Below, piece after piece: positions 1-64,000 of a stretch of 64,000 nt of DNA. A program made the position numbers and the translations under genes. Positions within the stretch are counted from its first letter, which is position 1, and every line of letters begins with the position of its first letter. This stretch comes from Candidatus Yonathbacteria bacterium RIFCSPHIGHO2_02_FULL_44_14. Lineage in GTDB: Bacteria > Patescibacteriota > Minisyncoccia > Phycocordibacterales > UBA1550. The stretch covers positions 27,631 through 91,630 of the forward strand of contig MHUT01000006.1 of the NCBI GenBank assembly GCA_001823535.1, in the 5' to 3' direction. The notes beneath the pieces were generated by a model. That model made no database searches. It was not told where the DNA came from and worked only from the letters and a program-made list of their open reading frames with translations.

Positions 1-18
1 AAAGTTATTGTAACAGAA

Positions 19-942
19 TTGTTTATTTCTGTTATTGTGCTTGTCCTTATTGCAGAACTTTTCATTGCGAGTTCGTTTCTCGACTTATTTATTAAAACAG
101 GGATTACGGTGCTCATTATTTTTTCGAGCTCATTTTTAATCGGAAGCGTAAAACGCGAGATACAGTCCAAAGATAAAATCATGCGTCTATCGCGGGACAT
201 CGATTTAATATCAAAACGATTAAAAGTTCTCGACAAGAAAAAATCGGAATTTCTTTCTATCGCATCCCATCACCTGCGTGACCCGCTTACGGTCATCAAA
301 GGGTATGCCTCAATGCTTGGGGAGGGTTCCTTTGGTGAGCTTTCAGCACCAGTAAAAGAAGCAGTTGAAAAAATTTTTCATTCAAGCGAGCGTCTCATCA
401 CGATGATTTCGGACTTTATGGACATTTCCCGCATCGAGAGCGGTGATATGAGGTACAAGTTTGCTGATGTGGACATGAAAAGGCTCGTGCTTGATATCAC
501 GGGCGAAATGAAACAAAGTGCAGATCGCGCCCACCTGACTTTTAATACTACAATAAATGACGGAATATCCAATGATGAGCAATTTATAACGGTGGGCGAT
601 GCGGGCAAATTGAGACAAGTTATTTCGAACCTCATTGATAATTCCATAAAATATACCCCCCGCGGAGAAATATCTCTGCTTCTTTCCAAGAGTACCAACG
701 GCAAAAAAATTCTCTTTAGCATTTCAGATACGGGGATTGGAATGAGCGAAGTTACAAAGGAAAAGATCTTTCGAAAATTTAGTAGAGCTGAAGGAGTGAG
801 CAAGGTGTATACTGAAGGTACTGGTCTCGGCCTCTACGTGGCAAAAGAAGTCATCAAAAAACACGAGGGTCGCATTTGGGCTGAATCGAAGGGTGAGGGT
901 GCGGGCTCGACTTTTTATCTGGAGCTTGAGGTGAAAAGATAA
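19..942 (+). CDS. Sensor histidine kinase with two N-terminal TM helices, HisKA and HATPase_c domains. The 5' end may lie at or just before the window start.
   Basis: H-box SEFLSIASHHLRDPLTVIKGY; N-box NLIDNSIKYT; G-boxes DTGIGM and GTGLGLYVAKEVI. Hydrophobic N-terminus. Confidence 0.85.
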   Translation: MFISVIVLVLIAELFIASSFLDLFIKTGITVLIIFSSSFLIGSVKREIQSKDKIMRLSRDIDLISKRLKVLDKKKSEFLSIASHHLRDPLTVIKGYASMLGEGSFGELSAPVKEAVEKIFHSSERLITMISDFMDISRIESGDMRYKFADVDMKRLVLDITGEMKQSADRAHLTFNTTINDGISNDEQFITVGDAGKLRQVISNLIDNSIKYTPRGEISLLLSKSTNGKKILFSISDTGIGMSEVTKEKIFRKFSRAEGVSKVYTEGTGLGLYVAKEVIKKHEGRIWAESKGEGAGSTFYLELEVKR

Positions 943-992
943 TGGAGAGACAGGGGCTTTAAAACACTGGTTTTTTCTGGTAGTATGAGGAA

Positions 993-1964
993 ATGCAGAA
1001 AACCTTACTATCGGGAGTAAAACCAACCGGAACAGTCCATATTGGAAACTATTTTGGAGCGATGCGTCAGTTTGTTGACCACCAAGACGACTACCGTCAG
1101 TTTATTTTTCTTGCGAACTATCATGCGCTTACCAGTGTTTCAGATGGTGCGCTTCTTCGCAAGCTCTCGCTCGATCTTGCGATTGATTATCTCGCTATTG
1201 GCATCGATCCGAAAAAGACTACACTTTTTCTCCAGTCGGATGTTCCCGAGGTGACTGAACTTGCCTGGATTTTTAACACAATTACCACCGTGCCGTATCT
1301 TTCTCGCGCCCATGCATACAAAGATGCTGAAGCAAAAAACAAAGAAGTGAGTGTGGGGCTTTTTGATTACCCGATTTTGATGGCAGCGGACATTTTGATA
1401 TATGGTGCGGATGTGGTGCCAGTGGGGCTTGACCAGAAACAGCATATTGAAATTGCACGCGACACCGCACAAAAATTTAATCGTGTTTTCGGTGAGACGT
1501 TCAAAATTCCTGAGCCAATCATTTTGGAAGAAGTAAAAACTGTTCCAGGCACCGATGGACGCAAGATGAGCAAGAGTTACAACAATGTTATTGGGCTTTT
1601 TGCGAGTGATGAGGAAATAAAAAAAGCCGTGATGAGCATCCCAACGGACTCAAAAGGTATTGAGGAATCAAAGAACCCAAGCGATTGCAAAGTCTTTGCA
1701 ATACACGAGCTTTTTCCCGGGAAAGATACTGAAGCACTTCGCGCACGGTACATTGCGGGAGGAATTGGATATAAGGAGTCTAAGGATTTGCTCATAGAGA
1801 AAATAATAGCATTTGTGTCACCTATGCGCGCACTTCGTGAAGAGATTGCTGGCGACACTGAAGCTGTTTTGAAAATTTTGAAAGAGGGCGCGCAAGTGGC
1901 TCGCAGGGAAGCTCAAAAGACAATGAGTGCCGTGCGAGAAAAAGTGGGACTAACTTTAAAATAA
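993..1964 (+). CDS. trpS: Tryptophan--tRNA ligase
   Basis: Class I motifs: KPTGTVHIGNYFG (HIGH-like) and KMSKS. Typical TrpRS length (323 aa). Confidence 0.9.
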   Translation: MQKTLLSGVKPTGTVHIGNYFGAMRQFVDHQDDYRQFIFLANYHALTSVSDGALLRKLSLDLAIDYLAIGIDPKKTTLFLQSDVPEVTELAWIFNTITTVPYLSRAHAYKDAEAKNKEVSVGLFDYPILMAADILIYGADVVPVGLDQKQHIEIARDTAQKFNRVFGETFKIPEPIILEEVKTVPGTDGRKMSKSYNNVIGLFASDEEIKKAVMSIPTDSKGIEESKNPSDCKVFAIHELFPGKDTEALRARYIAGGIGYKESKDLLIEKIIAFVSPMRALREEIAGDTEAVLKILKEGAQVARREAQKTMSAVREKVGLTLK

Positions 1965-1970
1965 AATAAT

Positions 1971-2210
1971 ATGGGACAAATGGAACAATCAACTGGAGCC
2001 GGATTTACTGAGAGACAGCAGCTTGCCAGGAATATGGCTCAAATGCAGCTTGCCTATGAGTCGGATCAAGCCGTCATTCCTTGGATTGAGGAGCATGCAA
2101 AGGATTTTGATGATTTAGTAAAGCGTGACCCGTTGATTCTTGAGGAGCTTGCAGAAGAAAAAACACACGCTAGCGCGATAGAAAAAGTCAAAAAAGAAAT
2201 ATATCATTAA
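1971..2210 (+). CDS. Hypothetical small acidic protein (79 aa)
   Basis: Intact ORF filling the trpS-aspS gap. No recognisable motif and a weak RBS. Confidence 0.4.
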   Translation: MGQMEQSTGAGFTERQQLARNMAQMQLAYESDQAVIPWIEEHAKDFDDLVKRDPLILEELAEEKTHASAIEKVKKEIYH

Positions 2211-2214
2211 AATT

Positions 2215-3540
2215 ATGGAACGAACATATATCAAAGACCTAAAAAATCATATTGGGGAAGAAGTCACTGTTAAAGGATGGGTGGATATTCGTCGTGATCA
2301 TGGTAAGCTCATTTTTCTTGATCTTCGCGATATGACAGGCAAAGTGCAGATGGTTGCGCTCCCAAACAATGCCGAGGCCCACACTGCAGCTACAACTGCT
2401 CGTTCCGAGTGGGTTATTGGGGTGCGTGGCATGGTGAACACGCGCCCCCCAAAGATGGTAAAAGAAGGTCTCAATGGTGATCTGGAGATCGAGATGCTCG
2501 ACGTAAAAGTTTTAGGGAAAGCGCAGGAACTTCCGTTTGAGCTTGGAGCGGAGCTTAACCTTGATACCTATCTCGACAACCTCCCGCTTACTCTTCGTGA
2601 GGAAAAAGCGCGGGCGGTATTTAAAGTTCAGGCAGTAATTATACACGCATTTCGCAATTTTCTTGTTGGTGAAGGATTCACGGAATTTCAAGCGCCGAAA
2701 CTTATTGGAGAAGATGCAGAAGGCGGAGCAAACTCATTTAATGTTGAATATTTTGGCCATACTGCACACCTTGCACAGAGTCCGCAGCTCTACAAACAGA
2801 TCATGGTCGGCGTATTTGAGCGAGTATTCTCAACAGGTAATGTATATCGCGCAGAGAAACACAGCACAACGCGACATTTGAATGAATACACGAGCCTTGA
2901 TATCGAGATGGGTTTTATCAAGGACCATACTGATGTGATGAATATGGAAAATCGTATTCTCGCGTACATCACCAAAGAGCTCAAAGAAAAGTGCGCTGCT
3001 GAGTTTGCTCTTTTTGGAGCAACCATTCCTGAGGTTCCAGAAAAAATTCCTGCAATGAAACTCCGCGAAGCGCAGGAGATTATCAAAAAGGAAACGGGGG
3101 AGGATTGCACAAAAGAGCCTGACCTCGAACCCGCACACGAACGTTTCCTCTGCGAGTATGCAAAACGTGAATTCGATTCTGATTTTATTTTCATCACGCA
3201 TTTTCCAATTACCAAGCGACCATTCTACACACACGAAGACGAGACTGATCCTGGTTATGCAAAGGGCGGTGACTTACTTTTCCGTGGTATCGAGATTACA
3301 ACGCTTGCACAGCGTATTCATGACTACGACACCCTCGTACAGTCGATGAAAAACAAGGGACTTGATCCTGAAAAGTTTCGCTTCTATTTGCAGGCTTTCA
3401 AATATGGAATGCCTCCGCACGGCGGGCTAGGGCTTGGTCTAGAACGTTTGACTACAAAGTTTCTTGGACTCGAAAATGTGAAGCAAGCGACGCTTTTCCC
3501 GCGCGATCTCAACCGCATTGACATGTTGCTCTCAAATTAA
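2215..3540 (+). CDS. aspS: Aspartate--tRNA ligase, archaeal/eukaryal-type class IIb (possibly non-discriminating)
   Basis: LAQSPQLYKQ and GNVYRAEKHSTTRHLNEYTSLDIEM motifs typical of archaeal-type AspRS rather than AsnRS. C-terminal GLGLERL. Confidence 0.8.
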   Translation: MERTYIKDLKNHIGEEVTVKGWVDIRRDHGKLIFLDLRDMTGKVQMVALPNNAEAHTAATTARSEWVIGVRGMVNTRPPKMVKEGLNGDLEIEMLDVKVLGKAQELPFELGAELNLDTYLDNLPLTLREEKARAVFKVQAVIIHAFRNFLVGEGFTEFQAPKLIGEDAEGGANSFNVEYFGHTAHLAQSPQLYKQIMVGVFERVFSTGNVYRAEKHSTTRHLNEYTSLDIEMGFIKDHTDVMNMENRILAYITKELKEKCAAEFALFGATIPEVPEKIPAMKLREAQEIIKKETGEDCTKEPDLEPAHERFLCEYAKREFDSDFIFITHFPITKRPFYTHEDETDPGYAKGGDLLFRGIEITTLAQRIHDYDTLVQSMKNKGLDPEKFRFYLQAFKYGMPPHGGLGLGLERLTTKFLGLENVKQATLFPRDLNRIDMLLSN

Positions 3541-3542
3541 AT

Positions 3543-3884
3543 ATGCTCAATCAAGCTATCTTGATTCTATTCGCTGGCGGAACATTTCTAACTCTTGGAG
3601 ATATTACCGCTAAAAAATGGGTAGAGCTTTCAGATGGCAGGTTTTCTGTTGCTACACCATATTATGTTTTGAGCCTTGCATTTTATTGTGTAGGAGTTAC
3701 GTTATTCGCGTTTACACTAAAACAAAAAAATATTGCCATCGCGACAGTCATCCTTATCTTTTTTAACGTGCTTACCGTTTCAATTGCGGGCTACTTGTTG
3801 TTCAATGAAAAATTTTCAGCCCTTCAAATCTTGGGAATAGCCATTGGTTTTTCGGCTGTTGTTATTCTTGAAATAGCGGAGTAA
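3543..3884 (+). CDS. Small four-TM membrane protein, SMR/DMT-like
   Basis: 113 aa with four hydrophobic helices. Family assigned by shape only. Confidence 0.45.
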   Translation: MLNQAILILFAGGTFLTLGDITAKKWVELSDGRFSVATPYYVLSLAFYCVGVTLFAFTLKQKNIAIATVILIFFNVLTVSIAGYLLFNEKFSALQILGIAIGFSAVVILEIAE

Positions 3885-3910
3885 TATTGAAAAAATAGGA
3901 GATACATATA

Positions 3911-4651
3911 ATGACTCACGATTATCAAATTAAAACAGATGTATTTGAAGGACCACTTGAGCTCTTGCTTGACCTTGTAGAGAAGCGCAAACTTTTTATC
4001 AACGAGATTTCGCTTGCTCAGGTTGCGGATGATTACATCGCGCATCTAAAGGAGTTTGAAAAAATGCCCGTGGATTTTGTATCCAACTTCCTTATTGTTG
4101 CGGCAACACTTATCCTCATTAAGTCAAAATCACTCTTACCAACACTTTCTTTAACAGAAGAAGAAACCCATGACATTGATGAACTTGAGAGACGTCTTAA
4201 GGAGTACCAGAAAATCCGCGAGCTGTCCGTGCATGTAAAGCAAATGTTTGGCGCGAAAATCTCTTTTCCAAAAGGGCAATCTCGAGAGCGCGAAGCAGTG
4301 TTTACACCAAGCGAAGAAATTACTGTTAAAAGTATTTTTTCGGCAGTGAAGGATGTTATTCTTCATTTCCCGAAAAAAATCACGCTTCCAAAAGTTGTAG
4401 TGAAAAAAGTTATCTCGCTTGAGGATATGATGGACAGGCTAACTACACGTATTACAGGAAGCTTGAAAATGAGCTTTCGTGATTTCGCCGGCGTAGGGAA
4501 GGAGGAGAAAGTAAATATTATCGTGAGTTTCCTCGCCATGCTTGAATTGGTTAAGCAGGGGATGATCGCCGTAACGCAAGGATCTCATGGCGATGATATT
4601 GAAATCGAAACTAAAGTGCTCGAGACGCCAAATTACGGCGCTTCCACATAG
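3911..4651 (+). CDS. scpA: Segregation and condensation protein A
   Basis: N-terminal LLDLVEKRKLFINEISLAQVADDY kleisin signature. About 246 aa. Confidence 0.85.
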   Translation: MTHDYQIKTDVFEGPLELLLDLVEKRKLFINEISLAQVADDYIAHLKEFEKMPVDFVSNFLIVAATLILIKSKSLLPTLSLTEEETHDIDELERRLKEYQKIRELSVHVKQMFGAKISFPKGQSREREAVFTPSEEITVKSIFSAVKDVILHFPKKITLPKVVVKKVISLEDMMDRLTTRITGSLKMSFRDFAGVGKEEKVNIIVSFLAMLELVKQGMIAVTQGSHGDDIEIETKVLETPNYGAST

Positions 4652-4690
4652 TCCCCAATCCTGATATTCGGTTTTTCGACTAATCCTTTA

Positions 4691-4732
4691 CTATGTACCT
4701 ATTTTGCTCGATAGAGCAAAATAGGTACATAG
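4691..4732. repeat. Perfect 19-bp inverted repeat with a 4-nt loop, between scpA and scpB
   Basis: ctatgtacctattttgctc-gata-gagcaaaataggtacatag. No downstream T-run. Confidence 0.7.
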
Positions 4733-4767
4733 TTGGTGCATCATGAGCATGTGATACAATAGGCTAT

Positions 4768-5322
4768 ATGGAACTTTCCCAACAAATCGAAGCATTATTA
4801 TTTTTTAAGGGCGAGCCAGTAACGGTAGCTTTTTTGGCTAAAACCCTTGGTGTATCAGATGACGACGTGATGCAGGGGCTTCTTGGGCTTGAGCAGGCAC
4901 TTCTGGGACGCGGAATTATCCTGATGCAAAATGCCGGTGAATATATGTTGGGAACGACACCGCAAATGGGTCAGACCATAGAAGAGAAGCTTCTAAAAGA
5001 AGAACTTGCAAAGGATCTGGGGAAGGCCGGTCTTGAGACACTCGCGACCGTGCTTTACCGAGGGCCGATTTTGAGGAGCGAGATCAACTATCTGCGCGGA
5101 GTGAATTCAAATTATATTTTGCGCAACCTGCTCATCCGCGGACTTATTGAAAAAGTTGATCAAGGTGGACGAAGCACCGTGTATCAGCCAACATTCGAGC
5201 TATTGTCGTATATGGGAGTTAGTAAAGTGTCGGATTTGCCAGGGTACGATGATGCAAACAAGGATATTGAGGAGTTTAAAGAAGCAGAAAAAACAACAGA
5301 CCATGAACACGAAAAGGGATAG
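4768..5322 (+). CDS. scpB: Segregation and condensation protein B
   Basis: Tandem winged-helix pattern EALLFFKGEPV...LG; follows scpA. Confidence 0.85.
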   Translation: MELSQQIEALLFFKGEPVTVAFLAKTLGVSDDDVMQGLLGLEQALLGRGIILMQNAGEYMLGTTPQMGQTIEEKLLKEELAKDLGKAGLETLATVLYRGPILRSEINYLRGVNSNYILRNLLIRGLIEKVDQGGRSTVYQPTFELLSYMGVSKVSDLPGYDDANKDIEEFKEAEKTTDHEHEKG

Positions 5323-6286
5323 AGAAAAAATTATCACAAAGCGCGCTCACGCGCTTTTGGTCGTGCTCGGTGGCGGGGCAGGTATCGCAATCCTTATGCA
5401 AGGGCTGCTCTCTTTTGCCCTGCCAACCTCGGCAGAATCAGTTATGGATGTACCGAAGGAAATTCGTTCTGCAACTACTACAAACCCTTTTGAAAATATT
5501 TCCATTGAGGCACGTGCAGTATACGTCTTTCGTTTAAATACCAGCACTGTATTATATGCCAAAAATGAAAATGAAAAACTTCCTCTTGCGTCGATTACAA
5601 AACTCATGACCGCACTTGTTGCGCGAGAATATTTTAGCGAAAGTGCAGCAATGACTCTTTCGTCTGATGATATTTCAGCGGAAGGAGATTCGGGACTTCG
5701 CGTTGGAGAAAGATGGAGATTTGGAGATTTGCTTAACGTGATGCTGCTCGTTTCTTCAAACGATGCCGCGCATGCAGTTGCTAGTTTTGTGGGGTCGGAA
5801 GGTAGAGTCTCTCAAGGTATTAATACCACCCTCGCGCGAGCCAGCTTTGTGCAGATGATGAACGAAAAAGCACTTGCCTTCAAGTTTGAGCAAATGCAGT
5901 TTTTTAATGAGTCGGGGCTTGATGTGAGTATGACGCAAAACGGCGGATATGGTTCTGCGCGCAATGTCGCAGAACTTTTTGCTGAATTATGGAAAAAATA
6001 TCCCGAGACTGTTGAGATAACCGCACATAAAGACGCACGCATTTTTTCCCAGGACAGCATTGCACATATTTTGCCAAACACAAACGAAATAGTCGGGCAT
6101 ATCCCCGGACTCGTTGCCTCAAAGACTGGCTTTACGGACATTTCGGGGGGCAATTTGGCAGTTATTTTTGATCGGGGGATAGGTGACCCTGTCGCCGTGG
6201 TTGTTCTTGGGTCGAGCTATAAGGGACGTTTTGTTGACGTGCAAAAGCTTATCACTGCAACACTAAATTCTATTCAAAACAACTAA
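5303..6286 (+). CDS. D-alanyl-D-alanine carboxypeptidase (S11, PBP5/6-like)
   Basis: SxxK (ASITK), SxN (SSND) and KTG (KTGFT) motifs; N-terminal TM anchor. Start reassigned to ATG 5303, so the upstream ORF extension overlapping scpB is discarded. Confidence 0.8.
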   Translation: MNTKRDREKIITKRAHALLVVLGGGAGIAILMQGLLSFALPTSAESVMDVPKEIRSATTTNPFENISIEARAVYVFRLNTSTVLYAKNENEKLPLASITKLMTALVAREYFSESAAMTLSSDDISAEGDSGLRVGERWRFGDLLNVMLLVSSNDAAHAVASFVGSEGRVSQGINTTLARASFVQMMNEKALAFKFEQMQFFNESGLDVSMTQNGGYGSARNVAELFAELWKKYPETVEITAHKDARIFSQDSIAHILPNTNEIVGHIPGLVASKTGFTDISGGNLAVIFDRGIGDPVAVVVLGSSYKGRFVDVQKLITATLNSIQNN

Positions 6287-6294
6287 ACGTCTAT

Positions 6295-6323
6295 TTGCGA
6301 TACTCATCGTTTGGCGATATAAT
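6295..6323 (+). promoter_or_regulatory. Sigma70-like promoter upstream of mraY (TTGCGA-17 nt-TATAAT)
   Basis: ttgcga at 6295-6300 and tataat at 6318-6323, 12 nt before the mraY ATG region. Confidence 0.5.
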
Positions 6324-6334
6324 GAGGGCATATT

Positions 6335-7390
6335 ATGCTAATTGATGTTGTTAAAATCCTTCTTCCCACCGCTACTGCCTTCTTTGTTGGTATCGCAATA
6401 ACCCCATTTCTTACGGATTTTCTTTATCACCATAAGATGTGGAAGAAGTCGAGTGTTAAGCTCACGATGGACGGTAGGGAAGCGACCATCTCGGGCAAGC
6501 TTCACAATGATGAAGAGCGAAAAACCCCGCGCATGGGTGGGGTGGTAGTGTGGGGGTCGGTTTTTATCACTGCGTTTTTGTTTTTTATACTGGCAGCAAT
6601 TTTTCCAGACAGTTTTTTTGCTAAACTCTCATTTCTCTCACGTGAGCAGACCTGGCTCCCACTCTTTACACTTATTGCTGGCGCACTTTTTGGTCTTATT
6701 GATGATTATCTTGTTTGTCGTGAATCAGGCACCTATGCGGGTGGCGGTCTATCTCTCCGTGTAAGACTTGCTTTTGTATTTTTTCTTGCGACAGCAGGTG
6801 CGTGGTGGTTTTATGTAAAGCTGGGGATGGATATCGTACATGTGCCGTTTGTCGGGGATGTGTATTTGGGAGTGTGGTTTATTCCACTATTCATTATTTT
6901 TATGATTGGTATTTATTCCGGCGGGATTATAGACGGTGTTGACGGGCTCTCGGGCGGTGTTTTTGCGTCAATTTTTACCGCGTACGCGGTCATTGCTTTC
7001 GCGCAAGGGCAAATTGACCTTGCGGCATTTTCGAGTGTGCTCGTCGGAGGACTCCTCGCGTTCCTTTGGTTTAATATACCACCCGCACGTTTTTTTAATT
7101 CTGAAACAGGAACAATGGCTCTCACGACCGCCCTTACTGTTGTTGCTTTTTTAACGAAGGCAGTCCTCGTTCTTCCAATCATTGCATTTATTCTTATTGC
7201 AACAAGCGCCTCTAGTCTGATTCAGATTCTTTCAAAAAGATATCGCGGTGGCAAAAAGGTATTTTTGGTAGCACCGCTACACAATCATTTTCAAGCACTC
7301 GGCTGGCCGCCATACAAGGTGACAATGCGATATTGGGTCATATCAGTTGTACTCGCTCTTGTTGGTACAATAATCGCACTGGTAGGATAA
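6335..7390 (+). CDS. mraY: Phospho-N-acetylmuramoyl-pentapeptide transferase
   Basis: LIDDYLV, GIIDGVDGLSGG and APLHNHFQALGW motifs; multi-TM. Confidence 0.85.
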   Translation: MLIDVVKILLPTATAFFVGIAITPFLTDFLYHHKMWKKSSVKLTMDGREATISGKLHNDEERKTPRMGGVVVWGSVFITAFLFFILAAIFPDSFFAKLSFLSREQTWLPLFTLIAGALFGLIDDYLVCRESGTYAGGGLSLRVRLAFVFFLATAGAWWFYVKLGMDIVHVPFVGDVYLGVWFIPLFIIFMIGIYSGGIIDGVDGLSGGVFASIFTAYAVIAFAQGQIDLAAFSSVLVGGLLAFLWFNIPPARFFNSETGTMALTTALTVVAFLTKAVLVLPIIAFILIATSASSLIQILSKRYRGGKKVFLVAPLHNHFQALGWPPYKVTMRYWVISVVLALVGTIIALVG

Positions 7391-7420
7391 TTGCCTAGTG
7401 ATTTGATGACATAAGATGAT

Positions 7421-8524
7421 ATGAAAAAAAATCAATCAATTGATAAAATATTTCTCAGCATCACTGCTCTCCTTGCGTTGGTTGGGCTTTTTGTTTTCAC
7501 ATCTGCTTCATTTGGGCTTTTTGCGCGCAAGGGATTTTCTTTGCAGGATCTCCTGTTTGATCAGGTAGTTCTTGGACTTTTTTTGGGAATAATTGTTGCA
7601 GCAGTAGTTGCGTTCAAGTTTCCATTAAAATTCTTGCAGGCCAACGCACTCTATTTTTTTATAGGTTCGATTGTTATTTCTTTGTTCGTTTTTGTGCCTG
7701 GGGTGGGGCTTGAGCACGGTGGAGCACATAGATGGATCGATCTCGGAATAATTTCGTTTCAACCCTCAGAGCTTCTCAAGCTTGGCACGATTATCTATTT
7801 TGCCGCACTCCTGCCCCTCTTTAGAGAGCGTATCGGTACGTTGAAGTATGCTATTGGCGTCACGGCAGGAATACTCTTTTTCCCCGCGGTAATTTTGCTT
7901 CTGGAGCCCGACACAGGAACATTTGCGGTAGTTTTTACGGCAATAACAGCAATGCTCCTTGCGGCTGGCATGAAGATTCGTCATTTTGTACTTATTATTG
8001 TCGTCAGCATCCTTGCCATCGGCATTTTGGCAATCGCGCGTCCGTATGTGGGTGAGCGCTTACTTACGTATCTTGACCCATCGCGTGACCCGCAGGGAGC
8101 AAGCTACCAGATTCAGAAATCACTTCTTGCCATCGGCTCAGGCGGTATAACCGGGCGGGGGTTTGGTCAAAGTATTCAGAAATTCGGATCTCTTCCCGAG
8201 CCGACTGGCGACTCAATTTTTGCAGTAGTGGGGGAGGAGTTCGGATTTATTGGAGGGTCGACAATCGTAATTTTATTCCTATTGTTTGGCGTTCGGGGAA
8301 TCCAAATAGCGCGTCGCGCCCCAGATATGTTTGAATCGCTTTTAGCCGTCGGAATTGTTATACTGATAATATCGCAGTCATTTGCGAATATCGCAGCGAT
8401 GCTCGGACTTATACCGCTTACGGGAGTGCCGCTTGTTTTTGTGAGTCATGGCGGCACTGCGCTCCTTTTCGCTTTCCTCGAAGTCGGCATTCTCCTTAAT
8501 ATTTCTAAATTATCAAAAGCATGA
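7421..8524 (+). CDS. ftsW: SEDS-family peptidoglycan glycosyltransferase (FtsW/RodA)
   Basis: 10-TM profile with PSELLKL and VSHGGTALL motifs. Lies between mraY and murG. Confidence 0.8.
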   Translation: MKKNQSIDKIFLSITALLALVGLFVFTSASFGLFARKGFSLQDLLFDQVVLGLFLGIIVAAVVAFKFPLKFLQANALYFFIGSIVISLFVFVPGVGLEHGGAHRWIDLGIISFQPSELLKLGTIIYFAALLPLFRERIGTLKYAIGVTAGILFFPAVILLLEPDTGTFAVVFTAITAMLLAAGMKIRHFVLIIVVSILAIGILAIARPYVGERLLTYLDPSRDPQGASYQIQKSLLAIGSGGITGRGFGQSIQKFGSLPEPTGDSIFAVVGEEFGFIGGSTIVILFLLFGVRGIQIARRAPDMFESLLAVGIVILIISQSFANIAAMLGLIPLTGVPLVFVSHGGTALLFAFLEVGILLNISKLSKA

Positions 8525-9648
8525 AAATTCTTTTTACCGGAGGCGGTAGCGGCGGACATTTTTATCCGATTATTGCCGTTGCTGAAAAATTAAATAAGAT
8601 GCTTGATCGCGAAAAAATGGCGAGCGCAGAGCTTTACTACATGTCGACCGAACCTTATAACGAAAGGCTATTGTATGACAATAAAATAAAATTCAAACGG
8701 GTGACAGCAGGAAAAATGCGCGCATATTTCTCCATTCAAAACTTCTTTGATATATGGAAGACCAGCTGGGGCATTTTCAAGGCGCTTTTTCAACTTTTTG
8801 CATTGTATCCCGATGTTATTTTTGGAAAAGGAGGATTTCCGAGTTTCCCCGTTCTTTTTGCCGCCCGCCTTTTTCGCATCCCAGTGATTATTCACGAATC
8901 AGACAGTGTCCCCGGACGCGTAAACGCATGGGCGGGGAAATTTGCACAAAAAATAGCGATCTCTTATGCTGAGGCAGCGCAGTTTTTCCCCGAAGGCCGC
9001 ACGGCGCTTACGGGAAACCCGATTCGAGAAGAAGTTCTTCGACCATCAGGGAAGGAGGCGTTTAAAGAGCTTGGGCTGGATCCAAATATTCCAGTACTTC
9101 TTGTTCTTGGTGGTTCTCAAGGTGCGCGCGCTATCAACAATCAAATGGAGACGCTTGCGCCGCGGCTTGTAGAAAAATACCAAATTATTCATCAAGCGGG
9201 TGAAGTAAATATGGCCGAAGTCCAGACTACCGTGAACGGTCTTTTGGGAGGCAATCCAAATGCATCACGTTACCACATTTATGGATACATGGGTTCTGAA
9301 ACAATGAAGCTTTCCGCTGAGGCGACTACTGTTGTTGTGTCCCGCGCTGGGTCTGCGATTTTTGAAATTGCGGCGTGGGGCATACCCGCAATACTTATTC
9401 CGATTGCAAACCATGTTGGCGATCATCAACGGAAAAATGCGTTTGCTTATGCGCGGTCGGGTGGTGCGGTGGTTATAGAAGAGGCAAATCTCGGACCAAA
9501 TATTTTGCTGTCAGAAATAGAAAATTTAATGCAAGATGAGAATAAACGTGCTGTAATGAAAGAATCGGCTAAAGTATTTGCGCGTACCGATGCGGCCGAA
9601 AAAATTGCCGAGCAGATTATTGCGGTTCTTTTGCGGCATCAGATTTAA
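8521..9648 (+). CDS. murG: UDP-GlcNAc--undecaprenyl-PP-MurNAc-pentapeptide GlcNAc transferase
   Basis: N-terminal MKILFTGGGSGGHFYPIIAVAEKL; GT28 architecture. ATGA overlap with the ftsW stop. Confidence 0.85.
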   Translation: MKILFTGGGSGGHFYPIIAVAEKLNKMLDREKMASAELYYMSTEPYNERLLYDNKIKFKRVTAGKMRAYFSIQNFFDIWKTSWGIFKALFQLFALYPDVIFGKGGFPSFPVLFAARLFRIPVIIHESDSVPGRVNAWAGKFAQKIAISYAEAAQFFPEGRTALTGNPIREEVLRPSGKEAFKELGLDPNIPVLLVLGGSQGARAINNQMETLAPRLVEKYQIIHQAGEVNMAEVQTTVNGLLGGNPNASRYHIYGYMGSETMKLSAEATTVVVSRAGSAIFEIAAWGIPAILIPIANHVGDHQRKNAFAYARSGGAVVIEEANLGPNILLSEIENLMQDENKRAVMKESAKVFARTDAAEKIAEQIIAVLLRHQI

Positions 9649-9752
9649 GAATAGAAGCTGCGCGATATCTTCTTGTGTCGTGTTGCCGGCTTAGGTACCA
9701 TGTGTCTCATAGCAGAGCGCGCGATAATACTCGTTTGCTACAATAAAAAAAT

Positions 9753-11096
9753 ATGACGAAAGTAATCACAAGATTTGCACCATCACCGACAGGGGTACTC
9801 CATATTGGATCCGTGCGCACCGCACTTTATTCCTGGCTCTATGCAAGGCAAAATAACGGCAAGTTTATCCTGCGTATCGAGGATACCGATAAAGAGCGTT
9901 CAAAAAAGGAATATGAAGATAATATTATTGATGGGTTAGAGTGGCTCGGGCTCACTCACGATGAGTTTTATCGTCAATCGGACCGCTCTGATGTTTATAA
10001 AAGGCATCTTCTCGCGCTTATTGCAGACGGGACTGCGTATGTTTCAAAAGAAGAACCAAAGGAACTAGGTGAGCGTTCCGAAGTGATTCGCTTCAAAAAT
10101 CCCAACAGAGTGGTCACTTTTCACGACGTAGCACGCGGTGATATTTCATTCGACACGACAGAGCTCGGCGATTTTGTGATTGCAAAGGATTTTGAATCAC
10201 CACTTTATCATTTCGCGGTCGTGGTGGATGATTTTGAAATGCGAGTTACTCATGTAATTCGTGGCGACGATGCTATCTCGAATACACCGCGACAAATTCT
10301 TATTCAAGAGGCGCTTGGTGCTCCTCGTCCTGTATATACGCATTTGCCTATGATCCTTGCGCCTGATAAATCAAAACTATCCAAGCGTCATGGCGCACTT
10401 GCGGTGACGGAATATCGCGAAGAGGGATATTTGCCGGAGGCAATCCTTAACTTTGTGGCACTCATGGGCTGGAATCCGGGCAATGACAAAGAAATTATTT
10501 CTCTTGATGAGATGATCATGCTCTTTAAACTCGAAAAGATTCAAAAAGGGGCTGCTGTTTTTAATATTGATAAATTAAAGTGGCTTAATAAACACTACAT
10601 AAAACTTCTTCCTGCTGAAAAAGCGGGTAAGGAGATTCTCGCGCGATTTCCTGAAATGTTACGCATAAAGGCGGAAGATAACTCAGAAATTTTTTCAAAA
10701 ATTATTGTTGTCATACTTGATCATATTTCAACGTTTGGCGAAGTACGCTTTTTTGCGGAGGCAGGGGAGTATAGGTATTTTTTCGAGGATCCTATTTACC
10801 CGCGCGAGGCACTCTTGTGGAAGGACGAGCAGGAGCCCACACGAGCGGCAGAAAAATTAGAGAAAGTTCTTGTGCTTCTTGAGGAAATTGATGATGTGTT
10901 TTTTACGCCTGAAACTATAAAAACTGCTATTTGGGACTACGCAACCGAAGCGGGGCGGGGGAGTGTCCTTTGGCCGATGCGCTACGCTCTCTCTGGTCGC
11001 GATAAATCCCCAGACCCATTTATACTATCGAGTATTCTGGGGAAAGAAGCAACGATTCGTCGCATTGAAAATGCGATAAAATTGCTTTTAGGATAA
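9753..11096 (+). CDS. gltX: Glutamate--tRNA ligase
   Basis: RFAPSPTGVLHIGSVRTALYSW...RIEDTD and KLSKRHG motifs. Confidence 0.9.
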   Translation: MTKVITRFAPSPTGVLHIGSVRTALYSWLYARQNNGKFILRIEDTDKERSKKEYEDNIIDGLEWLGLTHDEFYRQSDRSDVYKRHLLALIADGTAYVSKEEPKELGERSEVIRFKNPNRVVTFHDVARGDISFDTTELGDFVIAKDFESPLYHFAVVVDDFEMRVTHVIRGDDAISNTPRQILIQEALGAPRPVYTHLPMILAPDKSKLSKRHGALAVTEYREEGYLPEAILNFVALMGWNPGNDKEIISLDEMIMLFKLEKIQKGAAVFNIDKLKWLNKHYIKLLPAEKAGKEILARFPEMLRIKAEDNSEIFSKIIVVILDHISTFGEVRFFAEAGEYRYFFEDPIYPREALLWKDEQEPTRAAEKLEKVLVLLEEIDDVFFTPETIKTAIWDYATEAGRGSVLWPMRYALSGRDKSPDPFILSSILGKEATIRRIENAIKLLLG

Positions 11097-11111
11097 TCAA
11101 TTTTATACGGT

Positions 11112-12395
11112 ATGCGCAAAATTATTTACCAATTCACCATTTTTATATTCATCGGTATAGTGGCATTGGTCACGGATTCTTTTGTTTTTGCTCAAACTGT
11201 AGATGAGTTGGAGAGAAAAATTGCATCACAAACAACTCTTATCCAAAAACTTGAGCAAGAGATTCGGCAATATCAAGGTGACTTAGCAACACTAGCTACG
11301 AAGAAAAAAACACTGAAAAATGCTATCGCAGCCCTTGAAGTTACGCGCAAAAAACTTGAGGCAGACATTAAACTAACACAAACAAAGGTCGACACGACAG
11401 ATTTAAAAATTCGCCAACTTGGTTCAGAAATATCCTACAAAGAAAATGAGATAAATGTGCGCAAGGCAGCCCTCAAGGAGGCGCTCCTTGAGATGTATGA
11501 GAGCGACGAGCAGTCATTGGCACAAATTGCGTTGTCTAACGAAAGTTTTTCCGGGTTATGGAATGACATTGAAACACTGGAACAATTTAGTTCTAGTGTG
11601 ACTGAAAATGTTGAGTTGATAAAGTCTCTCAAAGCAGATCTGGAACAAAAAAACAAAGTGAAGCAAAATGAAAAAGGAAAACTTTTAGGACTCAAAGAGG
11701 AACTTGGTGATCAGAAGAAAATAACTGAGGATAATAAAAAGCAGACGACGAAACTCTTGACTCAAACAAGCAATCAAGAATCAAAATATCAGCAGATTCT
11801 TAAGGACAAGCTCGCGCTTAAGGAGGCTCTTGAAAAAGAACTTCGTGAATATGAATCAACCTTGAAGTTCATTCTTGATCCTTCGTCGATTCCTCCACGT
11901 GGCACAAAAGTTCTTGCTTTACCCGTTGATAATTATCGTATTACTCAATATTTCGGAAATACTGAATTCGCAAAAAGTGGCGCATATAATGGTAGCGGAC
12001 ACAACGGCATAGATTTTGGAGTATCGACAGGGACGCGCATAAAAGCGATGCTTTCAGGTGTCGTGGTTGGCACAGGGAATACGGATCTATATCCCGGGTG
12101 CTATTCGTACGGAAAATGGGTGCTTGTAAAGCACGCGAACGGACTCTCTACCCTCTATGGGCACCTCTCGCAGATCAAGGTATCGAACGGACAGTCAGTT
12201 GGTACTGGAGATCTTTTGGGCTACAGCGGTAACACTGGATACAGCACCGGCCCGCATTTGCACTTAACGGTATTCGCAAGTGCCGCAGTTAATGTTGTTC
12301 GTCTTGGAGATATCAAAAAGTCTACCAATTGCGCGAATGCATCAATTCCTGTTGCCGCCCTCAACGCATATCTTAACCCAATGGATTACTTATAA
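11112..12395 (+). CDS. M23 family peptidase with N-terminal coiled coil (EnvC-like)
   Basis: Long heptad-rich N-terminus. C-terminal GHNGIDFGVSTGTRIKA...HLHLTV LytM motifs. Confidence 0.8.
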   Translation: MRKIIYQFTIFIFIGIVALVTDSFVFAQTVDELERKIASQTTLIQKLEQEIRQYQGDLATLATKKKTLKNAIAALEVTRKKLEADIKLTQTKVDTTDLKIRQLGSEISYKENEINVRKAALKEALLEMYESDEQSLAQIALSNESFSGLWNDIETLEQFSSSVTENVELIKSLKADLEQKNKVKQNEKGKLLGLKEELGDQKKITEDNKKQTTKLLTQTSNQESKYQQILKDKLALKEALEKELREYESTLKFILDPSSIPPRGTKVLALPVDNYRITQYFGNTEFAKSGAYNGSGHNGIDFGVSTGTRIKAMLSGVVVGTGNTDLYPGCYSYGKWVLVKHANGLSTLYGHLSQIKVSNGQSVGTGDLLGYSGNTGYSTGPHLHLTVFASAAVNVVRLGDIKKSTNCANASIPVAALNAYLNPMDYL

Positions 12396-12416
12396 AAAAC
12401 GAGGTACAATTGCCAT

Positions 12417-12632
12417 ATGAAAAAACCCTCACAAAAGCGCGGATTCATGCAAATTGTGCTTTTGGCAATTATTATCATTGCAGCACTTGGATATTTTAAT
12501 ATTGACCTGCGCACTGTTATCGAAAGCCCAATAATTCAAAAGATTTGGAATATATTTGTAGTTGGGTGGAAGACATACTTGCAGCCGTTTGTTATGTACC
12601 TTTGGACGAGCTTCAATGGGCTTTCAAAATAG
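12417..12632 (+). CDS. Hypothetical small membrane protein (71 aa)
   Basis: One clear TM helix and a modest RBS. No homology recognised. Confidence 0.3.
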   Translation: MKKPSQKRGFMQIVLLAIIIIAALGYFNIDLRTVIESPIIQKIWNIFVVGWKTYLQPFVMYLWTSFNGLSK

Positions 12633-12781
12633 GCCACTGTTTGCGTTCAAAAGTGAGTATTTTTACCCACAATAATATTATAGATAACTTCCTTAATCCA
12701 TTCTATAGTCGTAAAAGATATATTGTGCGACGTGCGTCTAAATCATTTTTTAAGGCATACCCCCACTAATTAACAGACTAT

Positions 12782-13531
12782 TTATTGTTGTGATATAAAT
12801 TTCAGAGTCGACGTAAATAATTCTTTTTTTGCAGCACTCGTGCCAAACATATGCCCAGTGTTCTTTATTATTTTTAATCGTTTTTTTTCAGTAGAGTTAT
12901 CAAAGTAATACCTTGTATTATCACGTGCTCCTTTTTCTGCACCAATATATAACTTGTCAACAGTAAGTGTCTTTAGGATTCTATCTATATCATCGTACTT
13001 CTCTAAATCATTCAAAAATTTTCTGGAAAAACTTATTAGAAATTTGTACTTTGTATCTTTTGTTTTGTAAACATTTTTTGCCTCATCAAAAATAAAATTA
13101 CTTTTTATTGAATCAACAATCTGAGATGGCACACTCGGGTCCCACAGGATTAGTTTCTTGAATTTTATCAGCTTGGAGTATTTTTTGTAAAATAAAATTG
13201 AAATGACAGCACTAAAACTATGTCCAATAATAACTACCTCCCTATATTTTTTATTTGAACTTTGAATGCATTGATATAAACTTTTCAAATAAAGGTCAAC
13301 ACTGAGGTCGCCCATTTTGAAACAATCTGATTTATTAAAAATATCATCATTGCAAAAATTTATACGCAGAATATCAAAATCATTTTTTTTAAAAAACTGC
13401 GTCCCCATTTTAACCAAAAAACTATCCTTACCACCAGAAATGCCACTCATGATAACAAGTAAAACATCGCTCCCTTTTTTTTCATAAAGGTCAAAATAAA
13501 CAAATTTATTTTTCAATATATTTAATTTCAT
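12782..13531 (-). CDS. Alpha/beta-fold hydrolase (esterase/lipase-like), strongly AT-rich
   Basis: GHSFS nucleophile elbow (GxSxG) and a C-terminal NTGHMF putative His. Codon usage dominated by K/N/I/F/Y, unlike the flanking genes. Confidence 0.6.
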   Translation of the reverse strand: MKLNILKNKFVYFDLYEKKGSDVLLVIMSGISGGKDSFLVKMGTQFFKKNDFDILRINFCNDDIFNKSDCFKMGDLSVDLYLKSLYQCIQSSNKKYREVVIIGHSFSAVISILFYKKYSKLIKFKKLILWDPSVPSQIVDSIKSNFIFDEAKNVYKTKDTKYKFLISFSRKFLNDLEKYDDIDRILKTLTVDKLYIGAEKGARDNTRYYFDNSTEKKRLKIIKNTGHMFGTSAAKKELFTSTLKFISQQ

Positions 13532-13540
13532 CTAGATAAT

Positions 13541-13573
13541 TAAAATAAAAAGCAAGGGCGTTTTTGCCCTTGC
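13541..13573 (-). terminator. Rho-independent terminator after the DUF397-like gene
   Basis: gcaagggc-gttttt-gcccttgc hairpin followed on the minus strand by a T-run. Confidence 0.6.
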
Positions 13574-13590
13574 TTACCCGGCAAGTACGC

Positions 13591-13854
13591 TCAGAGTTCG
13601 TCAAAATTGAGTTCACCCTCCCGGATACCTTTTGTGAATGCATCCCACTCGTCCTTGTCAAAAGAAAGAGTTGTTTTGTTCGGGTCCCTCGTTGACCTTA
13701 CGAGGAGTCGGCCACCCTCTTTTTTAACGCTTACGCAAGAGAATGAGATCGGCTTCCTTTTTGTAAATGAAGTGGTTTTGAATCCTTCTTCGTCGACCTT
13801 TTGGCCCTGATTGTTGGTTGTAAATGCACAACCGTTTCCAAAAACATCTTTCAT
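13591..13854 (-). CDS. DUF397-like small protein. Start reassigned to ATG 13854; the track start is a GTG at 13866.
   Basis: C-terminal half SCVSVKKEGGRLLVRSTRDPNKTTLSFDKDEWDAFTKGIREGE aligns with the actinobacterial DUF397 consensus. A degenerate N-terminal copy (GNGCAF) precedes it. Own terminator. Confidence 0.55.
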   Translation of the reverse strand: MKDVFGNGCAFTTNNQGQKVDEEGFKTTSFTKRKPISFSCVSVKKEGGRLLVRSTRDPNKTTLSFDKDEWDAFTKGIREGELNFDEL

Positions 13855-13965
13855 AATATACCCCACTTTCTATCAAATGAATTAAGGAAAACTACCACCT
13901 GAAACCTAAAAGGCTTCAATGAAACAGTACCATATAATTAATTGCAAAGCAAGAGCAGAAAACAA

Positions 13966-14057
13966 GTTATCCACACCCTGTGGTTTGCGTAGCATTGCCC
14001 TAAAGCTTGATTGTGCGACGTGGGTATAATAGATTCCACCTAGCTCCCCTTTGCTTG
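13966..14057. repeat. Direct repeat copy 1 (~92 bp), left boundary of the three-gene cassette
   Basis: Near-identical to 16370-16470 apart from two small indels. Overlaps the last 5 codons (QAKGS) and stop of the ATP-grasp gene. Confidence 0.9.
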
Positions 14058-15098
14058 GCTCTGTTTCTTGATGTACGTGTCTACTGCATCGACAAAAATT
14101 CTCTCTGGATTAGGATGTTCACTAATTTTTTCCCAGCCAAGCGTTCCTTTGCGAAAGAAAAATGAAGAATGTTCTACTGCGTACTGCCCAAAACTTAAAA
14201 ATTGAAACTCAATAAGGAAATATTCGTTATCTCTGATTGCGACATCTATAGAAATAAACGGCACATTAAAAAATGTAAAAACCTTATCTGCAAAGTTTAA
14301 AAGATCGTCAGGTACTTCTTCTGGAAACGAGAGGATCCCGCTTCCACTTGCTCGGAAATCTCCCGGCCTGTTTCCCCTCCTGAGCACATAAAATCTATTA
14401 TCGTATATTAAAATTTTATAGTCGTGAGATAAGTCTGAAATAAAATTTTGAACTATAAATTTTCTGCGATAATTTGAGATTGATTTGAACCCTTTTCCAC
14501 TTAGGATGCCATTAAAGAATCTTTTTAAGTTTATAAATGAATAACTTCTTGCTATGTAGCGAGAGGCGTGCAAAGCTTCCTTTTTTGATCGCACAAGCCT
14601 CACTCCGCTACCCTTTGATCCAGATCCTGGCTTTATAACAATCGGAAGCCGGTTCCCGCTAAAAGATCCTTCGAATTCATCGAATGTTCCATATTTTTCT
14701 GAAATAATGTTTTGGATTAATGGGAATCTACTACTATCCCTTAAAATTTCCATGAACACTTTATTATGGTGAGCTCTGAACTTATAAAAATCTGGTATTA
14801 GGATAGCCTTGTTAATTTTAAGCCCTAATAAAATATCTTCAATATAATCCTTATAGCGAAGATCTGGGTCCTCTGCGGATTGATACAACACAAATGATCC
14901 TGCGTATTTATCTGAATGAAAATCAACATTTGAGAATCTCTCAATTTCAACACTGTATCCTCTGTTTTTAAATAAACGCTTCAATTCTGAGGTGTTCATA
15001 CTCCCAGCAACTTCCTTTGTTGATGAATAAAAAGTATTTCGATAATCGAGCAAAATAAAAAGTTTTTTAGTCATTTCTATCCTTAAAAATTTCTTCAA
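14040..15098 (-). CDS. ATP-grasp fold ligase; substrate unknown
   Basis: PIVIKPGSGSKGSGVRL glycine-rich loop. C-terminal ISIDVAIRDNEYFLIEFQF Mg/ATP-binding beta-strands. Its 3' end lies inside repeat copy 1. Confidence 0.7.
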   Translation of the reverse strand: MKKFLRIEMTKKLFILLDYRNTFYSSTKEVAGSMNTSELKRLFKNRGYSVEIERFSNVDFHSDKYAGSFVLYQSAEDPDLRYKDYIEDILLGLKINKAILIPDFYKFRAHHNKVFMEILRDSSRFPLIQNIISEKYGTFDEFEGSFSGNRLPIVIKPGSGSKGSGVRLVRSKKEALHASRYIARSYSFINLKRFFNGILSGKGFKSISNYRRKFIVQNFISDLSHDYKILIYDNRFYVLRRGNRPGDFRASGSGILSFPEEVPDDLLNFADKVFTFFNVPFISIDVAIRDNEYFLIEFQFLSFGQYAVEHSSFFFRKGTLGWEKISEHPNPERIFVDAVDTYIKKQSQAKGS

Positions 15099-15612
15099 AA
15101 AAGATTTGATCCCTCACAATATTGAACGCAGTATTATAGAATTTTATTTCCCCTTTTCTTACTTTATCTACCTGTTCTCTAAGAATTTTTCTTGCAGTTT
15201 CACCCTCAAGCCAAATAACTGAAAGATCGTTCTTTTTTTCGTCCTCGGTCCGCAGGTCCCCATAAGTTTCTTTTTTTGCCTCTACCAAAAAACAAATAGT
15301 TTCGTATTCTTTTGCATCTCTGTCGCGAAACTCATGAATCCGACCAACCTCACGCTCCACATCAACCTCATAACGTATCTCTTCGATACATTCTCTCTTG
15401 ATTTCTTGAATAATATCTGCGCTTTCAGCTCCTCCGCCTGCCAAAAGATAACATTTATGAATAGGGTTTGTAATAAAACCAAACTCCCCTCCCTCATTTT
15501 TCACAAGAGCCTTTACTGTCACCCTTTTTTCGTAATGATCAGGGGTAATGTGTGTCGGTTGAGGGAAAATGTCTTTATCGTGCAATGTAGCTAAATAATA
15601 CATATTACTCAT
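15067..15612 (-). CDS. Nudix-like hydrolase with divergent Nudix box. Start taken at the internal ATG 15612; the 5' ORF extension overlies a terminator hairpin.
   Basis: GGGAESADIIQEIKRECIEEIRY approximates the Nudix box GX5EX7REUXEEXGU with a one-residue shorter spacer. Overlaps the ATP-grasp start by 32 nt. Confidence 0.5.
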   Translation of the reverse strand: MSNMYYLATLHDKDIFPQPTHITPDHYEKRVTVKALVKNEGGEFGFITNPIHKCYLLAGGGAESADIIQEIKRECIEEIRYEVDVEREVGRIHEFRDRDAKEYETICFLVEAKKETYGDLRTEDEKKNDLSVIWLEGETARKILREQVDKVRKGEIKFYNTAFNIVRDQIFFEEIFKDRND

Positions 15613-15620
15613 TCTATCAT

Positions 15621-15656
15621 AAAAATTGGGCTTTCCGGCGGGTGGACGGAAAGCCC
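15621..15656 (-). terminator. Terminator-like hairpin immediately after the histidine phosphatase stop
   Basis: gggctttcc-...-ggaaagccc 9-bp stem, followed on the minus strand by aattttta. Confidence 0.5.
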
Positions 15657-15662
15657 AAAAAA

Positions 15663-16310
15663 TCAAACATTAAAATCAATTTTCGGAAGCGGCTTCTCGA
15701 GGATGAATTGACCGCATCCTGTATTGAAGAGAGCAGCGACGTAGCAATTGGGCGGATTTGCAAAAAAACAAAATTCATCATCAGTGATTGCCAGAAAAGC
15801 TTTCACAATGACTCTTAGGGCAAATCCATGTGTAAAAATTACTACACACTCAGGATGGTCATTGGATGCGCCGTCACTTTTTAATTCCTCTATAAATTGC
15901 TCAATGTCATGCACAAAGTCAGGGGTGTAATCTCCCTGAGGGAATTGGAAGTGTAGTACCCCGATACGATATCTCTCTTTCTCGACCTCCTTAATGGTTT
16001 TTTCGTCTACGTTGCCCCAGTTCAAGTTTCTAATACGTGGTTCAACGGTGACATCAAAATTGACCAAAGGAAAACTCGAACAGAATAATGACATTGTTTG
16101 GTCCGCGCGGTTTGAAGGCGAAGTAATTACCTTTACTCTTTGGTACAAATTTATCTCTTGAGATAAATTCCCTACTATTTCCAAAGCCTGCTTCTTTCCG
16201 GTTGTCGTAATTGAAATTCTACGATCTGGAACAACGCTATGCAAACAAGGGTCAATATCTTCTTCTGATTGCGCGTGCCGAACAAGAAATATACGTTTCA
16301 ACATTCCCAA
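15663..16310 (-). CDS. Histidine phosphatase superfamily protein (phosphoglycerate-mutase-like, branch 1)
   Basis: N-terminal LVRHAQSE (RHG motif) and a later THG motif (IFTHGF). Confidence 0.75.
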   Translation of the reverse strand: MGMLKRIFLVRHAQSEEDIDPCLHSVVPDRRISITTTGKKQALEIVGNLSQEINLYQRVKVITSPSNRADQTMSLFCSSFPLVNFDVTVEPRIRNLNWGNVDEKTIKEVEKERYRIGVLHFQFPQGDYTPDFVHDIEQFIEELKSDGASNDHPECVVIFTHGFALRVIVKAFLAITDDEFCFFANPPNCYVAALFNTGCGQFILEKPLPKIDFNV

Positions 16311-16369
16311 CTCCTTTTTAAAAAGAACTCAGTATATGTTGCGCTACAAATACAAATTTGTCAATAGCC

Positions 16370-16470
16370 GTTATTCACACCCTATGGCTTGCGTAGCATT
16401 GCCCTAACGCCTAAAGCTTAATTGTGCGACGTGGGTGTATAATAGATTCCACCTAGCTCCCCTTTGCTTG
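16370..16470. repeat. Direct repeat copy 2 (~101 bp), right boundary of the cassette
   Basis: Same sequence as 13966-14057 with acgcc and tg insertions. Supplies QAKGS-stop to the 81-aa ORF ending at 16453. Confidence 0.9.
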
Positions 16471-16698
16471 ATTTAAAAACTGTGCACCAAACGCCACCAG
16501 GAAAAGATACACAAATGCTCCCGCAGCGTAATACGCCATCACGAGTGAAACATTCCTATCAAAAATATTGTAAAGAAAAATAGGAAGAAAGACACCAAGG
16601 AGTCCGCTCGATATCGCCATCACCATGCGTCCAAAATAGAGCCCAAAGAACCCTCTCCTTCGTTCTTTGTTAGTTAGTAAGTAGTCCAGGTTTTCCAT
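16453..16698 (-). pseudogene. N-terminal fragment of a polytopic membrane (transporter-like) protein, fused to the repeat-encoded tail
   Basis: 81 aa with two TM helices, ending in the repeat-derived QAKGS-stop. Too short for a transporter, so likely truncated by the recombination that created the repeat. Confidence 0.4.
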
Positions 16699-16707
16699 TA
16701 TATATAT

Positions 16708-17166
16708 TTAATTGCGATCGTAGCGCCCAATGAGCGTCACCTTTTCGATTACATGAGGAGCGAGCGTCTGCAGCAGTTGCTCTTTGCTTGAACCTTTGGG
16801 TAATGAGAGAACAGCACTGAGCGTGTAGAGTGTAAAGATATATCGATGTTCTCGGTCAGGCGGACATGGACCTTCGTATGCTGATTCCCCGCTGGTGTTT
16901 GTCCCGATGACACCAGGAGGAGTCTCCCCTTCTGCAATCTGTGTTGTCGTGGGTGGTAGATTCCAAATTACCCAATGATTCCACATTCCATCGACGCGAA
17001 TATTTTTAGGAACGTCAGGATCTTCTAGTGTGAGGGCAAAACTCTTTGTCCCTATAGGTGCACCATCAATAATTAACTCTGGTGAAATGTTTTCACCGTC
17101 GCAGGTAAAACGAACTGGAATTTCCCCATTCATTTTGAAAGCGGTGCTCGTTAGGGTGAGTGACAT
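16708..17166 (-). CDS. YbhB/YbcL family Raf-kinase-inhibitor-like (PEBP) protein
   Basis: HRYIFTLYTL and DPDVP PEBP signatures. Confidence 0.8.
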   Translation of the reverse strand: MSLTLTSTAFKMNGEIPVRFTCDGENISPELIIDGAPIGTKSFALTLEDPDVPKNIRVDGMWNHWVIWNLPPTTTQIAEGETPPGVIGTNTSGESAYEGPCPPDREHRYIFTLYTLSAVLSLPKGSSKEQLLQTLAPHVIEKVTLIGRYDRN

Positions 17167-17192
17167 AGACTGAAATTATAACATAAAGCACC

Positions 17193-17819
17193 TCATTGGC
17201 TTGGATAAAATTTCGCGAGTGGACAGCTTGTGTGTTTACATCGCGCAGAGCAATATTCCCTGCCGTAAAGGATAAGAAGATGCGAAAATCGCACCCAATC
17301 TTTTTTTGGGATAATTTCCATCAAGTCTTGCTCTATCTTGGTCGCATCTTTGTGTTTCGTAAGTCCAAGAAGGCGCGAGAGACGAATGACGTGCGTATCA
17401 ACAGCAATACCTTCAGCGGTGCCATAAAGTTCGCCGAGTACAACATTGGCAGTCTTGCGACCTACACCGGGAATGGTAAGCATACCCTTCATTGTTTTTG
17501 GAACTTTTCCTTTAAAATCTTTCTTGATTACCTTTATTGCAGCAAGAATATTTTTTGTTTTTGCACGATAAAAGCCTGTTGAGTAGATATCTCGCTCGAA
17601 TTCACTCGGCTCCGCATTTACATAATCATCAAGCGCTCGGTGTTTTTTAAAAAGATTCTTTGTGACGTCGTTCACTTTTTTATCAGTGCACTGAGCCGAC
17701 AGTATTACTGCAACGAGAAGTTCCCATGGTTTAGTGTAATGCAGTGCGCATTTTGGATCAGGGAAAAGTCGCGTCAAAGTACGTATAATTTCAGGCAAGT
17801 TTGTATTTTCTTTTTTCAT
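17193..17819 (-). CDS. nth: Endonuclease III (HhH-GPD with 4Fe-4S). Start reassigned to ATG 17819.
   Basis: LSAQCTDKKVN; GVGRKTANVVL HhH-GPD; C-terminal CX6CX2CX5C-like cluster CSARCKHTSCPLAKF. Confidence 0.85.
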   Translation of the reverse strand: MKKENTNLPEIIRTLTRLFPDPKCALHYTKPWELLVAVILSAQCTDKKVNDVTKNLFKKHRALDDYVNAEPSEFERDIYSTGFYRAKTKNILAAIKVIKKDFKGKVPKTMKGMLTIPGVGRKTANVVLGELYGTAEGIAVDTHVIRLSRLLGLTKHKDATKIEQDLMEIIPKKDWVRFSHLLILYGREYCSARCKHTSCPLAKFYPSQ

Positions 17820-18636
17820 AGGTAATGAGCATGTCTTTAATGAGAGCGTCGAGGGCTTCTTTTGTACGAGAATTATTATTGATTTCGCGCTTAACTGCAA
17901 TTAAAGTTTTTGGTTCTTCGCTGAGTATACGAATTATTTTCCCCCGCAATTCTCTGAATGATCCTTTGAATGTGCTTTGGCTCACGTAGTGCTTGCTTTG
18001 CGTGTTCGGATTTTTTCGTATAACTCTTGGCAAGTGTGTGCCATAATCCATGAGTGCATAATACCATTCGCACGGATTTTCGTGGTCAAGCGTTTGTTCA
18101 ACGAGCAATTTGATTTCCTCGTCACTTATTTTTCCAGTTGCCACCCTCTTGTTTCCGAAAAAATGATGAATGAAAACTCGGCGGATATTTGTTTCAATAA
18201 ACACCCGCGATTCGTCGTGCGCAAACGTAAGGATTGCATTTGCAGTGTAATAGCCAACGCCTGGGAGTGCGCAAAGCTCCTCTTCTGTTTTTGGTATGCG
18301 TCCTTTGAAATCAACTACAATTTTTTGTGCCGTATCGCGAAGATATCTTGCGCGACGATTGTACCCCATCCCCTGCCAGACGCGGAGAACCTCAGAAAGC
18401 GGAGCATTTGCCAGTGTTTCAATCGTAGAGAATGCCTCTAGAAATTCAGGGTATTTTCTTAGTACTCGCGCGACCTGCGTTTGCTGGAGCATTACCTCGG
18501 AAATGAGGATTTTGTAGGGGTTTTTGGTCTTTCGCCAAGGCAAATTATGCCTTCCTGAGTGCCTGTAGAAGGCGCAAATTTGAGACTGGAAGGCCTTTAT
18601 CCGTGCGGGGGTTAGTTTGGGTGATTTGCTCAACAT
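17791..18636 (-). CDS. MutY-like adenine DNA glycosylase (HhH-GPD). No obvious Fe-S cysteines or C-terminal Nudix-like domain.
   Basis: LPWRKTKNPYKILISEVMLQQTQV and LPGVGYYTANAIL motifs. Only 281 aa. Confidence 0.7.
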   Translation of the reverse strand: MLSKSPKLTPARIKAFQSQICAFYRHSGRHNLPWRKTKNPYKILISEVMLQQTQVARVLRKYPEFLEAFSTIETLANAPLSEVLRVWQGMGYNRRARYLRDTAQKIVVDFKGRIPKTEEELCALPGVGYYTANAILTFAHDESRVFIETNIRRVFIHHFFGNKRVATGKISDEEIKLLVEQTLDHENPCEWYYALMDYGTHLPRVIRKNPNTQSKHYVSQSTFKGSFRELRGKIIRILSEEPKTLIAVKREINNNSRTKEALDALIKDMLITYEKRKYKLA

Positions 18637-18668
18637 TTCCCTATTTTAGCACATCAGTGTAGACGGCT

Positions 18669-19256
18669 TTACGTGTGGACAATGGGATACTCTGCGAATT
18701 CGGGAAGTAAGTTTTTATCGTAGAGAAGTCGAGAAAATGCTTCAGCCTCATACTTAGCGCCATTAAGTCCGTGGTGGGGTTTTGGTTCCTCCGGAAGTCC
18801 GAGATATTTTAGGATAGTGTCGAGAGAAAGATCTGCGCGATCATTCTTGTGTTGTACTGGTACTTCCCGTTTGATCATATCCATATACGCCATCGAGTTG
18901 AGATCGAGAGTGCGATATGCAAAATGCCAACCGATGTGCGCGCGAGCGAACGAATCATTGAGGAAGTCTCGGTCAAACGATGGATTTTGCCCCGCAAGCG
19001 TTTTATCTCCACATTGCTCTATCCAGTGTAAAAAATTCTGCATTAGTTCGTCAAGTGAATGTTTTTTGGGGTCCATGCACTCTTGTTTTGTGAATCCGTT
19101 CACTACGAGTGCATCGCTCATAATATTTGCGCCATCCCACATGCGACATTCACCATAGAACTGTCGTTCCGGATGTTCGAAATCCACGGCACCGATGCTT
19201 AAAATCGAATGCTTGTGTGGATCGAGCCCCGTTGCTTCAATGTCTGCGACTATCAT
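18669..19256 (-). CDS. DEDDh 3'-5' exonuclease (DnaQ/RNase T-like)
   Basis: Exo I ADIEATGLD, Exo II QNPSFDRDFL, Exo III HHGLNGAKYEAEA with His. Confidence 0.7.
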   Translation of the reverse strand: MIVADIEATGLDPHKHSILSIGAVDFEHPERQFYGECRMWDGANIMSDALVVNGFTKQECMDPKKHSLDELMQNFLHWIEQCGDKTLAGQNPSFDRDFLNDSFARAHIGWHFAYRTLDLNSMAYMDMIKREVPVQHKNDRADLSLDTILKYLGLPEEPKPHHGLNGAKYEAEAFSRLLYDKNLLPEFAEYPIVHT

Positions 19257-19271
19257 AATCCACTTATTGTA

Positions 19272-20300
19272 TCACAAAGAAGAAAATTGCTTGTTTACCT
19301 GTCTTGTCAGAAAAATACTCTCGGTAAATCCCGCAGTCTCCCCCGAGAACCAGTCGTTTGCAATATAAAATTCAAGATCCTCTTTTGTGTGTGCGTCGGA
19401 TCCGCCAAGAGCAAGCCCCCCGTGTCTTTGTAGAATCTCTCGGAGGTCGGCACGCTCCTTTGCGAGTGCTTTTTCGCGGTCAGTGCCATACTCTCGGATC
19501 CCGTACACAACTTCTGCGCCATCAATTCTTTTTTCAGCCAGAAGTTTTTCAAATATTTCGAGTGGCATTTTTGAGCGAACCGTGAAGTAATGTGCGATGA
19601 CCGCAACACCTCCCGCACCGCGAATCAAGGCAACAGCTTGATCAAGGTCCGGCATGTATTCGTGCTCTGCGTAGCCTTCGCGAAAAGCATCAGGTGAAAG
19701 GAAAAGCACGTATGGGTAATTTCGCTCTCCTTTTTGCATCATATGTGCGTACCGTTCTTGAATAGCAGGGTTGCGAGAAGCCTCGTCTGCCATTTCGAGG
19801 CGAATTTTTTCCACAATAAGATTATTCTCTGGATATTTTTGGAGTGCTTGAACAATATGCGGGCGACCGACAGATTCCCCTCCCGACATCTGAAGGCAGT
19901 CCTCGGCAGTGATTTTGAATCCAAGTTTTTGAAGTTTAGACACCATTTCATTCATTCGCTTTATGCGCGCTTGCTGTGCAAGGTGACAGTGTTTAATGAG
20001 CGCTTCATTTGTTGGATCAAGAAAAAGGCCAATGATATGCATTACGCATGTTTCTGGCACGAGTTCTTTTGGAAGTCCAGCGGTAACCTCGGTCCCAATG
20101 ACCCATTTTGTTTTGCGACCGCGAAATGTTTCGAGCTCTGCTACTGTAGTTGGTGATGGTACCGCATCATGGTCGGTGTACGCGAGTACAGAAATGCCGA
20201 GGGACTCTGCGAGTTCGAAAAGTTCGCGATGTGAGAGTTTGCCATCAGAAAGCGTGGTATGAGTGTGGAGGGATTCGATGGCAGTCATAAGTAGCCCCAT
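19272..20300 (-). CDS. PHP-domain phosphoesterase
   Basis: N-terminal LHTHTTLSDG and a later DHD; C-terminal GGSDAH. Typical PHP metal ligands. Confidence 0.7.
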   Translation of the reverse strand: MGLLMTAIESLHTHTTLSDGKLSHRELFELAESLGISVLAYTDHDAVPSPTTVAELETFRGRKTKWVIGTEVTAGLPKELVPETCVMHIIGLFLDPTNEALIKHCHLAQQARIKRMNEMVSKLQKLGFKITAEDCLQMSGGESVGRPHIVQALQKYPENNLIVEKIRLEMADEASRNPAIQERYAHMMQKGERNYPYVLFLSPDAFREGYAEHEYMPDLDQAVALIRGAGGVAVIAHYFTVRSKMPLEIFEKLLAEKRIDGAEVVYGIREYGTDREKALAKERADLREILQRHGGLALGGSDAHTKEDLEFYIANDWFSGETAGFTESIFLTRQVNKQFSSL

Positions 20301-20497
20301 TGTAGCATAGTGTATTTAATGATAAAAATTAGCACAGTTGACATAAAGTCAGACTTTGTGCACTATAATTCTTGCCGACACTGATTGGTATCGGTCTGTC
20401 TGGATGCTTTTTTAAGAACCTCTATTTGCTTATAATCCGAATGTTTCGGCCTAAGTGACTAGAAAATGGTAACAAGAATTTTTGAAAGGGGATAAAA

Positions 20498-20869
20498 ATG
20501 AAAGGGTTCATGCGCAGTCTTGTTAATCGCTTGATCACAAAAAATCGTTACGACAAGTTGCTTGAAATTCAGTTTCCAAATAATCGTGATGAGTTTTTGC
20601 GGTATGTCAAAGAAGATCTTGCGAGCGATGATGTCAATACTATGACACCAGAAACTCTCGGGAAAATTATGTGCCAGATTGATAATGGAGATGTTTCCGT
20701 GACAAAAGAAGAATTGTCTAATTTTGTTCAATTCTTGGGTAACTGTGATGAATTACTTCGTGAGATGGTATCACTTTGTCTTGCGTGTGTGATTTATAAG
20801 CACCTGAACGGCAGTTTAACGAGTACCCAGAACACCCAAGAAAGTTCTTTGCGGATCGTAAAAAAATAA
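20498..20869 (+). CDS. Hypothetical protein (123 aa)
   Basis: Intact ORF with an AAAGGGGATAAAA RBS and a downstream intrinsic terminator. Confidence 0.5.
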   Translation: MKGFMRSLVNRLITKNRYDKLLEIQFPNNRDEFLRYVKEDLASDDVNTMTPETLGKIMCQIDNGDVSVTKEELSNFVQFLGNCDELLREMVSLCLACVIYKHLNGSLTSTQNTQESSLRIVKK

Positions 20870-20884
20870 AAGCATGACAATTCA

Positions 20885-20922
20885 CCCCTTGGCCCAACTG
20901 CGAGCCAAGGGTTTTTTGTTTT
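20885..20922 (+). terminator. Rho-independent terminator
   Basis: cccttggc-ccaactgcga-gccaaggg followed by ttttttgtttt. Confidence 0.8.
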
Positions 20923-20924
20923 AA

Positions 20925-21085
20925 GAGCCTATCCACTATCTCGTGGTACCCAGACTAGAAACCCATATTTTTAGGTGAAAAACAAGTCGGAGGCACGAAA
21001 CATAATGAATTATGTTTCGTGCGAGACGAAGTTTTGTAGCCCAAAATAATGGTTTCTAGGCAGGGGGAAGATAGTAGATAGGCTC
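20925..21085. mobile_element. MITE-like structured element with terminal inverted repeats
   Basis: 17-bp TIR gagcctatc(c/t)actatct at both ends; sub-terminal tagaaacc/ggtttcta pair; 13-bp central hairpin at 20994-21021. Lies between two convergent genes and abuts the stop codon of the 21086-21520 gene. Confidence 0.45.
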
Positions 21086-21520
21086 CTAGAGTCCCTTGCA
21101 AGACGCAGACGGAGTGTAGCCTCGGGTTTCAGCTTCAATTTTTGATGCGAAATGAATGAGGTTTGTTTCTGCGATTTTTTGCACACCAGTGCACCACGGG
21201 TAGTAGTATTTTGTGCCATTTTTTGAGCCTACGAGCTGAGTTGATTGAGTGTTTATTATGCTTGCTGCCTGAGGGTTTTCAAATCCTCTTGCGGTGGCGG
21301 GGCTAAAAGTGTCGACAACAACCTCTGGGGTATTTTCGATGCGAATCGGGGTTTTCGAACCTTCAATTTTGGAAAGCCTACCGAGACCAAAAGACCCAAA
21401 AGCAACGAGAATGATAATGAGTACTAAATAAAGATCGTCCGGGATAGTGCTGAGGTTTGGTCGTCTAAAACCCCCAAACCCCTTGATTTTTTCTACTAAA
21501 TCTTTTATACTATGCATCAC
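21086..21520 (-). CDS. Membrane-anchored protein with a C-terminal Ada-Zn-binding-like fold lacking two of the four Cys
   Basis: N-terminal TM helix; C-terminal KYYYPWC...HFASKIEAETRGYTPSASC pattern. Domain assignment is tentative. Confidence 0.5.
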   Translation of the reverse strand: MMHSIKDLVEKIKGFGGFRRPNLSTIPDDLYLVLIIILVAFGSFGLGRLSKIEGSKTPIRIENTPEVVVDTFSPATARGFENPQAASIINTQSTQLVGSKNGTKYYYPWCTGVQKIAETNLIHFASKIEAETRGYTPSASCKGL

Positions 21521-21555
21521 ATTAATTATTAAGCATTATATAGCATTTTAACACC

Positions 21556-21828
21556 ATGGCAACACGAAAAGCCGGCGGATCCGCCAAAAACCTAACTGAT
21601 TCAGGACCAAAGTACCTTGGTACCAAGCTTTATTCTGGCGAGGTTGCCAAGGCTGGATCTATTATCGTGCGTCAGCGCGGTACAAAGATCCTCGCAGGTG
21701 CGAATGTTGCCATCGGCAAGGACCACACACTCTACGCCCTCAAGGAAGGCATTGTAGAATTCTCTGAAAAGCGCAAAGGAAACTTCGACGGCACAACAAC
21801 TCGCCGCAAGGTAGCAAGCGTTAAGTAA
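21556..21828 (+). CDS. rpmA: 50S ribosomal protein L27
   Basis: GGSAKN...[18 protein letters not shown]...DHTLYAL motifs. Confidence 0.9.
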
Positions 21829-21842
21829 AACTCTCAAATAAG

Positions 21843-21872
21843 AAAACCGCACAGTGATGTGCGGTTTTCTTA
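21843..21872. terminator. Bidirectional intrinsic terminator between rpmA and the NADAR gene
   Basis: aaccgcaca-gtga-tgtgcggtt with T/A runs on both sides. Confidence 0.65.
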
Positions 21873-21878
21873 TCTAAA

Positions 21879-22355
21879 TCACTGGACTAATCTTGATCTC
21901 AGTTTCATATAAAGTTTACCGAGTTCATTATTTCCTGTTCCGTCAGGTCCGATTCCCCAAAAACTATCTATCGGTGAATTTTCTACAATCGTTCGCCCTC
22001 CTGTTTCAAGAAGAACCCTTCTTATTTTTTCATGCTGTTCAATTTTTGCTATAAGAATTTCTTCCATTATCGCCACCTTATTATCGTGCCATTCTTTAGT
22101 AACTTTGTCTTTATTTTCATTCGCTATTTTTATTGCCATGTTCGGGCTTGTTGCTTCGAAAATTTGTCCAGCAATATTTGGATAAGAATCAATATACTTT
22201 TTCCACTGATAAGCGTGCTCTGCGGTTTGAAATTCTCTTCCCCAAAGTTGCACAACAAAAGCTGAAAAATTATCTAAGGGGTAAAACGGAGGCGTGTAGA
22301 AATATACAGCATCATCTGTCTCCTTGTTAAAGTCATTAGAGGGATACTTGTTCAT
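21879..22355 (-). CDS. NADAR (YbiA-like, DUF1768) domain protein
   Basis: FYPLDNFS, AEHAYQWKK, SPIDSFWGIGPDGTGNNELGKLYMKLR motifs. Confidence 0.75.
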   Translation of the reverse strand: MNKYPSNDFNKETDDAVYFYTPPFYPLDNFSAFVVQLWGREFQTAEHAYQWKKYIDSYPNIAGQIFEATSPNMAIKIANENKDKVTKEWHDNKVAIMEEILIAKIEQHEKIRRVLLETGGRTIVENSPIDSFWGIGPDGTGNNELGKLYMKLRSRLVQ

Positions 22356-22367
22356 TTTGAGTTCGAA

Positions 22368-22811
22368 CTAGATTAACGCCTCTACCACCACTGTAAATGC
22401 CACGCGGTTTTTTTCAATCACCACGGGGATTTCGTAGGTACCGAGTTCTTTGAGCGGGCGGTCTAGGATGACGTAATCGGGATGCATATCGAGATGCGCG
22501 GAGCGCTTGAGCTCAGCCAAAACTTCGTCTTTGTGAATGCTTGCAAAAAGGTGTCCTTTTTCGTTTGCTTTACCACGGAGAGTAATCGTTGCGCCTGAAA
22601 TAGCTTCAAGATTTTTCATTAAAAGTTCAGTGTGAACTTTTTTCATTGTTGCATCAGTTGCCATCTTTCCTTGAATGCGCGCGAGAACCTCTTTTGTTGC
22701 AGGCTCGGCGAGCTTTTGCGCAACAAGGTGTCTGCCATACCCGTCGGCAACTTCTTTCACTTCATATTTTTTGCCAGTTCGCGGTACGTCTCTTAAGAAT
22801 ATGATCTTCAT
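22368..22811 (-). CDS. rplI: 50S ribosomal protein L9
   Basis: MKIIFLRDVPRTGKKYEVKEVADGYGRHLVAQKLAEPATKE N-domain; 147 aa. Confidence 0.85.
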   Translation of the reverse strand: MKIIFLRDVPRTGKKYEVKEVADGYGRHLVAQKLAEPATKEVLARIQGKMATDATMKKVHTELLMKNLEAISGATITLRGKANEKGHLFASIHKDEVLAELKRSAHLDMHPDYVILDRPLKELGTYEIPVVIEKNRVAFTVVVEALI

Positions 22812-22812
22812 G

Positions 22813-24039
22813 TTATCTTTTGTAGTTCGGGTCTAATAAAATCGCTACAGCTTTTTCCATCTGCGGGTCAAGTTTCTTTTCAATATCTTTTTTGGTGACA
22901 GTGACTTTGTAGTCTGGTTCTAGGCCATTCTCAGAAATTGACTTTCCTTTTGGTGTAAGCCAGCGGGCGATGGTGACCTTGAGCGAAGTTTCTGGTGTGA
23001 TTTCAATGAGCTCCTGCACCGACCCTTTGCCGAAACTTTTTTCTCCGACGAGCTTCGCGATATTGTGCTCGCGGAGTGCGCCCGCAAGAATCTCCGAAGC
23101 TGAAGCTGAGCCTTCGTTGATGAGAATTACCATTTTTAGATTTTCGTTAAACACATCATACCCTCTGCTCCGCTCTGATTTTTGTTTTACTTTTACACCG
23201 CTATCTTCGATAACAATCGTCTTACCTAAGGGCAAAAAGAAGCTAGCCATATCAACCGAGGCTTCAAGGTATCCGCCTGGGTTATTGCGCAGATCCAGAA
23301 CAAGTTTGTCAGAACCCGACTCAATAAATTCTCGAAGCGCACCACGGAACAAGGATGCCGAGTTTGAAGAAAAATTGTAAAGTGAAATCACAAAAACGCC
23401 ATCATCGCGAAGTTTTGTGTCGATGGTTGGAATATTAATGACATCACGTTCGACTTTAATATCCTCCACTCCCCCGTTTCGTTTTATGACCAGGGTAACA
23501 GTCGTCCCGCGCGGTCCGCGGATGTTCTTGATTGCTTCTTCGACGGTCATGCCGTTCGTGAAGACTTTATCTATCTTCAAGATTTGATCGCCGGGTTTTA
23601 TTCCCGCTCGTTCCGCCGGTGTGTCTTTGAGCGGCGCGACAACGGTAAGAATTTTGTCTTTGATGGCAATCTCCATTCCAACTCCTTCAAAATTCCCGCG
23701 AACCTCTTCTTCAAATGCTGTTGCCTCTTTTGGTGGGAAAAAGGTTGTATACGGGTCTCCGTACGAAGCGGTCAAGCCTTCTATCGCACCCCATACCTTG
23801 TCTTTGTCGCTTGGGACAGATGACGAGGCAGTTGTCGCGATGAATTTACTGTTGAGTATCTCAAGCGTTTTCCAAAATGGCTGGAGGTCCAACGCTTCAA
23901 TAGATGCAAGATTGGAATCCTGTGGTGTATTTACATAGCCGACCCTTTTTTGTCCAACTTGTATTCCCGCACCAAATGCTCCAATAACGCCAATAATTGA
24001 AAGTATGACAAGGGTTGATTTGCGAATAGATGACTTCAT
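22813..24039 (-). CDS. ctpA: Carboxy-terminal processing protease (S41) with PDZ domain
   Basis: PDZ GIKPGDQILKID and S41 LINEGSASASEILAGAL; N-terminal TM. Confidence 0.85.
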   Translation of the reverse strand: MKSSIRKSTLVILSIIGVIGAFGAGIQVGQKRVGYVNTPQDSNLASIEALDLQPFWKTLEILNSKFIATTASSSVPSDKDKVWGAIEGLTASYGDPYTTFFPPKEATAFEEEVRGNFEGVGMEIAIKDKILTVVAPLKDTPAERAGIKPGDQILKIDKVFTNGMTVEEAIKNIRGPRGTTVTLVIKRNGGVEDIKVERDVINIPTIDTKLRDDGVFVISLYNFSSNSASLFRGALREFIESGSDKLVLDLRNNPGGYLEASVDMASFFLPLGKTIVIEDSGVKVKQKSERSRGYDVFNENLKMVILINEGSASASEILAGALREHNIAKLVGEKSFGKGSVQELIEITPETSLKVTIARWLTPKGKSISENGLEPDYKVTVTKKDIEKKLDPQMEKAVAILLDPNYKR

Positions 24040-24159
24040 GAAGTGTAGTATCGCAAAAGTTTACTGTCTGGTCAAACTTCTTTGCCGTTTTTCACAAATC
24101 TACGCTACCGTGTGGGTTTGCGAAAAACATGGAAGTTAAAGGGTAAGTCATATTGAATA

Positions 24160-25107
24160 TTGAATATTGAAATGCTACACTATCCATATATGATTTCTCG
24201 ATATACCTACAAGGACATTGTTTGGGTCGATGTGCAGTCACCAACGCAAGATGAAGTTCGCGGACTCATGGACGAGTTCGGTATCCACCCTCTCGTTGCT
24301 CAGGAGCTTTTAGGGCCAACGCTTCGCCCCAAAGTGGATCTTTATCACGATTTTATTTACCTTATACTCCATTTTCCAACCATTACCCACAAGCATGATG
24401 GTGGAGAGGACCAAGAAATCGATTTTATTATTGGAAAGAAGTTTATCATTACGGCACATTACGATCACATTGATCAATTGCACGAATTTTCTAAAGTATT
24501 TGAAGTGAGCTCAATCCTCGATAAATCAAATATGGGTGACCATGCGGGATTCATCCTTTTCTATATCTTGAAAGATCTGTACAAAATGCTTGACGGCGAG
24601 CTTGAGCATATCAATCACGACTTCAACGAGATCCAGTCAAATATTTTTAACGGTAAGGAGCGCGACATGGTGAATTCCATTTCGCATATTAATCGTGACC
24701 TTTTGAATTTTAAACAAATATTGCGTCCCCACAAGGAAGTCCTTGAGTCATTCGAGATTGCGGGCACCAAATTCTTTGGCGAGGAATTTTCATACTACTT
24801 GCGAACTATTGTTGGAGAGTTCTACAAGATCTCCTCGATTCTCGACGGGCACCGCGAGACGGTGCTTGACCTTCGTGATACAAATGATTCTCTGCTAACG
24901 ACAAAAACAAACGATATCATGAAAACGCTCACCATCACCGCGTTTATTCTCCTTCCCCTCACCTTTATTGGCCAACTCTTTGGTATGAGTGTTGCGCACA
25001 TACCATTTGCAAGTAATCCCAATGCGTTTTGGATCATTTTGGTTACCATGGTCGTCGTGGGTTTCTGTCTCTTTGGTTACTTCAAGTTTTTCAAGAAATG
25101 GATGTAA
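24160..25107 (+). CDS. corA: CorA-family divalent cation transporter (GMS variant of the GMN motif)
   Basis: Cytoplasmic N-domain plus two C-terminal TM helices with FGMSVAHIPF. Confidence 0.75.
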   Translation: MNIEMLHYPYMISRYTYKDIVWVDVQSPTQDEVRGLMDEFGIHPLVAQELLGPTLRPKVDLYHDFIYLILHFPTITHKHDGGEDQEIDFIIGKKFIITAHYDHIDQLHEFSKVFEVSSILDKSNMGDHAGFILFYILKDLYKMLDGELEHINHDFNEIQSNIFNGKERDMVNSISHINRDLLNFKQILRPHKEVLESFEIAGTKFFGEEFSYYLRTIVGEFYKISSILDGHRETVLDLRDTNDSLLTTKTNDIMKTLTITAFILLPLTFIGQLFGMSVAHIPFASNPNAFWIILVTMVVVGFCLFGYFKFFKKWM

Positions 25108-26468
25108 CCCTCTTCAATACCCTGACGCGCTCGCTCGAGAAATTTGTGCCACTTCATGAACGCGAAGTGCGAATGTATCACTGCGGGCCCACTGTATACG
25201 ATTTTGCGCATATTGGAAACCTCCGCACTTTTATTGTGAACGATATTTTGCGGCGTACGCTTGAGTATGCTGGCTATGAAGTAAATCAGGTGATGAACAT
25301 CACTGATGTCGACGATAAAATGATTGCCCGCGCAAGGGAGGAAGGCGTGTCGATTCAGACACTTGCACGCGAGTACACCAATTTTTTACTTGCGGACTTT
25401 AAGGCGCTAAATATTATTACTCCACACCATCTACCGCGAGCGACGGAGCATGTTGGCGGTATGACAGTAATGATTGAAAAACTATTGCGTGATGGGTTCG
25501 CGTATGTTGCTTCTGACGGTGTATATTTTGAAGTCGCTAAAGCAAAAAATTACGAAACGCTTGCTCATCTTAATCTTGATGCCGAGACCGAGGCACGCGT
25601 AGAGAGCGCGCGCGACAAAAAATCACCGCGCGATTTCGCGCTTTGGAAATTTGAAACGTCTGATGATCATAACACTGCATATGACGCATCGTTTGGGCGC
25701 GGTCGCCCTGGCTGGCATATTGAATGTTCCGAAATGGCACGCGATGCACTTGGAGAAACAATAGATATTCACACGGGCGGCGTGGATCTTATTTTTCCAC
25801 ACCATACAAACGAGATTGCACAGTCGGAAGCTGCAAACGGGAAACCGTTCGTTAAGGTATGGGTTCATACGGAGTTTGTGATGATTGACGGGCAGAAAAT
25901 GTCAAAGTCGCTCGGGAACCACACAACTTTAAAAACTGTAGTAGAGAAAGGGTTTTCTCCGTTCGCCTTCCGATATTTTGTTCTCGGCGCAAACTATCGC
26001 TCTAAGCTTAATTTCACATGGGAAGGGGTCGAAGGTGCACAAACAGCACTTACTCGACTTGAGAGTCATATCGGAGCCGATGTGGGTACTATTAACGCAG
26101 ACTACCAAAAGCGTTTTATGGAAACAATCACCGCAGACCTCGACACCCCTCGCGCTCTTGCGCTTGCATGGGAAGTTGCAAAAGACAATTCCCTCTCTAT
26201 TGCCGACAAAACCGCAACACTTCTCGACTTTGACCGCGTGTTTGGGCTAGGACTCGCATCCGAATCAGCAGATTCGCGTCTTGGACGGAGAATAAAAAGC
26301 GTCATCCCGGCAAATATTGAGGCGCTCGCCCGCATGCGAGAGGCTGTACGTCTCGCCAAAAATTGGGCAGAGTCCGATAAAATCCGCGTCGAAATCAATT
26401 CTCTCGGTTGGAACATCGAGGACACCGATAAAGGCCCTAAAATCTCAAAATTAGACCGCAAGCAATAG
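25098..26468 (+). CDS. cysS: Cysteine--tRNA ligase. Start reassigned to ATG 25098; the track start is a TTG inside corA.
   Basis: HCGPTVYDFAHIGNLRTF (HIGH) and KMSKSLGN. Confidence 0.9.
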   Translation: MDVTLFNTLTRSLEKFVPLHEREVRMYHCGPTVYDFAHIGNLRTFIVNDILRRTLEYAGYEVNQVMNITDVDDKMIARAREEGVSIQTLAREYTNFLLADFKALNIITPHHLPRATEHVGGMTVMIEKLLRDGFAYVASDGVYFEVAKAKNYETLAHLNLDAETEARVESARDKKSPRDFALWKFETSDDHNTAYDASFGRGRPGWHIECSEMARDALGETIDIHTGGVDLIFPHHTNEIAQSEAANGKPFVKVWVHTEFVMIDGQKMSKSLGNHTTLKTVVEKGFSPFAFRYFVLGANYRSKLNFTWEGVEGAQTALTRLESHIGADVGTINADYQKRFMETITADLDTPRALALAWEVAKDNSLSIADKTATLLDFDRVFGLGLASESADSRLGRRIKSVIPANIEALARMREAVRLAKNWAESDKIRVEINSLGWNIEDTDKGPKISKLDRKQ

Positions 26469-26552
26469 CTTTTGTGTCATAATTTTCTATCCACCGCTTA
26501 TCCCCGTCCTTTTCCACCGCTTTATTTTTTGGGATGATGAACCTGTGCTAGA

Positions 26553-27974
26553 ATGACCCGTATGACAAGCAAACAGCAGACACCTGACCGACAATTTAAA
26601 TCGCGCGAGCTTCGCATCCCTCCCCAGAATATTGAAACCGAAAAGGCTCTTTTGGGTGCGCTGATGCTTCGCCCTGAGGGTATGTACGACGTGGGCGATA
26701 TGCTGACTCGCGATTCCTTCTATGTAGACAAGCACCGCATGCTTTTTGATGCGATGATCGAGCTCCACACGCGCCATGAGCCTATCGACCTCCTCTCTGT
26801 GTCCACGCGCCTCAAGGAGCGAGGCAAGTTTGACAGCATTGGCGGTGGCAGTTATTTGGCAGAGCTTGTCGACGCTGTCCCGTCTTCTACAAATGCAAAG
26901 CACTATGCTGAAATAATACAGCGAAAATATATTTTGCGTGCGCTCATAGAAGCCGCGGCTCACATCTCGGAGCTTGGCTACAACGAAGCCGAGGCAATAG
27001 AGAGTGTGCTCGACGAAGCAGAAAAGAAAATATATTCGATTACAAACTCAAGTGTCACCAAAAAGTTTGTCAGCCTAAAAGACACTCTTGACGAGGCATG
27101 GGAGCGCCTCGACAAAATGCACAAAGATGGCGGTGAGCTCCGCGGTGTTCCATCTGGTTTCCCCGCGCTCGACACACTCCTTTCTGGTTTTCAAAAATCC
27201 GACCTCATTATTCTCGCGGCACGTCCTTCGATGGGTAAGACGACGCTCGCACTCGACATCGCACGCCAAGCTGCAATTCACCACAATGTACCCGTAGGTA
27301 TCTTCTCCCTCGAAATGAACACGCAACAGCTTGTAGACCGTATGCTTTCCGCAGAGGCGCGTGTGAACGCATGGAAGCTCCGCACAGGGAAGCTCTCACT
27401 TGATGAAGACTTCGATAAGCTTCGCGGTTCGCTTGAAAAACTCTCCAAAGCACCAATCTTTATCGACGACCAGTCGGGCAATACTATTATGAAAATGCGT
27501 TCTGCTGCGCGAAAGCTCAAAAGCGAGCACGGACTCGGACTCATTATCGTTGACTATCTTCAACTCATGAACACATCGAAGCACTACGATTCTATGGTAA
27601 ACCAGGTGACCGAAATTTCACACTCACTCAAGGCTCTCGCAAAGGATCTTGACGTGCCAGTCATCGCCCTATCACAGCTTTCTCGTGCTCTAGAGTCTCG
27701 CGGTGGCAAACCAAAGCTCTCCGACCTCCGTGACTCGGGTTCCATCGAGCAAGACGCTGATATCGTTATGTTTATTCACAGAGAAGACAAGATGGACAAA
27801 AACGCAGAGAAGACAAACATTGCAGAAATCATTGTCGAGAAGCACCGAAACGGTCCTGTTGGCTCCATTCAGCTTTACTTTGATGAGGAGAAGTCCACGT
27901 TTATGTCAATCGACAAACAGCATGATTATGGAGCTAGTTCGCGCAACGCTGGAGGAAACTTTGAGGATTTTTAA
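26553..27974 (+). CDS. dnaB: Replicative DNA helicase, no intein
   Basis: GFPALDTLLSGFQKSDLIILAARPSMGKTTLAL Walker A; RecA-fold motifs H2-H4. 473 aa. Confidence 0.9.
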   Translation: MTRMTSKQQTPDRQFKSRELRIPPQNIETEKALLGALMLRPEGMYDVGDMLTRDSFYVDKHRMLFDAMIELHTRHEPIDLLSVSTRLKERGKFDSIGGGSYLAELVDAVPSSTNAKHYAEIIQRKYILRALIEAAAHISELGYNEAEAIESVLDEAEKKIYSITNSSVTKKFVSLKDTLDEAWERLDKMHKDGGELRGVPSGFPALDTLLSGFQKSDLIILAARPSMGKTTLALDIARQAAIHHNVPVGIFSLEMNTQQLVDRMLSAEARVNAWKLRTGKLSLDEDFDKLRGSLEKLSKAPIFIDDQSGNTIMKMRSAARKLKSEHGLGLIIVDYLQLMNTSKHYDSMVNQVTEISHSLKALAKDLDVPVIALSQLSRALESRGGKPKLSDLRDSGSIEQDADIVMFIHREDKMDKNAEKTNIAEIIVEKHRNGPVGSIQLYFDEEKSTFMSIDKQHDYGASSRNAGGNFEDF

Positions 27975-27987
27975 TTAAAGAAAGGAC

Positions 27988-28599
27988 ATGAGCAATATTG
28001 ATTCACTCGCGCAAGCATTTATGAAGTTCCCCGGCATTGGAACGCGCCAAGCAAAGCGTTTTGTGTATTTTTTGCTTGCTCAGGATCCACATTACGTAGA
28101 AACACTTGCGCGTGAAATTTCTGCGCTGAAAACAACAATCACTCAATGTGCTAGCTGTTTCCGTTTTTACCCGCGTATGGGTACAGGTACGATTTGTAAC
28201 GTGTGCATCGACGATGCAGACAGCAGCACGCTTATGGTAGTGGAAAAGGATACCGACTTTGAAAGCGTGCGTCGTAGCGGAAGCTATGCGGGGAGGTACT
28301 TTATTCTCGGTGGCACTATCCCCGTCCTCGAAAAAGACCCTGCGTCAAAAATTCGCACCCGAGAGCTCCTTGAGCGTATTGAGGGAGCCTCTGCAGACGG
28401 TCTTACGGAAATAATCCTCGCGCTTTCTGCAAACCCCGAGGGAGACTTCACCCGCGACTATGTACTCAAGGTGCTCTCCCCACTTACCTCTCAACTTGGC
28501 GTCAATATCACCACTCTTGGTCGCGGTCTCTCCACCGGCACTGAGCTTGAATACTCCGACGGCGATACCCTGCGCCACGCACTTAAGAATCGAGGTTGA
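27988..28599 (+). CDS. recR: Recombination protein RecR
   Basis: HhH N-terminus, C4 zinc finger CASC...CNVC, Toprim domain. Confidence 0.9.
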   Translation: MSNIDSLAQAFMKFPGIGTRQAKRFVYFLLAQDPHYVETLAREISALKTTITQCASCFRFYPRMGTGTICNVCIDDADSSTLMVVEKDTDFESVRRSGSYAGRYFILGGTIPVLEKDPASKIRTRELLERIEGASADGLTEIILALSANPEGDFTRDYVLKVLSPLTSQLGVNITTLGRGLSTGTELEYSDGDTLRHALKNRG

Positions 28600-28666
28600 T
28601 TTCCTCTCCCGTTATGATAGTCTGTCTATAGAAAGTTTTTGTATTTAAACTAAAGAAAAGGAGACA

Positions 28667-28924
28667 GTGATGGCACAAACATTAGCTGAATACAGAGCAA
28701 ACCCACCCACTCACATTGTTGAACTTTGCGGATGCGGATGTGGAAAACCCCTGGAGAAAAATGATCCTGGTGGATATAGCTACATGGTTGTTGATAGCAA
28801 AAAAGTCCTCGTTAATAACGATTGCTATTGGGATTCATTTAGCGATGATTTCGATGAAGTATGTGGTGGTTGTGTTGGTGGACTCGGAATTCACGGCCCG
28901 AAAAATAAATGTCCGCTTGATTAA
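28667..28924 (+). CDS. Small cysteine-rich protein (85 aa, about 9 Cys including CGCGCG)
   Basis: Strong AAGGAGA RBS and its own terminator. No family recognised. Confidence 0.5.
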   Translation: MMAQTLAEYRANPPTHIVELCGCGCGKPLEKNDPGGYSYMVVDSKKVLVNNDCYWDSFSDDFDEVCGGCVGGLGIHGPKNKCPLD

Positions 28925-28940
28925 AAATCAAGCAATAAAA

Positions 28941-28970
28941 AAACCGGCATCACTGCCGGCTTTCTTTTGA
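28941..28970. terminator. Bidirectional intrinsic terminator between the Cys-rich ORF and rplU
   Basis: ccggca-tcac-tgccgg followed by ctttcttttg, with an A-run on the other side. Confidence 0.6.
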
Positions 28971-28979
28971 GCTTCTAAC

Positions 28980-29297
28980 TTATTTAATCGCGTCGATAGT
29001 TACTTTCATAAAAGGCTGGCGGTGGCCGTTCTTCTTGAAGTAGCGAGATTTGTTGCGGTAGCGAATAACGATAACCTTCTTCCCGCGACCTTCCTCTGCG
29101 AGTGTTGCATGAACTGATGCCCCTACAACTACTGGGGTCCCTACGAGGGTCTTTGAACCGTCGTTTACAAGGAGAACCTGATCAAAGACAATCTTGTCTC
29201 CAACCTTGGGCTCGCCGGGAAGCTTCTCAATAACGAGAGTTTCGCCGGGAGCGACCTTGTATTGCTTGCCACCTGTCTGTATTACTGCAAAATTCAT
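28980..29297 (-). CDS. rplU: 50S ribosomal protein L21
   Basis: MNFAVIQTGGKQYKV...GHRQPF; 105 aa. Confidence 0.9.
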   Translation of the reverse strand: MNFAVIQTGGKQYKVAPGETLVIEKLPGEPKVGDKIVFDQVLLVNDGSKTLVGTPVVVGASVHATLAEEGRGKKVIVIRYRNKSRYFKKNGHRQPFMKVTIDAIK

Positions 29298-29778
29298 AGT
29301 CTTCGTATTCTACACGAAATAAAAGAAAATGCAAGGGTATGCGTGTTTTTTCGTCGCTTGTATATGACCGCCCTATGCAAGCGCCGAACGCTTGACAAAA
29401 TCAGGGTTCCTTGTTACTTTTGATTTGGGGCTCTTTGCAACCTTCGTTTTGCCAGCAATTGGCAATTGGTCTACGGCCAAGCCGGCGAATCAGCTGATTC
29501 GCCTGTGGATGAAGGTACGCATGGAGGTCCTATCTCGTGACACCTCGTTTGCGAGGCACGGTGTATCCCCCCTCTTGCAACCGAGGGTGTTATGAGATGT
29601 TGTACCTTTGGTCCCACTTTTACCACTATAAAAGACATGACCGCCCCGGAGCGTTATTCCCCTTTCGCCCCGGGTTTTTTTATTAGCGACGTAGACGAAT
29701 CAGCAGATTCGCGTCTTGGACGAAGACTTTAATGAAAAGTACCCTTTTCATTTGTGAGCCGAAGAGTTAATACCGCTT

Positions 29779-30894
29779 TTATTCCTCAATCAAAGGTTTT
29801 TCGATAAGAAGCGGATCGATGCTTGCAGTTTCGCCAGTAATCTTCACCATATCCTTGTCTACTTTTTTGAGCTCTTTGTATGCGGTATTGTAGTGGTTCA
29901 CGGTGGTGCCGAGCGCATTACCGATTTTTTTCATATATTCCTCGTAGGCAACCAAATGCTTCCTGAGCTCCTCAACTCGTCCAATAATGAGCTGTGCAGA
30001 CTCCTCGATTTTGAATGCGCGGAAACCGTACAGTACTGACTGCAGATATGCCGCAAAGGTCGTTGGCGAGACGATGATTACCTTCTTTTCGTTTGTTGCA
30101 TAGTCAATAAGGCTTCGTGTGTTAACCTTGACTGAGCCAACTTCGTTGATAAGAAGGTCGTAATAAATCCCCTCGGCAGGAATGAACATGAACGCAAATG
30201 GGAGTGTTCCCTCTGCAGGGCGCACATATTTTGCTGTTTCGTCTATTCGTTTCTTGAGGTCATTGCGAAAATCTTTTTCAAGCTCCTCTTTTCGGGCAGG
30301 ATCTGCTTCATTTACCACACGATTATAGTTGTCGAGCGAAAATTTTGCGTCAACCGGAATCATGCCATCTTTGGTAATGATGACGGCATCAACCGTTTCT
30401 CCGCTTTTGAATTGATGCTGAAGTTTGTACGCCGTGGGTGGCAAAATATTTGAAAGAATGAGTTCGAGCGCTGCTTCTCCCAGGTTCCCTCTTTGTTTCT
30501 GATGAGTGAGAACTTTTTCAAGGTTTTTGAGCTGGTCTGTGATGCCGAGAACCTGCTTGCTTGTCTCGTTTGCAGAGGTCATTTCCCTTGCCACATTTGT
30601 GAGGTTTCTCGATACTTGTTCGTTGATTTCGCGAATGAGCTTCTGCGACTCATTAAACTGCATATGCACCGACTCCTGCATCTCTTTGTTTGATGAGCCA
30701 ACCTTGGCATCGACAGTTTTCATAAAATCACCGAGTTGAGCCTGAAAATTCCCCAACTGGTTTTGGATGAGGAGAAGTGCATCACCTTGAGGTTCAGATT
30801 GGGATCCCGCTTGTCTGCGCAAAAAAAACACGATTACCATTACGACAATTGCGCCGAGTACAAGACCAATGAGTATAAGTGCGAGTGATGACAT
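29779..30894 (-). CDS. rmuC: DNA recombination protein RmuC
   Basis: N-terminal TM, coiled coil, RGNLGEAALELIL, and the FAFMFIPAEGIYYDLL nuclease-like core. Confidence 0.85.
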   Translation of the reverse strand: MSSLALILIGLVLGAIVVMVIVFFLRRQAGSQSEPQGDALLLIQNQLGNFQAQLGDFMKTVDAKVGSSNKEMQESVHMQFNESQKLIREINEQVSRNLTNVAREMTSANETSKQVLGITDQLKNLEKVLTHQKQRGNLGEAALELILSNILPPTAYKLQHQFKSGETVDAVIITKDGMIPVDAKFSLDNYNRVVNEADPARKEELEKDFRNDLKKRIDETAKYVRPAEGTLPFAFMFIPAEGIYYDLLINEVGSVKVNTRSLIDYATNEKKVIIVSPTTFAAYLQSVLYGFRAFKIEESAQLIIGRVEELRKHLVAYEEYMKKIGNALGTTVNHYNTAYKELKKVDKDMVKITGETASIDPLLIEKPLIEE

Positions 30895-30895
30895 A

Positions 30896-31093
30896 TTAAA
30901 TTCCGTATGCGCTACCCAAAGTAGTCATCAGCGCGGGAATGGCAAACATTAGCCCAACGAGTGGAAGTACAAAAAGCGCAATGGTTGCATAAAAAGTCCA
31001 CAGAAAATATTTACGGGTTTTTTCTGATGAAATATACACTTTCTGCAAAAGCTCTTCCTGCACCTGAAGGCGGTTCAAAATTTCTTGTTCCAT
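30896..31093 (-). CDS. Hypothetical small membrane protein (65 aa)
   Basis: One TM helix; abuts rmuC. Confidence 0.35.
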   Translation of the reverse strand: MEQEILNRLQVQEELLQKVYISSEKTRKYFLWTFYATIALFVLPLVGLMFAIPALMTTLGSAYGI

Positions 31094-31154
31094 GCGGCAA
31101 GTATAACATAAAAAAACGGACTGCCAATTTCTGGCAGTCCGTGTTCAGGGCTTC

Positions 31155-31697
31155 TCAATCCTGTTTTTTCATTGCTTTTTTGTGGACATACATTGCTTTA
31201 TCAGCAGCAGCATACATCTGTTCAAAGCTTTGGTTCTCTTTTCCGAATGTTGCAACACCAATCGCGGCTCCCTTGAAAAAGGGTAGCAATGACTCCCCCT
31301 TTTTAAGTGTTTGAAGTAAGTGCTCCTTCACTGTGGTGGCACTTTTTTCATTTTGATCTGGAAGGAACACCATAAATTCATCACCCCCAGTTCGCGCAAG
31401 AATGTCGCAGTCTCGGAAAGTGCTTCTTAAAAACATAGCGAACGATCTAATCATTTGATCTCCAGCTTGATGACCATATGTGTCGTTGACTGTCTTCAGA
31501 TAGTTTAGGTCAATGATTAGGATTGAAAAAGGCCTCTTGGTACGTTTGGATCGAAGGATTTCTTCTTCGACCGCCACTTGAAAAACCTTTCTTCGTGGCA
31601 GGCCTGTTAGATCGTCCAAAGTGAGTTCTCTTAGTTCCTTTACCTCCCTTTTCAATACTTCAATTTCTTGCTCCGCTTCCTTCAAAGTGCGTGCCAT
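31155..31697 (-). CDS. GGDEF-domain diguanylate cyclase with short N-terminal coiled coil
   Basis: LTGLPRRKVF..., RTGGDEFMVFL (GGDEF) and the inhibitory-site-like RxxD region. Confidence 0.8.
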   Translation of the reverse strand: MARTLKEAEQEIEVLKREVKELRELTLDDLTGLPRRKVFQVAVEEEILRSKRTKRPFSILIIDLNYLKTVNDTYGHQAGDQMIRSFAMFLRSTFRDCDILARTGGDEFMVFLPDQNEKSATTVKEHLLQTLKKGESLLPFFKGAAIGVATFGKENQSFEQMYAAADKAMYVHKKAMKKQD

Positions 31698-31827
31698 TGT
31701 GGCCTCCTAGAATTGTTGTGATGTGCTGTTTATAACTCAATCAATTATAGCAAGTTTACATACAAATGTCAATAGTAGCATAGTGTGTAAAAAGCCGTAT
31801 ACTGTAAGGATTAATTGGTAATAATTT

Positions 31828-32289
31828 TTGACTATGTCCTTACACGAACAAATAAAAGCAGAGGTAAAACCCGCCATGATGGCAAAAGATGCGGTGCGCC
31901 TCTCGGTGGTGCGCAATATGATTTCGGCTTTTACGAATGAGCTTGTGGCAACAGGTAAAACTCCGCAGGACATGCTCGACGATGCAGGTGTCCTGAAGGT
32001 TATCAAACGCCTCTCTAATCAACGCAAAGACTCTATAGAACAGTTTATAAACGGCGGTCGCCCTGAGCTTGCAGAGAGCGAACAAGCAGAACTTGTTATC
32101 CTCGAAAAGTACCTCCCTACCCTTATGTCTCGTGAGGAAATAAAAAAAATTGCGCTCGCAAAAAAAGAAGCTCTTGGTGTGACAGATAAATCAAAAGCAG
32201 GACAGCTTACCGGGGCTATTATGAAAGAGCTCACAGGCAAAGCGGATGGTGGGGATGTGAAGGCAGTGGTGGATGAATTGTTTACCTAA
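31828..32289 (+). CDS. GatB/YqeY domain protein
   Basis: Full-length similarity to the YqeY family (153 aa). Confidence 0.75.
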   Translation: MTMSLHEQIKAEVKPAMMAKDAVRLSVVRNMISAFTNELVATGKTPQDMLDDAGVLKVIKRLSNQRKDSIEQFINGGRPELAESEQAELVILEKYLPTLMSREEIKKIALAKKEALGVTDKSKAGQLTGAIMKELTGKADGGDVKAVVDELFT

Positions 32290-33508
32290 TCTTTCCCCGA
32301 AGTTGTCTGTGGAAACCTATCGCAAAACGGTGGGCTTCGCTGTTGGCGAGGAGAATTGAGCGTTCATGTGATTGTGCAAGTATTTTGTCCCCGAGGATAC
32401 TTTTTGGTTTATGACGTTCGTCTTTTACGACACCAACAACGGGAATCGCGAGACCCCACTCCTTGAGCGCTTTTTTCGCAGTGTTTACCTGCGCAGTGCC
32501 TCCATCAACAACAATAAGTTTCGGCATCGGCCATTCAGCGTGATTAAACCGTCGTTCAAGTATTTCACGGAGCGATGCATTGTCATCGTTTGTGCTCGTT
32601 TTAATCTTAAATTTTCTGTAATCACTTTTTTTCGGCTCGCTGTCTTCAAGGACGGTCATCACGCCAACGGTGTTTGTGCCGGAAATATGTGCAACATCAT
32701 AGGCTTCAATTCGAAACCCTGCTTCCCCTAGGACCATCCTAGGGGAAGCTTTTAGGAGAGCGACGTCCTGGATATGATTGAGAGCAAAAATTGTCCGCTT
32801 TATTTGTCCTGCCTCTTCAAATTTAAGATTGTTTGCAGATACTTTCATTTCACGGAGAAGTCCGCTCACGAGAGTTTTCTTCTTTCCTTCAAAAAATAGC
32901 TTAGTACGACGAATTGTTTTTGCATACTCTGTTTTTGATACTAATCCCGCGCACACCCCTGGGCAGAGACCAATCTGCGCATTGAAACAAGGTTTGCCTT
33001 GACCAACCTTACACTTGTCTCTAAATGGAAAAATCTTGCGGACAATATTGAGCGCCTCGCGCAAAACACCACCTTGAGGAAAAGGTCCAAACAAATATTT
33101 AACTTCGCTTTTTAGTCCAAGTCCAAGACGAGAATTTGCTAATTCATCCATTTCGCGCCCGCGCATTGTTGTCACTCTTGGAAAATCTTCTTTTGTTATA
33201 ACAACGTAGTTAAAACTTTTATTGTCTTTTTCTTTCGTATTGTAGGGCGGTTGGTGTTTCTTGATTAGTTGGGCTTCAAGAATGAGCGCCTCAAGAACAG
33301 AATCAGTTTCGATAAAGTCTACGTTCTTTGCCGCTTCAATCATTCCAGCAATAATAGGTCCGCGGGTAGAAATGAGGTCCCGGCGAAAATAGCTCGCTAC
33401 TCGTGTGTGGAGCGAAGTTGCCTTGCCGATGTACAATATCACGCGCTTTGGTCCACGAAATATATAGACGCCGGGGTTGTCTGGAAGTTTTGTTGTTAAT
33501 TTTTGCAT
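32282..33508 (-). CDS. uvrC: Excinuclease ABC subunit C, short form lacking the C-terminal (HhH)2 domain
   Basis: GIY-YIG (GVYIFRG...YIGKA), Cys motif KPCFNAQIGLCPGVCAG, UVR-like helix, RNase-H-like endonuclease IEAYDVAHISG. Only 408 aa. Confidence 0.8.
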   Translation of the reverse strand: MQKLTTKLPDNPGVYIFRGPKRVILYIGKATSLHTRVASYFRRDLISTRGPIIAGMIEAAKNVDFIETDSVLEALILEAQLIKKHQPPYNTKEKDNKSFNYVVITKEDFPRVTTMRGREMDELANSRLGLGLKSEVKYLFGPFPQGGVLREALNIVRKIFPFRDKCKVGQGKPCFNAQIGLCPGVCAGLVSKTEYAKTIRRTKLFFEGKKKTLVSGLLREMKVSANNLKFEEAGQIKRTIFALNHIQDVALLKASPRMVLGEAGFRIEAYDVAHISGTNTVGVMTVLEDSEPKKSDYRKFKIKTSTNDDNASLREILERRFNHAEWPMPKLIVVDGGTAQVNTAKKALKEWGLAIPVVGVVKDERHKPKSILGDKILAQSHERSILLANSEAHRFAIGFHRQLRGKIR

Positions 33509-33577
33509 ACTTTACATTATGTTTATTAAAGCGTAGCATAAATGGAGATTAACCGTTCCATGTACGAAGGAGTGATC

Positions 33578-33958
33578 ATGAAGAAAAAAAATCATGAAGT
33601 GCCAGTTCTAGCCAAAGTACTATTCCCCGAAACCTATGAAGATGCTGAGAATGCTTTGCTGAGATACATGCCATTCCTAAAAATGCCTGAAATGCGCCAT
33701 CTCCTTGCGATAAAAGCCTCGTTTCTTACAACGCTTGCCATTGGGATGTCAAATGAGCGTGATTGGGACCTAAAAGAAGAGCGCGGTGAAGACGTAAAAA
33801 TGTGCATTTTCCTGTCAAAAGAGACACTACCCGCATCTGAAATGGAAGCGGACGAAGAAGTGAGGAGATGCGCCAATTATGCTTATGTTTCAAAAATGGT
33901 CTCTGGTTATGTAAACGCATTTAGGCTACCTACAAAAAAACTTCCACACAATAAGTAA
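33578..33958 (+). CDS. Hypothetical protein. Start at ATG 33578, preceded by an AAGGAG RBS.
   Basis: Strong SD 7 nt upstream. No homology recognised. Confidence 0.45.
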   Translation: MKKKNHEVPVLAKVLFPETYEDAENALLRYMPFLKMPEMRHLLAIKASFLTTLAIGMSNERDWDLKEERGEDVKMCIFLSKETLPASEMEADEEVRRCANYAYVSKMVSGYVNAFRLPTKKLPHNK

Positions 33959-34000
33959 CAGTAAGTTAAATTAAATTGAATAGCTACGGGTTTCCCGCGG

Positions 34001-36598
34001 CTATTTTCTTTTAAGCACCTTTTTCAGGTACTTACCCGTGTGAGAAAGTGGGCTTGCGGCAATCTGCTCGGGAGTGCCTCGAGCGACGATTTGCCCTCCG
34101 CCCTCCCCCCCCTCGGGACCGATGTCTATAACATAATCCGCACTCTTGATAACATCCATGTTGTGCTCTATGAGAACCACGCTGTTTCCTTTGTCTACGA
34201 GTTTTTGCAAAATCTCGATAAGCTTGCGCACATCTTCGTAGTGAAGACCTACTGTCGGTTCATCAAGAAGATAGATTGTTTTTTCAGTATTTGGACGATA
34301 GAGTTCAGATGATATTTTGACACGCTGAGCCTCACCACCCGAGAGTGTTGTTGCTGATTGCCCGAGCTTCAAATATCCCAGCCCAACGTCATTCAATGTT
34401 TTTAATCGATCATAGATCGCAGGAATATCTACAAAAAAATCAATCGCCTCTTCCACTGTCATTTCAAGCACTTCATAGATATTTTTCTTTTTGTACCTTA
34501 CTTCAAGGGTATCCTTTTCAAAACGTTTACCGCGACATACATCGCAAGTAACGTACACTGTCGGCAGGAAATGCATCTCAACCGCGATAGTACCGTTGCC
34601 TTGGCAGGTTTCGCAACGGCCACCCTTTACATTAAATGAAAACCGCCCCGGGCCCCATCCGCGCAAACGCGCCTCAACTGTTTCGGAAAACAAGTCGCGT
34701 ATAAACGTGAACGAACCGGTGTATGTTGCAGGGTTTGAGCGTGGTGTGCGACCGATAGCAGACTGGTCGATGAGTACCGTGCGCGCAAGATATTCTGTAC
34801 CCGTAAAACTCTCACAATTAAAAATATCATTCGTGCGATATTTATATTCCAGGCGTGCTTGAAGATTTTTGTGAATAAGTTCGTACATGAATGTCGATTT
34901 TCCAGAGCCTGAGACTCCCGTAATCGCCACGAGCTTGCCGAGCGGAATATCAGCATTCAGTCGTTTGATGTTAAAAATTGTGCCTTCGCGGATACGAAGA
35001 TGCCCTCTGTCGGTTTCGCGTCTTTTTGGAATAGGCACAGAAACATCGCCGCGCAAATAGTCGAGCGTGAGTGATTTATATTTTTTTGGATTGGTGATAA
35101 GTTCGTCGAGATCTCCGGAAACCACGATGTTCCCCCCATGAACACCTGCACCGGGACCTATGTCAACCATATAGTCTGCTGCAAAGATGGTGTCCTCGTC
35201 GTGTTCAACCACAATGATTGTATTCCCGATATCACGAAGCTCTTTTAATGTTTTAATGAGACGGTCGTTGTCCCTCTGGTGAAGACCAATAGTCGGCTCA
35301 TCGAGCACATAAAGGGCACCAACGAGACGCGAGCCAAGCTGAGATGCGAGCCGAATACGCTGGCCTTCTCCGCCAGAAAGTGTGCCCGCGCGACGGCTGA
35401 GAGTTAGGTAATTCAAACCCACTTCAAGCATAAAAGAAAGACGATTTTGGATCTCTTTTACAACGGGAACCGAGATATCTTTGTCACGAGGAGAAATTTT
35501 TAAGGTCGAAAAAAAGTCAGCTGCTTCTTGGATTGACATATTTACCAATTCAACAATGTTTTTTCCACTCACAAATACATTAAGAGCTTCTTTCCGAAGG
35601 CGCGCGCCATTACAGTCGGGACAATTTTCTTTACCAAAAAAATGCTTTGTGCCAAGTCCGTTACAAAGTTCGCATGCACCATATGGTGAATTGAAAGAAA
35701 ATAATCGCGGCTCGATTTCAGGATATGAAAAGCCATCGTTTGGGCAGGCGAAACGATTGGACATTATAAAATCCTTACCGTCATTTTTTGAATCAGCTGA
35801 TTCGGGGCTTGGTCCGGAACTTTTTTTAGTGAATACGATACGAACAAGACTCTGTGATTCGTCGAGCGCTTTTTCAACTGCTTCACCAAGGCGTTCTCGG
35901 CCCTTTTCTTTACCTTTGAAGTCAGAGAGCAGAATTTCGTCAACAAGTACATCAATTTCGTGTTTTTTTGTTTTTGAAAGCTCAATCTTCTCACGGAGAT
36001 TTTTTAGAGCACCATCAATCCGCACCATGAGGTATCCACGACCGAGGAGATCGTAGAGCAACTGGTAGTATTCGCCTTTGCGTCCTCGTACAAGCGGTGC
36101 AAAAATACGAATAGATGTTGCTTTTTTCCCTGCATCACCTTTTACTTCGTCCATGATGAAATTTAGTATTTCTTCATTACCGAGACGCTTGATTTCAGTA
36201 CCGCAAACGAGACAGTGTGGCTTACCGATGCGCGCATAGAGCACCCGCAAGTAGTCGTATACTTCAGTGATAGTAGCCACTGTCGAGCGAGGGTTTGACG
36301 AGTGTGATTTTTGATCAATGGAAATAGACGGGGAAAGACCAGTGATCTCATCAACGTCAGGCTTCTGCATTTGGTTCAAAAACTGTCGCGCATACGCCGA
36401 GAGTGATTCAACGTAGCGTCTTTGACCTTCTGCGAAGATAGTGTCAAAAGCAAGCGAGGACTTCCCAGACCCAGAGAGTCCGGTAAATACAATCATTTTA
36501 TCGCGGGGCATTTCTACGCTGATGTTTTTGAGATTGTGGGTACGTGCGCCGCGTACAGTGATTTTATCGAGATGTTTCTGTTTTTTAATTTCTGCCAT
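34001..36598 (-). CDS. uvrA: Excinuclease ABC subunit A. Start reassigned to the MAEIKK ATG at 36598.
   Basis: Two ABC cassettes ([24 protein letters not shown]), LSGGE signature twice, zinc-finger Cys pairs. Confidence 0.9.
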
Positions 36599-36654
36599 TG
36601 GATGCATAGAGTAACACACATTTACTCATTTGACCACCGCTGTTAGTTATAATT

Positions 36655-40057
<3,403 letters not shown>

Positions 40058-40059
40058 TC

Positions 40060-40605
40060 ATGCGGACATTCGAGATTATTGCAGCAGTAGCAAACGGAAA
40101 CGTGATTGGATATCAAGGGGAAATGCCATGGGGTCGTCTACCAAACGACCTCAAACATTTTGAGAGTCTCACCATGGGACATTCAGTCGTAATTGGTTTC
40201 AATACTTTGCTGGCCATTGGCAAAATGGCTAACCGCAGAACAAAATTGCTTCCAGGTCGTAAGATTTACGTTTTAACGCGTAATCCAAACAAATTAACTC
40301 AGTTTCCGGATTGCTTCTGGCTTCCAGGAGTTAGGGAGGCTTCGTTGATAAATGACAGGGGACGCGTTTTTGTTGCTGGCGGACAGGATATCTATCATCA
40401 ATTCATAGATCATCCGCAAACGCGGATCATCCACATAACGCGTATCTTTGCAAATTACCACGGCGATACTTTCTTCCCAATTTTGCAGAACGATGCGTGG
40501 CAAATAGAAAAGTATGATGTTTGCCGTGCGGATGACAGAAACAAGCATGAGATTGGGTTTATTACCAAGTCTCGAACGAGACCTCATCAATATGAAATGA
40601 CATAA
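40060..40605 (+). CDS. folA: Dihydrofolate reductase
   Basis: GYQGEMPWGRLPNDLKHF, VVIGFNT, LPGRKIYVLTR, VAGGQDIYHQF, GDTFFP follow the DHFR pattern. Confidence 0.75.
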   Translation: MRTFEIIAAVANGNVIGYQGEMPWGRLPNDLKHFESLTMGHSVVIGFNTLLAIGKMANRRTKLLPGRKIYVLTRNPNKLTQFPDCFWLPGVREASLINDRGRVFVAGGQDIYHQFIDHPQTRIIHITRIFANYHGDTFFPILQNDAWQIEKYDVCRADDRNKHEIGFITKSRTRPHQYEMT

Positions 40606-40672
40606 TTCGTTCCGTTTGATTAATAAAAAGCCCTATTCACGTAGGGCTTTTCTTCTGCAAGTAGAACATGTG

Positions 40673-41812
40673 TTACTCGCGAATTGTGTTTTTAACAACA
40701 CCGACTACGCCTTTATCAAACTGAGCTGGAAGAAGTTGGTCTGGCTTAGGGTCGACCACATATTGTGCAAGAGCCTCTGCAGCGCGAATGAACATTTCTT
40801 CGTTAAATTGTTTAATTCGATGGTCGAGTGCTCCACGGAAAATACCGGGGAACGCGAGCGAGTTGTTAATTTGGTTCGGAAAATCCGAGCGACCCGTTGC
40901 GACAACAAACGCTCCTGCTTCTTTTGCCACATCAGGCATAATTTCGGGGATTGGATTTGCGAGCGCAAAAATAATCGGACGCTCTGCCATAGTACATACC
41001 ATTTCGGAGGTAAGGAGTCCACCTTTTGAAACGCCGATAAAAATATCTGCATCATGGAGGACCTCGGCGAGTGTTCCCATTTTTTTGTCAGTATTGGTCA
41101 TGCGCGCAAGCGTTTCCTTTTCGGTATTTAAATCAGCTCGTCCTGCAAAGATTGCGCCCTTTGTGTCGCAAATCACAAAATGTTTGAATCCGTATGCAAG
41201 AAGAAGCTTAGTGATTGCAGTGCCTGCCGCTCCCGCTCCACTCATTACCACTTGCACCTCTTCTTTTTTACTTCCACGAAGTTTAAGCGCGTTAATAAGA
41301 CCCGCAAGTACCACCGTAGCGGTGCCATGCTGGTCATCGTGCATTATTGGAATAGGAAGTTCTGCGCGCAGACGTTCCTCTATTTCGAAACATCGTGGAG
41401 CAGAAATATCCTCCAAGTTGATGCCGCCGAATACCGGCGCAATATTTTTTACCAACGCGATAATCTCTTCCACATCCTGCGTATTCACACAAATTGGAAA
41501 CGCATCAATCCCTGCAAATTCTTTAAAAATCGCCGCTTTACCCTCCATGACAGGGATAGCTGCATGTGCACCAAGGTTGCCGAGTCCGAGTATTGCTGAG
41601 CCGTCAGAAACAATAGCAACGGTGTTCCCTTTAATGGTGTATTCGTAAGCAAGGTCGGCATCCCGCCCAATTTCGCGCGAGACCTCAGCAACCCCGGGAG
41701 TATATGCTAGCGAAAGTTCCGCACGACTTGTGAGCGGAACTTTAGTAACTATTTCGATTTTTCCGTGATGCTTTTTATGAAGCTCTAGGGATTGTTTATA
41801 TACATCATCCAT
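40673..41812 (-). CDS. NAD(P)-dependent malic enzyme (short ~380-aa form)
   Basis: LAYTPGVAEVS and GAGAAGTAITKLL Rossmann motif. Confidence 0.8.
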   Translation of the reverse strand: MDDVYKQSLELHKKHHGKIEIVTKVPLTSRAELSLAYTPGVAEVSREIGRDADLAYEYTIKGNTVAIVSDGSAILGLGNLGAHAAIPVMEGKAAIFKEFAGIDAFPICVNTQDVEEIIALVKNIAPVFGGINLEDISAPRCFEIEERLRAELPIPIMHDDQHGTATVVLAGLINALKLRGSKKEEVQVVMSGAGAAGTAITKLLLAYGFKHFVICDTKGAIFAGRADLNTEKETLARMTNTDKKMGTLAEVLHDADIFIGVSKGGLLTSEMVCTMAERPIIFALANPIPEIMPDVAKEAGAFVVATGRSDFPNQINNSLAFPGIFRGALDHRIKQFNEEMFIRAAEALAQYVVDPKPDQLLPAQFDKGVVGVVKNTIRE

Positions 41813-41817
41813 GGATT

Positions 41818-42675
41818 CTAGTAATGAGTGCGCGCGTACGCGAGTGAACCATAAAGTCCGCCAAAATCGCCGAGTTCTGCTTTTTCAATGAGAGGCAATT
41901 TTGGAAATATTTTTAGAATTTCGGCGAGGTATTTACGAACAGCATCAATTGGGATACCGACTTCTTTCATCATGGACCCGCCGATTACAACGACATCAGG
42001 TGACCAGTGCACAATGGTGTTATTTAATCCGTATGCGAGAAATTTTGCGAGCTCGTCCCATATTACGTCATCATGAATCTCATACGGTTTTAAACCGAAA
42101 CGTTTTTCAATAGAGGTTCCTGACACGTAAGCCTCAAGGTCGTTCCCCTCGCAAGTTGGGCAAAGCGTATTATCAGGATCAATAATTTGATGCCCCGGTT
42201 CAAAACCGATGGATGTTTCGTCTATTTTGCCATCAACAATACGCACCCCTCCCACACCCGTGCTCACTGTTATGTATGCGACAATAGATTTGCCTCGTCC
42301 TGCACCAAAATGTGCCTCTCCAAGACCAACAAGTGCTGAGTCATTCTCAAGCACTACTGGAACATTGTATGTCGTGTGTAGCGCATTTTTAATATCGCGC
42401 CCAACCCATCCGCTCAAGTTGGGGCTTTTTACGAGCATAGTTTTTCGTTCATCAAGTGGTCCGGCGATACCGCCAACAATTGCAGTTACGGCACGACCCT
42501 GATCCGTGAGCCCACCAGCAATATTGTCGATAATACGCTTTAAAGTATCGATCCCACTGTCAAAGTCTTTAGGTGTTGAAACCACAACAGGTTCGCCGAG
42601 GAGTTTTTCATAATCCGCGGCAACTACACGCATTTTTGTCCCGCCAATATCAAATAATATAAACATACTGCCCAT
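41818..42675 (-). CDS. ROK-family sugar kinase (glucokinase-like)
   Basis: N-terminal DIGGTKMRV; GVGGVRIVDG; partial Zn motif CPTCEGND. Confidence 0.6.
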   Translation of the reverse strand: MGSMFILFDIGGTKMRVVAADYEKLLGEPVVVSTPKDFDSGIDTLKRIIDNIAGGLTDQGRAVTAIVGGIAGPLDERKTMLVKSPNLSGWVGRDIKNALHTTYNVPVVLENDSALVGLGEAHFGAGRGKSIVAYITVSTGVGGVRIVDGKIDETSIGFEPGHQIIDPDNTLCPTCEGNDLEAYVSGTSIEKRFGLKPYEIHDDVIWDELAKFLAYGLNNTIVHWSPDVVVIGGSMMKEVGIPIDAVRKYLAEILKIFPKLPLIEKAELGDFGGLYGSLAYARTHY

Positions 42676-42714
42676 TGTAGCAGACAGAACACAAAAAGTA
42701 AAAACCTAGGAACT

Positions 42715-44724
42715 CTATTTTTCTTGATACAACGGGTTGCACCTAAGGCAAATCCCCAGTTCAACCAGTTTATTGAGGTATTTTATAACAGTCATAATGT
42801 ATTCTGAATGGCTCCACGTAAGCGGTGTTGCCGAAAGTGGTTCTCCGCTGTATGGATGCAGTTGTTCAGAAAATACTCCAGATTGAGTAGTGTGTCTTAC
42901 CGCCCATTCGAGCCATTGGTGAACCGGCGCAAAATCAGATTCTTTTTTTGCGCGCGCAATGTAGTACTGTGCGAGCCAAAGAGTGGTTATGATCCATGGG
43001 TTTCCAGGCACGCCCGTTGCGTCGCGGAAATAGAGATCCCCTTCGTACCTCGCAACACCGCCAACAGCTGTCTTTAATAAAATGCGGTCCTCAACTTGTT
43101 TTATTGCGCGGGCGAGACGCGGGTCATCGATATCAAGAATACCAAAAGCAAAAACGCCATACACGCTGGACATATCAAGGGTGCGGTCAGAAGTAATCGT
43201 TCCGTCTTCTGACACGTTAATCATTTTTATAAATGTTCCAGTCTCTTCGTCGTATAAAAAATTGAGTATTGATTGGCGAATTTCAAATGCGGCAGTTGTA
43301 TAGATATGCTCGCTTTTCTCTTTTCCTAAAAGCTTTGCAAATTTCGCGGCAACCATAAGTGCCTGGTACACCGATGCTGATGTAAATGTGTGAATACCGA
43401 ACTTCTCTTCCCAGAGATCATAGGAGGCTTTTGGAAGCCGAGTTTTTGGATCGCGGTATCCGACCATAAAATCCGCTGCGCGCTTTACGAGCGTATTATA
43501 AATTTTTTCAATGAACTCAATATCCTTCGATTGCGTATAATGATGCCAAAGCGCAATAAGCACCAAGGCCGTTTCATCTTCTTGTATTGGAAGCTCTATT
43601 TTGCCATTCCTCATCCACGGATGCCATGAACTACCAAGGGACTCGTCAGAGCGGTATTTATGCATAAAGTACCCATCGTCTGTTATAACGTGCTCGCAGA
43701 AATCAAAAAAACGTTCCGCGACATTAAAATCTCCAACCATGTCAAATGCCATCGCTGAAAATGCGCCATCACGCGGCCACATGTAGCTGTACGTGTCACG
43801 ACCGTTTTGGAGCATGTCAGAATCCGCTGATGCGATAATCGCGCCTCGATTGTCGGCGTGCGTACGAATAGTGAAGACAGATCTTTTAAATAGCGAGATT
43901 TCATCCTGCGTAAGTCCATAAAATGAAAAATTGTATTTATTTACCCATGCATGCCAATAATCGCGAGTTGTCCTAAGTAGATGCCCTGGGTTTTTTTCAA
44001 GGGTGTACGCATTAAGATCCAGTGCCTCCTTTATAGATTCCGCAGCAGCGACCCAATAGTAAAAAGTTTTTGATTCGTGGGGCGCGATGTCGAGATAAAA
44101 CCCAACAACGGAATCCGACGGACCATGCTCTATCAAGTTTTTTGAAAGAACTCCATCCTCAGCATCTTTGAAGCTTCCCTCTTTGCCCTCTATTTTAAAT
44201 ATCCCCGCGGTGTAGTCGTCAAAACTCCCTTTTTCCGAAAGGCCATTGATGAGGAATACGCGCTTTCCGTTGTAGTGAATGACCACGTGATTTATAGGGT
44301 CAAAATACGCCGTATCTCCACGGTGAGATTCATACATCTCAAACTCATGTCCAAAGAAAAGTTTGATTGTGCGCTCTCGGTCAGAGTCGTTGGTAACTTT
44401 TACCTCCCGAAGAAAAATGTTTTTTTCATTGTATACGATGTCAGAAAAATTGAGCGTAACTCCGAGCACATTGTTTTTTGCTGTTGTTTCACCGAGGAGT
44501 GATTGATCAGAAGATCGGATATGTATGTCCCAGTTTGAGTGGTCAAACCAATTGAGCTGATAGTCCGCAAATACGCCGACACGATGCGTGTAGTGTCCAC
44601 CGACGTGATTTTCAAGCCCAACATACGGAAAATAAAAATCACGCACCTGCGCGCGCTTATCCGTGCAGACGAGAATATTTCCATTACCGAGTGAAAGGGA
44701 CTTAGGCATACGTAAAGTATACAA
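42715..44724 (-). CDS. Glycoside hydrolase family 15 (glucoamylase/glucodextranase-like), archaeal-type
   Basis: N-terminal beta-sandwich plus (alpha/alpha)6 barrel with MWPRDGAFSAMAF. Confidence 0.7.
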   Translation of the reverse strand: MYTLRMPKSLSLGNGNILVCTDKRAQVRDFYFPYVGLENHVGGHYTHRVGVFADYQLNWFDHSNWDIHIRSSDQSLLGETTAKNNVLGVTLNFSDIVYNEKNIFLREVKVTNDSDRERTIKLFFGHEFEMYESHRGDTAYFDPINHVVIHYNGKRVFLINGLSEKGSFDDYTAGIFKIEGKEGSFKDAEDGVLSKNLIEHGPSDSVVGFYLDIAPHESKTFYYWVAAAESIKEALDLNAYTLEKNPGHLLRTTRDYWHAWVNKYNFSFYGLTQDEISLFKRSVFTIRTHADNRGAIIASADSDMLQNGRDTYSYMWPRDGAFSAMAFDMVGDFNVAERFFDFCEHVITDDGYFMHKYRSDESLGSSWHPWMRNGKIELPIQEDETALVLIALWHHYTQSKDIEFIEKIYNTLVKRAADFMVGYRDPKTRLPKASYDLWEEKFGIHTFTSASVYQALMVAAKFAKLLGKEKSEHIYTTAAFEIRQSILNFLYDEETGTFIKMINVSEDGTITSDRTLDMSSVYGVFAFGILDIDDPRLARAIKQVEDRILLKTAVGGVARYEGDLYFRDATGVPGNPWIITTLWLAQYYIARAKKESDFAPVHQWLEWAVRHTTQSGVFSEQLHPYSGEPLSATPLTWSHSEYIMTVIKYLNKLVELGICLRCNPLYQEK

Positions 44725-44777
44725 GTAAGTCGTATTAAAAACAATTTGATACAGAGGCTTTGTTGTTGAAAACTAAA

Positions 44778-46013
44778 TTATAACAGCTCTCTCACCTTAA
44801 TCTTTTTGGCATGCAGAGGATGTGCAACGACACGGAGACGGAGATCCTGCAGCGCGTTCATATATGCAATGAATGCTTCATACGGAGTACTGTAAGGGTT
44901 GAAATATTTATGCACGTCACCATCATTGAACCATTTGGTGCACATATAGTAGAAGTGATCCGAGGTCTGGAGTCTGCGCCAGTCGCTAATGAGCCTCTCG
45001 TCATTTGTGGCGAGAACTTCCTCTTCGAGTTTATACACGCTCTGTATTGCATCGTGTTGCATCGGGTTTGAGAGCCATGCGGAAAGATCGCGCTCAACAT
45101 CCGCCCATGACATATAGTTATGCACATCGAGTTCGGATACTGGCTCGTAACGCTCGATAGCCTCGCTCGGTGTTACAAAGTCATTATCAGGGTGTTTGTA
45201 GATCTCCTCAGGCAAGTGACGCAGAAAGTTGAATATTCCTGTGTCTTCCCATTGGTGCTCTCCAAACGTCTCGTAATCCATGAAAAGGTTGATGACATGC
45301 CCATTGCCGTTTACTTGTGATGCCCAGTTTGCAAACTTTGGCGCAGTCAAAGGAAAGTCAGCCCAGTCTTTCGATGAAAAACGAAAAGCTATGTCGTCTG
45401 AAAGGCGATAGTTTTTGAGAAGAAGTTTGATATTCTCGGTTCCTTGAGGACGATATAAAAAGTTGGGACTTTTCCATCCAAGGACATGATCCGCGCCTTC
45501 CGCGATGATGCCTTTGTATCCCATTTTCTCCACTTCGTGCGCGAGCGCATTGTTGTAAATGAGCTCTGTGTTACGAAAAACCGTCGGCGTTACACCAAAA
45601 AGCTCCTGTATTTTTTCCTGGTGCATTTTTACCTGCCGGCGGAACTCTTCGGGTGAATACAAAAAAGAAAGCGAGTGATAGTATGTTTCTTCAAGCACTT
45701 CCGCGCGACCTGTTGCCACAAGCCTCTGAAAAGACTCGAGTGTCTCGGGGCTGAACTCTTGAAGCTGGTCGAGAAATACTCCAGAAAATGAAAAACTGAT
45801 TTTAAATTCAGGATGCTTGTTCAATAACTCAAGCATAACCGCATTCGCAGGCAAGTAGCACTTCCCCGCCACCTTATTGAGAATTTTTTTGTTATTGATT
45901 GAGCGGTCCGAGTCATCATTGAAATACTCGCTATCATTTCCAATGTCAAACACGCGATAATCTTTCACGCGGAACGGTTGATGCACTTGAAAATAAAAAC
46001 AAATTGATGCCAT
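44778..46013 (-). CDS. Glycoside hydrolase family 57 protein
   Basis: N-terminal FYFQVHQPFR and overall GH57 layout. Family-level call only. Confidence 0.6.
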   Translation of the reverse strand: MASICFYFQVHQPFRVKDYRVFDIGNDSEYFNDDSDRSINNKKILNKVAGKCYLPANAVMLELLNKHPEFKISFSFSGVFLDQLQEFSPETLESFQRLVATGRAEVLEETYYHSLSFLYSPEEFRRQVKMHQEKIQELFGVTPTVFRNTELIYNNALAHEVEKMGYKGIIAEGADHVLGWKSPNFLYRPQGTENIKLLLKNYRLSDDIAFRFSSKDWADFPLTAPKFANWASQVNGNGHVINLFMDYETFGEHQWEDTGIFNFLRHLPEEIYKHPDNDFVTPSEAIERYEPVSELDVHNYMSWADVERDLSAWLSNPMQHDAIQSVYKLEEEVLATNDERLISDWRRLQTSDHFYYMCTKWFNDGDVHKYFNPYSTPYEAFIAYMNALQDLRLRVVAHPLHAKKIKVRELL

Positions 46014-46038
46014 AGGTTGTTAGTATACCAGAGTTTGA

Positions 46039-47271
46039 TTAAATATAGCGAGTTTCCTGTGTTGCTCCGCATTGGCAAATGATTTTTTCATAGTAATCAA
46101 TGCACTTTTTGCTTGCGGCGTCCCATGTGACTTTTTTTACCTCCTCACGGCTGTTGCCCCAGAGGGTCTGCCAGAGCGAGCGATGTGAGATAACGCCAAG
46201 AATTTTGTTTGCCATATCTTCTGTATCCCAAAAATCTGTTTTGAGTGCATGAACCAGTACCTCAGCTACGCCTGACTGTTTTGAAATGAGTACCGGTGCT
46301 CCTGCTATAATCGATTCGAGTGGGGTGATGCCAAATGGCTCCGACACGGACGGCATCACAAAGAGGTCTGCTATATTATACACTGCAGTCAGGTCATCTC
46401 CGCGAAGGAATCCTGCAAAGATTACGTGGTCCGAGATACCCAATGACGCCGCCTCAAGCATCATCTGTCTTTCCATGTCGCCGGAGCCAGCCACAATAAA
46501 GAGAACATTCGGGTTCACTTCGAGTACGCGTTTTGCCGCTCGAATAAAATACTCAGGACCTTTTTGAATAGTAATGCGTCCAACGAAAAGTACAATCTTC
46601 TGCCCGGCTTTTTTTAGTTCAGAAAGTTTAGCGGGAACATTCACGTAGTCGCATTCGTCGATGCCGTTATGTACAACCTGGATTTTAGATGCTGGAATAC
46701 CATAATGCTCTACAATTTTGCCCTTTGTAAAATCTGAGACCGCGATGATACCGTCGGCATACTGCATACTTTCTCTCTCAATATTGTAAACGTCCTGATT
46801 TACCCCCTGCCCGCCTGTGCGGTCAAACTCGGTTGCATGCATATGAAGAATGAGGGGCTTCCCAGAGATTTTTTTTGCCTCAATTCCCGCAAGAAAAGAA
46901 AGCCAATCGTGCGCATGGATGACATCGAAATGTTCTTTCTTTGCAATATCTCGAGCGCGGAGCGCATAGCGACGAACTTCTTGCATGAGAGTGTCACCGT
47001 AGATATCCGAAATCATCTTGTCTCGCTCGCGAACATAGCTGTCCGAGGTGACATATGGTCTCAACGTTGTCTCAATCTCATGGAACTTTACGCGGCGCTC
47101 GTCAGCAAAAAGAATATTCATAAATGAAGCGGAGACGCCAACCTTTTTGGGAAGCACAAAGAGTACCTCGATTTTTCTCCCTGCGAGTGCGCGTGTAAGA
47201 CCGAAACATGCAGTACCAAGACCCCCACTGTTGTGGGGAGGAAATTCCCATCCGAACATAAGTACGCGCAT
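46039..47271 (-). CDS. Glycogen-synthase-like GT-B glycosyltransferase. Start reassigned to ATG 47271.
   Basis: MRVLMFGWEFPPHNSGGLGTA and C-terminal EPFGITPLESIIAGAPVL. Confidence 0.7.
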   Translation of the reverse strand: MRVLMFGWEFPPHNSGGLGTACFGLTRALAGRKIEVLFVLPKKVGVSASFMNILFADERRVKFHEIETTLRPYVTSDSYVRERDKMISDIYGDTLMQEVRRYALRARDIAKKEHFDVIHAHDWLSFLAGIEAKKISGKPLILHMHATEFDRTGGQGVNQDVYNIERESMQYADGIIAVSDFTKGKIVEHYGIPASKIQVVHNGIDECDYVNVPAKLSELKKAGQKIVLFVGRITIQKGPEYFIRAAKRVLEVNPNVLFIVAGSGDMERQMMLEAASLGISDHVIFAGFLRGDDLTAVYNIADLFVMPSVSEPFGITPLESIIAGAPVLISKQSGVAEVLVHALKTDFWDTEDMANKILGVISHRSLWQTLWGNSREEVKKVTWDAASKKCIDYYEKIICQCGATQETRYI

Positions 47272-47459
47272 ATATTTTTTTAAAAAGCTTGCGCTTATTG
47301 TAACACGATTAAAAAAATAAAAATGCACAAATATACTGTGGATAAGTAGCTCAAGAGATTTATTGTACTAATGTGCCAGACAATTACTAAAAATACCCAC
47401 ATGCTGAACAATCACGTCTATAATTTACTCCTTCAAGCTACACAGAAACACAAGAGCTC

Positions 47460-47591
47460 ATGGCGTATAAAGAATGCATACAAGAAGACGCTTATGGCTA
47501 CGAAGGATGCAGAACATTTTGGGAAAATATGAAAAAAGATAAAGAAGGTCATATCGCAGAGCTCAAGATAATGATTAAGAAACCATTGTAG
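47460..47591 (+). CDS. Candidate small ORF (43 codons) ending just before a strong terminator
   Basis: atg...tag frame MAYKECIQEDAYGYEGCRTFWENMKKDKEGHIAELKIMIKKPL. Weak RBS. Confidence 0.3.
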   Translation: MAYKECIQEDAYGYEGCRTFWENMKKDKEGHIAELKIMIKKPL

Positions 47592-47606
47592 TTTAGATAG
47601 ATTACT

Positions 47607-47656
47607 CAAGGCAGAGAAAACCCTGTAGCTGCCGGGTTTTCTCTGCCTTGATTTTT
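47607..47656 (+). terminator. Strong intrinsic terminator (16-bp stem)
   Basis: aaggcagagaaaaccc-tgtagctgcc-gggttttctctgcctt followed by gatttttg. Confidence 0.8.
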
Positions 47657-47676
47657 GTATTAAACTGTGATATAAT
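47648..47676 (+). promoter_or_regulatory. Sigma70-like promoter TTGATT-17 nt-TATAAT for the pseudouridine synthase gene
   Basis: ttgatt at 47648-53 overlapping the terminator stem; tataat at 47671-76. Confidence 0.5.
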
Positions 47677-47687
47677 TGCACTTACCT

Positions 47688-48404
47688 ATGGAGCCTCTTA
47701 CTTTCCCTATTCGCCTAAACCGCTACCTTGCCCACAAAGGTTATTCTACACGCCGTGGCGCCGATGAACTCATTACCAAAGGTTTGGTAAAAATAAATGG
47801 GAAAGTTGCTGTGCTCGGAGACAAAGTAGAGTCACCCGATGATATTGTTGAGGTCTCTGCAAAGGTCATCGCAAAGATTCTAGGCTCCTATCGCTACCTC
47901 GCCTACTATAAGCCACGCGGTATTTCTACCGACACGCAAACAGAGGGAGAAAGCATCAAGTCGTCTCTGCCAGCACTACGCGGACTCTTTCCTCTTGGTC
48001 GTCTCGACAAAGACTCGGAGGGCCTTGTAATCCTTACCAACGACGGGCGTTTGACTGACCGCGTGCTTTCTCCCGACCGCGTGCATGAAAAGGAATATTT
48101 AGTAAAAGTTGATAAAAAGATTACAGATACTTTTATTCGCCACCTTGAACGCGGTATTTTAATAGAAATATACAAAACGAGGCCCGCAAAGGCCCGTCGC
48201 GCAGGAGAAACACTTTTTCGTATTGTGCTTACCGAAGGCAAGAAGCACCAAATCCGCCGTATGTGCGCTGCCGAGGGTTATCAAGTCCTTGAACTCAAAC
48301 GGTTGCGTATTATGAATATAAAACTCGGCGATCTAAAAGAAGGCGCGTATCGAGATATCGCGAGCGAAGAACTCGAAACCCTCAAAAAAAGTATCGGATT
48401 GTGA
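47688..48404 (+). CDS. Pseudouridine synthase, RsuA/RluB family (S4 domain + catalytic domain)
   Basis: S4: RLNRYLAHKGYSTRRGADELI. Catalytic: LGRLDKDSEGLVILTNDG. Confidence 0.8.
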   Translation: MEPLTFPIRLNRYLAHKGYSTRRGADELITKGLVKINGKVAVLGDKVESPDDIVEVSAKVIAKILGSYRYLAYYKPRGISTDTQTEGESIKSSLPALRGLFPLGRLDKDSEGLVILTNDGRLTDRVLSPDRVHEKEYLVKVDKKITDTFIRHLERGILIEIYKTRPAKARRAGETLFRIVLTEGKKHQIRRMCAAEGYQVLELKRLRIMNIKLGDLKEGAYRDIASEELETLKKSIGL

Positions 48405-48758
48405 TTAAAAAAACAAGGCATGAACCACGAAGAACGCAGTCATCATAATCGCTGACAGTATACTTGACCATACTGCGATTAGTACTGCGCGTTCGAGCGA
48501 TTGAGTGCTTGCGGATGTCTTACGGCGAATAAGGAAGATAACCGTAAATAAAAAGATTGCAAGCGCACTTTTCCCAAGCCAATGATGCGCAAAAACAGTT
48601 TTCAGCGTATCCTTAAGTGGGCTCCACAATTCAGCGCCGATTGTGAGAATCGTAATTAGTACGGCAACCGCTGCAGTTCCTTCTGCTGCAGCACGCGCTC
48701 GAATTAGTAAATTGGTGTCTCGGACGTGAGTTGTCATCTTATGAGTAGATATTTTCAT
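48405..48758 (-). CDS. Hypothetical membrane protein (117 aa)
   Basis: Three TM helices. Confidence 0.4.
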   Translation of the reverse strand: MKISTHKMTTHVRDTNLLIRARAAAEGTAAVAVLITILTIGAELWSPLKDTLKTVFAHHWLGKSALAIFLFTVIFLIRRKTSASTQSLERAVLIAVWSSILSAIMMTAFFVVHALFF

Positions 48759-48770
48759 ATTGTATATATT

Positions 48771-49250
48771 TTATGAGCGCGCCGCGCCAGAAATGATGAT
48801 TCCCGCACCCGCAATAAATGCGCCAAAGAGGAGTATGGTGAGGGCGAGATTCCTCACCGCTTTTTTTATCTTATCGTCTTGCTGTTTTTCTAGCACTAGT
48901 ATTAAAAACCAAAGCGCAAGCGACATAAAAGGAAGCATAATAAAAATGTGCTCCTTTGCTTCCATGATTACTTGATGCGCCCACGGATATGCTCCCTTTA
49001 AAATTACCGGCTTCACTGCTTTACCATAATAAACAACGTAGTAATAGGCGCCACTCGCCCACGAGCCTAAAAAGCCTATTGTCGCCCATCCGGCAAGTGA
49101 GCGTAAATACTTCCATGATGGTGTTTTGCGCAGAAAATGCATGAACACAAGGTGTGTTAGTCCGATAGCCAGCACTCCAACGAGTACGTGAGCTATAAGT
49201 GCGTATGTAAGCGGTGCGGTCATAATGTTAATGTTCTTTGTGCGGTACAA
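48771..49250 (-). CDS. Hypothetical four-TM membrane protein (tandem paralog A)
   Basis: Hydrophobic profile. N-terminus YALIAHVLVGVLAIG resembles the next gene. Confidence 0.5.
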   Translation of the reverse strand: MYRTKNINIMTAPLTYALIAHVLVGVLAIGLTHLVFMHFLRKTPSWKYLRSLAGWATIGFLGSWASGAYYYVVYYGKAVKPVILKGAYPWAHQVIMEAKEHIFIMLPFMSLALWFLILVLEKQQDDKIKKAVRNLALTILLFGAFIAGAGIIISGAARS

Positions 49251-49737
49251 ACTTTTTGTGTATTAACTGCAAAATATAATACATTGTCACAACCGCAAGA
49301 GCGTATATACTGAATATCGTTACATATGATGAATTTACATCGCCGCGCGCGAAGACACCAAGAACGAGCGCAGCATACCACGAGGTGATAGAAACAGCAC
49401 TCCCCCACAAAAGAGGGATGAGGCGTAATTGCATAAGTACTGCGCTTGCGGACAAAATACCAATGACCGCAAACTTCGCCCACAGGGCAGAAGAGTACAA
49501 CAACTCTTCCGCACCTGACAATCTGTAGTAAAGTAGAAAACCAAAGCCAGAAAGAACGAGCAAAAAGAATCCGAGCCGCAAAACAGCATAGGTACTCTGC
49601 ATAAGCGCGTTTTCATCCGGAGAAATCTCGCCATCACGCTTCGCGTACACAAGATTTACTTCGGCAAATGTTGCGCCACCGACACCAAGGGCTACCCCTA
49701 CGATATGCGCGATAATGAGGATTGTGTACCAGTCCAT
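49228..49737 (-). CDS. Hypothetical four-TM membrane protein (tandem paralog B)
   Basis: ILIIAHIVGVALGVG N-terminus. Overlaps paralog A by 23 nt. Confidence 0.5.
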   Translation of the reverse strand: MDWYTILIIAHIVGVALGVGGATFAEVNLVYAKRDGEISPDENALMQSTYAVLRLGFFLLVLSGFGFLLYYRLSGAEELLYSSALWAKFAVIGILSASAVLMQLRLIPLLWGSAVSITSWYAALVLGVFARGDVNSSYVTIFSIYALAVVTMYYILQLIHKKFVPHKEH

Positions 49738-49757
49738 AATATACGCTTCATATTACA

Positions 49758-50186
49758 CTAAAATCCCTCGCTTGCCCAAATAGGGCTTTCTTTTGTCGAC
49801 ATTGCGAGCACTGCGTCGCGAAGTGATGTCGGAAAAACCACTGCATCACGAAGCTCGTCACGTGTGAGCCACGCAAATTCCAAATGGTCTTCTTGGCTTA
49901 CGCGACCACCGTCGCTTAATAGTACTACTTTAAAGACAAGATTTATTTCGTGAACCTCACCATTCTTCGTATGAAATTTATTTTCTGACGCGCCAAGAAA
50001 TCGCATTACTTCGCTTTCCTCACCCAATTCTTCCGCAATTTCCCGTACAAGCGCCTCGGGAGCGCTTTCACCTTCCTCAATATGCCCACCGGGAAAAAAC
50101 CAATTTGCGAGCCCTTTTCCACGACAAAGTAAAAATTTGCCATCTTCCTCTACCACCGCGCGCGCAATACATTCAATGTTTCGCAT
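49758..50186 (-). CDS. Nudix hydrolase
   Basis: Canonical Nudix box GGHIEEGESAPEALVREIAEELGEE. Confidence 0.85.
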   Translation of the reverse strand: MRNIECIARAVVEEDGKFLLCRGKGLANWFFPGGHIEEGESAPEALVREIAEELGEESEVMRFLGASENKFHTKNGEVHEINLVFKVVLLSDGGRVSQEDHLEFAWLTRDELRDAVVFPTSLRDAVLAMSTKESPIWASEGF

Positions 50187-50188
50187 AT

Positions 50189-50533
50189 TTAAAAGTAATT
50201 AAAAAATACCATTAGACCAATCACAATAGAAGTAGTGGCAACAACGAACACAAACCCGGCCATAATATCCTTTATTTTCCCAATTACCGGGTCGGTCTTC
50301 GGCTCAATTTTATTGCATAAGTCTTCGACCGCAGTGTTGACCATCTCGGCAGCGAGGACAGCGCCGATGCATCCAATGACGATTATCCATTCAAGCAGTG
50401 AGAAATCAAAATAACATGCGGAAACCAAAACAATAAGCGCAGTTGCGCACTCGATACGAAAGTTTACCTCTTCTTTCCATACAGTGCGGATGCCGTTCAT
50501 TGCCCACCCAAAGCTCTTGATCAACTTGTTCAT
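50189..50533 (-). CDS. dgkA: Diacylglycerol/undecaprenol kinase family protein
   Basis: Three TM helices with AAEMVNTAVEDL. Confidence 0.75.
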   Translation of the reverse strand: MNKLIKSFGWAMNGIRTVWKEEVNFRIECATALIVLVSACYFDFSLLEWIIVIGCIGAVLAAEMVNTAVEDLCNKIEPKTDPVIGKIKDIMAGFVFVVATTSIVIGLMVFFNYF

Positions 50534-50558
50534 CCTTTCATTATACCACGAAGCCTGC

Positions 50559-50945
50559 TTATTTTTGTTTTCCCTCCCACTGTGCCACTTCTTGCTCGTT
50601 CATGCCAAGATAGTGTGCAACTTCGTGAAAAACTGTTTCGTGGACGATTGCTCGCACTCGCACAAGGTCACCGTTTGCGCTCCTTTCTGTTGGACCTTGA
50701 AACACAACGATAACATCGGGGAGCGTCATCCCTATGCCGTAATTATCTCCACGCTCAATAAGAGGCACACCTCTATATAACCCAAGGAGGTCCTGTCCGA
50801 ATGCTAAGTGATTTTCCGTACGTGTCTCAGCGGAAGTTTCCTCCTCAACCGTAAAAACAACATTTTTTATCTTATGCTGAAACTGTTCTGGTACTTTTGC
50901 AAGTTCATCAATAACAATTTGTTCGAATTCTTCGCGGGGTATCAT
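50559..50945 (-). CDS. Small zincin-like metallopeptidase family protein
   Basis: HETVFHEVAHYLGMNE (HExxH plus downstream E) in a ~128-aa protein. Confidence 0.5.
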   Translation of the reverse strand: MIPREEFEQIVIDELAKVPEQFQHKIKNVVFTVEEETSAETRTENHLAFGQDLLGLYRGVPLIERGDNYGIGMTLPDVIVVFQGPTERSANGDLVRVRAIVHETVFHEVAHYLGMNEQEVAQWEGKQK

Positions 50946-50988
50946 TGTGTGAAAAGTATATCATTACCATTGTGCATTAAAAACCCGT

Positions 50989-51825
50989 TTACAAATTATT
51001 AAGAAAAAATTCCATAATCTTTTTCTGGTATGCATCATCAAACTGGCCATGAGAAAGATTTTCTTGAAACCAAAAGTTTGCGCGAGGATTATTTTTAAAT
51101 GCATCCTGAAGCAGGAGCGCATGTTTAAATGGAATCATCTCATCGTTTTTGGAGTGAATGATGAGAATTGGGATTTGAATATTTTTTGCCGCTTCCACGG
51201 GAGAAGCCTTGCTTATATCGATACCAAGAAACAATTTCGTCCAAAGCTCGGTGAGCCACGCGAGCGGATAATCGAGCAGCGATAGACGATAAAGCTCGCG
51301 TGCCATCAAATCTAATCTCGCATAGCTCGCCTCAGAAACAACAGCCTTAATCTCCGGTCTTTGTGAAGCAGCCATGAGTCCAACAGCCCCGCCCATAGAA
51401 AATCCCCATACGCCGACCTCATTAATACCGCGTGATTTCAGATATTCCATCGCGGAAGCAAAGTCTGCTGATTCTTTCGCGCCCGCTGTGGAATATGATC
51501 CCCCACTCTGTCCAAAGTGGCGGAAATCAAACAAGAAGAGATTATATTTCTCGTTCAAAAACACAAGCGCGGGCAAAATGTCCCCTTTGTCGGCAGGGTA
51601 TCCATGGAGAAGCACTATGGTTTTTGCATCCGTGCTTTTGTTTGGGATAAACCAGCCTGACAGAGCAAGTCCGTCTGCTGTTTTTAAAGCTACTTCTTCG
51701 TAATCAAGACCAAGCTCCTTTGGTGTGACCGTTGAAATTATTTTTGGCGGGCGAATCGACATATAAAAGCCCCACAATGAAGTAATCAGAAGAAATAGAA
51801 CTAGAGTGAAGAAGATAACTTTCAT
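50989..51825 (-). CDS. Secreted or membrane-anchored alpha/beta hydrolase
   Basis: Signal/TM N-terminus; GFSMGG nucleophile elbow; later D and H. Confidence 0.7.
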   Translation of the reverse strand: MKVIFFTLVLFLLITSLWGFYMSIRPPKIISTVTPKELGLDYEEVALKTADGLALSGWFIPNKSTDAKTIVLLHGYPADKGDILPALVFLNEKYNLFLFDFRHFGQSGGSYSTAGAKESADFASAMEYLKSRGINEVGVWGFSMGGAVGLMAASQRPEIKAVVSEASYARLDLMARELYRLSLLDYPLAWLTELWTKLFLGIDISKASPVEAAKNIQIPILIIHSKNDEMIPFKHALLLQDAFKNNPRANFWFQENLSHGQFDDAYQKKIMEFFLNNL

Positions 51826-54548
51826 TGCAGTGATTTTTGGCGGAACGTCGGTGTGCTCCGTGTACGATATGCAAATTTCCGTATTTCCTCAACAATAATG
51901 ATTGAAGAAGCGACTGCAAGAATCATCCCCCATTCCGCAAGTGATAGGGGAACAGTATGTAAAAGTTTTTGCCCAACGCTCGTATACAGTGCGCTTATCT
52001 GGAGCATGACTACTATCGCTGTCGCGCCAAGGAGAAATAAATTAGAAAAAGGATTCATTTGACATATAGACAAACGCTCAGACCGACAATTCCACACATT
52101 GAACCACTGAAATACCGCGAGGAGTGTAAGGGATATTGTCCATGCCTTTGCAGAATCTCCTGCCTCATATCCACTAAAGAGGTATAATGTGCCGACTGCC
52201 ATCACGCTCGCCATTATCACGATGCGTGTTATCATCAGCCGGTCAACAAGGCGACGCGATTCCTTCGTGCGCGGTTCAACCAAAAGACCTTTTTCTTTTG
52301 GTTCCATTGCAAGTGCTGTGTCCAAAAAACCATCAGTAACAAAGTTGAGCCAAATGATTTGTGCCGGCAAGATAGGGACCATGTAGCCCAGAATTATCGC
52401 ACCAGCGATTGTCAAAACCTCTCCCGCACTCGTGGAAAACAAATAGAGAATGACTTTCTTGATTGTTTTATAAATACTACGTCCTTCCTCGACTGCAGAA
52501 ATTATGCTTCCAATGTTGTCATCCAAAAGAATGATATCTGACGCTTCTTTTGCTACTTCTGTGCCGATGCGGCCCATCGCAACGCCAAGATCTGCCGCAG
52601 ACAAGGACGGCGCGTCATTTACACCGTCCCCAGTCATTGCTATGATATTTCCATTTTCTTTATATGCGCGAATAATGCGGAGTTTGTGTTCAGGTGTCAC
52701 ACGCGCGAAAACAGAAACATTTGAAATTGCGCGAGCGAGGTCTTTGTCGGACAGAAGCTCAATTTCTCCCCCGCTCATAATCTTGTCTCCTGCATTATAA
52801 ATACCCGCCTCCAGAGCAATCGCGTGCGCAGTAATGCGATGGTCCCCAGTAATCATCACAGTACGGATTCCCGCATCACGTGCGTATAAAACGGTACTCG
52901 CAACTTCAGTGCGCAGTGCATCACGCATCGCAAGGAACCCGACAAATGTCGCACGTGGCGGGTTCCCCGCACTCGGTAAGTTCTCGCTTCCGGCAGACAT
53001 AGCAAGCGCGATGACACGAAGTCCTTCCTTTGAAAGCGACGTGAGCACAGATTCTATAAATTCTCGACTTTTCGTATCAAGTGGCACGCTCGCGCCATTT
53101 CTCCATATCGTATCGCAAAAATCAAGAATAATTTCAGGAGCGCCAGACAGCGACAAGACATTCGTGTCCCCGACCTTATGCAACACCGCGTGATATTTAA
53201 GCGTATAATCAAACGGCATTTCTGAAACAAGCGGCGACTCTTGCTCGAGAATATTTTTGTGAAATCCAAGCTTCTGCGATAAAACAAGCATCGCCGCTTC
53301 AGTGGGATCACCCGAGAGGTTCCACTGATTGTGTTCCTCGTTCCATACCACGTGTGCATTTGCAGAAAGAGCGGAAATTTTTCCGATGAGCAAAAGTTCC
53401 TGGTGGTTCGCTATGTCCACCATATCGCCCGCAATATGCACATCGCCGCGCGGATCGTATCCGATACCGCCTATTTCAAAAAACCTGCCATCCGTGTAAA
53501 CTTTTTGAACTACCATCTCGTTTTTTGTAAGTGTGCCCGTCTTGTCGACCGCAAGAATATCCACCTGCCCAAGTGCCTCCACCGCATGCATTTTTTTCAC
53601 GAGCGCATTTTGTTTGCCCATTCGCCACACACCTGTTGCCAAAACAAGCGTCAGCACAATCGGAAGCCCTTCTGGAACAATTGAGACCAAGAGAGATACA
53701 ACGGTAAGGAACATTTCTCCGGATTCCTTCCCCATAATGATACCGAGGGCAAAAAGCAAAAGGGAAATACCCGCTGCAACAAAAATAATCAAGTGCGCGA
53801 GTTTCTCAATGTTTGCTTTGAGTGGTACATCGCTGCCAATTGCGACAATCTCTCTCGCGATGAGACCTATCTCTGTATCGAGACCAGTTCCAATGACAAT
53901 AGCTCTTCCTGTGCCAGTCGCAATATGAGTACCCTTAAAAAGTATATTGCGTCTATCAGCGACGGGAAGTGTTTCCTCAGATATCGTATCTGTTATCTTG
54001 CGCACCGTGGTCGACTCCCCAGTAAGCGCCGCTTCGTCTACGCGCAAGTGTAGAACTGAAATAAGTCTCGCATCTGCCGGTACCCGCTCACCTTCTTGCA
54101 CGATTATTATGTCTCCGGGAACGATTTCCTCATCAGAAACGATTACTTCTTTTCCATCGCGTAAAACGGTGGCGTTGGTTTCGACAAATTTTCGAAGACT
54201 CGCCAGTGTGTTTTGTGCGCGTCCTTCTTGTATTGTTCCAACAATTGCATTGAATACAAGAACAGCAAGAATAATAAAAGTGTCTGAAGTTTCTCCAACC
54301 AAAAGTACCGCTCCTGCCGCCGCGAAAAGAATATAAATGAGAGGGCTTTGAAACTGTCGCAAAAAAACAAATATTAAATTGTCTGATTTTGCCTCAGGAA
54401 GTTTGTTCCCACCATATTTTTGAAGGCGGAGTAATGCCTCAGAGGTGCTTAATCCACTTACGTCCGTTCCAAGCAGATTAAAAACATCCTCAACCGACTG
54501 CGTGTGCCACACTGGTCGCTCATCATTGTTCCCGTTCATTACTTTCAT
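51822..54548 (-). CDS. P-type cation-transporting ATPase (P2-type, Ca2+/cation)
   Basis: DKTGTLT, TGES, TGDGVNDAPSL, ten TM segments. 908 aa. Confidence 0.9.
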   Translation of the reverse strand: MKVMNGNNDERPVWHTQSVEDVFNLLGTDVSGLSTSEALLRLQKYGGNKLPEAKSDNLIFVFLRQFQSPLIYILFAAAGAVLLVGETSDTFIILAVLVFNAIVGTIQEGRAQNTLASLRKFVETNATVLRDGKEVIVSDEEIVPGDIIIVQEGERVPADARLISVLHLRVDEAALTGESTTVRKITDTISEETLPVADRRNILFKGTHIATGTGRAIVIGTGLDTEIGLIAREIVAIGSDVPLKANIEKLAHLIIFVAAGISLLLFALGIIMGKESGEMFLTVVSLLVSIVPEGLPIVLTLVLATGVWRMGKQNALVKKMHAVEALGQVDILAVDKTGTLTKNEMVVQKVYTDGRFFEIGGIGYDPRGDVHIAGDMVDIANHQELLLIGKISALSANAHVVWNEEHNQWNLSGDPTEAAMLVLSQKLGFHKNILEQESPLVSEMPFDYTLKYHAVLHKVGDTNVLSLSGAPEIILDFCDTIWRNGASVPLDTKSREFIESVLTSLSKEGLRVIALAMSAGSENLPSAGNPPRATFVGFLAMRDALRTEVASTVLYARDAGIRTVMITGDHRITAHAIALEAGIYNAGDKIMSGGEIELLSDKDLARAISNVSVFARVTPEHKLRIIRAYKENGNIIAMTGDGVNDAPSLSAADLGVAMGRIGTEVAKEASDIILLDDNIGSIISAVEEGRSIYKTIKKVILYLFSTSAGEVLTIAGAIILGYMVPILPAQIIWLNFVTDGFLDTALAMEPKEKGLLVEPRTKESRRLVDRLMITRIVIMASVMAVGTLYLFSGYEAGDSAKAWTISLTLLAVFQWFNVWNCRSERLSICQMNPFSNLFLLGATAIVVMLQISALYTSVGQKLLHTVPLSLAEWGMILAVASSIIIVEEIRKFAYRTRSTPTFRQKSLQ

Positions 54549-54563
54549 TGTATCAAATTATAC

Positions 54564-55016
54564 TTAAGAAGTTTTCAAAATATTTGTAACGTAATCAATA
54601 ACCGCTTCACCGTGTCTTTCAGGTTCTACGTTTTCCCAAACATGCACTACCGTGCCCTCTTCATCTACTAAAAATGTTGTTCGTGCGACGCCGGTGATTG
54701 ACCAAACTCCAAGAGCATTTAAAAGTTCGTGCTTTGTATCTGCCCAAAGTGGGAACTGAAGCTCATGATGTTGAGCAAATTTTTTGTGCGACTCTTCATC
54801 ATCAGGGCTAATACCCACTACTGCGACCCCAAGCGCTTTAAACTCTCCGTACACATCCCGAATACTGCATGCTTCTTTTACGCACCCTGGAGTCTCGTCC
54901 ATTGGATATGCGTATAAGACTGCATAAGAACCGAGAAAGTCGCGTAACGAAACAGATAAACCATTCTGGTCCAAAACTTTAATATCGAGTGGCGCCTTTC
55001 CTCCTGTTTTTATCAT
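54564..55016 (-). CDS. bcp: Thiol peroxidase Bcp (peroxiredoxin)
   Basis: YPMDETPGCVKEAC peroxidatic Cys motif. Confidence 0.85.
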   Translation of the reverse strand: MIKTGGKAPLDIKVLDQNGLSVSLRDFLGSYAVLYAYPMDETPGCVKEACSIRDVYGEFKALGVAVVGISPDDEESHKKFAQHHELQFPLWADTKHELLNALGVWSITGVARTTFLVDEEGTVVHVWENVEPERHGEAVIDYVTNILKTS

Positions 55017-55052
55017 TATCTAAGTATACCACTACAATAAGTATCGCAATGC

Positions 55053-55313
55053 CTATTTTGAATTTTCCTGTGTATTAATGAAATTCAGCTTTTCTTCGCG
55101 TGACCACCTCTTGAATTCTGCTTCACGGGCACGAGCAGTCGCAAAGTCAGGCACCTCTTCTGAGTATTTCAAAACAACCGGGCGTCGGATTTTGGTGTAA
55201 TGTGCGCCACTTTTTAGATTATTGTGCTCGTACAACCTTTTCCCAAGATTGTTTGTACTACCGACATAAAGCGTCCCATCTGCGCATTCTAAAATATACA
55301 CAAAATAAGACAT
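55053..55313 (-). CDS. GIY-YIG nuclease family protein (UPF0213-like)
   Basis: YFVYILECADGTLYVGSTNNLGKRLYEH. Confidence 0.8.
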   Translation of the reverse strand: MSYFVYILECADGTLYVGSTNNLGKRLYEHNNLKSGAHYTKIRRPVVLKYSEEVPDFATARAREAEFKRWSREEKLNFINTQENSK

Positions 55314-55325
55314 GAAAACATAATT

Positions 55326-55736
55326 TTACCTCAACCCGTGCTCACGGAAGCATTCGACGTACTTTCGATCTAGTCCTAAAATATGCCCTGTCCACCATTC
55401 TCCCAAAAAATCCATCAATTCAAAAGGCAAAGCAACTTCGTTGTTGAGATAGTCATTTTTAAATTTAACAATCATCTTCCGAGCTTCATCATGGGACTTT
55501 ATGTGTTCTGCTCTATCTTTATAGTCAAACTGTTCAAAATATTTCTCTTCTGTCGCAAAATGATAGTCCGCCCACTCGCTAAGTTCCTCAAGGATTGTTT
55601 TCAAGTCTTCATTTTCGGTCGATGCTTGCATTGCATGATAAAGTTTATTGATGATCCCAGCCATCTTTTGATGTTGTGCATCAATTTCTGCAATATCGAG
55701 GCGATATACATCGCTCCACATGAGTAAATCTTTCAT
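55326..55736 (-). CDS. Hemerythrin-like metal-binding protein
   Basis: H..H...E / H...D di-iron ligand spacing (IDAQHQKM, HFATEEKYF, HIKSHDEA). Confidence 0.7.
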   Translation of the reverse strand: MKDLLMWSDVYRLDIAEIDAQHQKMAGIINKLYHAMQASTENEDLKTILEELSEWADYHFATEEKYFEQFDYKDRAEHIKSHDEARKMIVKFKNDYLNNEVALPFELMDFLGEWWTGHILGLDRKYVECFREHGLR

Positions 55737-55831
55737 GATAAATATCCATTAATCAATTAGTACGTTTATTATATCATTTTTTAAAAAAATTCACGGTCAA
55801 CTCTGGCTCACCAAGGACTACCCTTGGTAAT

Positions 55832-57331
55832 TTATAGCATTCTGTACAGCTTGTCCCATATTGCGTACATCGCGTAGGTGTCTTGCCCGCAATAAATTTT
55901 TAGATGTTTTGAGATATGCTCGCTAGTTTCTAGTGGAGTTTTTTTGTCGGTCATCTCCCACCAGGAATTTGATGCTTGCCCACCCTCTTTGATAACGAGG
56001 CTGTCGTACGACAAATCAACAAGCGCAGGTAGAACTTTTTTAATTGAGGTGCTTCCTTTAAATTTTGGATGCACAAAATGCTGTTTCTTGAAAACATCCA
56101 TTAGGTCGTAGAGCATATTATTTATACGCTCCATCGTGGCTTTGTGCTCTGGCAAGCGCTCACCGAGCTCGCGGTTTACTCCAGCCTCAAAGGATTTATT
56201 CCACGCAATCACTGTCCCCTTCGGTCCAATATTTTTTTCGAGAAGCTTTGCCACAGCATCCGAAGGGTCACTCCGCTTTTCATGAAGATACTCAATGTGA
56301 GACATTTTGTCACCTGGTTTTTCAAGAATGTGAAGTGAAAACTGAAATGGGATCCTTTGGTATGGGCGAAAACCATCAAACGCTGGTATCGCAGGAGCGT
56401 ATGTTTCGTAGTCAAAAAAGTAAAGCGGGAACACAAGGTCTTTTATTTCTTCACTAATTCCCACCATATCAATCATTGGTTTCTGTCTGCGATGCACGGT
56501 AATTTGGTTTACCTGAACATCAGAAAGCTCCATACCCTCGGGGATGTCCAGCATGTTGAAAATTTTTCCATCCACAAGTGTTGCAAGTTTCTTTTTGCTC
56601 GTTCCAATGCGTGAAATATCATGAACCGAGTAGCTCGGAACTTCAGGGTTTGAATATGCAAATGTCGTGCAGTGACGGCTTCGCCCATTATAAATACATT
56701 CACATCCACCAGATGGCTCTTTTTTGTTATTTAAATATTCCTTAGCAGTTTTCATCTGTTCCTCCACAAGCGCGAGACCTGCGGTAACTGCTTCTGTCTG
56801 GTCCTCAATCAAAAATAGCTCTTCTGTATTAAGCGCGCCAAAACGAACATAATCTTTGTTTAGATGCACAAGGAAATATTTTCCCATAGGCACATCCGCG
56901 CGAGAAAGCACCGACTCCTGAAACGTGAGGTCATCAATATGGTTGTGGTCAGTCCCGCCCTCCTTGAGCGAGTTTGTGCCCTTTATTTCATACAAGTCCC
57001 AACAGCTTTCTTTTTCATTCCAAACAAGCGCGTCATTTCGCGCAATGAAACCATCCTCAATAAATGTTGCTTGAAAAATACACGGGGTACGTTCCTCCAT
57101 TAGCTCACGTGTTTTTTCTACGGCCTCCTCACCCCTTTCCAAAACCTCCACCCCTCCAGCAAATATGGAGAGCTTGTGAGCCTCGGCTTCCACCTCGTTT
57201 CCTTGCTCCATCAAGTTCTGCTCAAAAGCTGAAAGCTCAAACTTCTCCAAGAGTTCAGGCTTGTGGAGCTTAAGCCAAGTATTCTTCGGACAGAAAACAT
57301 AATCAAGAAAAATTGTTTTGGAGATGATCAT
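55832..57331 (-). CDS. Predicted nuclease: N-terminal PD-(D/E)xK/Cas4-like domain with Cys cluster, C-terminal DnaQ-like (DUF2779-type) domain
   Basis: DLYEIKG (ExK), CPKNTW...CECIYNGRSRHC cysteines, YFFDYETYAPAIP (DxE) and CGQDTYAMYAIW. Family assignment from memory of DUF2779 architecture. Confidence 0.5.
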   Translation of the reverse strand: MIISKTIFLDYVFCPKNTWLKLHKPELLEKFELSAFEQNLMEQGNEVEAEAHKLSIFAGGVEVLERGEEAVEKTRELMEERTPCIFQATFIEDGFIARNDALVWNEKESCWDLYEIKGTNSLKEGGTDHNHIDDLTFQESVLSRADVPMGKYFLVHLNKDYVRFGALNTEELFLIEDQTEAVTAGLALVEEQMKTAKEYLNNKKEPSGGCECIYNGRSRHCTTFAYSNPEVPSYSVHDISRIGTSKKKLATLVDGKIFNMLDIPEGMELSDVQVNQITVHRRQKPMIDMVGISEEIKDLVFPLYFFDYETYAPAIPAFDGFRPYQRIPFQFSLHILEKPGDKMSHIEYLHEKRSDPSDAVAKLLEKNIGPKGTVIAWNKSFEAGVNRELGERLPEHKATMERINNMLYDLMDVFKKQHFVHPKFKGSTSIKKVLPALVDLSYDSLVIKEGGQASNSWWEMTDKKTPLETSEHISKHLKIYCGQDTYAMYAIWDKLYRML

Positions 57332-57382
57332 TACTGACTATTCTACCATAAACTTAAAAACACCAGCATGGTGTTTTTAAGT

Positions 57383-57589
57383 TTAGTCGGAGTTTCTTGG
57401 CAACCAATCCATGAGTTTTTTGCGATGTTGGTCGAGGGACCAGAGTTCACCGTGCGTAAAAAGCGCCGTATGCGCATCCCTAAACTTTTGAAGAAGGGTC
57501 GCAGTAGCACGAGGCCAACCAGTAGGCATGTTTTTGTTGTAGGATTCCAAAAACTCAGAAACAGGAATCAAAACAGGCGTTTCCTTCAT
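57383..57589 (-). CDS. Hypothetical small protein. Start taken at the internal ATG (MKETPV...).
   Basis: ORF only; the N-terminal extension looks non-coding. Confidence 0.3.
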   Translation of the reverse strand: MKETPVLIPVSEFLESYNKNMPTGWPRATATLLQKFRDAHTALFTHGELWSLDQHRKKLMDWLPRNSD

Positions 57590-57663
57590 ATTTTTCTTTT
57601 GACCAAGCATAATATGCATGATAACACAAAAAACACAGAAAAACAAGGTTCTAGAATACACTA

Positions 57664-58467
57664 TTAAACTAAATTTCGTAAAAGACTAACGATAGTAAGG
57701 GGACCGACGCCACCGGGAACAGGGGTCATAAATGAAGCCACATCCCCACATGCGGGGTCCACATCGCCAACGAGCTTGCCTGACTGCTCACTCGTACCCG
57801 CATCGATGATCACGACACCTTTCTTTATCATGTCTGGCTTAATGCTATGCGGAACACCCATTCCTGAGATAATAATATCTGCATCTTTAAGGAGTGCGAG
57901 TTTTTCTTTTTTGCTTGTCTTTATGTCGATCACACGGTGAGGCACTTTCATTCGATTGAACATTAGGTGCACAGGCTCTCCAACGAGGCGCCCCTGCCCT
58001 GCTACAACGATTTTTTTACCATTAAGCGAAACGTTGCACGACTCGAGTATTTCATGCACCGCTTGCGCAACGGGCGGAGTTCTGTCTATTTTCCCTTTAG
58101 CATAGCTTTCTTTTGCTACAGTACCCAGCACATCAATATCTTTGAGTGGTGGCACCACGTCGAGAATTTTCTCATTGTCGAGCCCCCCGCTGAGCGGAAG
58201 CTGAACAACAATGCCATCGTAATCGTTTTCACTAAGCATCTGCACTGCTTTAATTGCCTCAGCAGTTGTTTCAATATTTGAAAATTTCTTCACCTCAACA
58301 GAAATACCCACACGCTCCGCCACTCGTGTCTTTATCTTCACAAATTGTTCCATTGCTGCATCCACGCCAAATATCACGAAACAAACTCTTTTCGGCGTCG
58401 AAAAGAGAAGCTCAGTCACAAGCTTCTCTTCAAGCGTTTTTGCGATTTTGTTTCCGTCGACAAGCAT
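57664..58467 (-). CDS. folD: Bifunctional methylenetetrahydrofolate dehydrogenase/cyclohydrolase
   Basis: VVIIDAG, TPVPGGVGPLTIVSLLRN. Confidence 0.9.
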   Translation of the reverse strand: MLVDGNKIAKTLEEKLVTELLFSTPKRVCFVIFGVDAAMEQFVKIKTRVAERVGISVEVKKFSNIETTAEAIKAVQMLSENDYDGIVVQLPLSGGLDNEKILDVVPPLKDIDVLGTVAKESYAKGKIDRTPPVAQAVHEILESCNVSLNGKKIVVAGQGRLVGEPVHLMFNRMKVPHRVIDIKTSKKEKLALLKDADIIISGMGVPHSIKPDMIKKGVVIIDAGTSEQSGKLVGDVDPACGDVASFMTPVPGGVGPLTIVSLLRNLV

Positions 58468-58476
58468 ATGTACAAA

Positions 58477-58863
58477 TTATTCTGTTGTTACACCGTCAAA
58501 ATGTTCTTCTTTTTCATCCGCCTTGGTTTTATGTACCGTGCCGTCCTTATGCTCTGCTGGTGAATAAATGCTGTAAAGTTTTAAATGTGTACTTCCTGTG
58601 TTTAGTACATTGTGGCGAGTCCCCTGTGGAATAACGACGGCGCTACCATCAGATACCGCATGCTCCACACCATCAAGAATAACTTTTCCTTCGCCCGCCT
58701 CAAAACGGAGGAATTGATCCAGGTGATGCGTTTCCTCGCCGATCTCCTCACCCACGGCAAGATTCATAAGCACAAGCTGACTGTTTTTCCCCGTATAGAG
58801 CACTCGCCGATAATCCTCATTCTCCAAAGTCGCTTCTTCAATGTTTGTAATGTATCCTTTCAT
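58477..58863 (-). CDS. Cupin-domain protein. Start at the MKGYITN ATG.
   Basis: Two-His cupin motifs (GEETHHLDQF...; PQGTRHNVLN). Confidence 0.6.
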   Translation of the reverse strand: MKGYITNIEEATLENEDYRRVLYTGKNSQLVLMNLAVGEEIGEETHHLDQFLRFEAGEGKVILDGVEHAVSDGSAVVIPQGTRHNVLNTGSTHLKLYSIYSPAEHKDGTVHKTKADEKEEHFDGVTTE

Positions 58864-58894
58864 AGGGGAATAATAGCACACATTTTTTAGGAGC

Positions 58895-59518
58895 GTGAGT
58901 TCGCAGAAAGGCACAAATACAAAATTAAATGGTAAGATAATACCGATGATATATCATTTTATTTCTAATAATATTTACAGCGCGCTATTCATAGGGCTCC
59001 TTTTTGGAGGAGAGACGGCTCTCCTTCCCGCAATATATTTTGGTATATCCGGGGTAATCAATCTTGAAGCAGTTATTGGAATATCGATTATAGCAACTGC
59101 GATTTCGGACACGTTTTGGTACTATCTGGGACGAACCATGTCCGCGGAAAAAATATCATCCTTTAAAATCCTTAAAAAATATGTTGCCAAAATAGCAATT
59201 CTTTCAAATTCTTTCAAAAGTAACGGCCTTACGCTCCTTTTTTTCTCAAAATTTGTTTATGGCACACGAACTGCCGCACAAATACTTTGCGGAGTACATT
59301 CCATCAATTTTGTTAAATATTTTTTTATAAATATTTCTGGTATTTTGGCACTCAACATTTTTTTTCTCACGCTAGGCATGATGGTCGAAAAAAGTTTTGC
59401 GCAATTTGTAGAATCTCCGACACGCCTCTGGCTCGCGCTACTCCCCGTCCCCGTCTGTGCGGTGGTGCTTCAGACTTTATTTAAGAAATTAATATGGAAA
59501 AAATTATTTCAGTTATAA
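58895..59518 (+). CDS. DedA/SNARE-associated (VTT-domain) membrane protein. True start may be the ATG at 58946.
   Basis: Multi-TM with a GxxxY[LF]GR-type motif (WYYLGRTM). Confidence 0.55.
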   Translation: MSSQKGTNTKLNGKIIPMIYHFISNNIYSALFIGLLFGGETALLPAIYFGISGVINLEAVIGISIIATAISDTFWYYLGRTMSAEKISSFKILKKYVAKIAILSNSFKSNGLTLLFFSKFVYGTRTAAQILCGVHSINFVKYFFINISGILALNIFFLTLGMMVEKSFAQFVESPTRLWLALLPVPVCAVVLQTLFKKLIWKKLFQL

Positions 59519-60201
59519 TACCGGCATATAACGAATCTGCTGGGATCAGGCGGGTGATCAAAATAATAAGATCGTCTCCCATTGTTCGTGAAATAATCGT
59601 GGTAGATGACGGCTCATCAGATAATACATCAGCTATCGCGATTCGCTCGGGTGCGCAAGTAATCACGCTTCCACGAAATAGAGGTAAAGGACAGGCAATG
59701 CAAGCCGGTGTCAATGAAGCAAAAAATGATGTGATTCTTTTTTGTGATGGAGATATGTACGGATTTTCTGAGACAAGCATCAAAAACATGGTGTCCCCAA
59801 TAATTGAAGGAAAAGAAGACATGGTAATAGGTATTCGTCCGGTAATTTCCTCCATTCAACGTATTTTCCCTTTTCTTGTACCGATAAGCGGTTTTCGAGC
59901 TATTAAAAAAAGTCTGTGGTCAGAGATTCCCTCAAAATTTATTTCTGGCTATCAAGTAGAGCTAGCTATTAATTTTGTAGCAAGAAGAAATGGCTGGCGC
60001 GTTCTACATTTTGACGTACCAGGGCTCAAGCATTCTATCAAAGAGGCGAAGTTGGGGATATTCTCTGGACTTGTGGCACGCGCCACAATGAGTTTTGATG
60101 CCCTGTTGTTCTTTCTTGATTTGTATTTACTGAAGCGCGCGGAATCAAACGCAGCACTAAAAAAAGCCAAGGCGTACGAGCGAGTGCGCTTACAGAAATA
60201 A
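59494..60201 (+). CDS. Family 2 glycosyltransferase (polyprenyl-phosphate sugar transferase-like)
   Basis: VIIPAYNESAGI, VVDDGSSDNT, DGD (FCDGDM) motifs. Confidence 0.8.
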   Translation: MEKIISVIIPAYNESAGIRRVIKIIRSSPIVREIIVVDDGSSDNTSAIAIRSGAQVITLPRNRGKGQAMQAGVNEAKNDVILFCDGDMYGFSETSIKNMVSPIIEGKEDMVIGIRPVISSIQRIFPFLVPISGFRAIKKSLWSEIPSKFISGYQVELAINFVARRNGWRVLHFDVPGLKHSIKEAKLGIFSGLVARATMSFDALLFFLDLYLLKRAESNAALKKAKAYERVRLQK

Positions 60202-61446
60202 TAAATCGCGGTCCAAATCATCAGAATCGGTTCCCCGTGCTTTTTGTGTGATCGCTTTATGAGTTGAACCAAGATAGATTACCCGTTTGCCAAACTTATC
60301 CTCAAGGCAATCAATTTGTTTATGTATTAAACCAAATTTATCGCTTTTAATAGTGCCTCCAAACAAATCTTTTTGTGATATAAAATTTAGCGTAAGATCC
60401 TGCAAGATTGTACCCGTGGTGCGATAGAGAGTGCCTCTCGCGTAAATTTTTTCAAAGTGCAGATGAACGAGAGAAAGTAAAATTTCTGGCGAATTTGAAG
60501 GAACGGGGAGCGTTACTGTAATTGTTATTATTTTGAAATTCTGAGTTTTAAGAAAAATGGAAATCTTCTTTGGCACCAGTCCATAGTACCGTGCCTTTCT
60601 GCAAGCATCCTCTATATGTTTTGAAAACTGTGACCACAAAAAAGTTTTATCATTTGTCGAAGGAGTAAATGTTTTTGTTTTTTGAATCGATGAATAAGCT
60701 GTTTTTGCCTCTGTATCTACTTCCATAACTAAGATCCCGTTGAGCTCCTGCCAAATTGTTTCATATGGCTTCGAAAGGTTCTGTCTGATCCATGAAATAT
60801 CTTTACTGCTAAAATCCAAGGCAGTGTGCACCCCCTTCTTTGTTAATAATTCCGAAGTTTTTGGACCGATACCCCAAATTTTCTCGACAGATTTTTTTGC
60901 AAGAAAGTCCGGCGCTGTATCGCAATCAATTATAGTGAGACCGTTTGGCTTAACCCAGTTTGATGCAACTTTTGCGAGAACTTTCGTCGGCGCGAGGCCT
61001 ATCGATACCGACAGCCCGAGTTCTTCATTTATTTCTGATTTAATTTTTTGAGCAATCTCCCAATAAGTCAGCTTGAGTGTGCGGTCGAGACCAGTGAAAT
61101 CGGCAAAGCATTCATCTATGCTGTATTCTTCTACGCCATAGGCGTACCTGCGTACGATATCGAACATCTGGCTTGAGTATTCGGCATAGGCACGATAGTC
61201 TCCTGGGAGAATTACTACGCATGGAAAATCTCTCTTGATCTTGAATATAGGCATCCCGCGAACAACCCCAAGTGCTTTTGCTTCGTATGACAATGCAGAC
61301 ACAATCCCCCGTTCCTCGCCAGTTACCACAGGAAGACCTTTTAACGATGGATTTTTTGCAATCTCTACACCCACAAAAAAAGCATCTCCGTCGATATGAA
61401 AAATTATCTTAGATTTTGGGATAGGAAGGTCGCTCATCCACCACAT
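60190..61446 (-). CDS. dinB: Y-family DNA polymerase (DinB-like)
   Basis: HIDGDAFF, SIDECFAD, SVSIGLAPTKVLAKVAS. Start codon overlaps the stop of the upstream TVP38 gene (TAATG). Confidence 0.8.
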   Translation of the reverse strand: MWWMSDLPIPKSKIIFHIDGDAFFVGVEIAKNPSLKGLPVVTGEERGIVSALSYEAKALGVVRGMPIFKIKRDFPCVVILPGDYRAYAEYSSQMFDIVRRYAYGVEEYSIDECFADFTGLDRTLKLTYWEIAQKIKSEINEELGLSVSIGLAPTKVLAKVASNWVKPNGLTIIDCDTAPDFLAKKSVEKIWGIGPKTSELLTKKGVHTALDFSSKDISWIRQNLSKPYETIWQELNGILVMEVDTEAKTAYSSIQKTKTFTPSTNDKTFLWSQFSKHIEDACRKARYYGLVPKKISIFLKTQNFKIITITVTLPVPSNSPEILLSLVHLHFEKIYARGTLYRTTGTILQDLTLNFISQKDLFGGTIKSDKFGLIHKQIDCLEDKFGKRVIYLGSTHKAITQKARGTDSDDLDRDLLFL

Positions 61447-62084
61447 TATACCAAATCTGAATGTGTCATACGGAAAGCAACAAATATCAAGGAAAACAAA
61501 ATTCCAACAAGCCCAAAGAATTTCAGCGTATCACCGTATATAACCGCTTCGCTGGCATATGTAGAAATAATTGCAAAAGGGAGTTCTGAAAGAAAAGTGA
61601 TGGCTATGTAAGTTCCCGCAGGGTAACGAATAATGCCAAACGCGTACCCAAGCTCTGCTGGAAGCGCAATACGTAAAAGTAACGCAGTAGTAAAAGTCGT
61701 GCGCTTTTTGACCACGTTGCTCCAATCATCAAGTTTCTCTGTTGATACGAAATAAGAAACAGCCTTATACCCAAAATAGCGTCCAATAAGGTATGCAGTT
61801 ATGTCGCCAATGAACCATCCACAAAGTAAAAATATTATTGTAGGAACAGGCCCCCAAATTACGGTAGCTATCGGTACGAGTGGAATGTTTGTCAGCGGAC
61901 TAATAAGGGCAGCGAGTGCTGATGTCAGCACAAACACAAGAATCGCGAGGAGTTGATTTTGTACTGCGAGCTCATTTAAGTAATCCGCTATTGTGTAAAA
62001 TGTACCTTGTAGAACGCTTGAATACCAAAACAAAAAAGCAATTACTATTGCAATGCATAAGAAAAGAATGAGACGTTTGTTCAT
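61446..62084 (-). CDS. TVP38/TMEM64 (DedA-related) family membrane protein
   Basis: Multi-TM with WGPVPTIIF...GWFIGDITAYLIGRYFG. Confidence 0.6.
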   Translation of the reverse strand: MNKRLILFLCIAIVIAFLFWYSSVLQGTFYTIADYLNELAVQNQLLAILVFVLTSALAALISPLTNIPLVPIATVIWGPVPTIIFLLCGWFIGDITAYLIGRYFGYKAVSYFVSTEKLDDWSNVVKKRTTFTTALLLRIALPAELGYAFGIIRYPAGTYIAITFLSELPFAIISTYASEAVIYGDTLKFFGLVGILFSLIFVAFRMTHSDLV

Positions 62085-62256
62085 AGAATAAGTATAGCAA
62101 GTATTACGCTCATTGGTGTCAAAACCTGTCTAAACTTTGTGGAAATCGTCTTTCGCTTCTTTTGGATTTCAAAAACTCATGGCGGATTTTCTCGAAAACC
62201 CCGTCGCGCCCTATTGCGACGCTCCGCATTTTGGCGAAAAAACGAATTCTACTTTG

Positions 62257-62330
62257 TGGCTGGGAGGCTTGGAATCGAACCAAGATTCTCGACTTCAAAG
62301 GTCGGTGTCCTACCATTAGACGATCTCCCA
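62257..62330 (-). tRNA. tRNA-Gln (anticodon UUG), 74 nt including encoded CCA
   Basis: On the minus strand the acceptor 5' strand TGGGAGA pairs with the 3' strand CCTCCCA (six Watson-Crick pairs, A7:C66 mismatch), with U1:A72 as in bacterial tRNA-Gln. D-arm GTCT/AATGGTA/GGAC, anticodon loop CTTTGAA, T-arm CTTGG-TTCGATT-CCAAG. Confidence 0.8.
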
Positions 62331-62400
62331 AGGTATTATTCAATTTTGCGTACATTTCTTGACTGTGCCAAAAGTATGGCCGAGGCCGCGATTCCGTCTT

Positions 62401-62481
62401 ATGTCTCTATGTGAGACATCGCGACGCGAACTTAAGCTTTTTTATAGTCGAACGCTTCGCTTGTAAAAAACTTAAGTTCGC
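62401..62481. repeat. Two adjacent inverted repeats upstream of tRNA-Gln
   Basis: atgtctc-tatgt-gagacat (62401-62419) and the 17-bp arms gcgaacttaagctttttt / aaaaaacttaagttcgc (62426-62481). Confidence 0.7.
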
Positions 62482-62501
62482 CTACCATTAGACGATCTCC
62501 C
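62481..62501. repeat. Exact 21-nt duplicate of the 5' portion (nt 2-22) of tRNA-Gln, ~150 bp upstream of the intact gene
   Basis: cctaccattagacgatctccc occurs at 62309-62329 (inside the tRNA) and at 62481-62501. Confidence 0.8.
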
Positions 62502-62556
62502 GATGTATTTATTTTTTACAATAATACTTGTGCACAATACACCAAAAAGCTCTCTT

Positions 62557-62608
62557 AGCCAAGTGTCATATATTCGTAGCCATGACTACGAATATATGAC
62601 ACTTGGCT
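62557..62608. repeat. Perfect 23-bp inverted repeat with a 6-nt loop, downstream of dnaX
   Basis: agccaagtgtcatatattcgtag-ccatga-ctacgaatatatgacacttggct. Confidence 0.75.
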
Positions 62609-62649
62609 GTTTGATAAGCAAATCAAATGTAAGACTGGTAACAGTTGCA

Positions 62650-63684
62650 CTACTTTCCTGCTATCCGGAGCAAGGCCAGCTCAAGCGCGAGTCCAGGTAC
62701 AACTGCTACGCGCACACTCTCGTATGCACGGAGTAGTTCGGCAAGCTCCTTTGAAGTGAGGGTTTGAATCGCACTTTTTGCGAGATCCTCAATCAGTGCC
62801 ATATCTTCAGTTGGAAAATCCCCTATCATCTCCTTACGAGATGAAGCGACAAAGCGAAACATCATCACTGCGCGCATTTTACGAAGTAATAAATCAAGAA
62901 AAACTTTTTCTTCCACGCCACGTTCTATTGCGTTCGCAAGTGCTGAAAGCCCCCTTTCAACATCACGTGCAACAATTGCGCGAAGAAAATTATTTACCAG
63001 CCGGCTCTCGGGCGCGCCGGTAACCGCTTCAACTTCCTGCTGCGAAATCTTTTTATCAGATGACGATGCGATAACTTTTTGCAAAATTCCAAGCGTGTCA
63101 CGGAATGAGCCCTCGCCGAGTAGTGCAATGAGGTCGGACGATGCAGGTTCAAGCGCATAGCCTTCTTTTTTTGCAACAGCCTCAACGAGTGTCTTCAATG
63201 TTGTCTGCGAAGGTTTTTCAAAACGAAAACTCTGACAACGCGAAACAATTGTTTCAGGAATTTTATTTTCATCTGTCGTGGCAAGAATGAAGACCACATG
63301 ACGTGGCGGTTCTTCGAGAGTTTTCAAAAGTGCAGGAAATGCTTCGCGTGAAAGCATGTGTGCTTCGTCGATAATGTACACTTTGTATGGCGAGTGCATT
63401 GGCACCGTATGTACAGCATCGCGGAGCGCGCGAATGTCGTCAATGCCACGATTAGACGCAGCATCTATTTCATAAATATCGTCATCATGTGCACCGATAG
63501 CACGGGCAAAAATGCGCGCAATTGACGTCTTCCCCGTACCGCGCGAACCACAAAAAAGATACGCATGACCAATATTTCCTGCCTTAATGGCTCCTAAAAG
63601 CGTTTTTACCACTTGTTCCTGCCCTATTACCTCCTCAAAGGACTTTGGGCGGTATTTGGTATAAAGCGCGAGATTCGAGGACAT
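62650..63684 (-). CDS. dnaX: DNA polymerase III gamma/tau subunit, short form (ATPase domains I-III only)
   Basis: YRPKSFEEVIGQE, GHAYLFCGSRGTGKTSIARIFA Walker A, DEAH-like IIDEAHML, SRC sensor. 344 aa. Confidence 0.85.
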   Translation of the reverse strand: MSSNLALYTKYRPKSFEEVIGQEQVVKTLLGAIKAGNIGHAYLFCGSRGTGKTSIARIFARAIGAHDDDIYEIDAASNRGIDDIRALRDAVHTVPMHSPYKVYIIDEAHMLSREAFPALLKTLEEPPRHVVFILATTDENKIPETIVSRCQSFRFEKPSQTTLKTLVEAVAKKEGYALEPASSDLIALLGEGSFRDTLGILQKVIASSSDKKISQQEVEAVTGAPESRLVNNFLRAIVARDVERGLSALANAIERGVEEKVFLDLLLRKMRAVMMFRFVASSRKEMIGDFPTEDMALIEDLAKSAIQTLTSKELAELLRAYESVRVAVVPGLALELALLRIAGK

Positions 63685-63705
63685 AGTGAAGATATTGTAT
63701 CATAA

Positions 63706-63735
63706 AGAAAAAACCCCGCGAAGTGCGGGGGTTTA
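63706..63735 (-). terminator. Intrinsic terminator for the small minus-strand ORF at 63760-63948
   Basis: ccccgc-gaagt-gcgggg; on the minus strand followed by ttttttcttt. Confidence 0.6.
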
Positions 63736-63759
63736 GGCGTTACGTTGATACTTGTTATT

Positions 63760-63948
63760 TTATTTATCGGATTTTGCGGACACATCTGTAATATCAGAAT
63801 GAAACGCAAAGGCACTCTGAAATGCCAACTCTGATATCCTTGGGCTGTTGAAGCTATTTGGCGGAACCTCTTCTCTCCATGAACCAGGAATAGCAGGTGT
63901 ATCCTCCCTCATTTCGGTTGCGGGTAATCCAACTTCTTCTTTCATCAT
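63760..63948 (-). CDS. Hypothetical small protein (62 aa)
   Basis: ORF with a downstream terminator. No homology recognised. Confidence 0.3.
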   Translation of the reverse strand: MMKEEVGLPATEMREDTPAIPGSWREEVPPNSFNSPRISELAFQSAFAFHSDITDVSAKSDK

Positions 63949-64000
63949 TTACTCCTCTATCGTGTTGTCTAAAGAAAGATTACCACGAAAATGATTAGAA

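Follow-up and report, generated by a model that had tools for sequence, protein, structure and literature searches.

A probable foreign gene islet beside a candidate dif site at the replication terminus of a Candidatus Yonathbacteria chromosome

In the 64-kb stretch of Candidatus Yonathbacteria DNA analysed here (the window), a 3.7-kb islet of five genes adjoins a short palindrome that we read as the chromosomal dif, at which chromosome dimers are resolved and replicated chromosomes unlinked. The islet is very probably foreign DNA, horizontally acquired and inserted at dif in the replication terminus. Its arrangement appears to be best explained by an Xer-mediated insertion, resembling those of integrative mobile elements exploiting Xer (IMEX; PMC5357621, PMC9765430), combined with an illegitimate deletion, although the Xer step is only somewhat favoured by the sequence.

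A candidate dif site at the replication terminus

12708–12731, plus strand: candidate chromosomal dif (site C), 24-nt palindrome GTCGYAAAA-GATATA-TTGTGCGAC
~12732–16452: islet (3.7 kb), five genes in two cargo units, adjoining the candidate dif

The candidate dif in the window reads GTCGTAAAA-GATATA-TTGTGCGAC, and two flanking bases per side extend it to a 28-bp site with 11-6-11 architecture (12706–12733). The palindrome has an AT-rich spacer, a right arm that hardly varies and a less strictly conserved left arm. Across 81 sequences (80 related Parcubacteria loci, with GltX identity down to ~54%, and the window itself), 63 carry the palindrome once, with orientation and syntenic position unchanged, and four more carry variants; the block of conservation is sharply bounded, falling off outside 26 nt. 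The window copy matches 25 positions of the 26-nt clade consensus and is the sole match in the 64 kb. A third copy of the core shared by the repeats described below, at 12708–12737 to the left of the islet, had been overlooked in the first-pass annotation.

The candidate dif lies at the cumulative GC-skew maximum of the window, and gene orientation converges there. GC skew drops across the palindrome in most loci (it changes sign in about three-quarters of the loci that have full flanks), and long ORFs turn from plus to minus orientation there. The KOPS-like word AGGGAAG switches polarity at the palindrome, with a ratio of about 18:1 (149:7 pointing towards it in left flanks, 91:4 in right flanks), against ratios of 1.1–7.6 for the 34 remaining arrangements of its letters. 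Furthermore, Xer-type recombinase genes or prophages adjoin the palindrome in several contigs: in L072 a palindrome variant lies 27 nt from the start of a XerC/D-like gene, Xer-like or integrase genes lie 120–460 nt from the palindrome in L044 and L186, and an inovirus-like provirus encoding a Zot-like ATPase is found directly to its right in L028, L187 and L189. It is on this single-copy occurrence, the inversion of skew, orientation and AGGGAAG polarity, and the adjoining Xer-type genes or prophages that our reading of the palindrome as dif is based. The literature searched yielded no dif or Xer study of candidate-phyla-radiation bacteria.

Gene content and composition of the islet

12782–13531, minus strand: alpha/beta-hydrolase-like protein, 249 aa, module 1 cargo
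13550–13575, minus strand: terminator-like hairpin between the DUF397 and hydrolase genes
13591–13866, minus strand: DUF397-domain protein (Pfam PF04149, E 6e-7), module 1 cargo
14040–15098, minus strand: ATP-grasp ligase (RimK/GshB-like; weak Pfam ATPgrasp_ST match), module 2 cargo
15067–15666, minus strand: Nudix-like hydrolase (PHROG MutT/NUDIX, E 2e-6), module 2 cargo
15663–16310, minus strand: histidine phosphatase, branch 1 (PF00300, E 3e-18), module 2 cargo

The DUF397 protein is 87 aa by public gene calls, and the ATP-grasp protein 344 aa from its called start (14040–15074). The hairpin has a stem of ten pairs, six of them G-C, and a T-run comes after it; a weak Rfam match at this position was dismissed as a chance match.

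DNA between and left of the two repeats had been described as AT-rich by eye, and computed GC agrees, at 0.34–0.385 in 1-kb windows at 13–16 kb versus ~0.44 elsewhere. Measured per gene against 53 other long ORFs (0.445 ± 0.028), the description holds for three of the five genes, which are strongly AT-rich (hydrolase 0.283, z −5.9; ATP-grasp 0.355, z −3.3; Nudix-like 0.370, z −2.7), but not for the DUF397 gene (0.438, not deviant); the histidine phosphatase gene is at 0.407. The leftmost gene is indeed heavy in K, N, I and F, as had been remarked, with K+N+I+F+Y making up 43% of the hydrolase versus 26%.

Both the trio of module 2 and the DUF397–hydrolase pair of module 1 were found elsewhere, in other contexts, with homology ending before the repeats are reached. 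The ATP-grasp protein, of a family with a variable C-terminal tail, has 944 homologues, many JGI-named “glutathione synthase/RimK-type ligase-like ATP-grasp enzyme”, while the histidine phosphatase has weak NCBIfam matches to alpha-ribazole phosphatase and phosphoglycerate mutase families. The Nudix-like gene is invariably clustered with the ATP-grasp and histidine phosphatase genes, and its homologues in L098 and L191 carry PF00293. Among ~85 trio contexts, only the window and L097 have the trio adjacent to this dif sequence; the L097 trio proteins are 63–69% identical to those of the window, with GltX just 55.5%. Hydrolase homologues are few, some annotated as dienelactone or alpha/beta-fold hydrolases, and the pairing with DUF397 recurs in L182 and L183. 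The pair shows 70% nucleotide identity to L183–L185 over 12795–13864, ending before repeat A.

Two direct repeats with dif-like cores

13966–14057, plus strand: repeat A, ~92 nt, consisting of left part, dif-like core and right part
13966–13995: left part of repeat A, beginning GTTATCCACA
13996–14019: dif-like core of repeat A, with ATTGTGCGAC at 14010–14019
14024–14057: right part of repeat A
16370–16470, plus strand: repeat B, ~101 nt, with core and right part
16407–16430: dif-like core of repeat B, with ATTGTGCGAC at 16421–16430
16437–16470: right part of repeat B, identical to that of repeat A

The first-pass annotation reported direct repeats at 13966–14057 and 16370–16470, and alignment finds them there, with 87.1% identity over 101 columns (BLAST). 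They were said to differ by only two short indels, but the alignment gives four substitutions in addition to a 7-nt (CTAACGC) and a 2-nt (GT) indel. The final 34 nt are the same in both (14024–14057 and 16437–16470), and the chance expectation for the shared repeat segments is 0.00–0.29 matches in the window. Repeat A overlaps the terminal 18 nt of the ATP-grasp ORF and repeat B provides the last five codons and stop of a truncated 81-aa ORF; both ORFs (14040–15098 and 16453–16698) end within a repeat in QAKGS-stop, as had been observed. AAGGGGA, the second most polarised word, occurs on the minus strand of the right part of repeat A. Viral contigs, metagenome contigs and the fetched loci yielded no further instance of the ~95-nt site.

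The cores of C, A and B are all in one orientation. ATTGTGCGACGT is the same in all three, each time on the plus strand; by chance, the 16-mer common to them would be expected 0.29 times per window. Against the 26-nt dif consensus, the core of A matches at 19 positions (right arm 12/12, left arm and spacer 7/14) and that of B at 18 (right arm perfect, left arm and spacer 6/14). These left arm and spacer matches barely exceed chance, and the spacer of A and B differs from the dif spacer; with so poor a left arm and spacer, sites A and B may not be recombination-competent.

The repeats could instead be a cis-acting expression signal (terminator, promoter/operator or small RNA) duplicated for both operons, their likeness to dif being incidental. 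Read on the minus strand, each copy does separate the stop of one unit from the start of the following one (60 nt upstream of the histidine phosphatase gene and 100 nt upstream of the DUF397 gene), and TGTATAAT is present on the plus strand of repeat B. However, the sole extended −10 element runs antisense, the repeat contains no consensus promoter or terminator and has no Rfam match, it folds no better than shuffled sequence on either strand (z 0.0 to 1.2), and homologous trios and DUF397–hydrolase pairs elsewhere lack it, hence we consider a duplicated signal improbable. A chimeric assembly join at the repeat is scarcely credible: three short public contigs (L014–L016) end within the 34-nt identical stretch of repeat B, but repeat B is spanned at 99.9–100% identity by 13 contigs assembled independently from several samples (ENA, JGI and NCBI), 11 of which cover both repeats.

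A truncated transporter gene and empty sites in relatives

16453–16698, minus strand: MFS transporter remnant, 81-aa ORF, with 77–78 native codons plus repeat-encoded (Q)AKGS-stop

The 81-aa ORF, previously described as a membrane-protein fragment, represents the N-terminal end of an MFS transporter found intact (399–402 aa) in relatives. In tblastn searches only residues 1–77 match, at 58–81% identity in ten relatives, nine of them among the closest loci (L017–L034). L017 and L034, the two whose ORFs were checked, carry full-length MFS ORFs with the stop 47–50 nt from the palindrome, and the L017 protein matches PF07690 (MFS_1, 69 bits). In at least eight relatives the distance from the MFS N-terminus to dif fits a full-length gene, whereas the window gene is cut after codon 77 or 78.

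A comparison with related genomes, proposed in the first-pass annotation, thus finds the intact gene beside dif without the islet genes, none of the five being present in any of 18 close relative loci. These empty sites indicate that the islet is inserted foreign DNA, as the first-pass annotation had proposed. Neither an intact MFS copy nor an empty-site strain was found for the same species, and no circular form was found. Simple interruption of the MFS gene by the insertion does not fit, as the last ~320 codons are missing, which requires at least one illegitimate deletion. The truncation is itself evidence that illegitimate recombination acted at this locus.

The earlier proposal that A and B represent attL and attR is retained as regards foreign insertion, but the two repeats bracket the trio only, with the hydrolase and DUF397 genes between repeat A and dif, and they are therefore not the ends of the whole islet. 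The 95-nt duplication also exceeds what site-specific exchange at a 28-bp site would make.

Host Xer as the candidate mobilising function

The first-pass annotation saw no integrase or transposase in the window. No tyrosine recombinase was detected in the 64 kb with a XerD probe, nor any such gene in the ORFs scanned. The mobilising function was proposed to be lost, to lie elsewhere or to be unrecognisable, and host Xer is now a candidate for it, given that the repeat cores copy the dif right arm and the islet abuts dif. Recombination by the Xer of the host would spare the cargo an integrase of its own, and the two modules, which adjoin dif as a stack and each end in a degenerate dif copy, were probably inserted by the host’s unlinking enzyme.

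Cassette capture by a dedicated recombinase located elsewhere or lost (of the integron type, or as in tyrosine- or serine-integrase islands), with the repeats as attachment sites, would account for the cassette-like layout, in which a related site of constant orientation comes after each gene unit, and integrase genes do adjoin the palindrome in L044 and L186. We nevertheless regard this, too, as improbable: the repeat has no attC-type hairpin, no integrase was detected in the 64 kb, and the site core is the chromosome’s own terminus palindrome, which points to the housekeeping recombinase.

In the Xer-mediated route, a circular DNA with one dif-like site would recombine either with dif itself or with a dif-like site already present, the exchange being carried out by the host Xer tyrosine recombinase as for IMEX and dif modules. 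Successive insertions would stack beside dif, modules 1 and 2 being independent cargo units, each ending, distal to dif, in a ~95-nt site with a degenerate dif core. A separate illegitimate deletion would then have removed MFS codons 79–399 and whatever was right of repeat B, leaving the MFS remnant to read into the repeat. The junction would share 3 nt (TTG/CAA) if Q78 is native to MFS; it is present in L034 and absent in L017. We infer that Xer acts at A and B and that the events took this order.

RecA-dependent recombination between the 95-nt homologies would be expected to leave the same picture. It is possible, though rather unlikely, that the terminus is simply an insertion-tolerant hot spot entered by RecA-dependent or illegitimate recombination, with Xer uninvolved and the dif half-sites as passengers; the repeats would then be a dif flank duplicated by unequal crossing-over or by integration of a circle through the 95-nt homology. 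In favour of this, the repeats continue beyond the core for 45 nt on the left and 34 nt on the right, A and B match dif poorly in left arm and spacer, and the right part of both resembles the native dif flanks of relatives (a TATA-rich stretch, then a C-rich word). Loss of ~320 MFS codons at a junction with possible 3-nt microhomology is also a signature of illegitimate joining. Against a mere hot spot, the three cores are co-oriented and keep an exact right arm while adjacent bases diverge. Across the clade, additional exact copies of the right arm show a five-fold enrichment at distances of up to 1 kb from dif, with secondary dif-like sites clustering near dif in many species, and the inovirus-like provirus, of a known Xer-exploiting type, occupies the same position in a sister species.

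Comparison with known systems

Integron cassettes resemble the islet in being promoter-poor units, each followed by a 60–140 nt recombination site, in one orientation on a fixed chromosomal platform. The islet differs in lacking an attC-type hairpin and an integron integrase, in having the terminus palindrome as its platform, and in its units of 2–3 genes. The dif (pdif) modules of Acinetobacter are likewise small recombinase-less cargo units delimited by Xer-type sites, with consecutive units sharing internal sites and cargo unrelated between modules (PMC12907356, PMC11705084). Their sites alternate in orientation (C/D, D/C), and the modules are usually plasmid-borne or situated elsewhere than at the main dif, with identical ones in many replicons (PMC12907356, PMC11705084), whereas in the islet the sites are repeated directly, the array lies against the main dif, and the site was found nowhere else.

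IMEX include CTX-phi, VGJ-phi and TLC-phi of Vibrio cholerae, the gonococcal genetic island and Legionella LME-1 (PMC5357621, PMC9765430). The islet departs from these in carrying 2–3 metabolic or unknown cargo genes per unit and no phage, plasmid, replication or transfer genes, in a repeated site of ~95 rather than ~28 nt, in the deletion of host flank, and in belonging to a candidate-phyla-radiation bacterium. It resembles them in its position at the chromosomal dif without a recombinase of its own, and in being flanked by dif and a degenerate direct dif-like site with one good and one divergent arm, as in TLC-phi and the gonococcal island (PMC5357621, PMC9765430). The likeness extends to tandem stacking by dif, as in TLC, CTX and RS1, and to relatives with an empty site.

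A dif-like palindrome at the left edge of the islet

Repeat and pattern searches showed that the core shared by the two direct repeats, ATTGTGCGACGTG, has a third copy at 12722, just to the left of the islet. This copy makes up the right-hand side of a 24-nt palindrome, GTCGTAAAAGATATATTGTGCGAC, and the elements of the locus are arranged as follows.

12708-12731, + strand: palindrome, candidate dif site
about 12732-16452: islet, with module 1 (DUF397 and alpha/beta-hydrolase genes) and module 2 (a trio of HisPhos, Nudix-like and ATP-grasp genes)
13966-14057: repeat A, with its dif-like core at 13996-14019, + strand
16370-16470: repeat B, with its dif-like core at 16407-16430, + strand
16453-16698, - strand: 81-aa ORF, an MFS transporter remnant fused to repeat B

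The palindrome has the architecture NNGTCGCAAAA-GATATA-TTGTGCGACNN, the 11-6-11 layout of dif sites with GATATA as the spacer. Sites of this type are ~28 bp long, with two 11-bp arms in imperfect dyad symmetry around an AT-rich spacer of 6-8 bp (PMC5357621), and the palindrome agrees in size, arms and spacer. We fetched 80 loci of other Parcubacteria species via the neighbouring GltX gene and searched these and the window (81 sequences, 20-64 kb per genome) for the palindrome, allowing up to five mismatches. Exactly one copy, always in the same orientation, was present in 63 of the 81 sequences; full matches occurred once per locus and once within the 64-kb window, and four further loci carried variants with an intact right arm. 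The position is constant, directly after a small membrane-protein gene that itself follows the GltX and M23 peptidase genes, and the right-hand neighbours differ among loci (MFS, PEBP, EndoIII, a provirus or the trio). The conserved block is 26 nt long and sharply confined, with ~1.9 bits per position in the right arm and 0.6-1.6 in the left. Compared with E. coli dif, 16 of 28 positions agree.

Across 62 aligned sites, bases outside the arms tend to stay complementary (ACG...CGT, ATG...CAT, GTG...CAC), modestly so just outside the 24-nt core (e.g. 41 of 62 vs 32 expected). A hairpin role for the palindrome was rejected, as this co-variation barely exceeds expectation.

The cumulative GC-skew of the window reaches its maximum at 11-13 kb, and the palindrome lies at 12.7 kb. 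The 11 long ORFs on its left all use the + strand and almost all those on its right the - strand, an orientation switch also seen in 62 related loci with the site, most of which show the drop in skew as well. The word AGGGAAG is directed toward the palindrome by 149:7 in the left flanks and 91:4 in the right flanks of 62 Parcubacteria loci (L017-L097) and the window, with examples in the window at 1905, 4495, 6476 and 9048 (+) and 44174 (-). Its polarity ratio of ~18 makes it an outlier among 35 words (1.1-7.6 for the 34 other A3G4 permutations), and the 80 nt that border the palindrome contain it at ten times the usual density. Convergent polar sequences that orient FtsK are a mark of dif, and AGGGAAG is arranged in this way; its distribution makes it a candidate FtsK-orienting (KOPS-like) word of the clade, which FtsK would read.

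In Legionella, dif was recognised by its location at the replication terminus, the cumulative GC-skew maximum, non-coding DNA and varying flanking genes (PMC9765430). The palindrome shares the features that identified dif there, including a terminus location within the 20-64 kb examined per genome, and we therefore infer that it is the dif site of this clade. The literature searched contained no published description of this palindrome, or of a dimer-resolution site from the candidate phyla radiation.

Both repeats contain a degenerate dif-like core

The first-pass annotation described two near-identical direct repeats differing by only two short indels. Alignment recovered the pair at 13966-14057 and 16370-16470 (87% identity over 101 aligned columns, last 34 nt identical), with four substitutions in addition to the indels, which measure 7 nt and 2 nt. 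The final 18 nt of a minus-strand ORF fall inside each repeat, so that the ATP-grasp protein and the 81-aa ORF do share the QAKGS-stop ending noticed earlier; the C-terminal tails of the ATP-grasp protein vary across 33 homologues.

Each repeat consists of a left part of ~30-40 nt beginning with a DnaA-box-like GTTAT(C/T)CACA, a dif-like core and a right part of 34 nt. The cores at 12708, 13996 and 16407, each on the + strand, agree with the 26-nt consensus at 25, 19 and 18 positions, respectively. The right arm is identical in all three; the cores of A and B match at 12 of 12 positions over the right arm and two flanking bases, but at only 7 and 6 of 14 over the left arm and spacer. The right part of the repeats resembles the native right flanks of dif in relatives, a TATA-rich stretch followed by a C-rich word that reads AAGGGGA on the minus strand, the second most polarised word, directed toward dif. 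The order, starting from the left, is dif, module 1, site A, module 2, site B and the truncated MFS gene, with the cores as direct repeats. The first-pass annotation had repeats A and B bracketing the islet, a pattern that it ascribed to attL/attR duplication or cassette insertion; they bracket the trio only and are not the ends of the islet.

Several other identities for the repeat were rejected. A common dispersed repeat, the alternative named in the first-pass annotation, does not fit three core copies in 64 kb that all fall within 3.7 kb. A structured RNA or riboswitch gave no Rfam match, and folding was no better than in shuffles. For a tRNA or tmRNA 3' end acting as attachment site, the sole tRNA lies at 62.3 kb and the repeat has no T-arm. 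A consensus scan of the repeat found no promoter or terminator. Nor is there an attC-like hairpin, the folds of A and B on both strands being no better than those of shuffled sequences (z 0.0 to 1.2).

Secondary dif-like sites are common in the clade, with small arrays in several species. Across the clade, right-arm copies (up to one mismatch) show a five-fold excess in the kilobase next to dif, and 18 of the 22 exact copies found within 4 kb of dif fall in the first kilobase. Short tandem arrays of dif-like units such as GTCGCAAACGTGGATTGTGCGAC, with both arms, altered spacers and no cargo genes, were observed immediately left of the genuine dif in four related loci.

L034, 12890-13195: dif-like units, partly N-masked
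L017, 12945-13060: dif-like units
L076, 13040-13395: dif-like units, partly N-masked
L059, about 13290-13500: dif-like units

The DnaA-box consensus TTATCCACA was also observed on the + strand 9-35 nt right of dif, perfectly in four species (L091, L059, L064, L073; ~0.01 perfect matches expected) and with one mismatch in L056 and L079. The window repeats also have a copy, placed 40 nt to the left of their dif-like cores (13967-13975 and 16371-16379).

The structure recurs, at 99.9-100% identity, in 13 public contigs from independent assemblies (13 span repeat B, 11 both repeats), and their agreement argues against a mis-assembly. No presence/absence variation was seen among these 13, which belong to one clonal population, as do all 16 contigs carrying the 95-nt site. 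Three contigs (L014, L015, L016) end inside the 34-nt stretch identical in A and B, probably a k-mer repeat effect. The 95-nt site was absent from viral contigs, metagenome contigs and every locus fetched outside this clonal population; the repeat arms had no match in IMG/VR or in the metagenome collection, a weak negative for the latter, which evidently lacks this population.

Insertion beside dif and loss of an MFS gene

In the related loci L017, L034, L020, L018, L023, L024, L027 and L032, an MFS transporter gene comes next after dif, with its 3' end facing the site. In L017 and L034, for which ORFs were listed, the gene is intact (399-402 aa) with its stop 47-50 nt from the palindrome, and the L017 protein matches PF07690 at 69 bits; in the other six the matched N-terminus is spaced as expected for a full-length gene. 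The window retains only MFS codons 1-77/78 (16453-16698), which run directly into the repeat. The 18 closest loci lack all five islet genes, and the islet begins no more than 50 nt from the palindrome. Intact MFS genes in relatives that lack the islet genes thus indicate an insertion beside dif plus the loss of ~320 MFS codons. The insertion of foreign DNA proposed earlier is upheld by these loci, and the membrane-protein gene it was said to disrupt is indeed truncated, though by deletion rather than by mere splitting. We consider it very probable that the terminus next to dif received foreign modules, which replaced most of an MFS gene.

Residue Q78 is present in L034 and is R in L017. If Q78 is native to MFS, TTG/CAA is all that the MFS/repeat junction has in common with the repeat end, a pattern suggestive of illegitimate joining. 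A possible MFS 3'-end remnant between dif and the hydrolase gene was rejected, showing only a 7-nt resemblance with the wrong spacing. A search for a same-species strain with an empty site found none.

The cargo comprises two independent units

In 1-kb windows the GC content of the islet region is 0.34-0.385, vs ~0.44 elsewhere. The AT-richness noted by eye therefore holds for the region and for the hydrolase (GC 0.283, z -5.9), ATP-grasp (0.355, z -3.3) and Nudix-like (0.370, z -2.7) genes, but HisPhos and DUF397 show no clear deviation. Matches of the five islet proteins were limited to the hydrolase-like fold, DUF397, ATP-grasp, Nudix and HisPhos families, with none to phage structural or replication, plasmid or defence proteins; a defence system was rejected, there being no PADLOC matches. 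Functional assignment of the cargo thus stops at the family.

The cargo is made up of two independent units, the trio and the DUF397-hydrolase pair. The trio is widespread in Patescibacteria metagenomes in several gene orders and many contexts. Homology to the nearest trios, L191 (74% nucleotide identity, adjoining tuf) and L190 (80%), extends only from 16323 to 14068/14052, short of both repeats. In L097 (8774-11430), a locus of a distant Parcubacteria species, the trio lies ~380 nt from dif and its proteins are 63-69% identical to those of the window, with GltX only 55.5% identical; an identity above that of GltX, at dif, points to horizontal transfer and a second arrival at dif. The same locus has an epimerase gene in place of the window's PEBP gene and MFS remnant, and a 355-aa gene of unassigned function inserted on the opposite side of dif. 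We rejected the trio as a dedicated dif-targeting module: among ~40 complete-trio contexts and ~45 further ATP-grasp loci, L097 was the only fetched context near the palindrome, which makes the trio an ordinary accessory operon with at least two arrivals at dif.

The DUF397-hydrolase pair also occurs as a unit, without the repeat, in four other fetched loci (L182-L185, 70% nucleotide identity). A strong terminator-like hairpin lies between the two genes in the window (13550-13575, -), hence they may not share one transcript. An unrelated 120-kb metagenome contig (L126, 7995-13195) has a trio and, 3 kb away, a DUF397 homologue (46% identity), a hint that the two cargo units may be functionally linked.

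Six species from across the clade have an inserted ORF of 205-232 aa that separates the small membrane-protein gene from dif.

L018, 12950-13648
L023, 13895-14557
L031, 13063-13731
L074, 13431-14066
L085, 14254-14871
L036, 11160-11807

It has sub-threshold matches to the homing-endonuclease-associated HNH_repeat, and in all of these species except L036 a CTTGTGCGAC half-site, 0.7-0.86 kb from dif, marks its left boundary. This ORF may be a single-gene module at dif.

Recombinases and proviruses beside the palindrome

Tyrosine recombinase genes adjoin the palindrome or a variant of it in three loci.

L072, 13057-14034: XerC/D-like gene, starting 27 nt after the variant site CCTTCGTTTTACATATATTGTGCGAAGG at 13007-13030
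L044, 13758-14714, - strand: Xer-like/integrase gene; palindrome at 13614-13637
L186, 3823-4755, - strand: Xer-like/integrase gene; palindrome at 3338-3361

The best NCBIfam models for the L072 recombinase are XerC and XerD (223-227 bits, with XerC at 227 below its equivalog cut-off of 335), and it matches Pfam Phage_integrase at 5e-40. With its adjoining variant site it is like the linked xerS/difSL and xerH/difH modules. In L044 and L186 the genes lie 120-460 nt from the palindrome. This genetic linkage makes Xer a candidate to act on the palindrome.

The exact 24-mer was found in four IMG/VR contigs. In two of these (L187, L189) the palindrome is followed immediately on its right by an inovirus-like provirus that encodes a Zot-like ATPase (PHROG 197, E 4e-11). 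The L189 sequence is identical to a stretch of L028, which belongs to a sister Yonathbacteria of the same aquifer (Rifle). Another is a tailed-phage contig with the palindrome at its end.

L028, 10564-15621 (the same as L189): inovirus-like provirus
L187, 272-5168: inovirus-like provirus

No second dif-like site was found at the far end of the L028/L187/L189 provirus.

How the modules may have been acquired

No recombinase was found in the islet or elsewhere in the 64-kb window, in line with the first-pass annotation, which saw no integrase or transposase there and thought that the mobilising function might lie elsewhere; the candidate is the host Xer. Circular modules, each with one dif-like site, would have been inserted by the host Xer recombinase, and one illegitimate deletion would have occurred after or along with module insertion. 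The lack of an integrase, the location at dif, the boundaries formed by dif and degenerate dif and the tandem stacking favour such insertion. RecA-type recombination between ~95-nt homologies would account for the duplication equally well, as the homology between A and B spans ~95 nt. Further points against the Xer step are the weak left arm and spacer of both repeats, the lack of an Xer gene in the window and of any circle junction or same-species empty-site strain among the data seen, and the confinement of the 95-nt site. On balance, we lean slightly toward an insertion step catalysed by Xer. A broader and distinctly more tentative proposal is that the Parcubacteria dif serves as a general gene-capture platform, at which small recombinase-less modules would be inserted, stacked and possibly excised by the housekeeping Xer; such modules would have no phage or plasmid backbone, and each would carry one ~95-nt composite site (half dif plus flank).

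Bacteria of the candidate phyla radiation have tiny genomes, and to our knowledge little is known of how they acquire genes. This locus is of value mainly for bringing to light a candidate dif, a candidate FtsK-orienting word and a hot spot of integration of a large uncultured clade. If the palindrome is dif, the locus provides a dif consensus for that clade, AGGGAAG as its candidate FtsK-orienting word, and examples of cargo using the site, both a provirus and recombinase-less modules. The palindrome is also a practical terminus marker for checking and closing metagenome-assembled genomes. Xer-exploiting integration, if it operates here, would extend from a few Proteobacteria to the candidate phyla radiation, in a minimal form with only a few metabolic genes travelling with a dif-like site. 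A true platform would give ultra-small bacteria with few classical mobile elements a route of gene exchange.

Comparison with known systems

Cargo resembling IMEX (integrative mobile elements exploiting Xer) or dif modules in a candidate-phyla-radiation bacterium is a variant of already known systems. IMEX encode no integrase and reside at dif, where they are delimited by dif and by a degenerate copy of it that has a single good arm; they also occur stacked in tandem (PMC5357621, PMC9765430). The islet is similarly integrated at the host dif, with an intact empty site in relatives, but part of the host flank is deleted and the insertion is not clean. It also agrees in having dif mimics and in being flanked, as integrated forms are, by direct dif and dif-like sites. 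It differs in that IMEX are autonomous phages, plasmids or conjugative islands with replication or transfer functions; since the islet has no phage, plasmid or replication genes, we call its parts IMEX-like modules rather than IMEX.

Acinetobacter dif/pdif modules are bounded by two Xer sites in opposite (C/D, D/C) orientation (PMC12907356). They are recombinase-less like the islet modules, whereas all three cores here are direct. They also recur with the same sites in many replicons, while the islet site is confined to one clonal population and homologous cargo elsewhere lacks the 95-nt site. Integron cassettes have an attC site forming an imperfect hairpin, an integrase and attI, and the islet has neither the hairpin nor, within the window, an integrase. 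Read as a general platform, the Parcubacteria dif would resemble an integron run by the chromosome-segregation machinery.

Follow-up and report, generated by a model that had tools for sequence, protein, structure and literature searches.

Three enzyme genes lie side by side on the minus strand of a 64,000-nucleotide stretch of DNA (hereafter the window) from Candidatus Yonathbacteria bacterium RIFCSPHIGHO2_02_FULL_44_14, a member of the Patescibacteria. They encode a histidine phosphatase (H), a Nudix hydrolase (N) and an ATP-grasp enzyme (G). Do these enzymes act together, and on what kind of compound? Our tentative answer, to which we assign a probability of about 40%, is that the three genes form a self-contained Patescibacteria cassette of functionally linked enzymes, which tailors a compound made from an NDP-linked, most likely sugar, precursor. 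Such a phosphatase–Nudix–ATP-grasp cassette appears not to have been described so far. A literature search recovered no paper that combines ATP-grasp, Nudix and Patescibacteria, and ATP-grasp, Nudix and histidine phosphatase were found together in papers on PP-InsP only.

Gene layout and probable transcription units

The initial annotation, made from the sequence alone, recognized three minus-strand enzyme genes in the open reading frames at 15663-16310, 15067-15666 and 14040-15098. All three frames are present, both reported motifs (LVRHAQSE and IDVAIRDNEYFLIEFQF) were found, and the three gene identities are correct. With start codons reassigned, the features of the locus are as follows.

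13966..14057, no strand assigned: direct repeat, copy 1, 92 nt; encodes the final 6 codons and stop of the ATP-grasp gene
14040..15074, minus strand: ATP-grasp enzyme, 344 aa; start at ATG 15074
15067..15603, minus strand: Nudix hydrolase, about 178 aa; ATG 15603 is the most likely start
15611..15616, minus strand: -10-like hexamer TAGAAT, 7 nt ahead of the Nudix start codon
15618..15658, minus strand: terminator-like element, a G+C-rich hairpin of 12 bp (15626-15658) and then a U-run (15618-15625)
15663..16304, minus strand: histidine phosphatase, 213 aa, His_Phos_1 branch 1; ATG 16304 is the most likely start
16370..16470, no strand assigned: direct repeat, copy 2, 101 nt; encodes the final 6 codons and stop of an 81-aa ORF (16453-16698)

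The sequence AGGAG sits 8 nt upstream of the phosphatase ATG. An overlap of 32 nt had been reported between the ATP-grasp and Nudix genes; it holds for the TTG-start ORF only, and from ATG 15074, the start indicated by homologues and independent gene calls, the overlap is 8 nt (ATGACTAA). The G+C content of the trio is 0.376, versus 0.442 in the remaining window.

The hairpin previously noted between the phosphatase and Nudix genes is real (-20.8 kcal/mol, z -3.4), and together with its U-run it looks like an intrinsic terminator. The same hairpin structure occurs at 14 other distinct junctions in which H precedes N, with unrelated stem sequences; it is thus the structure that is conserved, and not the sequence. 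The TAGAAT box, which a two-hexamer promoter scan did not recover, suggests a separate, possibly leaderless transcript for the Nudix and ATP-grasp genes. In other loci, TAnAAT-like hexamers can be read by eye 6-9 nt ahead of the Nudix start. Because a terminator-like hairpin lies between them, H and N are presumably not always co-transcribed, which counts against the tailoring reading. The single tight operon that was originally envisaged is therefore better described as two units, divided by the hairpin and the -10-like box.

Conservation of the trio in Patescibacteria

The trio was sought as neighbors elsewhere and is conserved. About 30 distinct Patescibacteria loci carry H, N and G next to one another, arranged in four ways (G>H>N, H>N>G, H<|N>G and G>|<N<H). 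Junctions between G and H measure 0-4 nt in the G>H>N loci, and two loci (L039 and L044) that are not sisters in the tree encode fused N–G proteins, 519-520 aa long. Retention through four arrangements and two fusions bears out a functional link, and the refuting case named in the initial annotation, a trio not conserved as neighbors anywhere else, did not arise. A further apparent ATP-grasp fusion (L053, 715 aa) was rejected: the long frame is an artefact of read-through in high-GC sequence, and the true start is internal.

None of the three proteins reaches a characterized housekeeping equivalog, nor do the homologues of G in polysaccharide loci. The flanks of the Patescibacteria loci consist of unrelated housekeeping genes, and polysaccharide genes are lacking, which weighs against sugar tailoring. 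The exception, which speaks for it, is an NAD-dependent sugar epimerase directly beside the trio in L001 and L007, two loci with different gene orders. In 13 trio loci the ATP-grasp gene is followed by an AsnB-family gene, whose product scores above the cut-off for true asparagine synthase, a further point against the reading.

The repeat, mobility and phage defence

The trio had been placed inside an acquired islet bounded by repeats. The repeat itself is genuine: the two copies, the second of which is situated a short way upstream of the phosphatase gene, are 87% identical, where none would be expected by chance. Recent horizontal acquisition bounded by this repeat is, however, out. The repeat is specific to the source organism, and a collinear relative without it (L011) has the trio at the equivalent position, where the trio has diverged as much as the flanking core genes. 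Judged from these sequences, the trio is vertically inherited between the window and L011. An integron-like attC cassette or structured RNA was also rejected, as shuffled sequences fold at least as well as the repeat copies (z +1.2 and +0.05). An Rfam search of the repeat gave no match, and no integrase was found near the trio in the window.

Phage defence had been considered plausible, and an anti-phage defence or conflict system on a mobile islet would account for the repeats flanking the trio in the source genome, for a trio G+C content below that of the flanks in 26 of 33 loci, and for variable contexts, some of which adjoin recombinase, HTH_17 or ADP-ribosyl toxin genes. We nevertheless give this idea almost no credence. 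None of the five proteins searched matched a PADLOC-DB 2.0 family, with E values allowed up to 0.1. A tblastn search of 50,697 phage and 72,556 plasmid records detected no trio homologue, and a viral fold library yielded nothing beyond generic ATP-grasp matches (TM at most 0.5). A sensor, effector or nuclease component is absent, and the vertical inheritance relative to L011 also argues against a mobile islet. The likeliest role of the cassette is the tailoring of a compound derived from a nucleotide sugar, not phage defence.

The phosphatase and the Nudix hydrolase

The phosphatase matches PF00300 (His_Phos_1) with 66.5 bits (gathering cut-off 21.7, E 3e-18) and carries the branch 1 signature of RH(G/A), a second Arg, and a second His in HG. 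R9, H10, R66, H159 and G160, its catalytic residues, show no variation across 30 family sequences. It falls far below the NCBIfam equivalog cut-offs for CobC, GpmB, dPGM, PspA and SixA, the best being ribazole_cobC with 47.5 versus 162.9 bits. Among solved structures, its nearest relatives are phosphatases of sugar phosphates and phosphoserine. A match to a TAL effector was discarded as spurious, because its score was summed over repeats.

The Nudix protein has the fold of superfamily PF00293. The window protein scores below the gathering cut-off (16.0 versus 21.1 bits), most of its homologues have a precomputed PF00293 match, and the family profile matches 2azw (E 1.6e-7). Its Nudix box, GGGAESADIIQEIKRECIEEIRY, is one residue short of canonical and retains an intact REUXEE. 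Across the family, R73, E74, E77, E78 and GGG are invariant. In the profile alignment the box falls one residue short of GX5EX7REUXEEXGU, its first Glu is not conserved, and N or R takes the place of the final G. A C-terminal motif, FYNTAFNIxRD, is conserved. One family member is fused to a Pol-beta-type nucleotidyltransferase and adjoins APH and GNAT genes.

Known Nudix hydrolases of NDP sugars include WcaH/NudD, the GDP-mannose mannosyl hydrolase of the colanic acid cluster, and NudF of B. bacteriovorus (5c7q), which is 15% identical to the trio Nudix. The trio Nudix differs from these enzymes by its shortened box with a non-conserved first Glu, by a family-specific N-terminal extension, and by the C-terminal FYNTAFNIxRD.

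Patescibacteria rely on scavenging, and the trio might instead salvage or clean up a nucleotide or cofactor such as ADP-ribose, NAD/NaAD, CoA or CDP-amines, with the Nudix and phosphatase stripping a scavenged dinucleotide and the ligase re-conjugating the freed moiety. This scavenging dependence speaks for the idea, as do the Pol-beta fusion beside APH and GNAT genes and two loci (L009 and L020) in which the genes around the trio encode further Nudix proteins, APH-type, CPT-like and zeta-toxin-like kinases, and GNAT proteins. Salvage is unlikely, however: no salvage genes are linked consistently across the trio loci, and the membership of the ATP-grasp family in polysaccharide loci and its fusion to GT4 glycosyltransferases, described below, would go unexplained.

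The ATP-grasp enzyme

The predicted structure of the ATP-grasp enzyme (pLDDT 92) has the ATP-grasp fold, with the Lys and the acidic/amide Mg-ATP ligands, and its nearest structures are carboxylate–amine ligases of the ArgX/LysX/RimK/GshB type. Structure prediction, which had been suggested as a means of finding the clade, thus leads to the RimK/LysX/GshB ligases, and the model shows the fold of enzymes that act through an acyl-phosphate. The protein is nonetheless distinct from these ligases: identity is 10-15% and no family cut-off is reached (rimK_fam, 14.7 versus 143.4 bits; PF08443, 15.4 versus 21 bits). A RimK match of any kind (TIGR00768, TIGR02144 or PF08443) was found in 7 of 52 family members. 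The family has invariant N-terminal motifs of its own (DYRxxFYSS, LYQSSEDP and FRAHHNKVFMEILRD), a FRASGSG loop, and Q in place of the usual N in the E-x-N motif. Moreover, the trio lacks the LysW-type carrier protein or ribosomal S6 context of LysX and RimK.

Two other assignments were considered. The window protein scores below the cut-off of the sugar-transfer-associated family PF14397 (19.7 versus 31.4 bits), which matches 2 of the 52 members. A graspetide (RiPP) system was rejected, macrocyclases of the MdnB/C type being poorer structural matches, and a conserved precursor ORF is absent at the loci. A paper on CPR graspetides makes no mention of Nudix or phosphatase.

The eukaryotic inositol-pyrophosphate machinery unites the same three superfamilies on one metabolite, with PPIP5K (ATP-grasp kinase and histidine phosphatase) and the Nudix enzymes DIPP/Ddp1. 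The trio could be a bacterial counterpart, in which an ATP-grasp kinase makes a high-energy phosphorylated sugar or polyol messenger that the phosphatase and a DIPP-like Nudix erase; if true, it would be a self-contained phospho-metabolite signalling switch for ultra-small symbionts. This is very improbable. Ligases outscore kinases as structural matches to the ATP-grasp enzyme, profile matches to ITPK1 (E 0.58) and DDP1 (E 0.02) are non-significant, and family members reside in glycan loci and are fused to GT4. The phosphatase domain of PPIP5K is a branch-2 histidine acid phosphatase, whereas the trio phosphatase belongs to branch 1, and neither inositol phosphate genes nor any such context was seen at the trio.

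Homologues in polysaccharide loci

A set of 1.84 billion representative proteins contains 463 clusters of the ATP-grasp family, which is frequent in polysaccharide loci of Bacteroidota, Myxococcota and Planctomycetota. The non-trio loci of the family are rich in Wzx/Wzy, WecB, WecG, epimerases and sugar transferases. A GT4 glycosyltransferase directly adjoins the ATP-grasp gene in 24 of 47 such loci and lies within 6 kb in 37, and two proteins (P0230 and P0252) are GT4–ATP-grasp fusions. Examples of homologues that come with a GT4 are found in Petrimonas sulfuriphila DSM 16547 (L054) and Pseudoalteromonas aurantia 208 (L068). The association with glycosyltransferases is seen in the non-Patescibacteria clade only, and not at the trio loci themselves.

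In the tree, all 32 trio-linked ATP-grasps form one clade (32/32 monophyletic) nested among the polysaccharide-locus proteins. Thirty-three residues, including K148, D277, E289 and Q291, are at least 90% conserved and identical across the two groups. The trio-linked clade also has specific residues of its own (R12, Y16, S18, Q65 and others), from which one could suppose that the substrate shifted after the clade was recruited; this weighs against the tailoring reading.

Because the homologues lie in GT4 polysaccharide loci and the trio clade is nested within them, we infer that the partner of the ligase always handles an NDP sugar; the trio Nudix would then do so as well. The placement of this ligase family in polysaccharide gene clusters is the reason for favoring nucleotide-sugar tailoring, and GT4 adjacency and fusion outside Patescibacteria strengthen the earlier suggestion that the trio processes an NDP-X compound.

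One special case of the NDP-sugar reading is the tailoring of peptidoglycan precursors. Here the ATP-grasp enzyme would add an amino acid to the UDP-MurNAc-peptide stem and the AsnB-like protein would amidate it, with the Nudix and phosphatase recycling or proofreading the UDP-linked precursor, on a model resembling the D-aspartate ligase Aslfm and AsnH of enterococci and lactococci. It is distinctly improbable, as Mur and peptidoglycan genes are not linked to the trio in the loci compared, the homologues outside Patescibacteria occupy Wzx/Wzy polysaccharide loci rather than cell-wall loci, and AsnB is missing from the window and most trio loci.

Related gene pairings and a possible reaction scheme

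Pairs of ATP-grasp and AsnB-type enzymes are known from the Aslfm/AsnH cross-bridge, from Ngg/AsnO for NAGGN, and from DdaF/DdaH for dapdiamide. The gene pairing in the 13 AsnB-containing trio loci is similar, and the window differs in having no AsnB. To our knowledge, none of these systems includes a Nudix or histidine phosphatase.

The C. jejuni capsule offers a precedent: Cj1438C reportedly ligates a phosphorylated amine, after which the HAD phosphatase Cj1435 is said to remove the phosphate. Cj1438C, an ATP-grasp amidoligase, shares with the G family its location in polysaccharide loci and a glycosyltransferase as neighbor or fusion partner, and the combination of ligase and phosphatase is also shared. 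The glycosyltransferase-fused Cj1438C makes amides on the C6-carboxylate of GlcA (PMC11800379; among the works it cites is one on a HAD phosphatase of this capsule pathway). The systems differ in that Cj1438C is a TupA-like ATP-grasp, and TupA-like (PF14305) matches the G family weakly in 1 of 52 members. Furthermore, the C. jejuni system has a GT2 partner, a HAD phosphatase and no Nudix, whereas the present families have GT4 (in the polysaccharide-locus homologues), His_Phos_1 and Nudix.

A scheme for nucleotide-sugar tailoring can be proposed. In Patescibacteria, the GT4 partner, which delivers sugar from an NDP-sugar to an acceptor, would have been replaced by the Nudix and histidine phosphatase. 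The Nudix would split the NDP-linked precursor, yielding NMP and a phosphorylated moiety. The ATP-grasp enzyme, presumably coupled to the Nudix in translation or else fused to it, would join an amino acid or amine to the carboxylate of this moiety, or act with the reverse polarity, and the phosphatase would strip the leftover phosphate to give a free conjugate. In one subclade, the AsnB-type amidotransferase would supply a fourth step. The order of the Nudix, ligase and phosphatase steps is conjecture. The product may be a cell-envelope decoration or a small metabolite.

Significance

This comparison ties an uncharacterized ATP-grasp family to a chemical theme, the formation of amide bonds on units derived from NDP sugars. 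The trio can be regarded as a natural experiment: a hydrolytic pair, Nudix and phosphatase, appears to have taken the place of a glycosyltransferase partner. Because the genomes of Patescibacteria are tiny, a set of three enzymes that has stayed together despite repeated rearrangement is probably important to the biology of these organisms, and envelope chemistry and host interaction are obvious candidate roles.

Genes of the cassette

The three minus-strand ORFs reported in the initial annotation are present exactly as described; with corrected starts they are:

15663-16304, minus strand, histidine phosphatase (H)
15067-15603, minus strand, Nudix hydrolase (N)
14040-15074, minus strand, ATP-grasp enzyme (G)

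H is a clear member of His_Phos_1 (66.5 bits, with a cut-off of 21.7) in which R9, H10, R66 and H159-G160 are invariant among 30 family members. Among solved structures it is closest to fructose-2,6-bisphosphatase, phosphoserine phosphatase and sugar phosphatases of the Shb17/TIGAR type, and N has as its best structural match, by a small margin, an NDP-sugar hydrolase. Translation most likely begins at ATG 16304 for H, preceded by AGGAG, and at ATG 15603 for N. For G, both homologues and the genes called independently on four of the organism's metagenome contigs point to ATG 15074 as the start, with which the overlap of G and N, originally put at 32 nt, is 8 nt (ATGACTAA).

The same three superfamilies occur together in PP-InsP turnover, and an analogous cycle of a kinase plus erasers can be envisaged. 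We regard this as very improbable, because structural scores of G are higher for ligases than for kinases and the context of its family is glycan synthesis.

Conservation and gene order

A search for G homologues gave 596 matches, whose contigs were inspected for neighbors, and 80 loci from GTDB species representatives were also fetched. ORFs matching the H, N and G profiles lie side by side in approximately 42 of the loci fetched, corresponding to about 30 distinct ones. The trio is thus clearly conserved, the point on which the operon proposal had chiefly depended. Judged by record title, almost all of these loci are from Patescibacteria (among them Paceibacteria, Zambryski-, Campbell-, Vogel- and Nomurabacteria, and bins labelled Saccharibacteria).

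Four gene orders are found (> and < give gene direction). G>H>N is the commonest; H>N>G occurs in the window, its relative (L001/L011) and L030; the others are divergent (H< followed by N>G) or convergent (G> followed by <N<H). In two loci, L039 and L044, N and G are a single protein of 519-520 aa, and because the two loci do not group as sisters in the ATP-grasp tree, we conclude that the fusion arose twice. In one strain (L006, 1-5822), genes for a serine recombinase, an ADP-ribosyl exotoxin-like protein and an HTH protein have been inserted immediately upstream of the trio, and the phosphatase gene is split (96 aa called); the sister contig, L005, is intact.

The ATP-grasp family outside Patescibacteria

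Homologues of G (33-46% identity) occur without H and N in 47 loci, which come from Bacteroidota, Myxococcota, Planctomycetota, Acidobacteriota, Pseudoalteromonas and other taxa. These homologues lie in one-directional polysaccharide loci carrying Wzx/Wzy, WecB, WecG/TagA, sugar epimerases, an initiating sugar transferase, Wzc, UDP-sugar dehydrogenase, hexapeptide acetyltransferase, polysaccharide deacetylase and PGA_cap. A GT4 glycosyltransferase adjoins the G homologue in 24 of the 47; in 35 it is at most two genes away, and in 37 it lies within 6 kb. An exhaustive profile search (E ≤1e-30) yielded 463 clusters, including two GT4–ATP-grasp fusion proteins.

All 32 trio-linked proteins fall in one clade of a neighbor-joining tree, nested among polysaccharide-locus proteins, and the two clades share the same residue, conserved to at least 90%, at 33 positions spread over the whole of G. 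Among the polysaccharide-locus homologues, two sub-architectures recur (L041, L057, L064, L080, L082; L054, L083, L084, L088): G–GT4–second ATP-grasp–phosphatidylserine-decarboxylase-like–DUF354, and polysaccharide deacetylase–PGA_cap–G–GT4. Each of the two hints that sugars are decorated with amides derived from amino acids.

Neighboring genes

An AsnB-family amidotransferase scoring above the TIGR01536 cut-off directly follows the trio in 13 divergent-type loci; flanking genes are otherwise unrelated. Aslfm/AsnH are peptidoglycan cross-bridge enzymes, and tailoring of a peptidoglycan precursor by a variant of such a system would agree with a UDP-sugar substrate and with the link to AsnB; with no cell-wall gene context around the trio, we consider it unlikely. 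Phage defense, one of the functions suggested in the initial annotation, gained no support from defense-system, phage, plasmid or viral-fold searches.

Elsewhere (L095-L098, protein P0188), a Nudix-family member related to N is fused to a Pol-beta/NTP_transf_2 nucleotidyltransferase, and the adjoining genes encode an APH-type kinase, a protein of 168 aa, GNAT, and a phosphatase of the HAD or LMW kind. A comparable set, GNAT–Nudix–168 aa–APH–CPT-like kinase, is found immediately before G>H>N in L009 (L009/L020, 5-6 kb upstream of the trio). This recurring neighborhood recalls aminoglycoside-modifying enzymes or amino-sugar kinases. Nucleotide or cofactor salvage would fit the L009 kinases, GNAT and extra Nudix genes, the fusion adjoining APH and GNAT genes, and the lifestyle of Patescibacteria, but it leaves the GT4 link unexplained and seems to us a lesser possibility.

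The H-N junction

H and N are separated by 50-60 nt, occupied in the window by a 12-bp G+C-rich hairpin and then a U-run:

15626-15658, minus strand, terminator-like hairpin (-20.8 kcal/mol; z -3.4)
15611-15658, minus strand, H>N junction element from hairpin to TAnAAT-like hexamer (structure kept, sequence not)

Equivalent hairpins of -18 to -26 kcal/mol, with wholly different stem sequences, occur at 14 other distinct H>N junctions (L001, L002, L005, L007, L012, L014-L016, L018, L021, L024, L027, L031 and L050). Conservation of structure without conservation of sequence argues for a role as an intrinsic terminator or attenuator. As read from the sequences, a TAnAAT-like hexamer follows each hairpin, 6-9 nt before the N start codon, which suggests that N is on a separate, possibly leaderless transcript starting right after the H terminator. 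G is predicted to be translationally coupled to H in G>H>N loci and to N in the window.

Direct repeat and origin of the locus

13966-14057, direct repeat, long copy, at the 3' end of the minus-strand ATP-grasp gene
16370-16470, direct repeat, long copy, at the 3' end of a minus-strand 81-aa ORF
12711-12740, direct repeat, 30-nt partial copy, at the 3' end of the minus-strand alpha/beta hydrolase gene
16453-16698, minus strand, 81-aa ORF with two predicted hydrophobic stretches, ending inside the repeat

The trio had been described as a repeat-bounded acquired islet. The repeat is real: the long copies (92 and 101 nt) are 87% identical with two indels and give G and the upstream 81-aa ORF identical last six codons (QAKGS*), and the 13-mer ATTGTGCGACGTG is common to all three copies (3 matches, 0.09 expected). 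It is found only in this organism and has no significant fold or Rfam match. The 81-aa ORF resembles a membrane protein cut down to its N-terminal stub; it has no Pfam match, and its homologues in the fetched loci are only on the organism's own contigs.

Recent acquisition is not supported. The window is collinear over approximately 20 kb (6000-26000) with L011, an uncultured Patescibacteria MAG (CAYWES010000001.1); amino-acid identity is 49-81%. L011 has the trio at the same position without the repeat, and the identities (69% for H, 67% for N and 69% for G) lie within the spread seen for the flanking core genes (49-81%). The adjoining DNA differs on both sides (PEBP, the 81-aa ORF, DUF397 and alpha/beta hydrolase in the window; an epimerase and a 355-aa gene in L011). 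Indels are limited to a few hot spots, including both trio flanks and an extra PHP-domain gene (19272-20300). The segment at 12782-13866 (minus strand), with the lowest G+C of the region (0.33), encodes a 249-aa alpha/beta-hydrolase-like protein (weak Pfam matches only) and a DUF397 protein (87-91 aa), neither of which is present in L011. Across loci, the trio averages 3.4 G+C points below its flanks and is lower in 26 of 33, which would be consistent with an older lateral spread within the Patescibacteria.

Proposed function

The partner physically coupled to the ligase is GT4 outside Patescibacteria and Nudix inside. Both classes take nucleoside-diphosphate-linked groups; the sugar goes to an acceptor with GT4 and, in effect, to water with Nudix and then phosphatase. 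We therefore propose, with a probability of roughly 40%, that the cassette processes an NDP-linked precursor, probably a sugar; the substrate, order of steps and fate of the product are all inferred. A sugar epimerase adjoining the trio in two differently ordered Patescibacteria loci supports this proposal, as do the closest structural match of N, although its margin is small, and the solved relatives of H. N would split the precursor into NMP and a phospho-moiety, G would attach an amino acid or amine in amide linkage via an acyl-phosphate, and H would remove the phosphate; in one subclade there would be an extra amidation by AsnB.

In studies of the C. jejuni capsule, a phosphorylated amine is reportedly ligated and later dephosphorylated. 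This pathway is a partial precedent: its glycosyltransferase-fused ATP-grasp amidoligase domain makes amides on a GlcA carboxylate, and a HAD phosphatase of the pathway has been characterized in a study cited by the same paper (PMC11800379). Because the C. jejuni ATP-grasp is TupA-like, unlike the G family, the parallel is one of analogy, not homology.

The cassette is real, robustly conserved, built from known superfamilies and apparently previously undescribed, and its function now has a specific, testable hypothesis.

Follow-up and report, generated by a model that had tools for sequence, protein, structure and literature searches.

The locus considered here raises the question of what a 161-bp palindromic sequence represents between two convergent genes of the window (the whole 64-kb stretch of DNA that was analysed), and whether its arrival altered the gene whose stop codon it touches. 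The initial annotation, made from the sequence alone, had described it as a MITE-like element, had offered a structured small RNA as the alternative, and had suspected damage to the adjoining gene. The 161-bp element is very probably a non-coding MITE, tied to an autonomous element by its 17-nt terminal inverted repeats (TIRs) alone. It combines the features by which bacterial MITEs are recognized, namely small size, the absence of a transposase, TIRs, dispersed copies, ends shared with an insertion sequence (IS), and presence or absence at orthologous sites. The element belongs to a repeat family and bears the ends of that family, which an IS has in common with it; the family is flanked by target duplications, the orthologous sites examined in relatives are empty, and the neighbouring gene is intact.

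Structure and Position of the Element

The element is a single long hairpin, an imperfect fold-back that begins beside the T-run of an upstream terminator and ends against the stop codon of the opposing gene, a placement already described correctly; its parts and their surroundings are listed in Table 1. The 17-nt TIRs agree with one mismatch, as originally reported, and the 17-nt repeat is matched twice in the window, compared with a mean of 0.05 matches in shuffled sequence; the TIR pair lengthens to 20 nt at 90% when the flanks are counted in. Columns 20 and 169 of the family alignment pair as CG in 14 copies and as CA in the window copy. The sub-terminal pair tagaaacc/ggtttcta, also noted before, sits inside a 35-nt arm pair that is 74% complementary (20949-20983 with 21031-21065). 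The central hairpin is indeed perfect, and its length is 14 bp (20993-21006 with 21009-21022) rather than the 13 bp first given.

Table 1. Coordinates of the element, its parts and the adjoining features in the window
Feature	Position	Strand	Remarks
123-aa gene, convergent with the 144-aa gene	20498..20869	+	accessory gene in a variable slot
Terminator-like hairpin CCCTTGGC...GCCAAGGG and T-run	20886..20922	+	8-bp perfect arms 20886-20893 / 20904-20911, followed by TTTTTTGTTTT
Left flank TAA, presumed left copy of the target-site duplication	20922..20924		last T of the T-run plus AA
Fold-back element, very probable MITE, subfamily A of the GAGCCTATCCACTATCT family	20925..21085		structure, alignment, profile match
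Left TIR GAGCCTATCCACTATCT	20925..20941	+	identical to the family consensus
Central 14-bp hairpin with 2-nt loop, tip of the fold-back	20993..21022		repeat finder
Right TIR, inverted copy of the left	21069..21085	-	one consensus mismatch: A at 21077, G in all 14 other copies
Right flank CTA, the TAG stop of the 144-aa gene; presumed right copy of the duplication, now mutated	21086..21088	-	
144-aa membrane-anchored protein gene, intact	21086..21520	-	conserved in Yonathbacteria-like Parcubacteria

Folding of the sequence both as RNA and as DNA returned a single fold-back with z-scores of about -9 to -12, in agreement with the structure first proposed. The predicted RNA energies are -74 kcal/mol on the plus strand (z = -8.9) and -78 kcal/mol on the minus strand (z = -11.6), the corresponding DNA value is -42 kcal/mol (z = -9.8), and none of 200 shuffled sequences folds as stably as the 161-bp element. 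The element has no coding capacity, since only mechanical short ORFs cross its 161 bp, and a tblastn search with the transposase of the IS described below found no transposase similarity anywhere in the 64-kb window. No further copy was detected in the 64-kb window by the 17-mer with up to 3 mismatches, by a profile HMM, or by BLAST of all subfamilies; the sole exception to this search was a similarity confined to the core of the element, located near the tRNA-Gln gene. ARAGORN reported nothing at the element, and a promoter and terminator scan found nothing inside it and no promoter-like site just upstream, on either strand.

The terminator-like hairpin at 20886-20911 lies 3' of the 123-aa gene and is older intergenic sequence outside the element. 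It was missing from the automatic scan because its loop measures 10 nt.

The Repeat Family, Its Target Sites and an Insertion Sequence with the Same Ends

The distribution of the terminal repeat was surveyed by scanning one genome per prokaryotic species, a total of 596 Gb, for GAGCCTATCYACTATCT. This 17-mer scan yielded at least 82 loci, with approximately 140 chance matches calculated for a search space of 596 Gb, and the informative signal comes from repeats arranged in pairs. Elements with the repeat in forward orientation at one end and in reverse at the other number at least 38 when the window copy is counted, and they occur in at least 18 Patescibacteria MAGs; these counts are lower bounds, as one perfect 17-mer was required per copy. 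The spacing of the paired inverted 17-mers is mostly 140-185 bp, with a full range of 53-344 bp and modes near 160 and 181 bp, and at least three subfamilies with unrelated interiors can be distinguished: A (the type of the window copy), B (about 181 bp), and C (about 159 bp). Several MAGs hold 3 to 11 copies each. Candidatus Taylorbacteria RIFCSPLOWO2_01_FULL_45_15b (MHRX01), for example, contains at least 8 complete copies and 3 partial ones, distributed over 8 contigs, and Parcubacteria Greene1014_15 (VMGT01) contains at least 7 complete and 2 partial copies. A search for other copies, which the initial annotation had proposed as a check, was productive in related genomes, with one copy present within the 64 kb of the source genome. 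A single-copy sequence conserved in position, which had been named as the pattern that would speak against a mobile element, is the opposite of what the related genomes contain.

Within subfamily A, 14 copies from other MAGs resemble the window copy over its full length with 74-88% identity. The 15 copies could be aligned over their whole length, and beyond the 3-bp flank their surroundings are unrelated. A profile built from the 14 other copies, with the window copy left out, matches 20925-21085 from end to end (model positions 1-161, E = 9e-43).

The remaining matches to the repeat were also considered. Single matches in non-CPR genomes had neither a partner repeat nor a TWA flank, and these isolated 17-mer matches are at chance level; apart from such chance-level matches, the exact 17-nt end GAGCCTATCCACTATCT was found, among the matches listed, only in Patescibacteria MAGs and their metagenomes. 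Unpaired repeats at four loci (L005, L021, L079, and L026) were evaluated as possible full-length insertion sequences, and all proved to be truncated copies beside ordinary genes. A link to phages was likewise rejected: a scan of viral contigs gave three matches, which are unpaired and without TWA flanks and are therefore attributed to chance.

The target site of the family can be read from its flanks. A set of 41 bounded elements, comprising 39 MITEs and 2 IS copies, was examined, and 26 of them have identical 3-bp flanks (15 TAA, 10 TTA, and 1 TGA), with 8 further elements differing at one position; at a control offset, matching trinucleotides occur in 1 of the 41. The window copy is preceded by TAA and followed by CTA. 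These flanks agree at one position of three, so the duplication there is degenerate, which fits an old insertion without amounting to proof. When read in the orientation of the 144-aa gene, the flanks are TAG, the element, and TTA; a single substitution separates TAG, and likewise TTA, from TAA, and insertion into a TAA stop codon would thus be the simplest history. Stop codons recur in the family: in 8 of the 39 copies the flank doubles as the stop of an ORF with 80 or more codons, and the majority of copies are located no more than about 50 nt from the 3' end of a long ORF.

An IS carrying the same ends was reached through broken assemblies. Several contigs from Saccharibacteria and Parcubacteria MAGs stop 30-90 nt inside the repeat, with sequence unlike that of any MITE, a situation typical of a longer repeat that breaks the assembly. 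Metagenome contigs were scanned with the repeat extended by five bases of this non-MITE sequence, and two complete elements were obtained. One of them, on contig L086 (1361-2242), is an 882-bp IS with the ends GTACCCATCCACTATCT and GAGCCTATCCACTATCT and TAA on both sides. Its right end is identical to the MITE TIR and its left end has 3 mismatches; the left end is perfect in two Saccharibacteria contig ends (L002 and L063). Over 5.7 kb, the sequence flanking this IS shares 99.3% identity with a contig of Parcubacteria RIFCSPHIGHO2_01_FULL_47_10b, which identifies the host as a Rifle Parcubacterium. Further insertions of this IS show 100% identity over the portions available, and one of them has a 49-bp internal deletion. 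Related CPR insertion sequences have ends of the form GAGCCTGT(C/T)CA(T/A)AATCT (GAGCCTGTCCATAATCT, GAGCCTGTTCAAAATCT) and TTA flanks.

The coding content assigns this IS to the IS5 family. Two overlapping ORFs contain DUF4096 and DDE_Tnp_1 domains (PF13340, 70.9 bits; PF01609, 101.6 bits), and when they are joined at an A8 run, the resulting 266-aa product matches the NCBIfam model NF033580 ('IS5 family transposase') with 224.4 bits (cut-off, 110) over positions 1-256 of the 258-position profile. Its nearest relatives are uninterrupted IS5-family transposases of 262-263 aa with 58-69% identity, originating from Spechtbacteria, Nomurabacteria, Saccharimonadales, Wolbachia, and Spiroplasma and including the ISAba15 family; identity amounts to 60-64% for the listed Wolbachia IS5-family transposases and 64% for an ISAba15-family transposase. 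Because these close relatives are uninterrupted, the split of the frame at the A8 run in L086 may reflect programmed slippage, decay into a pseudogene, or a sequencing error. ISWpi1- and ISAba15-type IS5 elements are thus comparable through the similarity of the partner transposase and its fit to NF033580, whereas the window element itself is without a transposase. With its length of 882 bp, its TAA duplication, and its GAGCC end, the L086 IS may fall into the IS1031-like group, defined in ISfinder by a length of about 850-950 bp, a 3-bp duplication, and ends beginning with GAG.

The terminal repeat is the only sequence that the MITE and the L086 IS have in common. The same ends and the TAA duplication make an IS5-family IS the likely mobilizing partner; as only the TIRs are shared, mobilization by an L086-type transposase is a deduction from the ends, and movement of the MITE in trans by this IS5-family transposase clade is the standard interpretation of such a relationship.

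Orthologous Sites in Relatives and Conservation of the Fold-Back

The gene order around the element (S41 peptidase, L9, L27, 144-aa gene, PHP, RNase T) is kept in relatives, which allowed the insertion site to be compared directly. Five relatives have empty orthologous sites (L092, L095, L097, L099, and L106), in which the stop codon (TAA or TAG) gives way directly to a short spacer, a bidirectional terminator, or the next gene, the intergenic distance being 21-238 nt. No match to the repeat was found at these five sites, with up to 4 mismatches allowed in four of them. Removal of the element and one flank from the window sequence leaves a stop codon, an A-tract, and a terminator hairpin, the layout observed in L095 and L099. 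In one case, MAG JAUSES01, the closest copy of the element (L071, 88%) lies on one contig and the orthologous site (L099) on another contig is empty. The relatives with empty sites are distant, with 66-72% identity in the neighbouring protein, and what lies between the 144-aa gene and PHP varies among genomes, some having an unrelated gene there and others no gene at all. Contig L091, alone in being nearly identical, comes from the same strain and carries an identical element; an empty site in a nearly identical strain was not found. Insertion of the window copy at this very site is thus deduced from the pattern of the family together with the empty sites in relatives. Overall, the original suggestion of a MITE-like element is supported by the multi-copy family, the TAA/TTA duplications, the IS5-family IS with the same ends, and the empty orthologous sites.

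A history can be proposed on this basis. The DDE transposase of an IS5-family IS with the same ends would bind both repeats, excise or copy the element, and insert it at TWA (TAA or TTA), with duplication of the trinucleotide. At this locus, the TAA stop codon of the 144-aa gene is the most likely target; one of the duplicated trinucleotides would have remained in use as the stop and subsequently mutated to TAG, and since it still acts as a stop, the 144-aa protein would be unchanged. The hairpin would now separate the 144-aa gene from the old shared terminator and probably lies in the 3' UTR. The window copy appears to be old, as judged from its degenerate flanks, the mismatch in one TIR, and an identity of at most 88% to any copy seen.

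Conservation of the secondary structure was evaluated on the 15 subfamily-A copies. RNAalifold recovered the fold-back with 52 pairs, 16 of which show compensatory double changes, and 95.4% of the cells are paired when counted on the RNAalifold structure. None of 500 shuffles reached the observed number of double-change pairs or the covariation score, and after the partners were slid by 1-3 columns, only 40-49% of the cells were paired and 2-7 pairs showed double changes. Compensatory changes are most frequent in the central hairpin, where they affect 7 of the 12 pairs of helix 6. The alignment used for this scoring had also yielded the structure itself, and many of the changes separate two clades of copies, so the independent events are fewer than the cell counts suggest. 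Folding of all subfamilies gave z-scores of -6 to -15 for nearly all copies, with weaker values for 53- and 117-bp deletion derivatives; subfamilies A and C are complete fold-backs, and B consists of a terminal stem with internal hairpins. Some unpaired loop positions are also invariant across copies.

On the evidence of these alignments, the fold-back is a maintained property of the family that goes beyond a by-product of its repeats, and the covariation and the conserved loops exceed what transposase binding at the tips alone would need. Preservation of the fold-back could be explained by a need in transposition, by a function of the RNA, or by correction from arm to arm. With regard to the first, the fold-back may help transposition by bringing the ends together or by forming a hairpin in single-stranded DNA; equally, it may persist in 3' UTRs as an RNA stem that is tolerated or selected. 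The covariation leaves room for a role of the element at the level of RNA or single-stranded DNA. A broader proposal can be formulated, according to which fold-back MITEs spread throughout Patescibacteria, are selected over the whole hairpin, and land repeatedly at or beside TAA stop codons, where these very small genomes have perhaps co-opted them as 3'-UTR stabilizers or terminators, or in which the hairpin DNA is the substrate of an IS5-type transposase. In this full form the proposal is speculative and rather unlikely.

The alternative closest to the preferred reading accepts the element as a MITE by origin and regards it as acting now as a 3'-UTR RNA of the 144-aa gene, or of any other gene behind which a copy has inserted, that is, an mRNA stabilizer, a processing site, or a terminator, with selection accounting for the compensatory changes. 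The hairpin is held across diverged copies with its 16 double-change pairs, all subfamilies are highly structured in spite of their unrelated interiors, and the positions of the copies near the 3' ends of long ORFs, including the 8 of 39 that touch a stop codon, agree with such a function. The insertion moreover parts the 144-aa gene from a terminator that directly follows the stop codon in relatives, and activity at the RNA level has been reported for the Correia and ERIC MITEs (PMC3184786). However, the copies occur in both orientations relative to the adjacent gene, with those of subfamily A next to stop codons split 4 to 1, and a hand count of G-U versus A-C mismatches (approximately 24 versus 14) indicates a weak strand bias only; neither measure reveals a clear preference for one strand. 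Copies are also expected to accumulate at 3' ends simply through the harm caused by insertions elsewhere and the abundance of TAA/TTA targets at these ends, and covariation would equally result if transposition needed a fold-back of single-stranded DNA, or from arm-to-arm correction. A present-day function of this kind is considered unlikely.

A second alternative is that of a conserved, non-mobile small RNA gene or cis-regulatory RNA that is palindromic by chance. Very stable folding on both strands, helices backed by covariation, and invariant unpaired positions could all be expected of such a gene; yet the copies lie at unrelated loci with 3-bp duplications, orthologous sites in relatives are without the element, the ends belong to a transposase-bearing IS, and the scan of both strands detected no promoter-like site inside or just upstream. 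With Rfam 15 at gathering thresholds, the tRNA-Gln located elsewhere is the only family that passes in the whole window. When E-values up to 10 were allowed over 20700-21300, only meaningless miRNA-hairpin and L10-leader (terminator) matches appeared, and the best permissive match in the element region, a spurious plant miRNA hairpin model, scored 34.5 bits against a threshold of 230. The structured small RNA put forward by the initial annotation has no backing as a stand-alone explanation, no Rfam family matching the element, and is very improbable.

Neighbouring Genes, Related Elements and Significance

A third alternative concerns the gene at 21086-21520, which the initial annotation had called Ada-like and had suspected of being damaged, on the grounds that its product lacks two expected cysteines. 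According to this explanation, the insertion truncated or rewrote the C-terminus and removed two cysteines of an Ada-type zinc site, and the abutment of the element on the stop codon, the weak resemblance to Ada_Zn_binding, and the presence of two cysteines only would agree with it. The 144-aa protein has 416 homologues, mostly of 132-150 aa. Full-length orthologues (n = 20, in an alignment of 22 sequences), with element-free sites where these were checked, belong to the same length class and have the same C-terminus, ending in ...CKGL (CNGL in one), with the same two cysteines. W109-C110 is invariant, C141 and L144 are nearly so, and no cysteine beyond C110 and C141 is conserved; having two cysteines is therefore a trait of the family rather than the result of the insertion, and damage of this kind is extremely improbable. 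The Ada-like label itself retains only a sub-threshold match to Ada_Zn_binding (PF02805; E = 0.26; score, 11.8 bits; cut-off, 23). No exact database match to the 144-aa protein was found. A 112-aa variant with 98% identity (P0001) derives from the same strain, on scaffold L091, and its truncation is an artefact of a mis-join at an N-gap in that scaffold, so no empty site can be obtained from L091.

The convergent 123-aa gene serves as context only. No Pfam family was found for its product, the gene has a low GC content (0.34-0.39), and relatives either lack it or have unrelated genes in its place; its positional counterpart in L095 was tried as a homologue and is not homologous.

The last alternative, a chance palindrome or an extended bidirectional terminator, would suit a position between convergent genes, where terminators are expected, but has a negligible probability in view of the z-scores of -9 to -12 with 0 of 200 shuffles as good, the lack of a T-run after the stem on either strand, the homologous copies in many genomes, and the separate terminator-like hairpin adjoining the element.

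As a very probable MITE, the element can be compared with several known systems. The Tourist-type MITEs and PIF/Harbinger transposons of eukaryotes, which are relatives of IS5, show TAA/TTA duplications, have short TIRs in common with an element encoding a DDE transposase, and are mobilized through their ends only. In comparison with the Tourist and PIF/Harbinger elements, the present element is prokaryotic, its partner IS is about 880 bp long with one transposase and no second Myb-like ORF, and no sequence similarity is known. Correia elements duplicate TA and have 26-bp ends, and they are not known to have a clear autonomous partner. The present element differs from Correia/NEMIS in its 3-bp TAA/TTA flanks and its different 17-nt ends and is not assigned to that group; no sequence similarity was seen. 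Correia/NEMIS of Neisseria and ERIC of enterobacteria are nevertheless alike in their length of 100-160 bp, their TIRs, their single long stem-loop, and their intergenic location near genes, and Correia and ERIC elements are often co-transcribed, with documented effects at the RNA level (PMC3184786).

The closest parallels are the bacterial MITEs derived from IS5-family elements, such as those of P. gingivalis with the ends of ISPg1/3/4/9 and the ATR of N. meningitidis with the ends of ISNme1 (PMC4596501). Like these, the present element is short, non-coding, intergenic, and multi-copy, with terminal repeats that equal, or nearly equal, those of a co-occurring IS5-family IS and with no transposase remnant, and its ends start with GAG, as do those of ISNme1 (GAGACC...) (PMC4596501). 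In contrast to the P. gingivalis and Neisseria MITEs, it has a different sequence and a Patescibacteria/CPR host, and the whole element is a covarying fold-back; the 3-bp TWA duplication is regular here, whereas the duplications of BrickBuilt are irregular (PMC4596501). No report of MITEs in CPR or Parcubacteria was found in the searchable literature. The class is well known, and the family described here is an ordinary representative of it in little-studied bacteria.

For the window, these results remove the suspicion of a damaged neighbouring gene. The family as a whole extends over many CPR lineages, reaches up to about ten copies in genomes of about 1 Mb, has an IS5-family partner, often sits on stop codons, and breaks MAG assemblies at its ends. 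Its recognition is of use in the annotation of CPR genomes, where the element could pass for a small RNA or a terminator, and in tracking horizontal exchange among CPR lineages, and its copies provide naturally occurring material for studying why fold-backs persist in bacterial MITEs.

IS5-family elements with the ends of the MITE

The ends of the 161-bp MITE are shared by a complete IS5-family element on a Rifle Parcubacteria contig (L086), in which the transposase ORF is interrupted at an A8 run (1695-1702) and the second frame lies at +1; the database relatives of this transposase are encoded by a single unbroken ORF of 262-263 aa. A second copy, located on L088, differs from the first by a 49-bp internal deletion, with the remainder being 100% identical.

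Coordinates of the features (window positions unless a contig is named)
Feature	Location	Description
Variable slot	20301-20924	Between 144-aa gene and PHP gene
tRNA-Gln	62257-62330	Minus strand
tRNA-Gln-associated repeat module	62309-62509	
Palindrome	62557-62608	26-bp arms, 96% complementarity, spacer 0; just upstream of tRNA-Gln region
Complete IS5-family element	L086 1361-2242	Ends of the MITE
Second copy of IS5-family element	L088 7184-8015	
TIR-bounded element	L051 5960-6121	162 bp, TTA flanks; Saccharibacteria MAG

Repeats at tRNA-Gln

The segment beside tRNA-Gln may represent a MITE-related module, which would be the window's second. A 29-nt direct repeat (93% identity), composed of the 5' 21 nt of the tRNA together with 8 nt upstream, recurs 172 nt further on, and the ~143-nt segment separating the two copies contains two hairpins; across 91 nt it matches the L051 element's interior at 83.5% identity. 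The putative module lacks recognisable terminal repeats and has no match in Rfam. The nearby palindrome matched solely miRNA hairpin models, which were judged spurious.

Variation around the 144-aa gene

The slot separating the 144-aa gene from the PHP gene is occupied in the window by a 123-aa ORF of low GC content (0.34-0.39) with no Pfam family, and in relatives by an unrelated gene of 127 or 268 aa, or it is empty (a 21-25 nt spacer); these variable contents therefore suggest a small hotspot of gene gain. In L091, a public scaffold of the same strain, the protein (P0001) is truncated because, in the region 2880-2995, a 10-N gap is flanked by two versions of one segment of the 144-aa gene, ending ...YYFSWCIWK* on one side and reading ...YYYPWCTG... 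on the other. Strain variants have probably been joined wrongly here, and a real frameshift is disfavoured.

Assembly breaks at the terminal repeat

Many contigs of Saccharibacteria and Parcubacteria MAGs end 30-140 nt inside the MITE/IS terminal repeat (L002, L013, L030, L035, L042, L056, L058, L063, and L070). L030 carries another element type with the same ends, situated at both contig ends. The IS/MITE family thus repeatedly interrupts the assembly of CPR MAGs.

Follow-up and report, generated by a model that had tools for sequence, protein, structure and literature searches.

Rickettsia palindromic elements (RPEs), of about 100–150 bp and confined to Rickettsia, are palindromic hairpin repeats that lie both between genes and in frame within housekeeping genes, are translated there as an extra surface segment, are lineage-specific, and lack a transposase of their own. 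REP elements, including those of REPIN-RAYT systems, are imperfect palindromes of 20–40 nt with a compensated stem; they are non-autonomous and owe their spread to an enzyme encoded elsewhere, which recognises them as folded single strands, and they are essentially extragenic, have a GTAG head, often form inverted doublets, and reach hundreds of copies in species-specific form. PARCELs, of about 100 nt or longer, are palindromic DNA repeats within protein-coding genes that yield an acceptable peptide in either orientation, recur inside certain surface proteins, where they code for amphipathic segments. The DUS of Neisseria and the USS of Pasteurellaceae are clade-wide sequence signals of 9–12 nt, present about once per kb in both orientations, inside and outside genes, and without structural covariation; a bias towards genome-maintenance genes has been reported for the uptake sequences of Neisseria and Haemophilus. 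Finally, the PATEs derived from IS200/IS605 and the elements of IS91 type use hairpins as a recognition feature, make no fixed target duplication and have short non-autonomous derivatives, and a lagging-strand bias is known for IS200/IS605-type HUH elements.

We compared these systems with a repeat in the window, by which we mean the whole 64-kb stretch of DNA that was analysed. The first-pass annotation had reported a palindrome at four sites there, together with an exact 27-nt repeat that it held to be beyond chance. The palindromic motif, GAATCAGCWGATTC, was present at 26262, 29487, 29697 and 35790, with 0 matches in 100 shuffles, and the 27-mer recurred exactly at both of its sites and in none of the shuffles, so that this claim stood, as did the coordinates to within 2–3 nt. 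The number of copies did not, and the motif proved to form just hairpin 1 of a repeat unit that extends over about 33 nt (range 27–33 nt). With a covariance model built from 73 related copies, on which the four motif copies scored 44–54 bits, the window contained five copies, all within 9.6 kb and three of them genic (Table 1); the fifth is a decayed copy in uvrC, a gene identified from Pfam. Copy 2 sits within a conserved non-coding unit. Two other candidates were rejected, one at 48700–48730 (68% match) that had no support from the covariance model and one at 40554–40581 on the minus strand that matched hairpin 2 only, and weakly (E = 0.019).

Table 1. Positions and settings of the five element copies in the window.
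Copy	Position	Strand	Location	Remarks	Score (bits)
1	26258–26295	+	Inside cysS (about 25098–26468, +), sense	Core 27-mer at 26261–26287	53.9
2	29466–29504	-	480-nt rplU-rmuC spacer	One extra base between hairpins	43.8
3	29693–29730	+	rplU-rmuC spacer	27-nt identity with copy 1 (29696–29722)	54.1
4 (decayed)	33112–33149	-	Inside uvrC (32282–33508, -), sense	E = 4.7e-7	24.3
5	35786–35823	+	Inside uvrA (34001–36619, -), antisense to the gene		44.3

The unit consists of two adjoining hairpins and a short tail, with the consensus C-GAATC-AGCW-GATTC-G, then YGKC-TTG-GMCR, then TARAC; NNNC-TTG-GNNN and a TARAC-like tail followed the motif on its 3' side in all four motif copies of the window. Information content placed the boundaries of the unit at positions -3 to +31, and position counts gave K-K-C at -3 to -1 and a purine at -6, with no GTAG and no clear target consensus beyond K-K-C. 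Copy 1 was predicted to fold into the two hairpins at -7.4 kcal/mol (z = -2.7). Hairpin 1, of 6 bp with an AGCW loop, was invariant in sequence over at least 54 species-level genomes, in which the CysRS proteins of the hosts are only 55–75% identical; hairpin 2 is free in sequence. Three of the four pairs of helix 2 had changed on both sides, as had five of the six pairs of helix 1 among diverged copies (98% of cells paired), and either score was reached in 0 of 500 shuffles, although these counts rest on copies picked by pattern or model, a selection that favours structure. Copy 4 illustrates such a change, with hairpin 1 reading GAATT-AGCA-AATTC by a compensated replacement of C:G by T:A. 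Because compensatory changes keep both stems, it is the folded single strand, of either DNA or RNA, that is recognised or maintained.

An imperfect palindrome in the size range of 20–40 nt with a compensated stem recalls the REP elements, as does the spread by an unlinked enzyme recognising a folded single strand that we propose below. However, the element is genic in a quarter to a third of copies, lacks GTAG, is mostly single, occurs as tens of copies per genome and has the same sequence class-wide, and no RAYT was seen in the DNA examined (up to 1.5 kb around 121 copies, and the 20 ORFs of the window). The two adjoining covarying hairpins with their conserved loops might also be explained by an RNA motif acting in transcripts, for example as leader, as site of processing or as a pair of hairpins that binds a protein, and two arrangements accord with this: a subfamily with a fixed order (hairpin, ATGC, element, AAATCAC, ATG) stands immediately 5' of the start codon in genes that include fusA, pyrG, frr and maf, and copy 2 lies about 170 nt upstream of rplU in sense orientation. 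We consider this explanation very unlikely, since the copies favour neither orientation with regard to the genes that flank or host them and come and go at orthologous sites, and since Rfam 15, searched with the window and 22 loci at gathering and permissive thresholds (E up to 10), returned no matching family, only tRNA, a 23S fragment and chance-level matches.

At orthologous sites, the element is either present as a discrete unit or absent. Among 60 aligned CysRS sequences, the insert was found only in the window protein and in P0016; almost all of the others have 440–447 aa, compared with 456 in the window protein, whose 9 extra residues lie in a linker, and cysS of the syntenic relatives L114 and L059 has a 27-nt gap at copy 1. 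The uvrA gene of syntenic L104 has a 33-nt gap exactly at copy 5, where solved UvrA structures have a gap of 14 residues, and the window uvrC is 27 nt longer at copy 4 than that of L104, which itself has 24 nt more at the N-terminus of uvrC. A gain of 21 nt was seen in recR of L059. The spacer of L059 lacks the copy 2 stretch, the window having about 75 nt extra, and copy 3 is nested in a second dispersed module of about 85 nt (29678–29772 in the window) that is missing from L059, is present without the element in L060, L034 and L030, and carries the element at the same position, as a gain of 24 nt, in L041 and L025. Decayed copies were recognised in the window uvrC, as a remnant in L104 uvrC, and in CysRS P0016. 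Some copies lie at conserved positions in several species; in this comparison of orthologous sites, the search pattern itself fixes 21 of the 33 positions.

These comparisons bear out the impression of the first-pass annotation that the uvrA segment is an insertion and, by a check that it had proposed, show the cysS and uvrA segments to be specific to a lineage; the translations agree with its description of ESADS-type coding inside both genes. Copy 1 is read as SESADSRLG(RR) (cysS encodes GLASESADSRLGRRIK) and copy 4 as DELANSRLGLGL. The resemblance to RPEs drawn in the first-pass annotation holds for the mode of insertion, in that palindromic units have entered cysS, uvrA, uvrC and L059 recR in frame and in a lineage-specific manner, but not for membership of the RPE family: the element measures 27–33 nt, has two separate short hairpins and is hosted by Patescibacteria, and is set apart from RPEs by size, hairpin layout and host. 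It shares with PARCELs a palindromic repeat acceptable as peptide in either orientation within protein-coding genes, but is 33 nt long, single-copy per site and mostly intergenic.

The junctions of the element were heterogeneous, with net gains in genes of 21–33 nt and no target duplication at the copies in cysS, uvrA, uvrC and L059 recR. Flanking direct repeats were enriched (6.81 vs 6.34 ± 0.08) but varied in length and offset; perfect flanking repeats of 11–13 nt were present at a few copies (L059, L075, L009 and L096), and one empty allele, in the recR comparison, already carried the repeated motifs. The in-gene junctions and the varying flanking repeats rule out a fixed target-site duplication, and the combination of terminal inverted repeats with a target-site duplication of fixed length that marks DDE-derived MITEs was not found.

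To evaluate the enrichment of the motif, a check proposed in the first-pass annotation, we scanned a set of species-representative genomes (one genome per species) with the pattern GAATCAGCWGATTCG-N3-4-CTTGG. More than 114 loci matched among the matches listed, about 108 of them in Patescibacteria and about 6 elsewhere, compared with about 17 chance matches expected on a naive estimate over the whole collection; the Patescibacteria carriers among these matches comprised at least 54 genomes, mostly Paceibacteria. In 690 kb of related loci we found about 30 further diverged copies, from which a density in the order of tens per Mb was estimated, with a modest copy number of tens per genome, as well as composite or nested forms. 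The unit is an interspersed repeat native to Patescibacteria (CPR), mainly to the class Paceibacteria, and exact-sequence and keyword searches of the literature found no published description of it. A phage origin was rejected, as 2.9 million viral contigs yielded no more than one match. That the repeat is nothing special, but a product of chance, of convergent low-complexity ESADS coding or of assembly or adaptor artefacts, agrees with the hydrophilic, low-complexity character of the encoded peptides and with no other observation; it is hardly credible and is refuted by the shuffles, by a nucleotide identity that extends to synonymous positions and non-coding DNA, by the occurrence of the element in MAGs produced in dozens of independent studies with independent assemblers, and by the orthologous empty sites.

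Copies occurred in both orientations and in unrelated contexts, and were depleted in coding DNA, 40% of them lying in stop-free ORFs of at least 150 aa compared with 75% of random positions. By a crude gene call, 71 copies were intergenic and 45 genic (45 of 116), with no bias to the gene strand (29 antisense and 16 sense within genes, and balanced orientation classes between genes); about 20 copies were in Pfam-confirmed genes. The host genes are varied housekeeping genes, which keep only stop-free, in-frame copies that would be translated as short hydrophilic loops (ESADS..., ...NQLIR...). The single out-of-frame case is a copy that frameshifts a DDE transposase gene. When 21–45 nt were deleted at every copy, long ORFs became fused in no more than 7 cases, and of the three inspected by translation two joined neighbouring unrelated genes (mreB/holB-like, and cysteine desulfurase-like/Fe-Mn SOD-like) and one was the frameshifted transposase, so that intron-like removal was ruled out.

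Eight of some 25 host genes (dnaE, recR, recJ, rnhA, uvrA, and uvrC three times) serve genome maintenance, a count inflated by synteny, and the syntenic cysS-dnaB-recR-...-uvrCAB-tgt block was hit independently in the window, L059, L104 and L011/L080. This apparent leaning, together with the invariance of hairpin 1 and the equal frequency of both orientations, as in DNA uptake sequences, would suit a functional DNA or single-strand DNA site that is bound by a conserved Patescibacteria protein and was multiplied for its usefulness, the genic copies being tolerated by-products. Such a site might signal uptake or processing in natural transformation, or recombination or replication, or it might be a palindrome of operator type, and the CGAA...TTCG half-sites of the element are reminiscent of Gram-positive LexA boxes. 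We regard a site of this kind as rather unlikely. The first-pass annotation had offered a protein-binding or uptake-signal-like site as an equal alternative, and this is weakened by low copy density and stem covariation: with five copies in the 64-kb window, the element is 20–100 times rarer than DUS and USS, and both of its helices covary, which points to a folded strand and not to read-out of a double-strand sequence. In addition, the in-gene copies decay, and an operator role would be useless for genic copies because these lie hundreds of codons inside genes. The GC-skew profile gave no sign of an origin near the cluster, its sign change lying at about 12 kb, away from the copies, and a parS-like or origin-proximal site was rejected.

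Relative to local GC skew, which is only a proxy for replication strand, the orientation of copies was unbiased (48 vs 50, and 22 vs 29 at |skew| of at least 0.05), a poor fit to the lagging-strand bias of IS200/IS605-type HUH elements. The element shares with PATEs and IS91-type elements the hairpins and the lack of a fixed target duplication, and the CTTG of its hairpin-2 loop and its GAAC-like tail recall IS91 target tetranucleotides; it differs from them in having no replication-strand bias and no conserved 4-nt target, no HUH gene was found in the DNA examined, and it is several times shorter than known PATEs. A linked transposase was ruled out, as no recurrent neighbour emerged when 904 ORFs lying up to 1.5 kb from 121 copies were clustered all against all (no family in more than 5 loci) and the 20 ORFs of the window included no transposase or reverse transcriptase.

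Taken together, we think it fairly probable that the element is selfish and non-autonomous, a hairpin-dependent mini-element that reaches new sites by being copied in trans. Its spread would rely on an enzyme that is conserved, is not linked to the copies and recognises hairpin 1, the invariant one; fitting candidates would be a single-strand nuclease or transposase of HUH type that is specific for structure, or a reverse transcriptase that works from a small RNA copy. Integration may take place at nicks or gaps without a fixed stagger, and the variable junctions, with their differing net gains and occasional flanking duplications, could be due to this. The cysS copy probably arose recently from the spacer copy at a distance of 3.4 kb, because the two are identical at 27 of 27 nucleotides. 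Old copies decay. Against a selfish origin stand the invariance of hairpin 1, which selfish repeats do not usually show and which would be in keeping with a binding site under selection, the conserved positions of some copies, the modest copy number and the lack of a fixed target-site duplication. It is also conceivable, although we consider it unlikely, that the 33-nt unit is the cis substrate of a so far unrecognised class-wide insertion system, or a functional single-strand signal for DNA uptake or repair in obligate epibionts. For the former, a structure-specific enzyme encoded elsewhere in these minimal genomes would read the invariant hairpin beside the free-sequence hairpin and could insert the unit into essential genes, making no target duplication of fixed length; if true, no smaller mobile unit of autonomous form would be known, and its mechanism would differ from the DDE, Y1-REP and RPE models.

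Patescibacteria genomes are among the smallest and most streamlined, and still carry tens of 33-nt repeats, some of them in essential translation, replication and repair genes. The element is far smaller than the RPE or REP elements it resembles, and its conservation extends over an entire class. It accounts for odd, lineage-specific loops in proteins of CPR bacteria such as CysRS, UvrA, UvrC, RecR, DnaE, RpoD and S1, and can be used as a clade marker; its presence or absence at a site also provides characters by which strains can be tracked. DNA uptake and repair have a central place in the lifestyle of these organisms and are poorly understood. If the element is functional, its class-wide invariance would point to a conserved nucleic-acid-binding activity; if it is selfish, very small genomes would still support a mobile element of extreme economy, and the repeat would give a starting point in the search for its mobilising enzyme.

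The first-pass annotation had reported a dispersed palindrome and an exact 27-nt repeat with in-frame copies in cysS and uvrA, and both repeats were recovered: the 14-nt palindrome GAATCAGCWGATTC occurs four times in the window and had no match in 100 dinucleotide-preserving shuffles of it, and the 27-mer CGAATCAGCAGATTCGCGTCTTGGACG occurs twice. The coding context also agreed, with cysS reading ...GLASESADSRLGRRIK... and uvrA read likewise as claimed. A repeat finder and manual comparison showed that NNNC-TTG-GNNN follows the palindrome in every copy, the copy at 29486 being reversed relative to the others, and a covariance model added a fifth copy. All five are confined to 9.6 kb with the gene order corA-cysS-dnaB-recR-rplU-rmuC-GGDEF-uvrC-uvrA-uvrB-tgt (names mostly from Pfam; uvrA from its match to solved structures, uvrB from position and size only).

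Position counts over 115 instances placed the conserved unit at about -3 to +31, with the consensus (K)(K)C-GAATC-AGCW-GATTC-G (hairpin 1), then YGKC-TTG-GMCR (hairpin 2), then T-A/G-A/G-A-C. Among copies picked by pattern or model, and hence biased towards structure, three of the four pairs of hairpin 2 were altered on both sides (TGT/ACA, CGT/ACG, TGG/CCA, CGG/CCG, GTT/AAC, GAT/ATC, TGA/TCA, CTT/AAG and others), with a covariation score reached by none of 500 shuffles, and hairpin 1 covaried in diverged copies (e.g. GAATT..AAATC, CAAATC..GATTTG, GAGTC..GACTC, GAACC..GGTTC), where both sides were altered in five of six pairs and pairing was kept in 98% of cells. About 30 such copies, additional to the others and more diverged, came from a search of 690 kb of related loci with the covariance model. 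As single-strand DNA, the intact window copies fold into two adjacent hairpins (z about -3). There are also composite forms, namely hairpin1-[hairpin1-hairpin2-tail]-CTTGGNNN-tail and, in the related-genome locus L100, a 3+3 form; they resemble products of self-nesting or of sub-repeat amplification.

The suggestion that the encoded segments are lineage-specific insertions held for both proteins. Among 60 aligned CysRS sequences, the insert was carried only by the window protein (456 residues, nine of them extra linker residues) and by P0016, which has a decayed insert at the same place; almost all others were 440-447 residues long. Solved UvrA structures have a 14-residue gap at the insertion site, and fetched loci syntenic to the window supplied empty sites for both genes and for others (table). 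The L104 uvrC N-terminus holds its own fresh copy with a decayed remnant close by. The window UvrA also lacks about 115 residues found between the two halves of solved UvrA, its residues 319 to 321 corresponding to chain residues 304 to 421.

Element copies, filled and empty sites, and other features (window positions unless a related-genome locus, L, is named)
Feature	Position	Strand	Remark
14-nt palindrome	26262, 29487, 29697, 35790
27-mer	26261, 29696
Copy in rplU-rmuC spacer	29466-29504	-
Copy in rplU-rmuC spacer	29693-29730
Fifth copy, in uvrC	33112-33149	-	covariance model, 24.3 bits; translated as DELANSRLGLGL
cysS (window)			+27 nt vs L114, L059
uvrA (window)	34001-36619 (gene)		+33 nt vs L104
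uvrC (window)			+27 nt vs L104
uvrC N-terminus	L104		+24 nt vs window
recR zinc-finger loop	L059		+21 nt vs window
tgt	L011, L080		copy absent from window
~85-nt module	29678-29772		with element
~85-nt module	L060 7-75		without element
~85-nt module	L034 ~1780-1863	-	without element
~85-nt module	L030 ~240-321	-	without element
rplU-rmuC spacer unit	29390-29685	+ (by eye)	TTGACA-like box near 29395; GC-rich stem and T-run near 29640-29683
Split transposase ORF	L024 ~2300-3000
DnaE with intein	L008 1-2784
Short array	L080 1780-1990
Partial tRNA-Leu(tag)	L009 130-290, L107 3820-3975
Low-GC region	12000-17000
~90-nt repeats	13966-14057, 16370-16470		near-identical
tRNA-Gln	62257-62330
29-nt partial duplicate of tRNA-Gln	62481-62509
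Palindrome, 26-nt arms	62557-62608		near-perfect

Elsewhere, Pfam-confirmed hosts included dnaE, recJ, rnhA, two rluA-type genes, trmD, mnmA, miaA, def, ileS, rpsA, rpoD and two solute-binding proteins. The translated frames read ESADS or NQ(L/Q)IR, and the third frame carries stop codons. One copy was out of frame, splitting a DDE (rve-like) transposase ORF with a frameshift; the N-terminal part of that ORF had no Pfam match. The DnaE of L008 carries a LAGLIDADG-domain intein as well as the element, in its HhH region. That genome-maintenance genes make up 8 of about 25 host genes, that independent insertions recur in one repair-gene block, and that the hairpin 1 sequence is invariant across the whole class all leave room for a functional role of the element, which we regard as the less likely reading.

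A scan for GAATCAGCWGATTCG-N3-4-CTTGG, with each prokaryotic species represented by a single genome, returned at least 114 stretches. Among the matches listed, about 108 were from Patescibacteria (at least 54 assemblies) and about six from other phyla, the latter within our own estimate for chance, an enrichment in keeping with the dispersed motif first described. Carriers were deposited as Yonath-, Nomura-, Kaiser-, Taylor- and Azambacteria, Paceibacterota and Minisyncoccia, with some Saccharibacteria, Gracilibacteria and Shapirobacteria; a viral collection gave one match. Coding DNA was depleted in copies (40% in long stop-free ORFs, versus 75% of random positions), and a crude gene call placed 71 copies in intergenic and 45 in genic DNA. 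No protein family recurred beside the copies.

The random orientation of the element, which favours no direction with respect to host genes, neighbouring genes or local GC skew, makes a general RNA role unlikely, although one subfamily does hold a fixed position before start codons; the element itself matched no Rfam family. That subfamily lies in a conserved leader of about 90 nt at nine loci (L002, L019, L033, L040, L058, L065, L069, L088, L092), comprising a GGCCGCG...CGCGGC hairpin, ATGC, the element variant (AAAC-TTG-GTAAT), TTCGCAAAATCAC and ATG, with no visible Shine-Dalgarno sequence. The leader stands directly 5' of EF-G, CTP synthase, ribosome recycling factor, Maf and malic enzyme genes, identified by eye from translations, in Kaiserbacteria and Paceibacterota.

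One spacer copy (29693-29730) is nested in another dispersed module, about 85 nt long, which consists of TTTTATTAGCGACGTAGAGCGAG, a hairpin that covaries and has the loop AGTAAT, and CGAGCCGAGGAGYTAATATAG, with ends that can pair (TATTAGC/GCTAATA). The module matched no Rfam family and recurs across several genomes in contexts that are unrelated; L041 and L025 carry the element at the corresponding point within it, between unrelated flanks. The other spacer copy is an insertion into a non-coding unit of the 480-nt rplU-rmuC spacer. In syntenic L059 this unit is conserved in part. It had no Rfam match, and neither its promoter-like nor its terminator-like signal was called by a simple scan.

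At in-gene copies no target duplication was found, and target loss appears to be 0-12 nt. Flanking direct repeats were commoner than in permuted controls, with variable length and offset, and a few were perfect over 11-13 nt (L059, L075, L009, L096); one empty allele already held the 8-mer repeats, as GTCARTTG arrays that precede -10-like boxes. At many intergenic loci (including L016, L050, L062, L075, L080 and L101), GTCA(A/G)TTG or TGACTTT motifs form short arrays that closely precede -10-like boxes and start codons, and many intergenic copies sit inside them. As the cysS copy matches the 29693-29730 copy over 27 nt and its insert is missing from a CysRS 86% identical, it looks, from sequence comparison, like a recent daughter. 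In L009 and L107, a 19-nt copy of the tRNA-Leu(tag) 5' end is followed by the element at the would-be D-loop, directly upstream of the intact tRNA-Leu; the arrangement resembles a partial duplication whose junction is occupied by the element.

Elsewhere in the window, a low-GC region (0.37-0.39 versus about 0.44) at a GC-skew sign change holds three ORFs without Pfam match and two repeats of about 90 nt, and the region is about 2.5 kb shorter in syntenic L076. A partial duplicate and a palindrome lie beside tRNA-Gln; in syntenic L026, a copy of the 33-nt element is about 100 nt from this tRNA gene.

No published description of the element was found in the literature searched; its closest models are Rickettsia palindromic elements (RPE) and, in part, REP elements. 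It works like the former but differs in length and host, and partly like the latter but differs in its location (REP being extragenic), GTAG head and copy number. Uptake sequences differ in their density and structure-free character, DDE MITEs in their fixed duplication and IS200/IS605 derivatives in their strand bias. The mobilising activity may be an unlinked HUH-type enzyme or reverse transcriptase. The evidence is in keeping with a selfish element that is small, non-autonomous and dependent on its hairpins, and whose copies selection would filter such that only in-frame, stop-free ones persist in essential genes.
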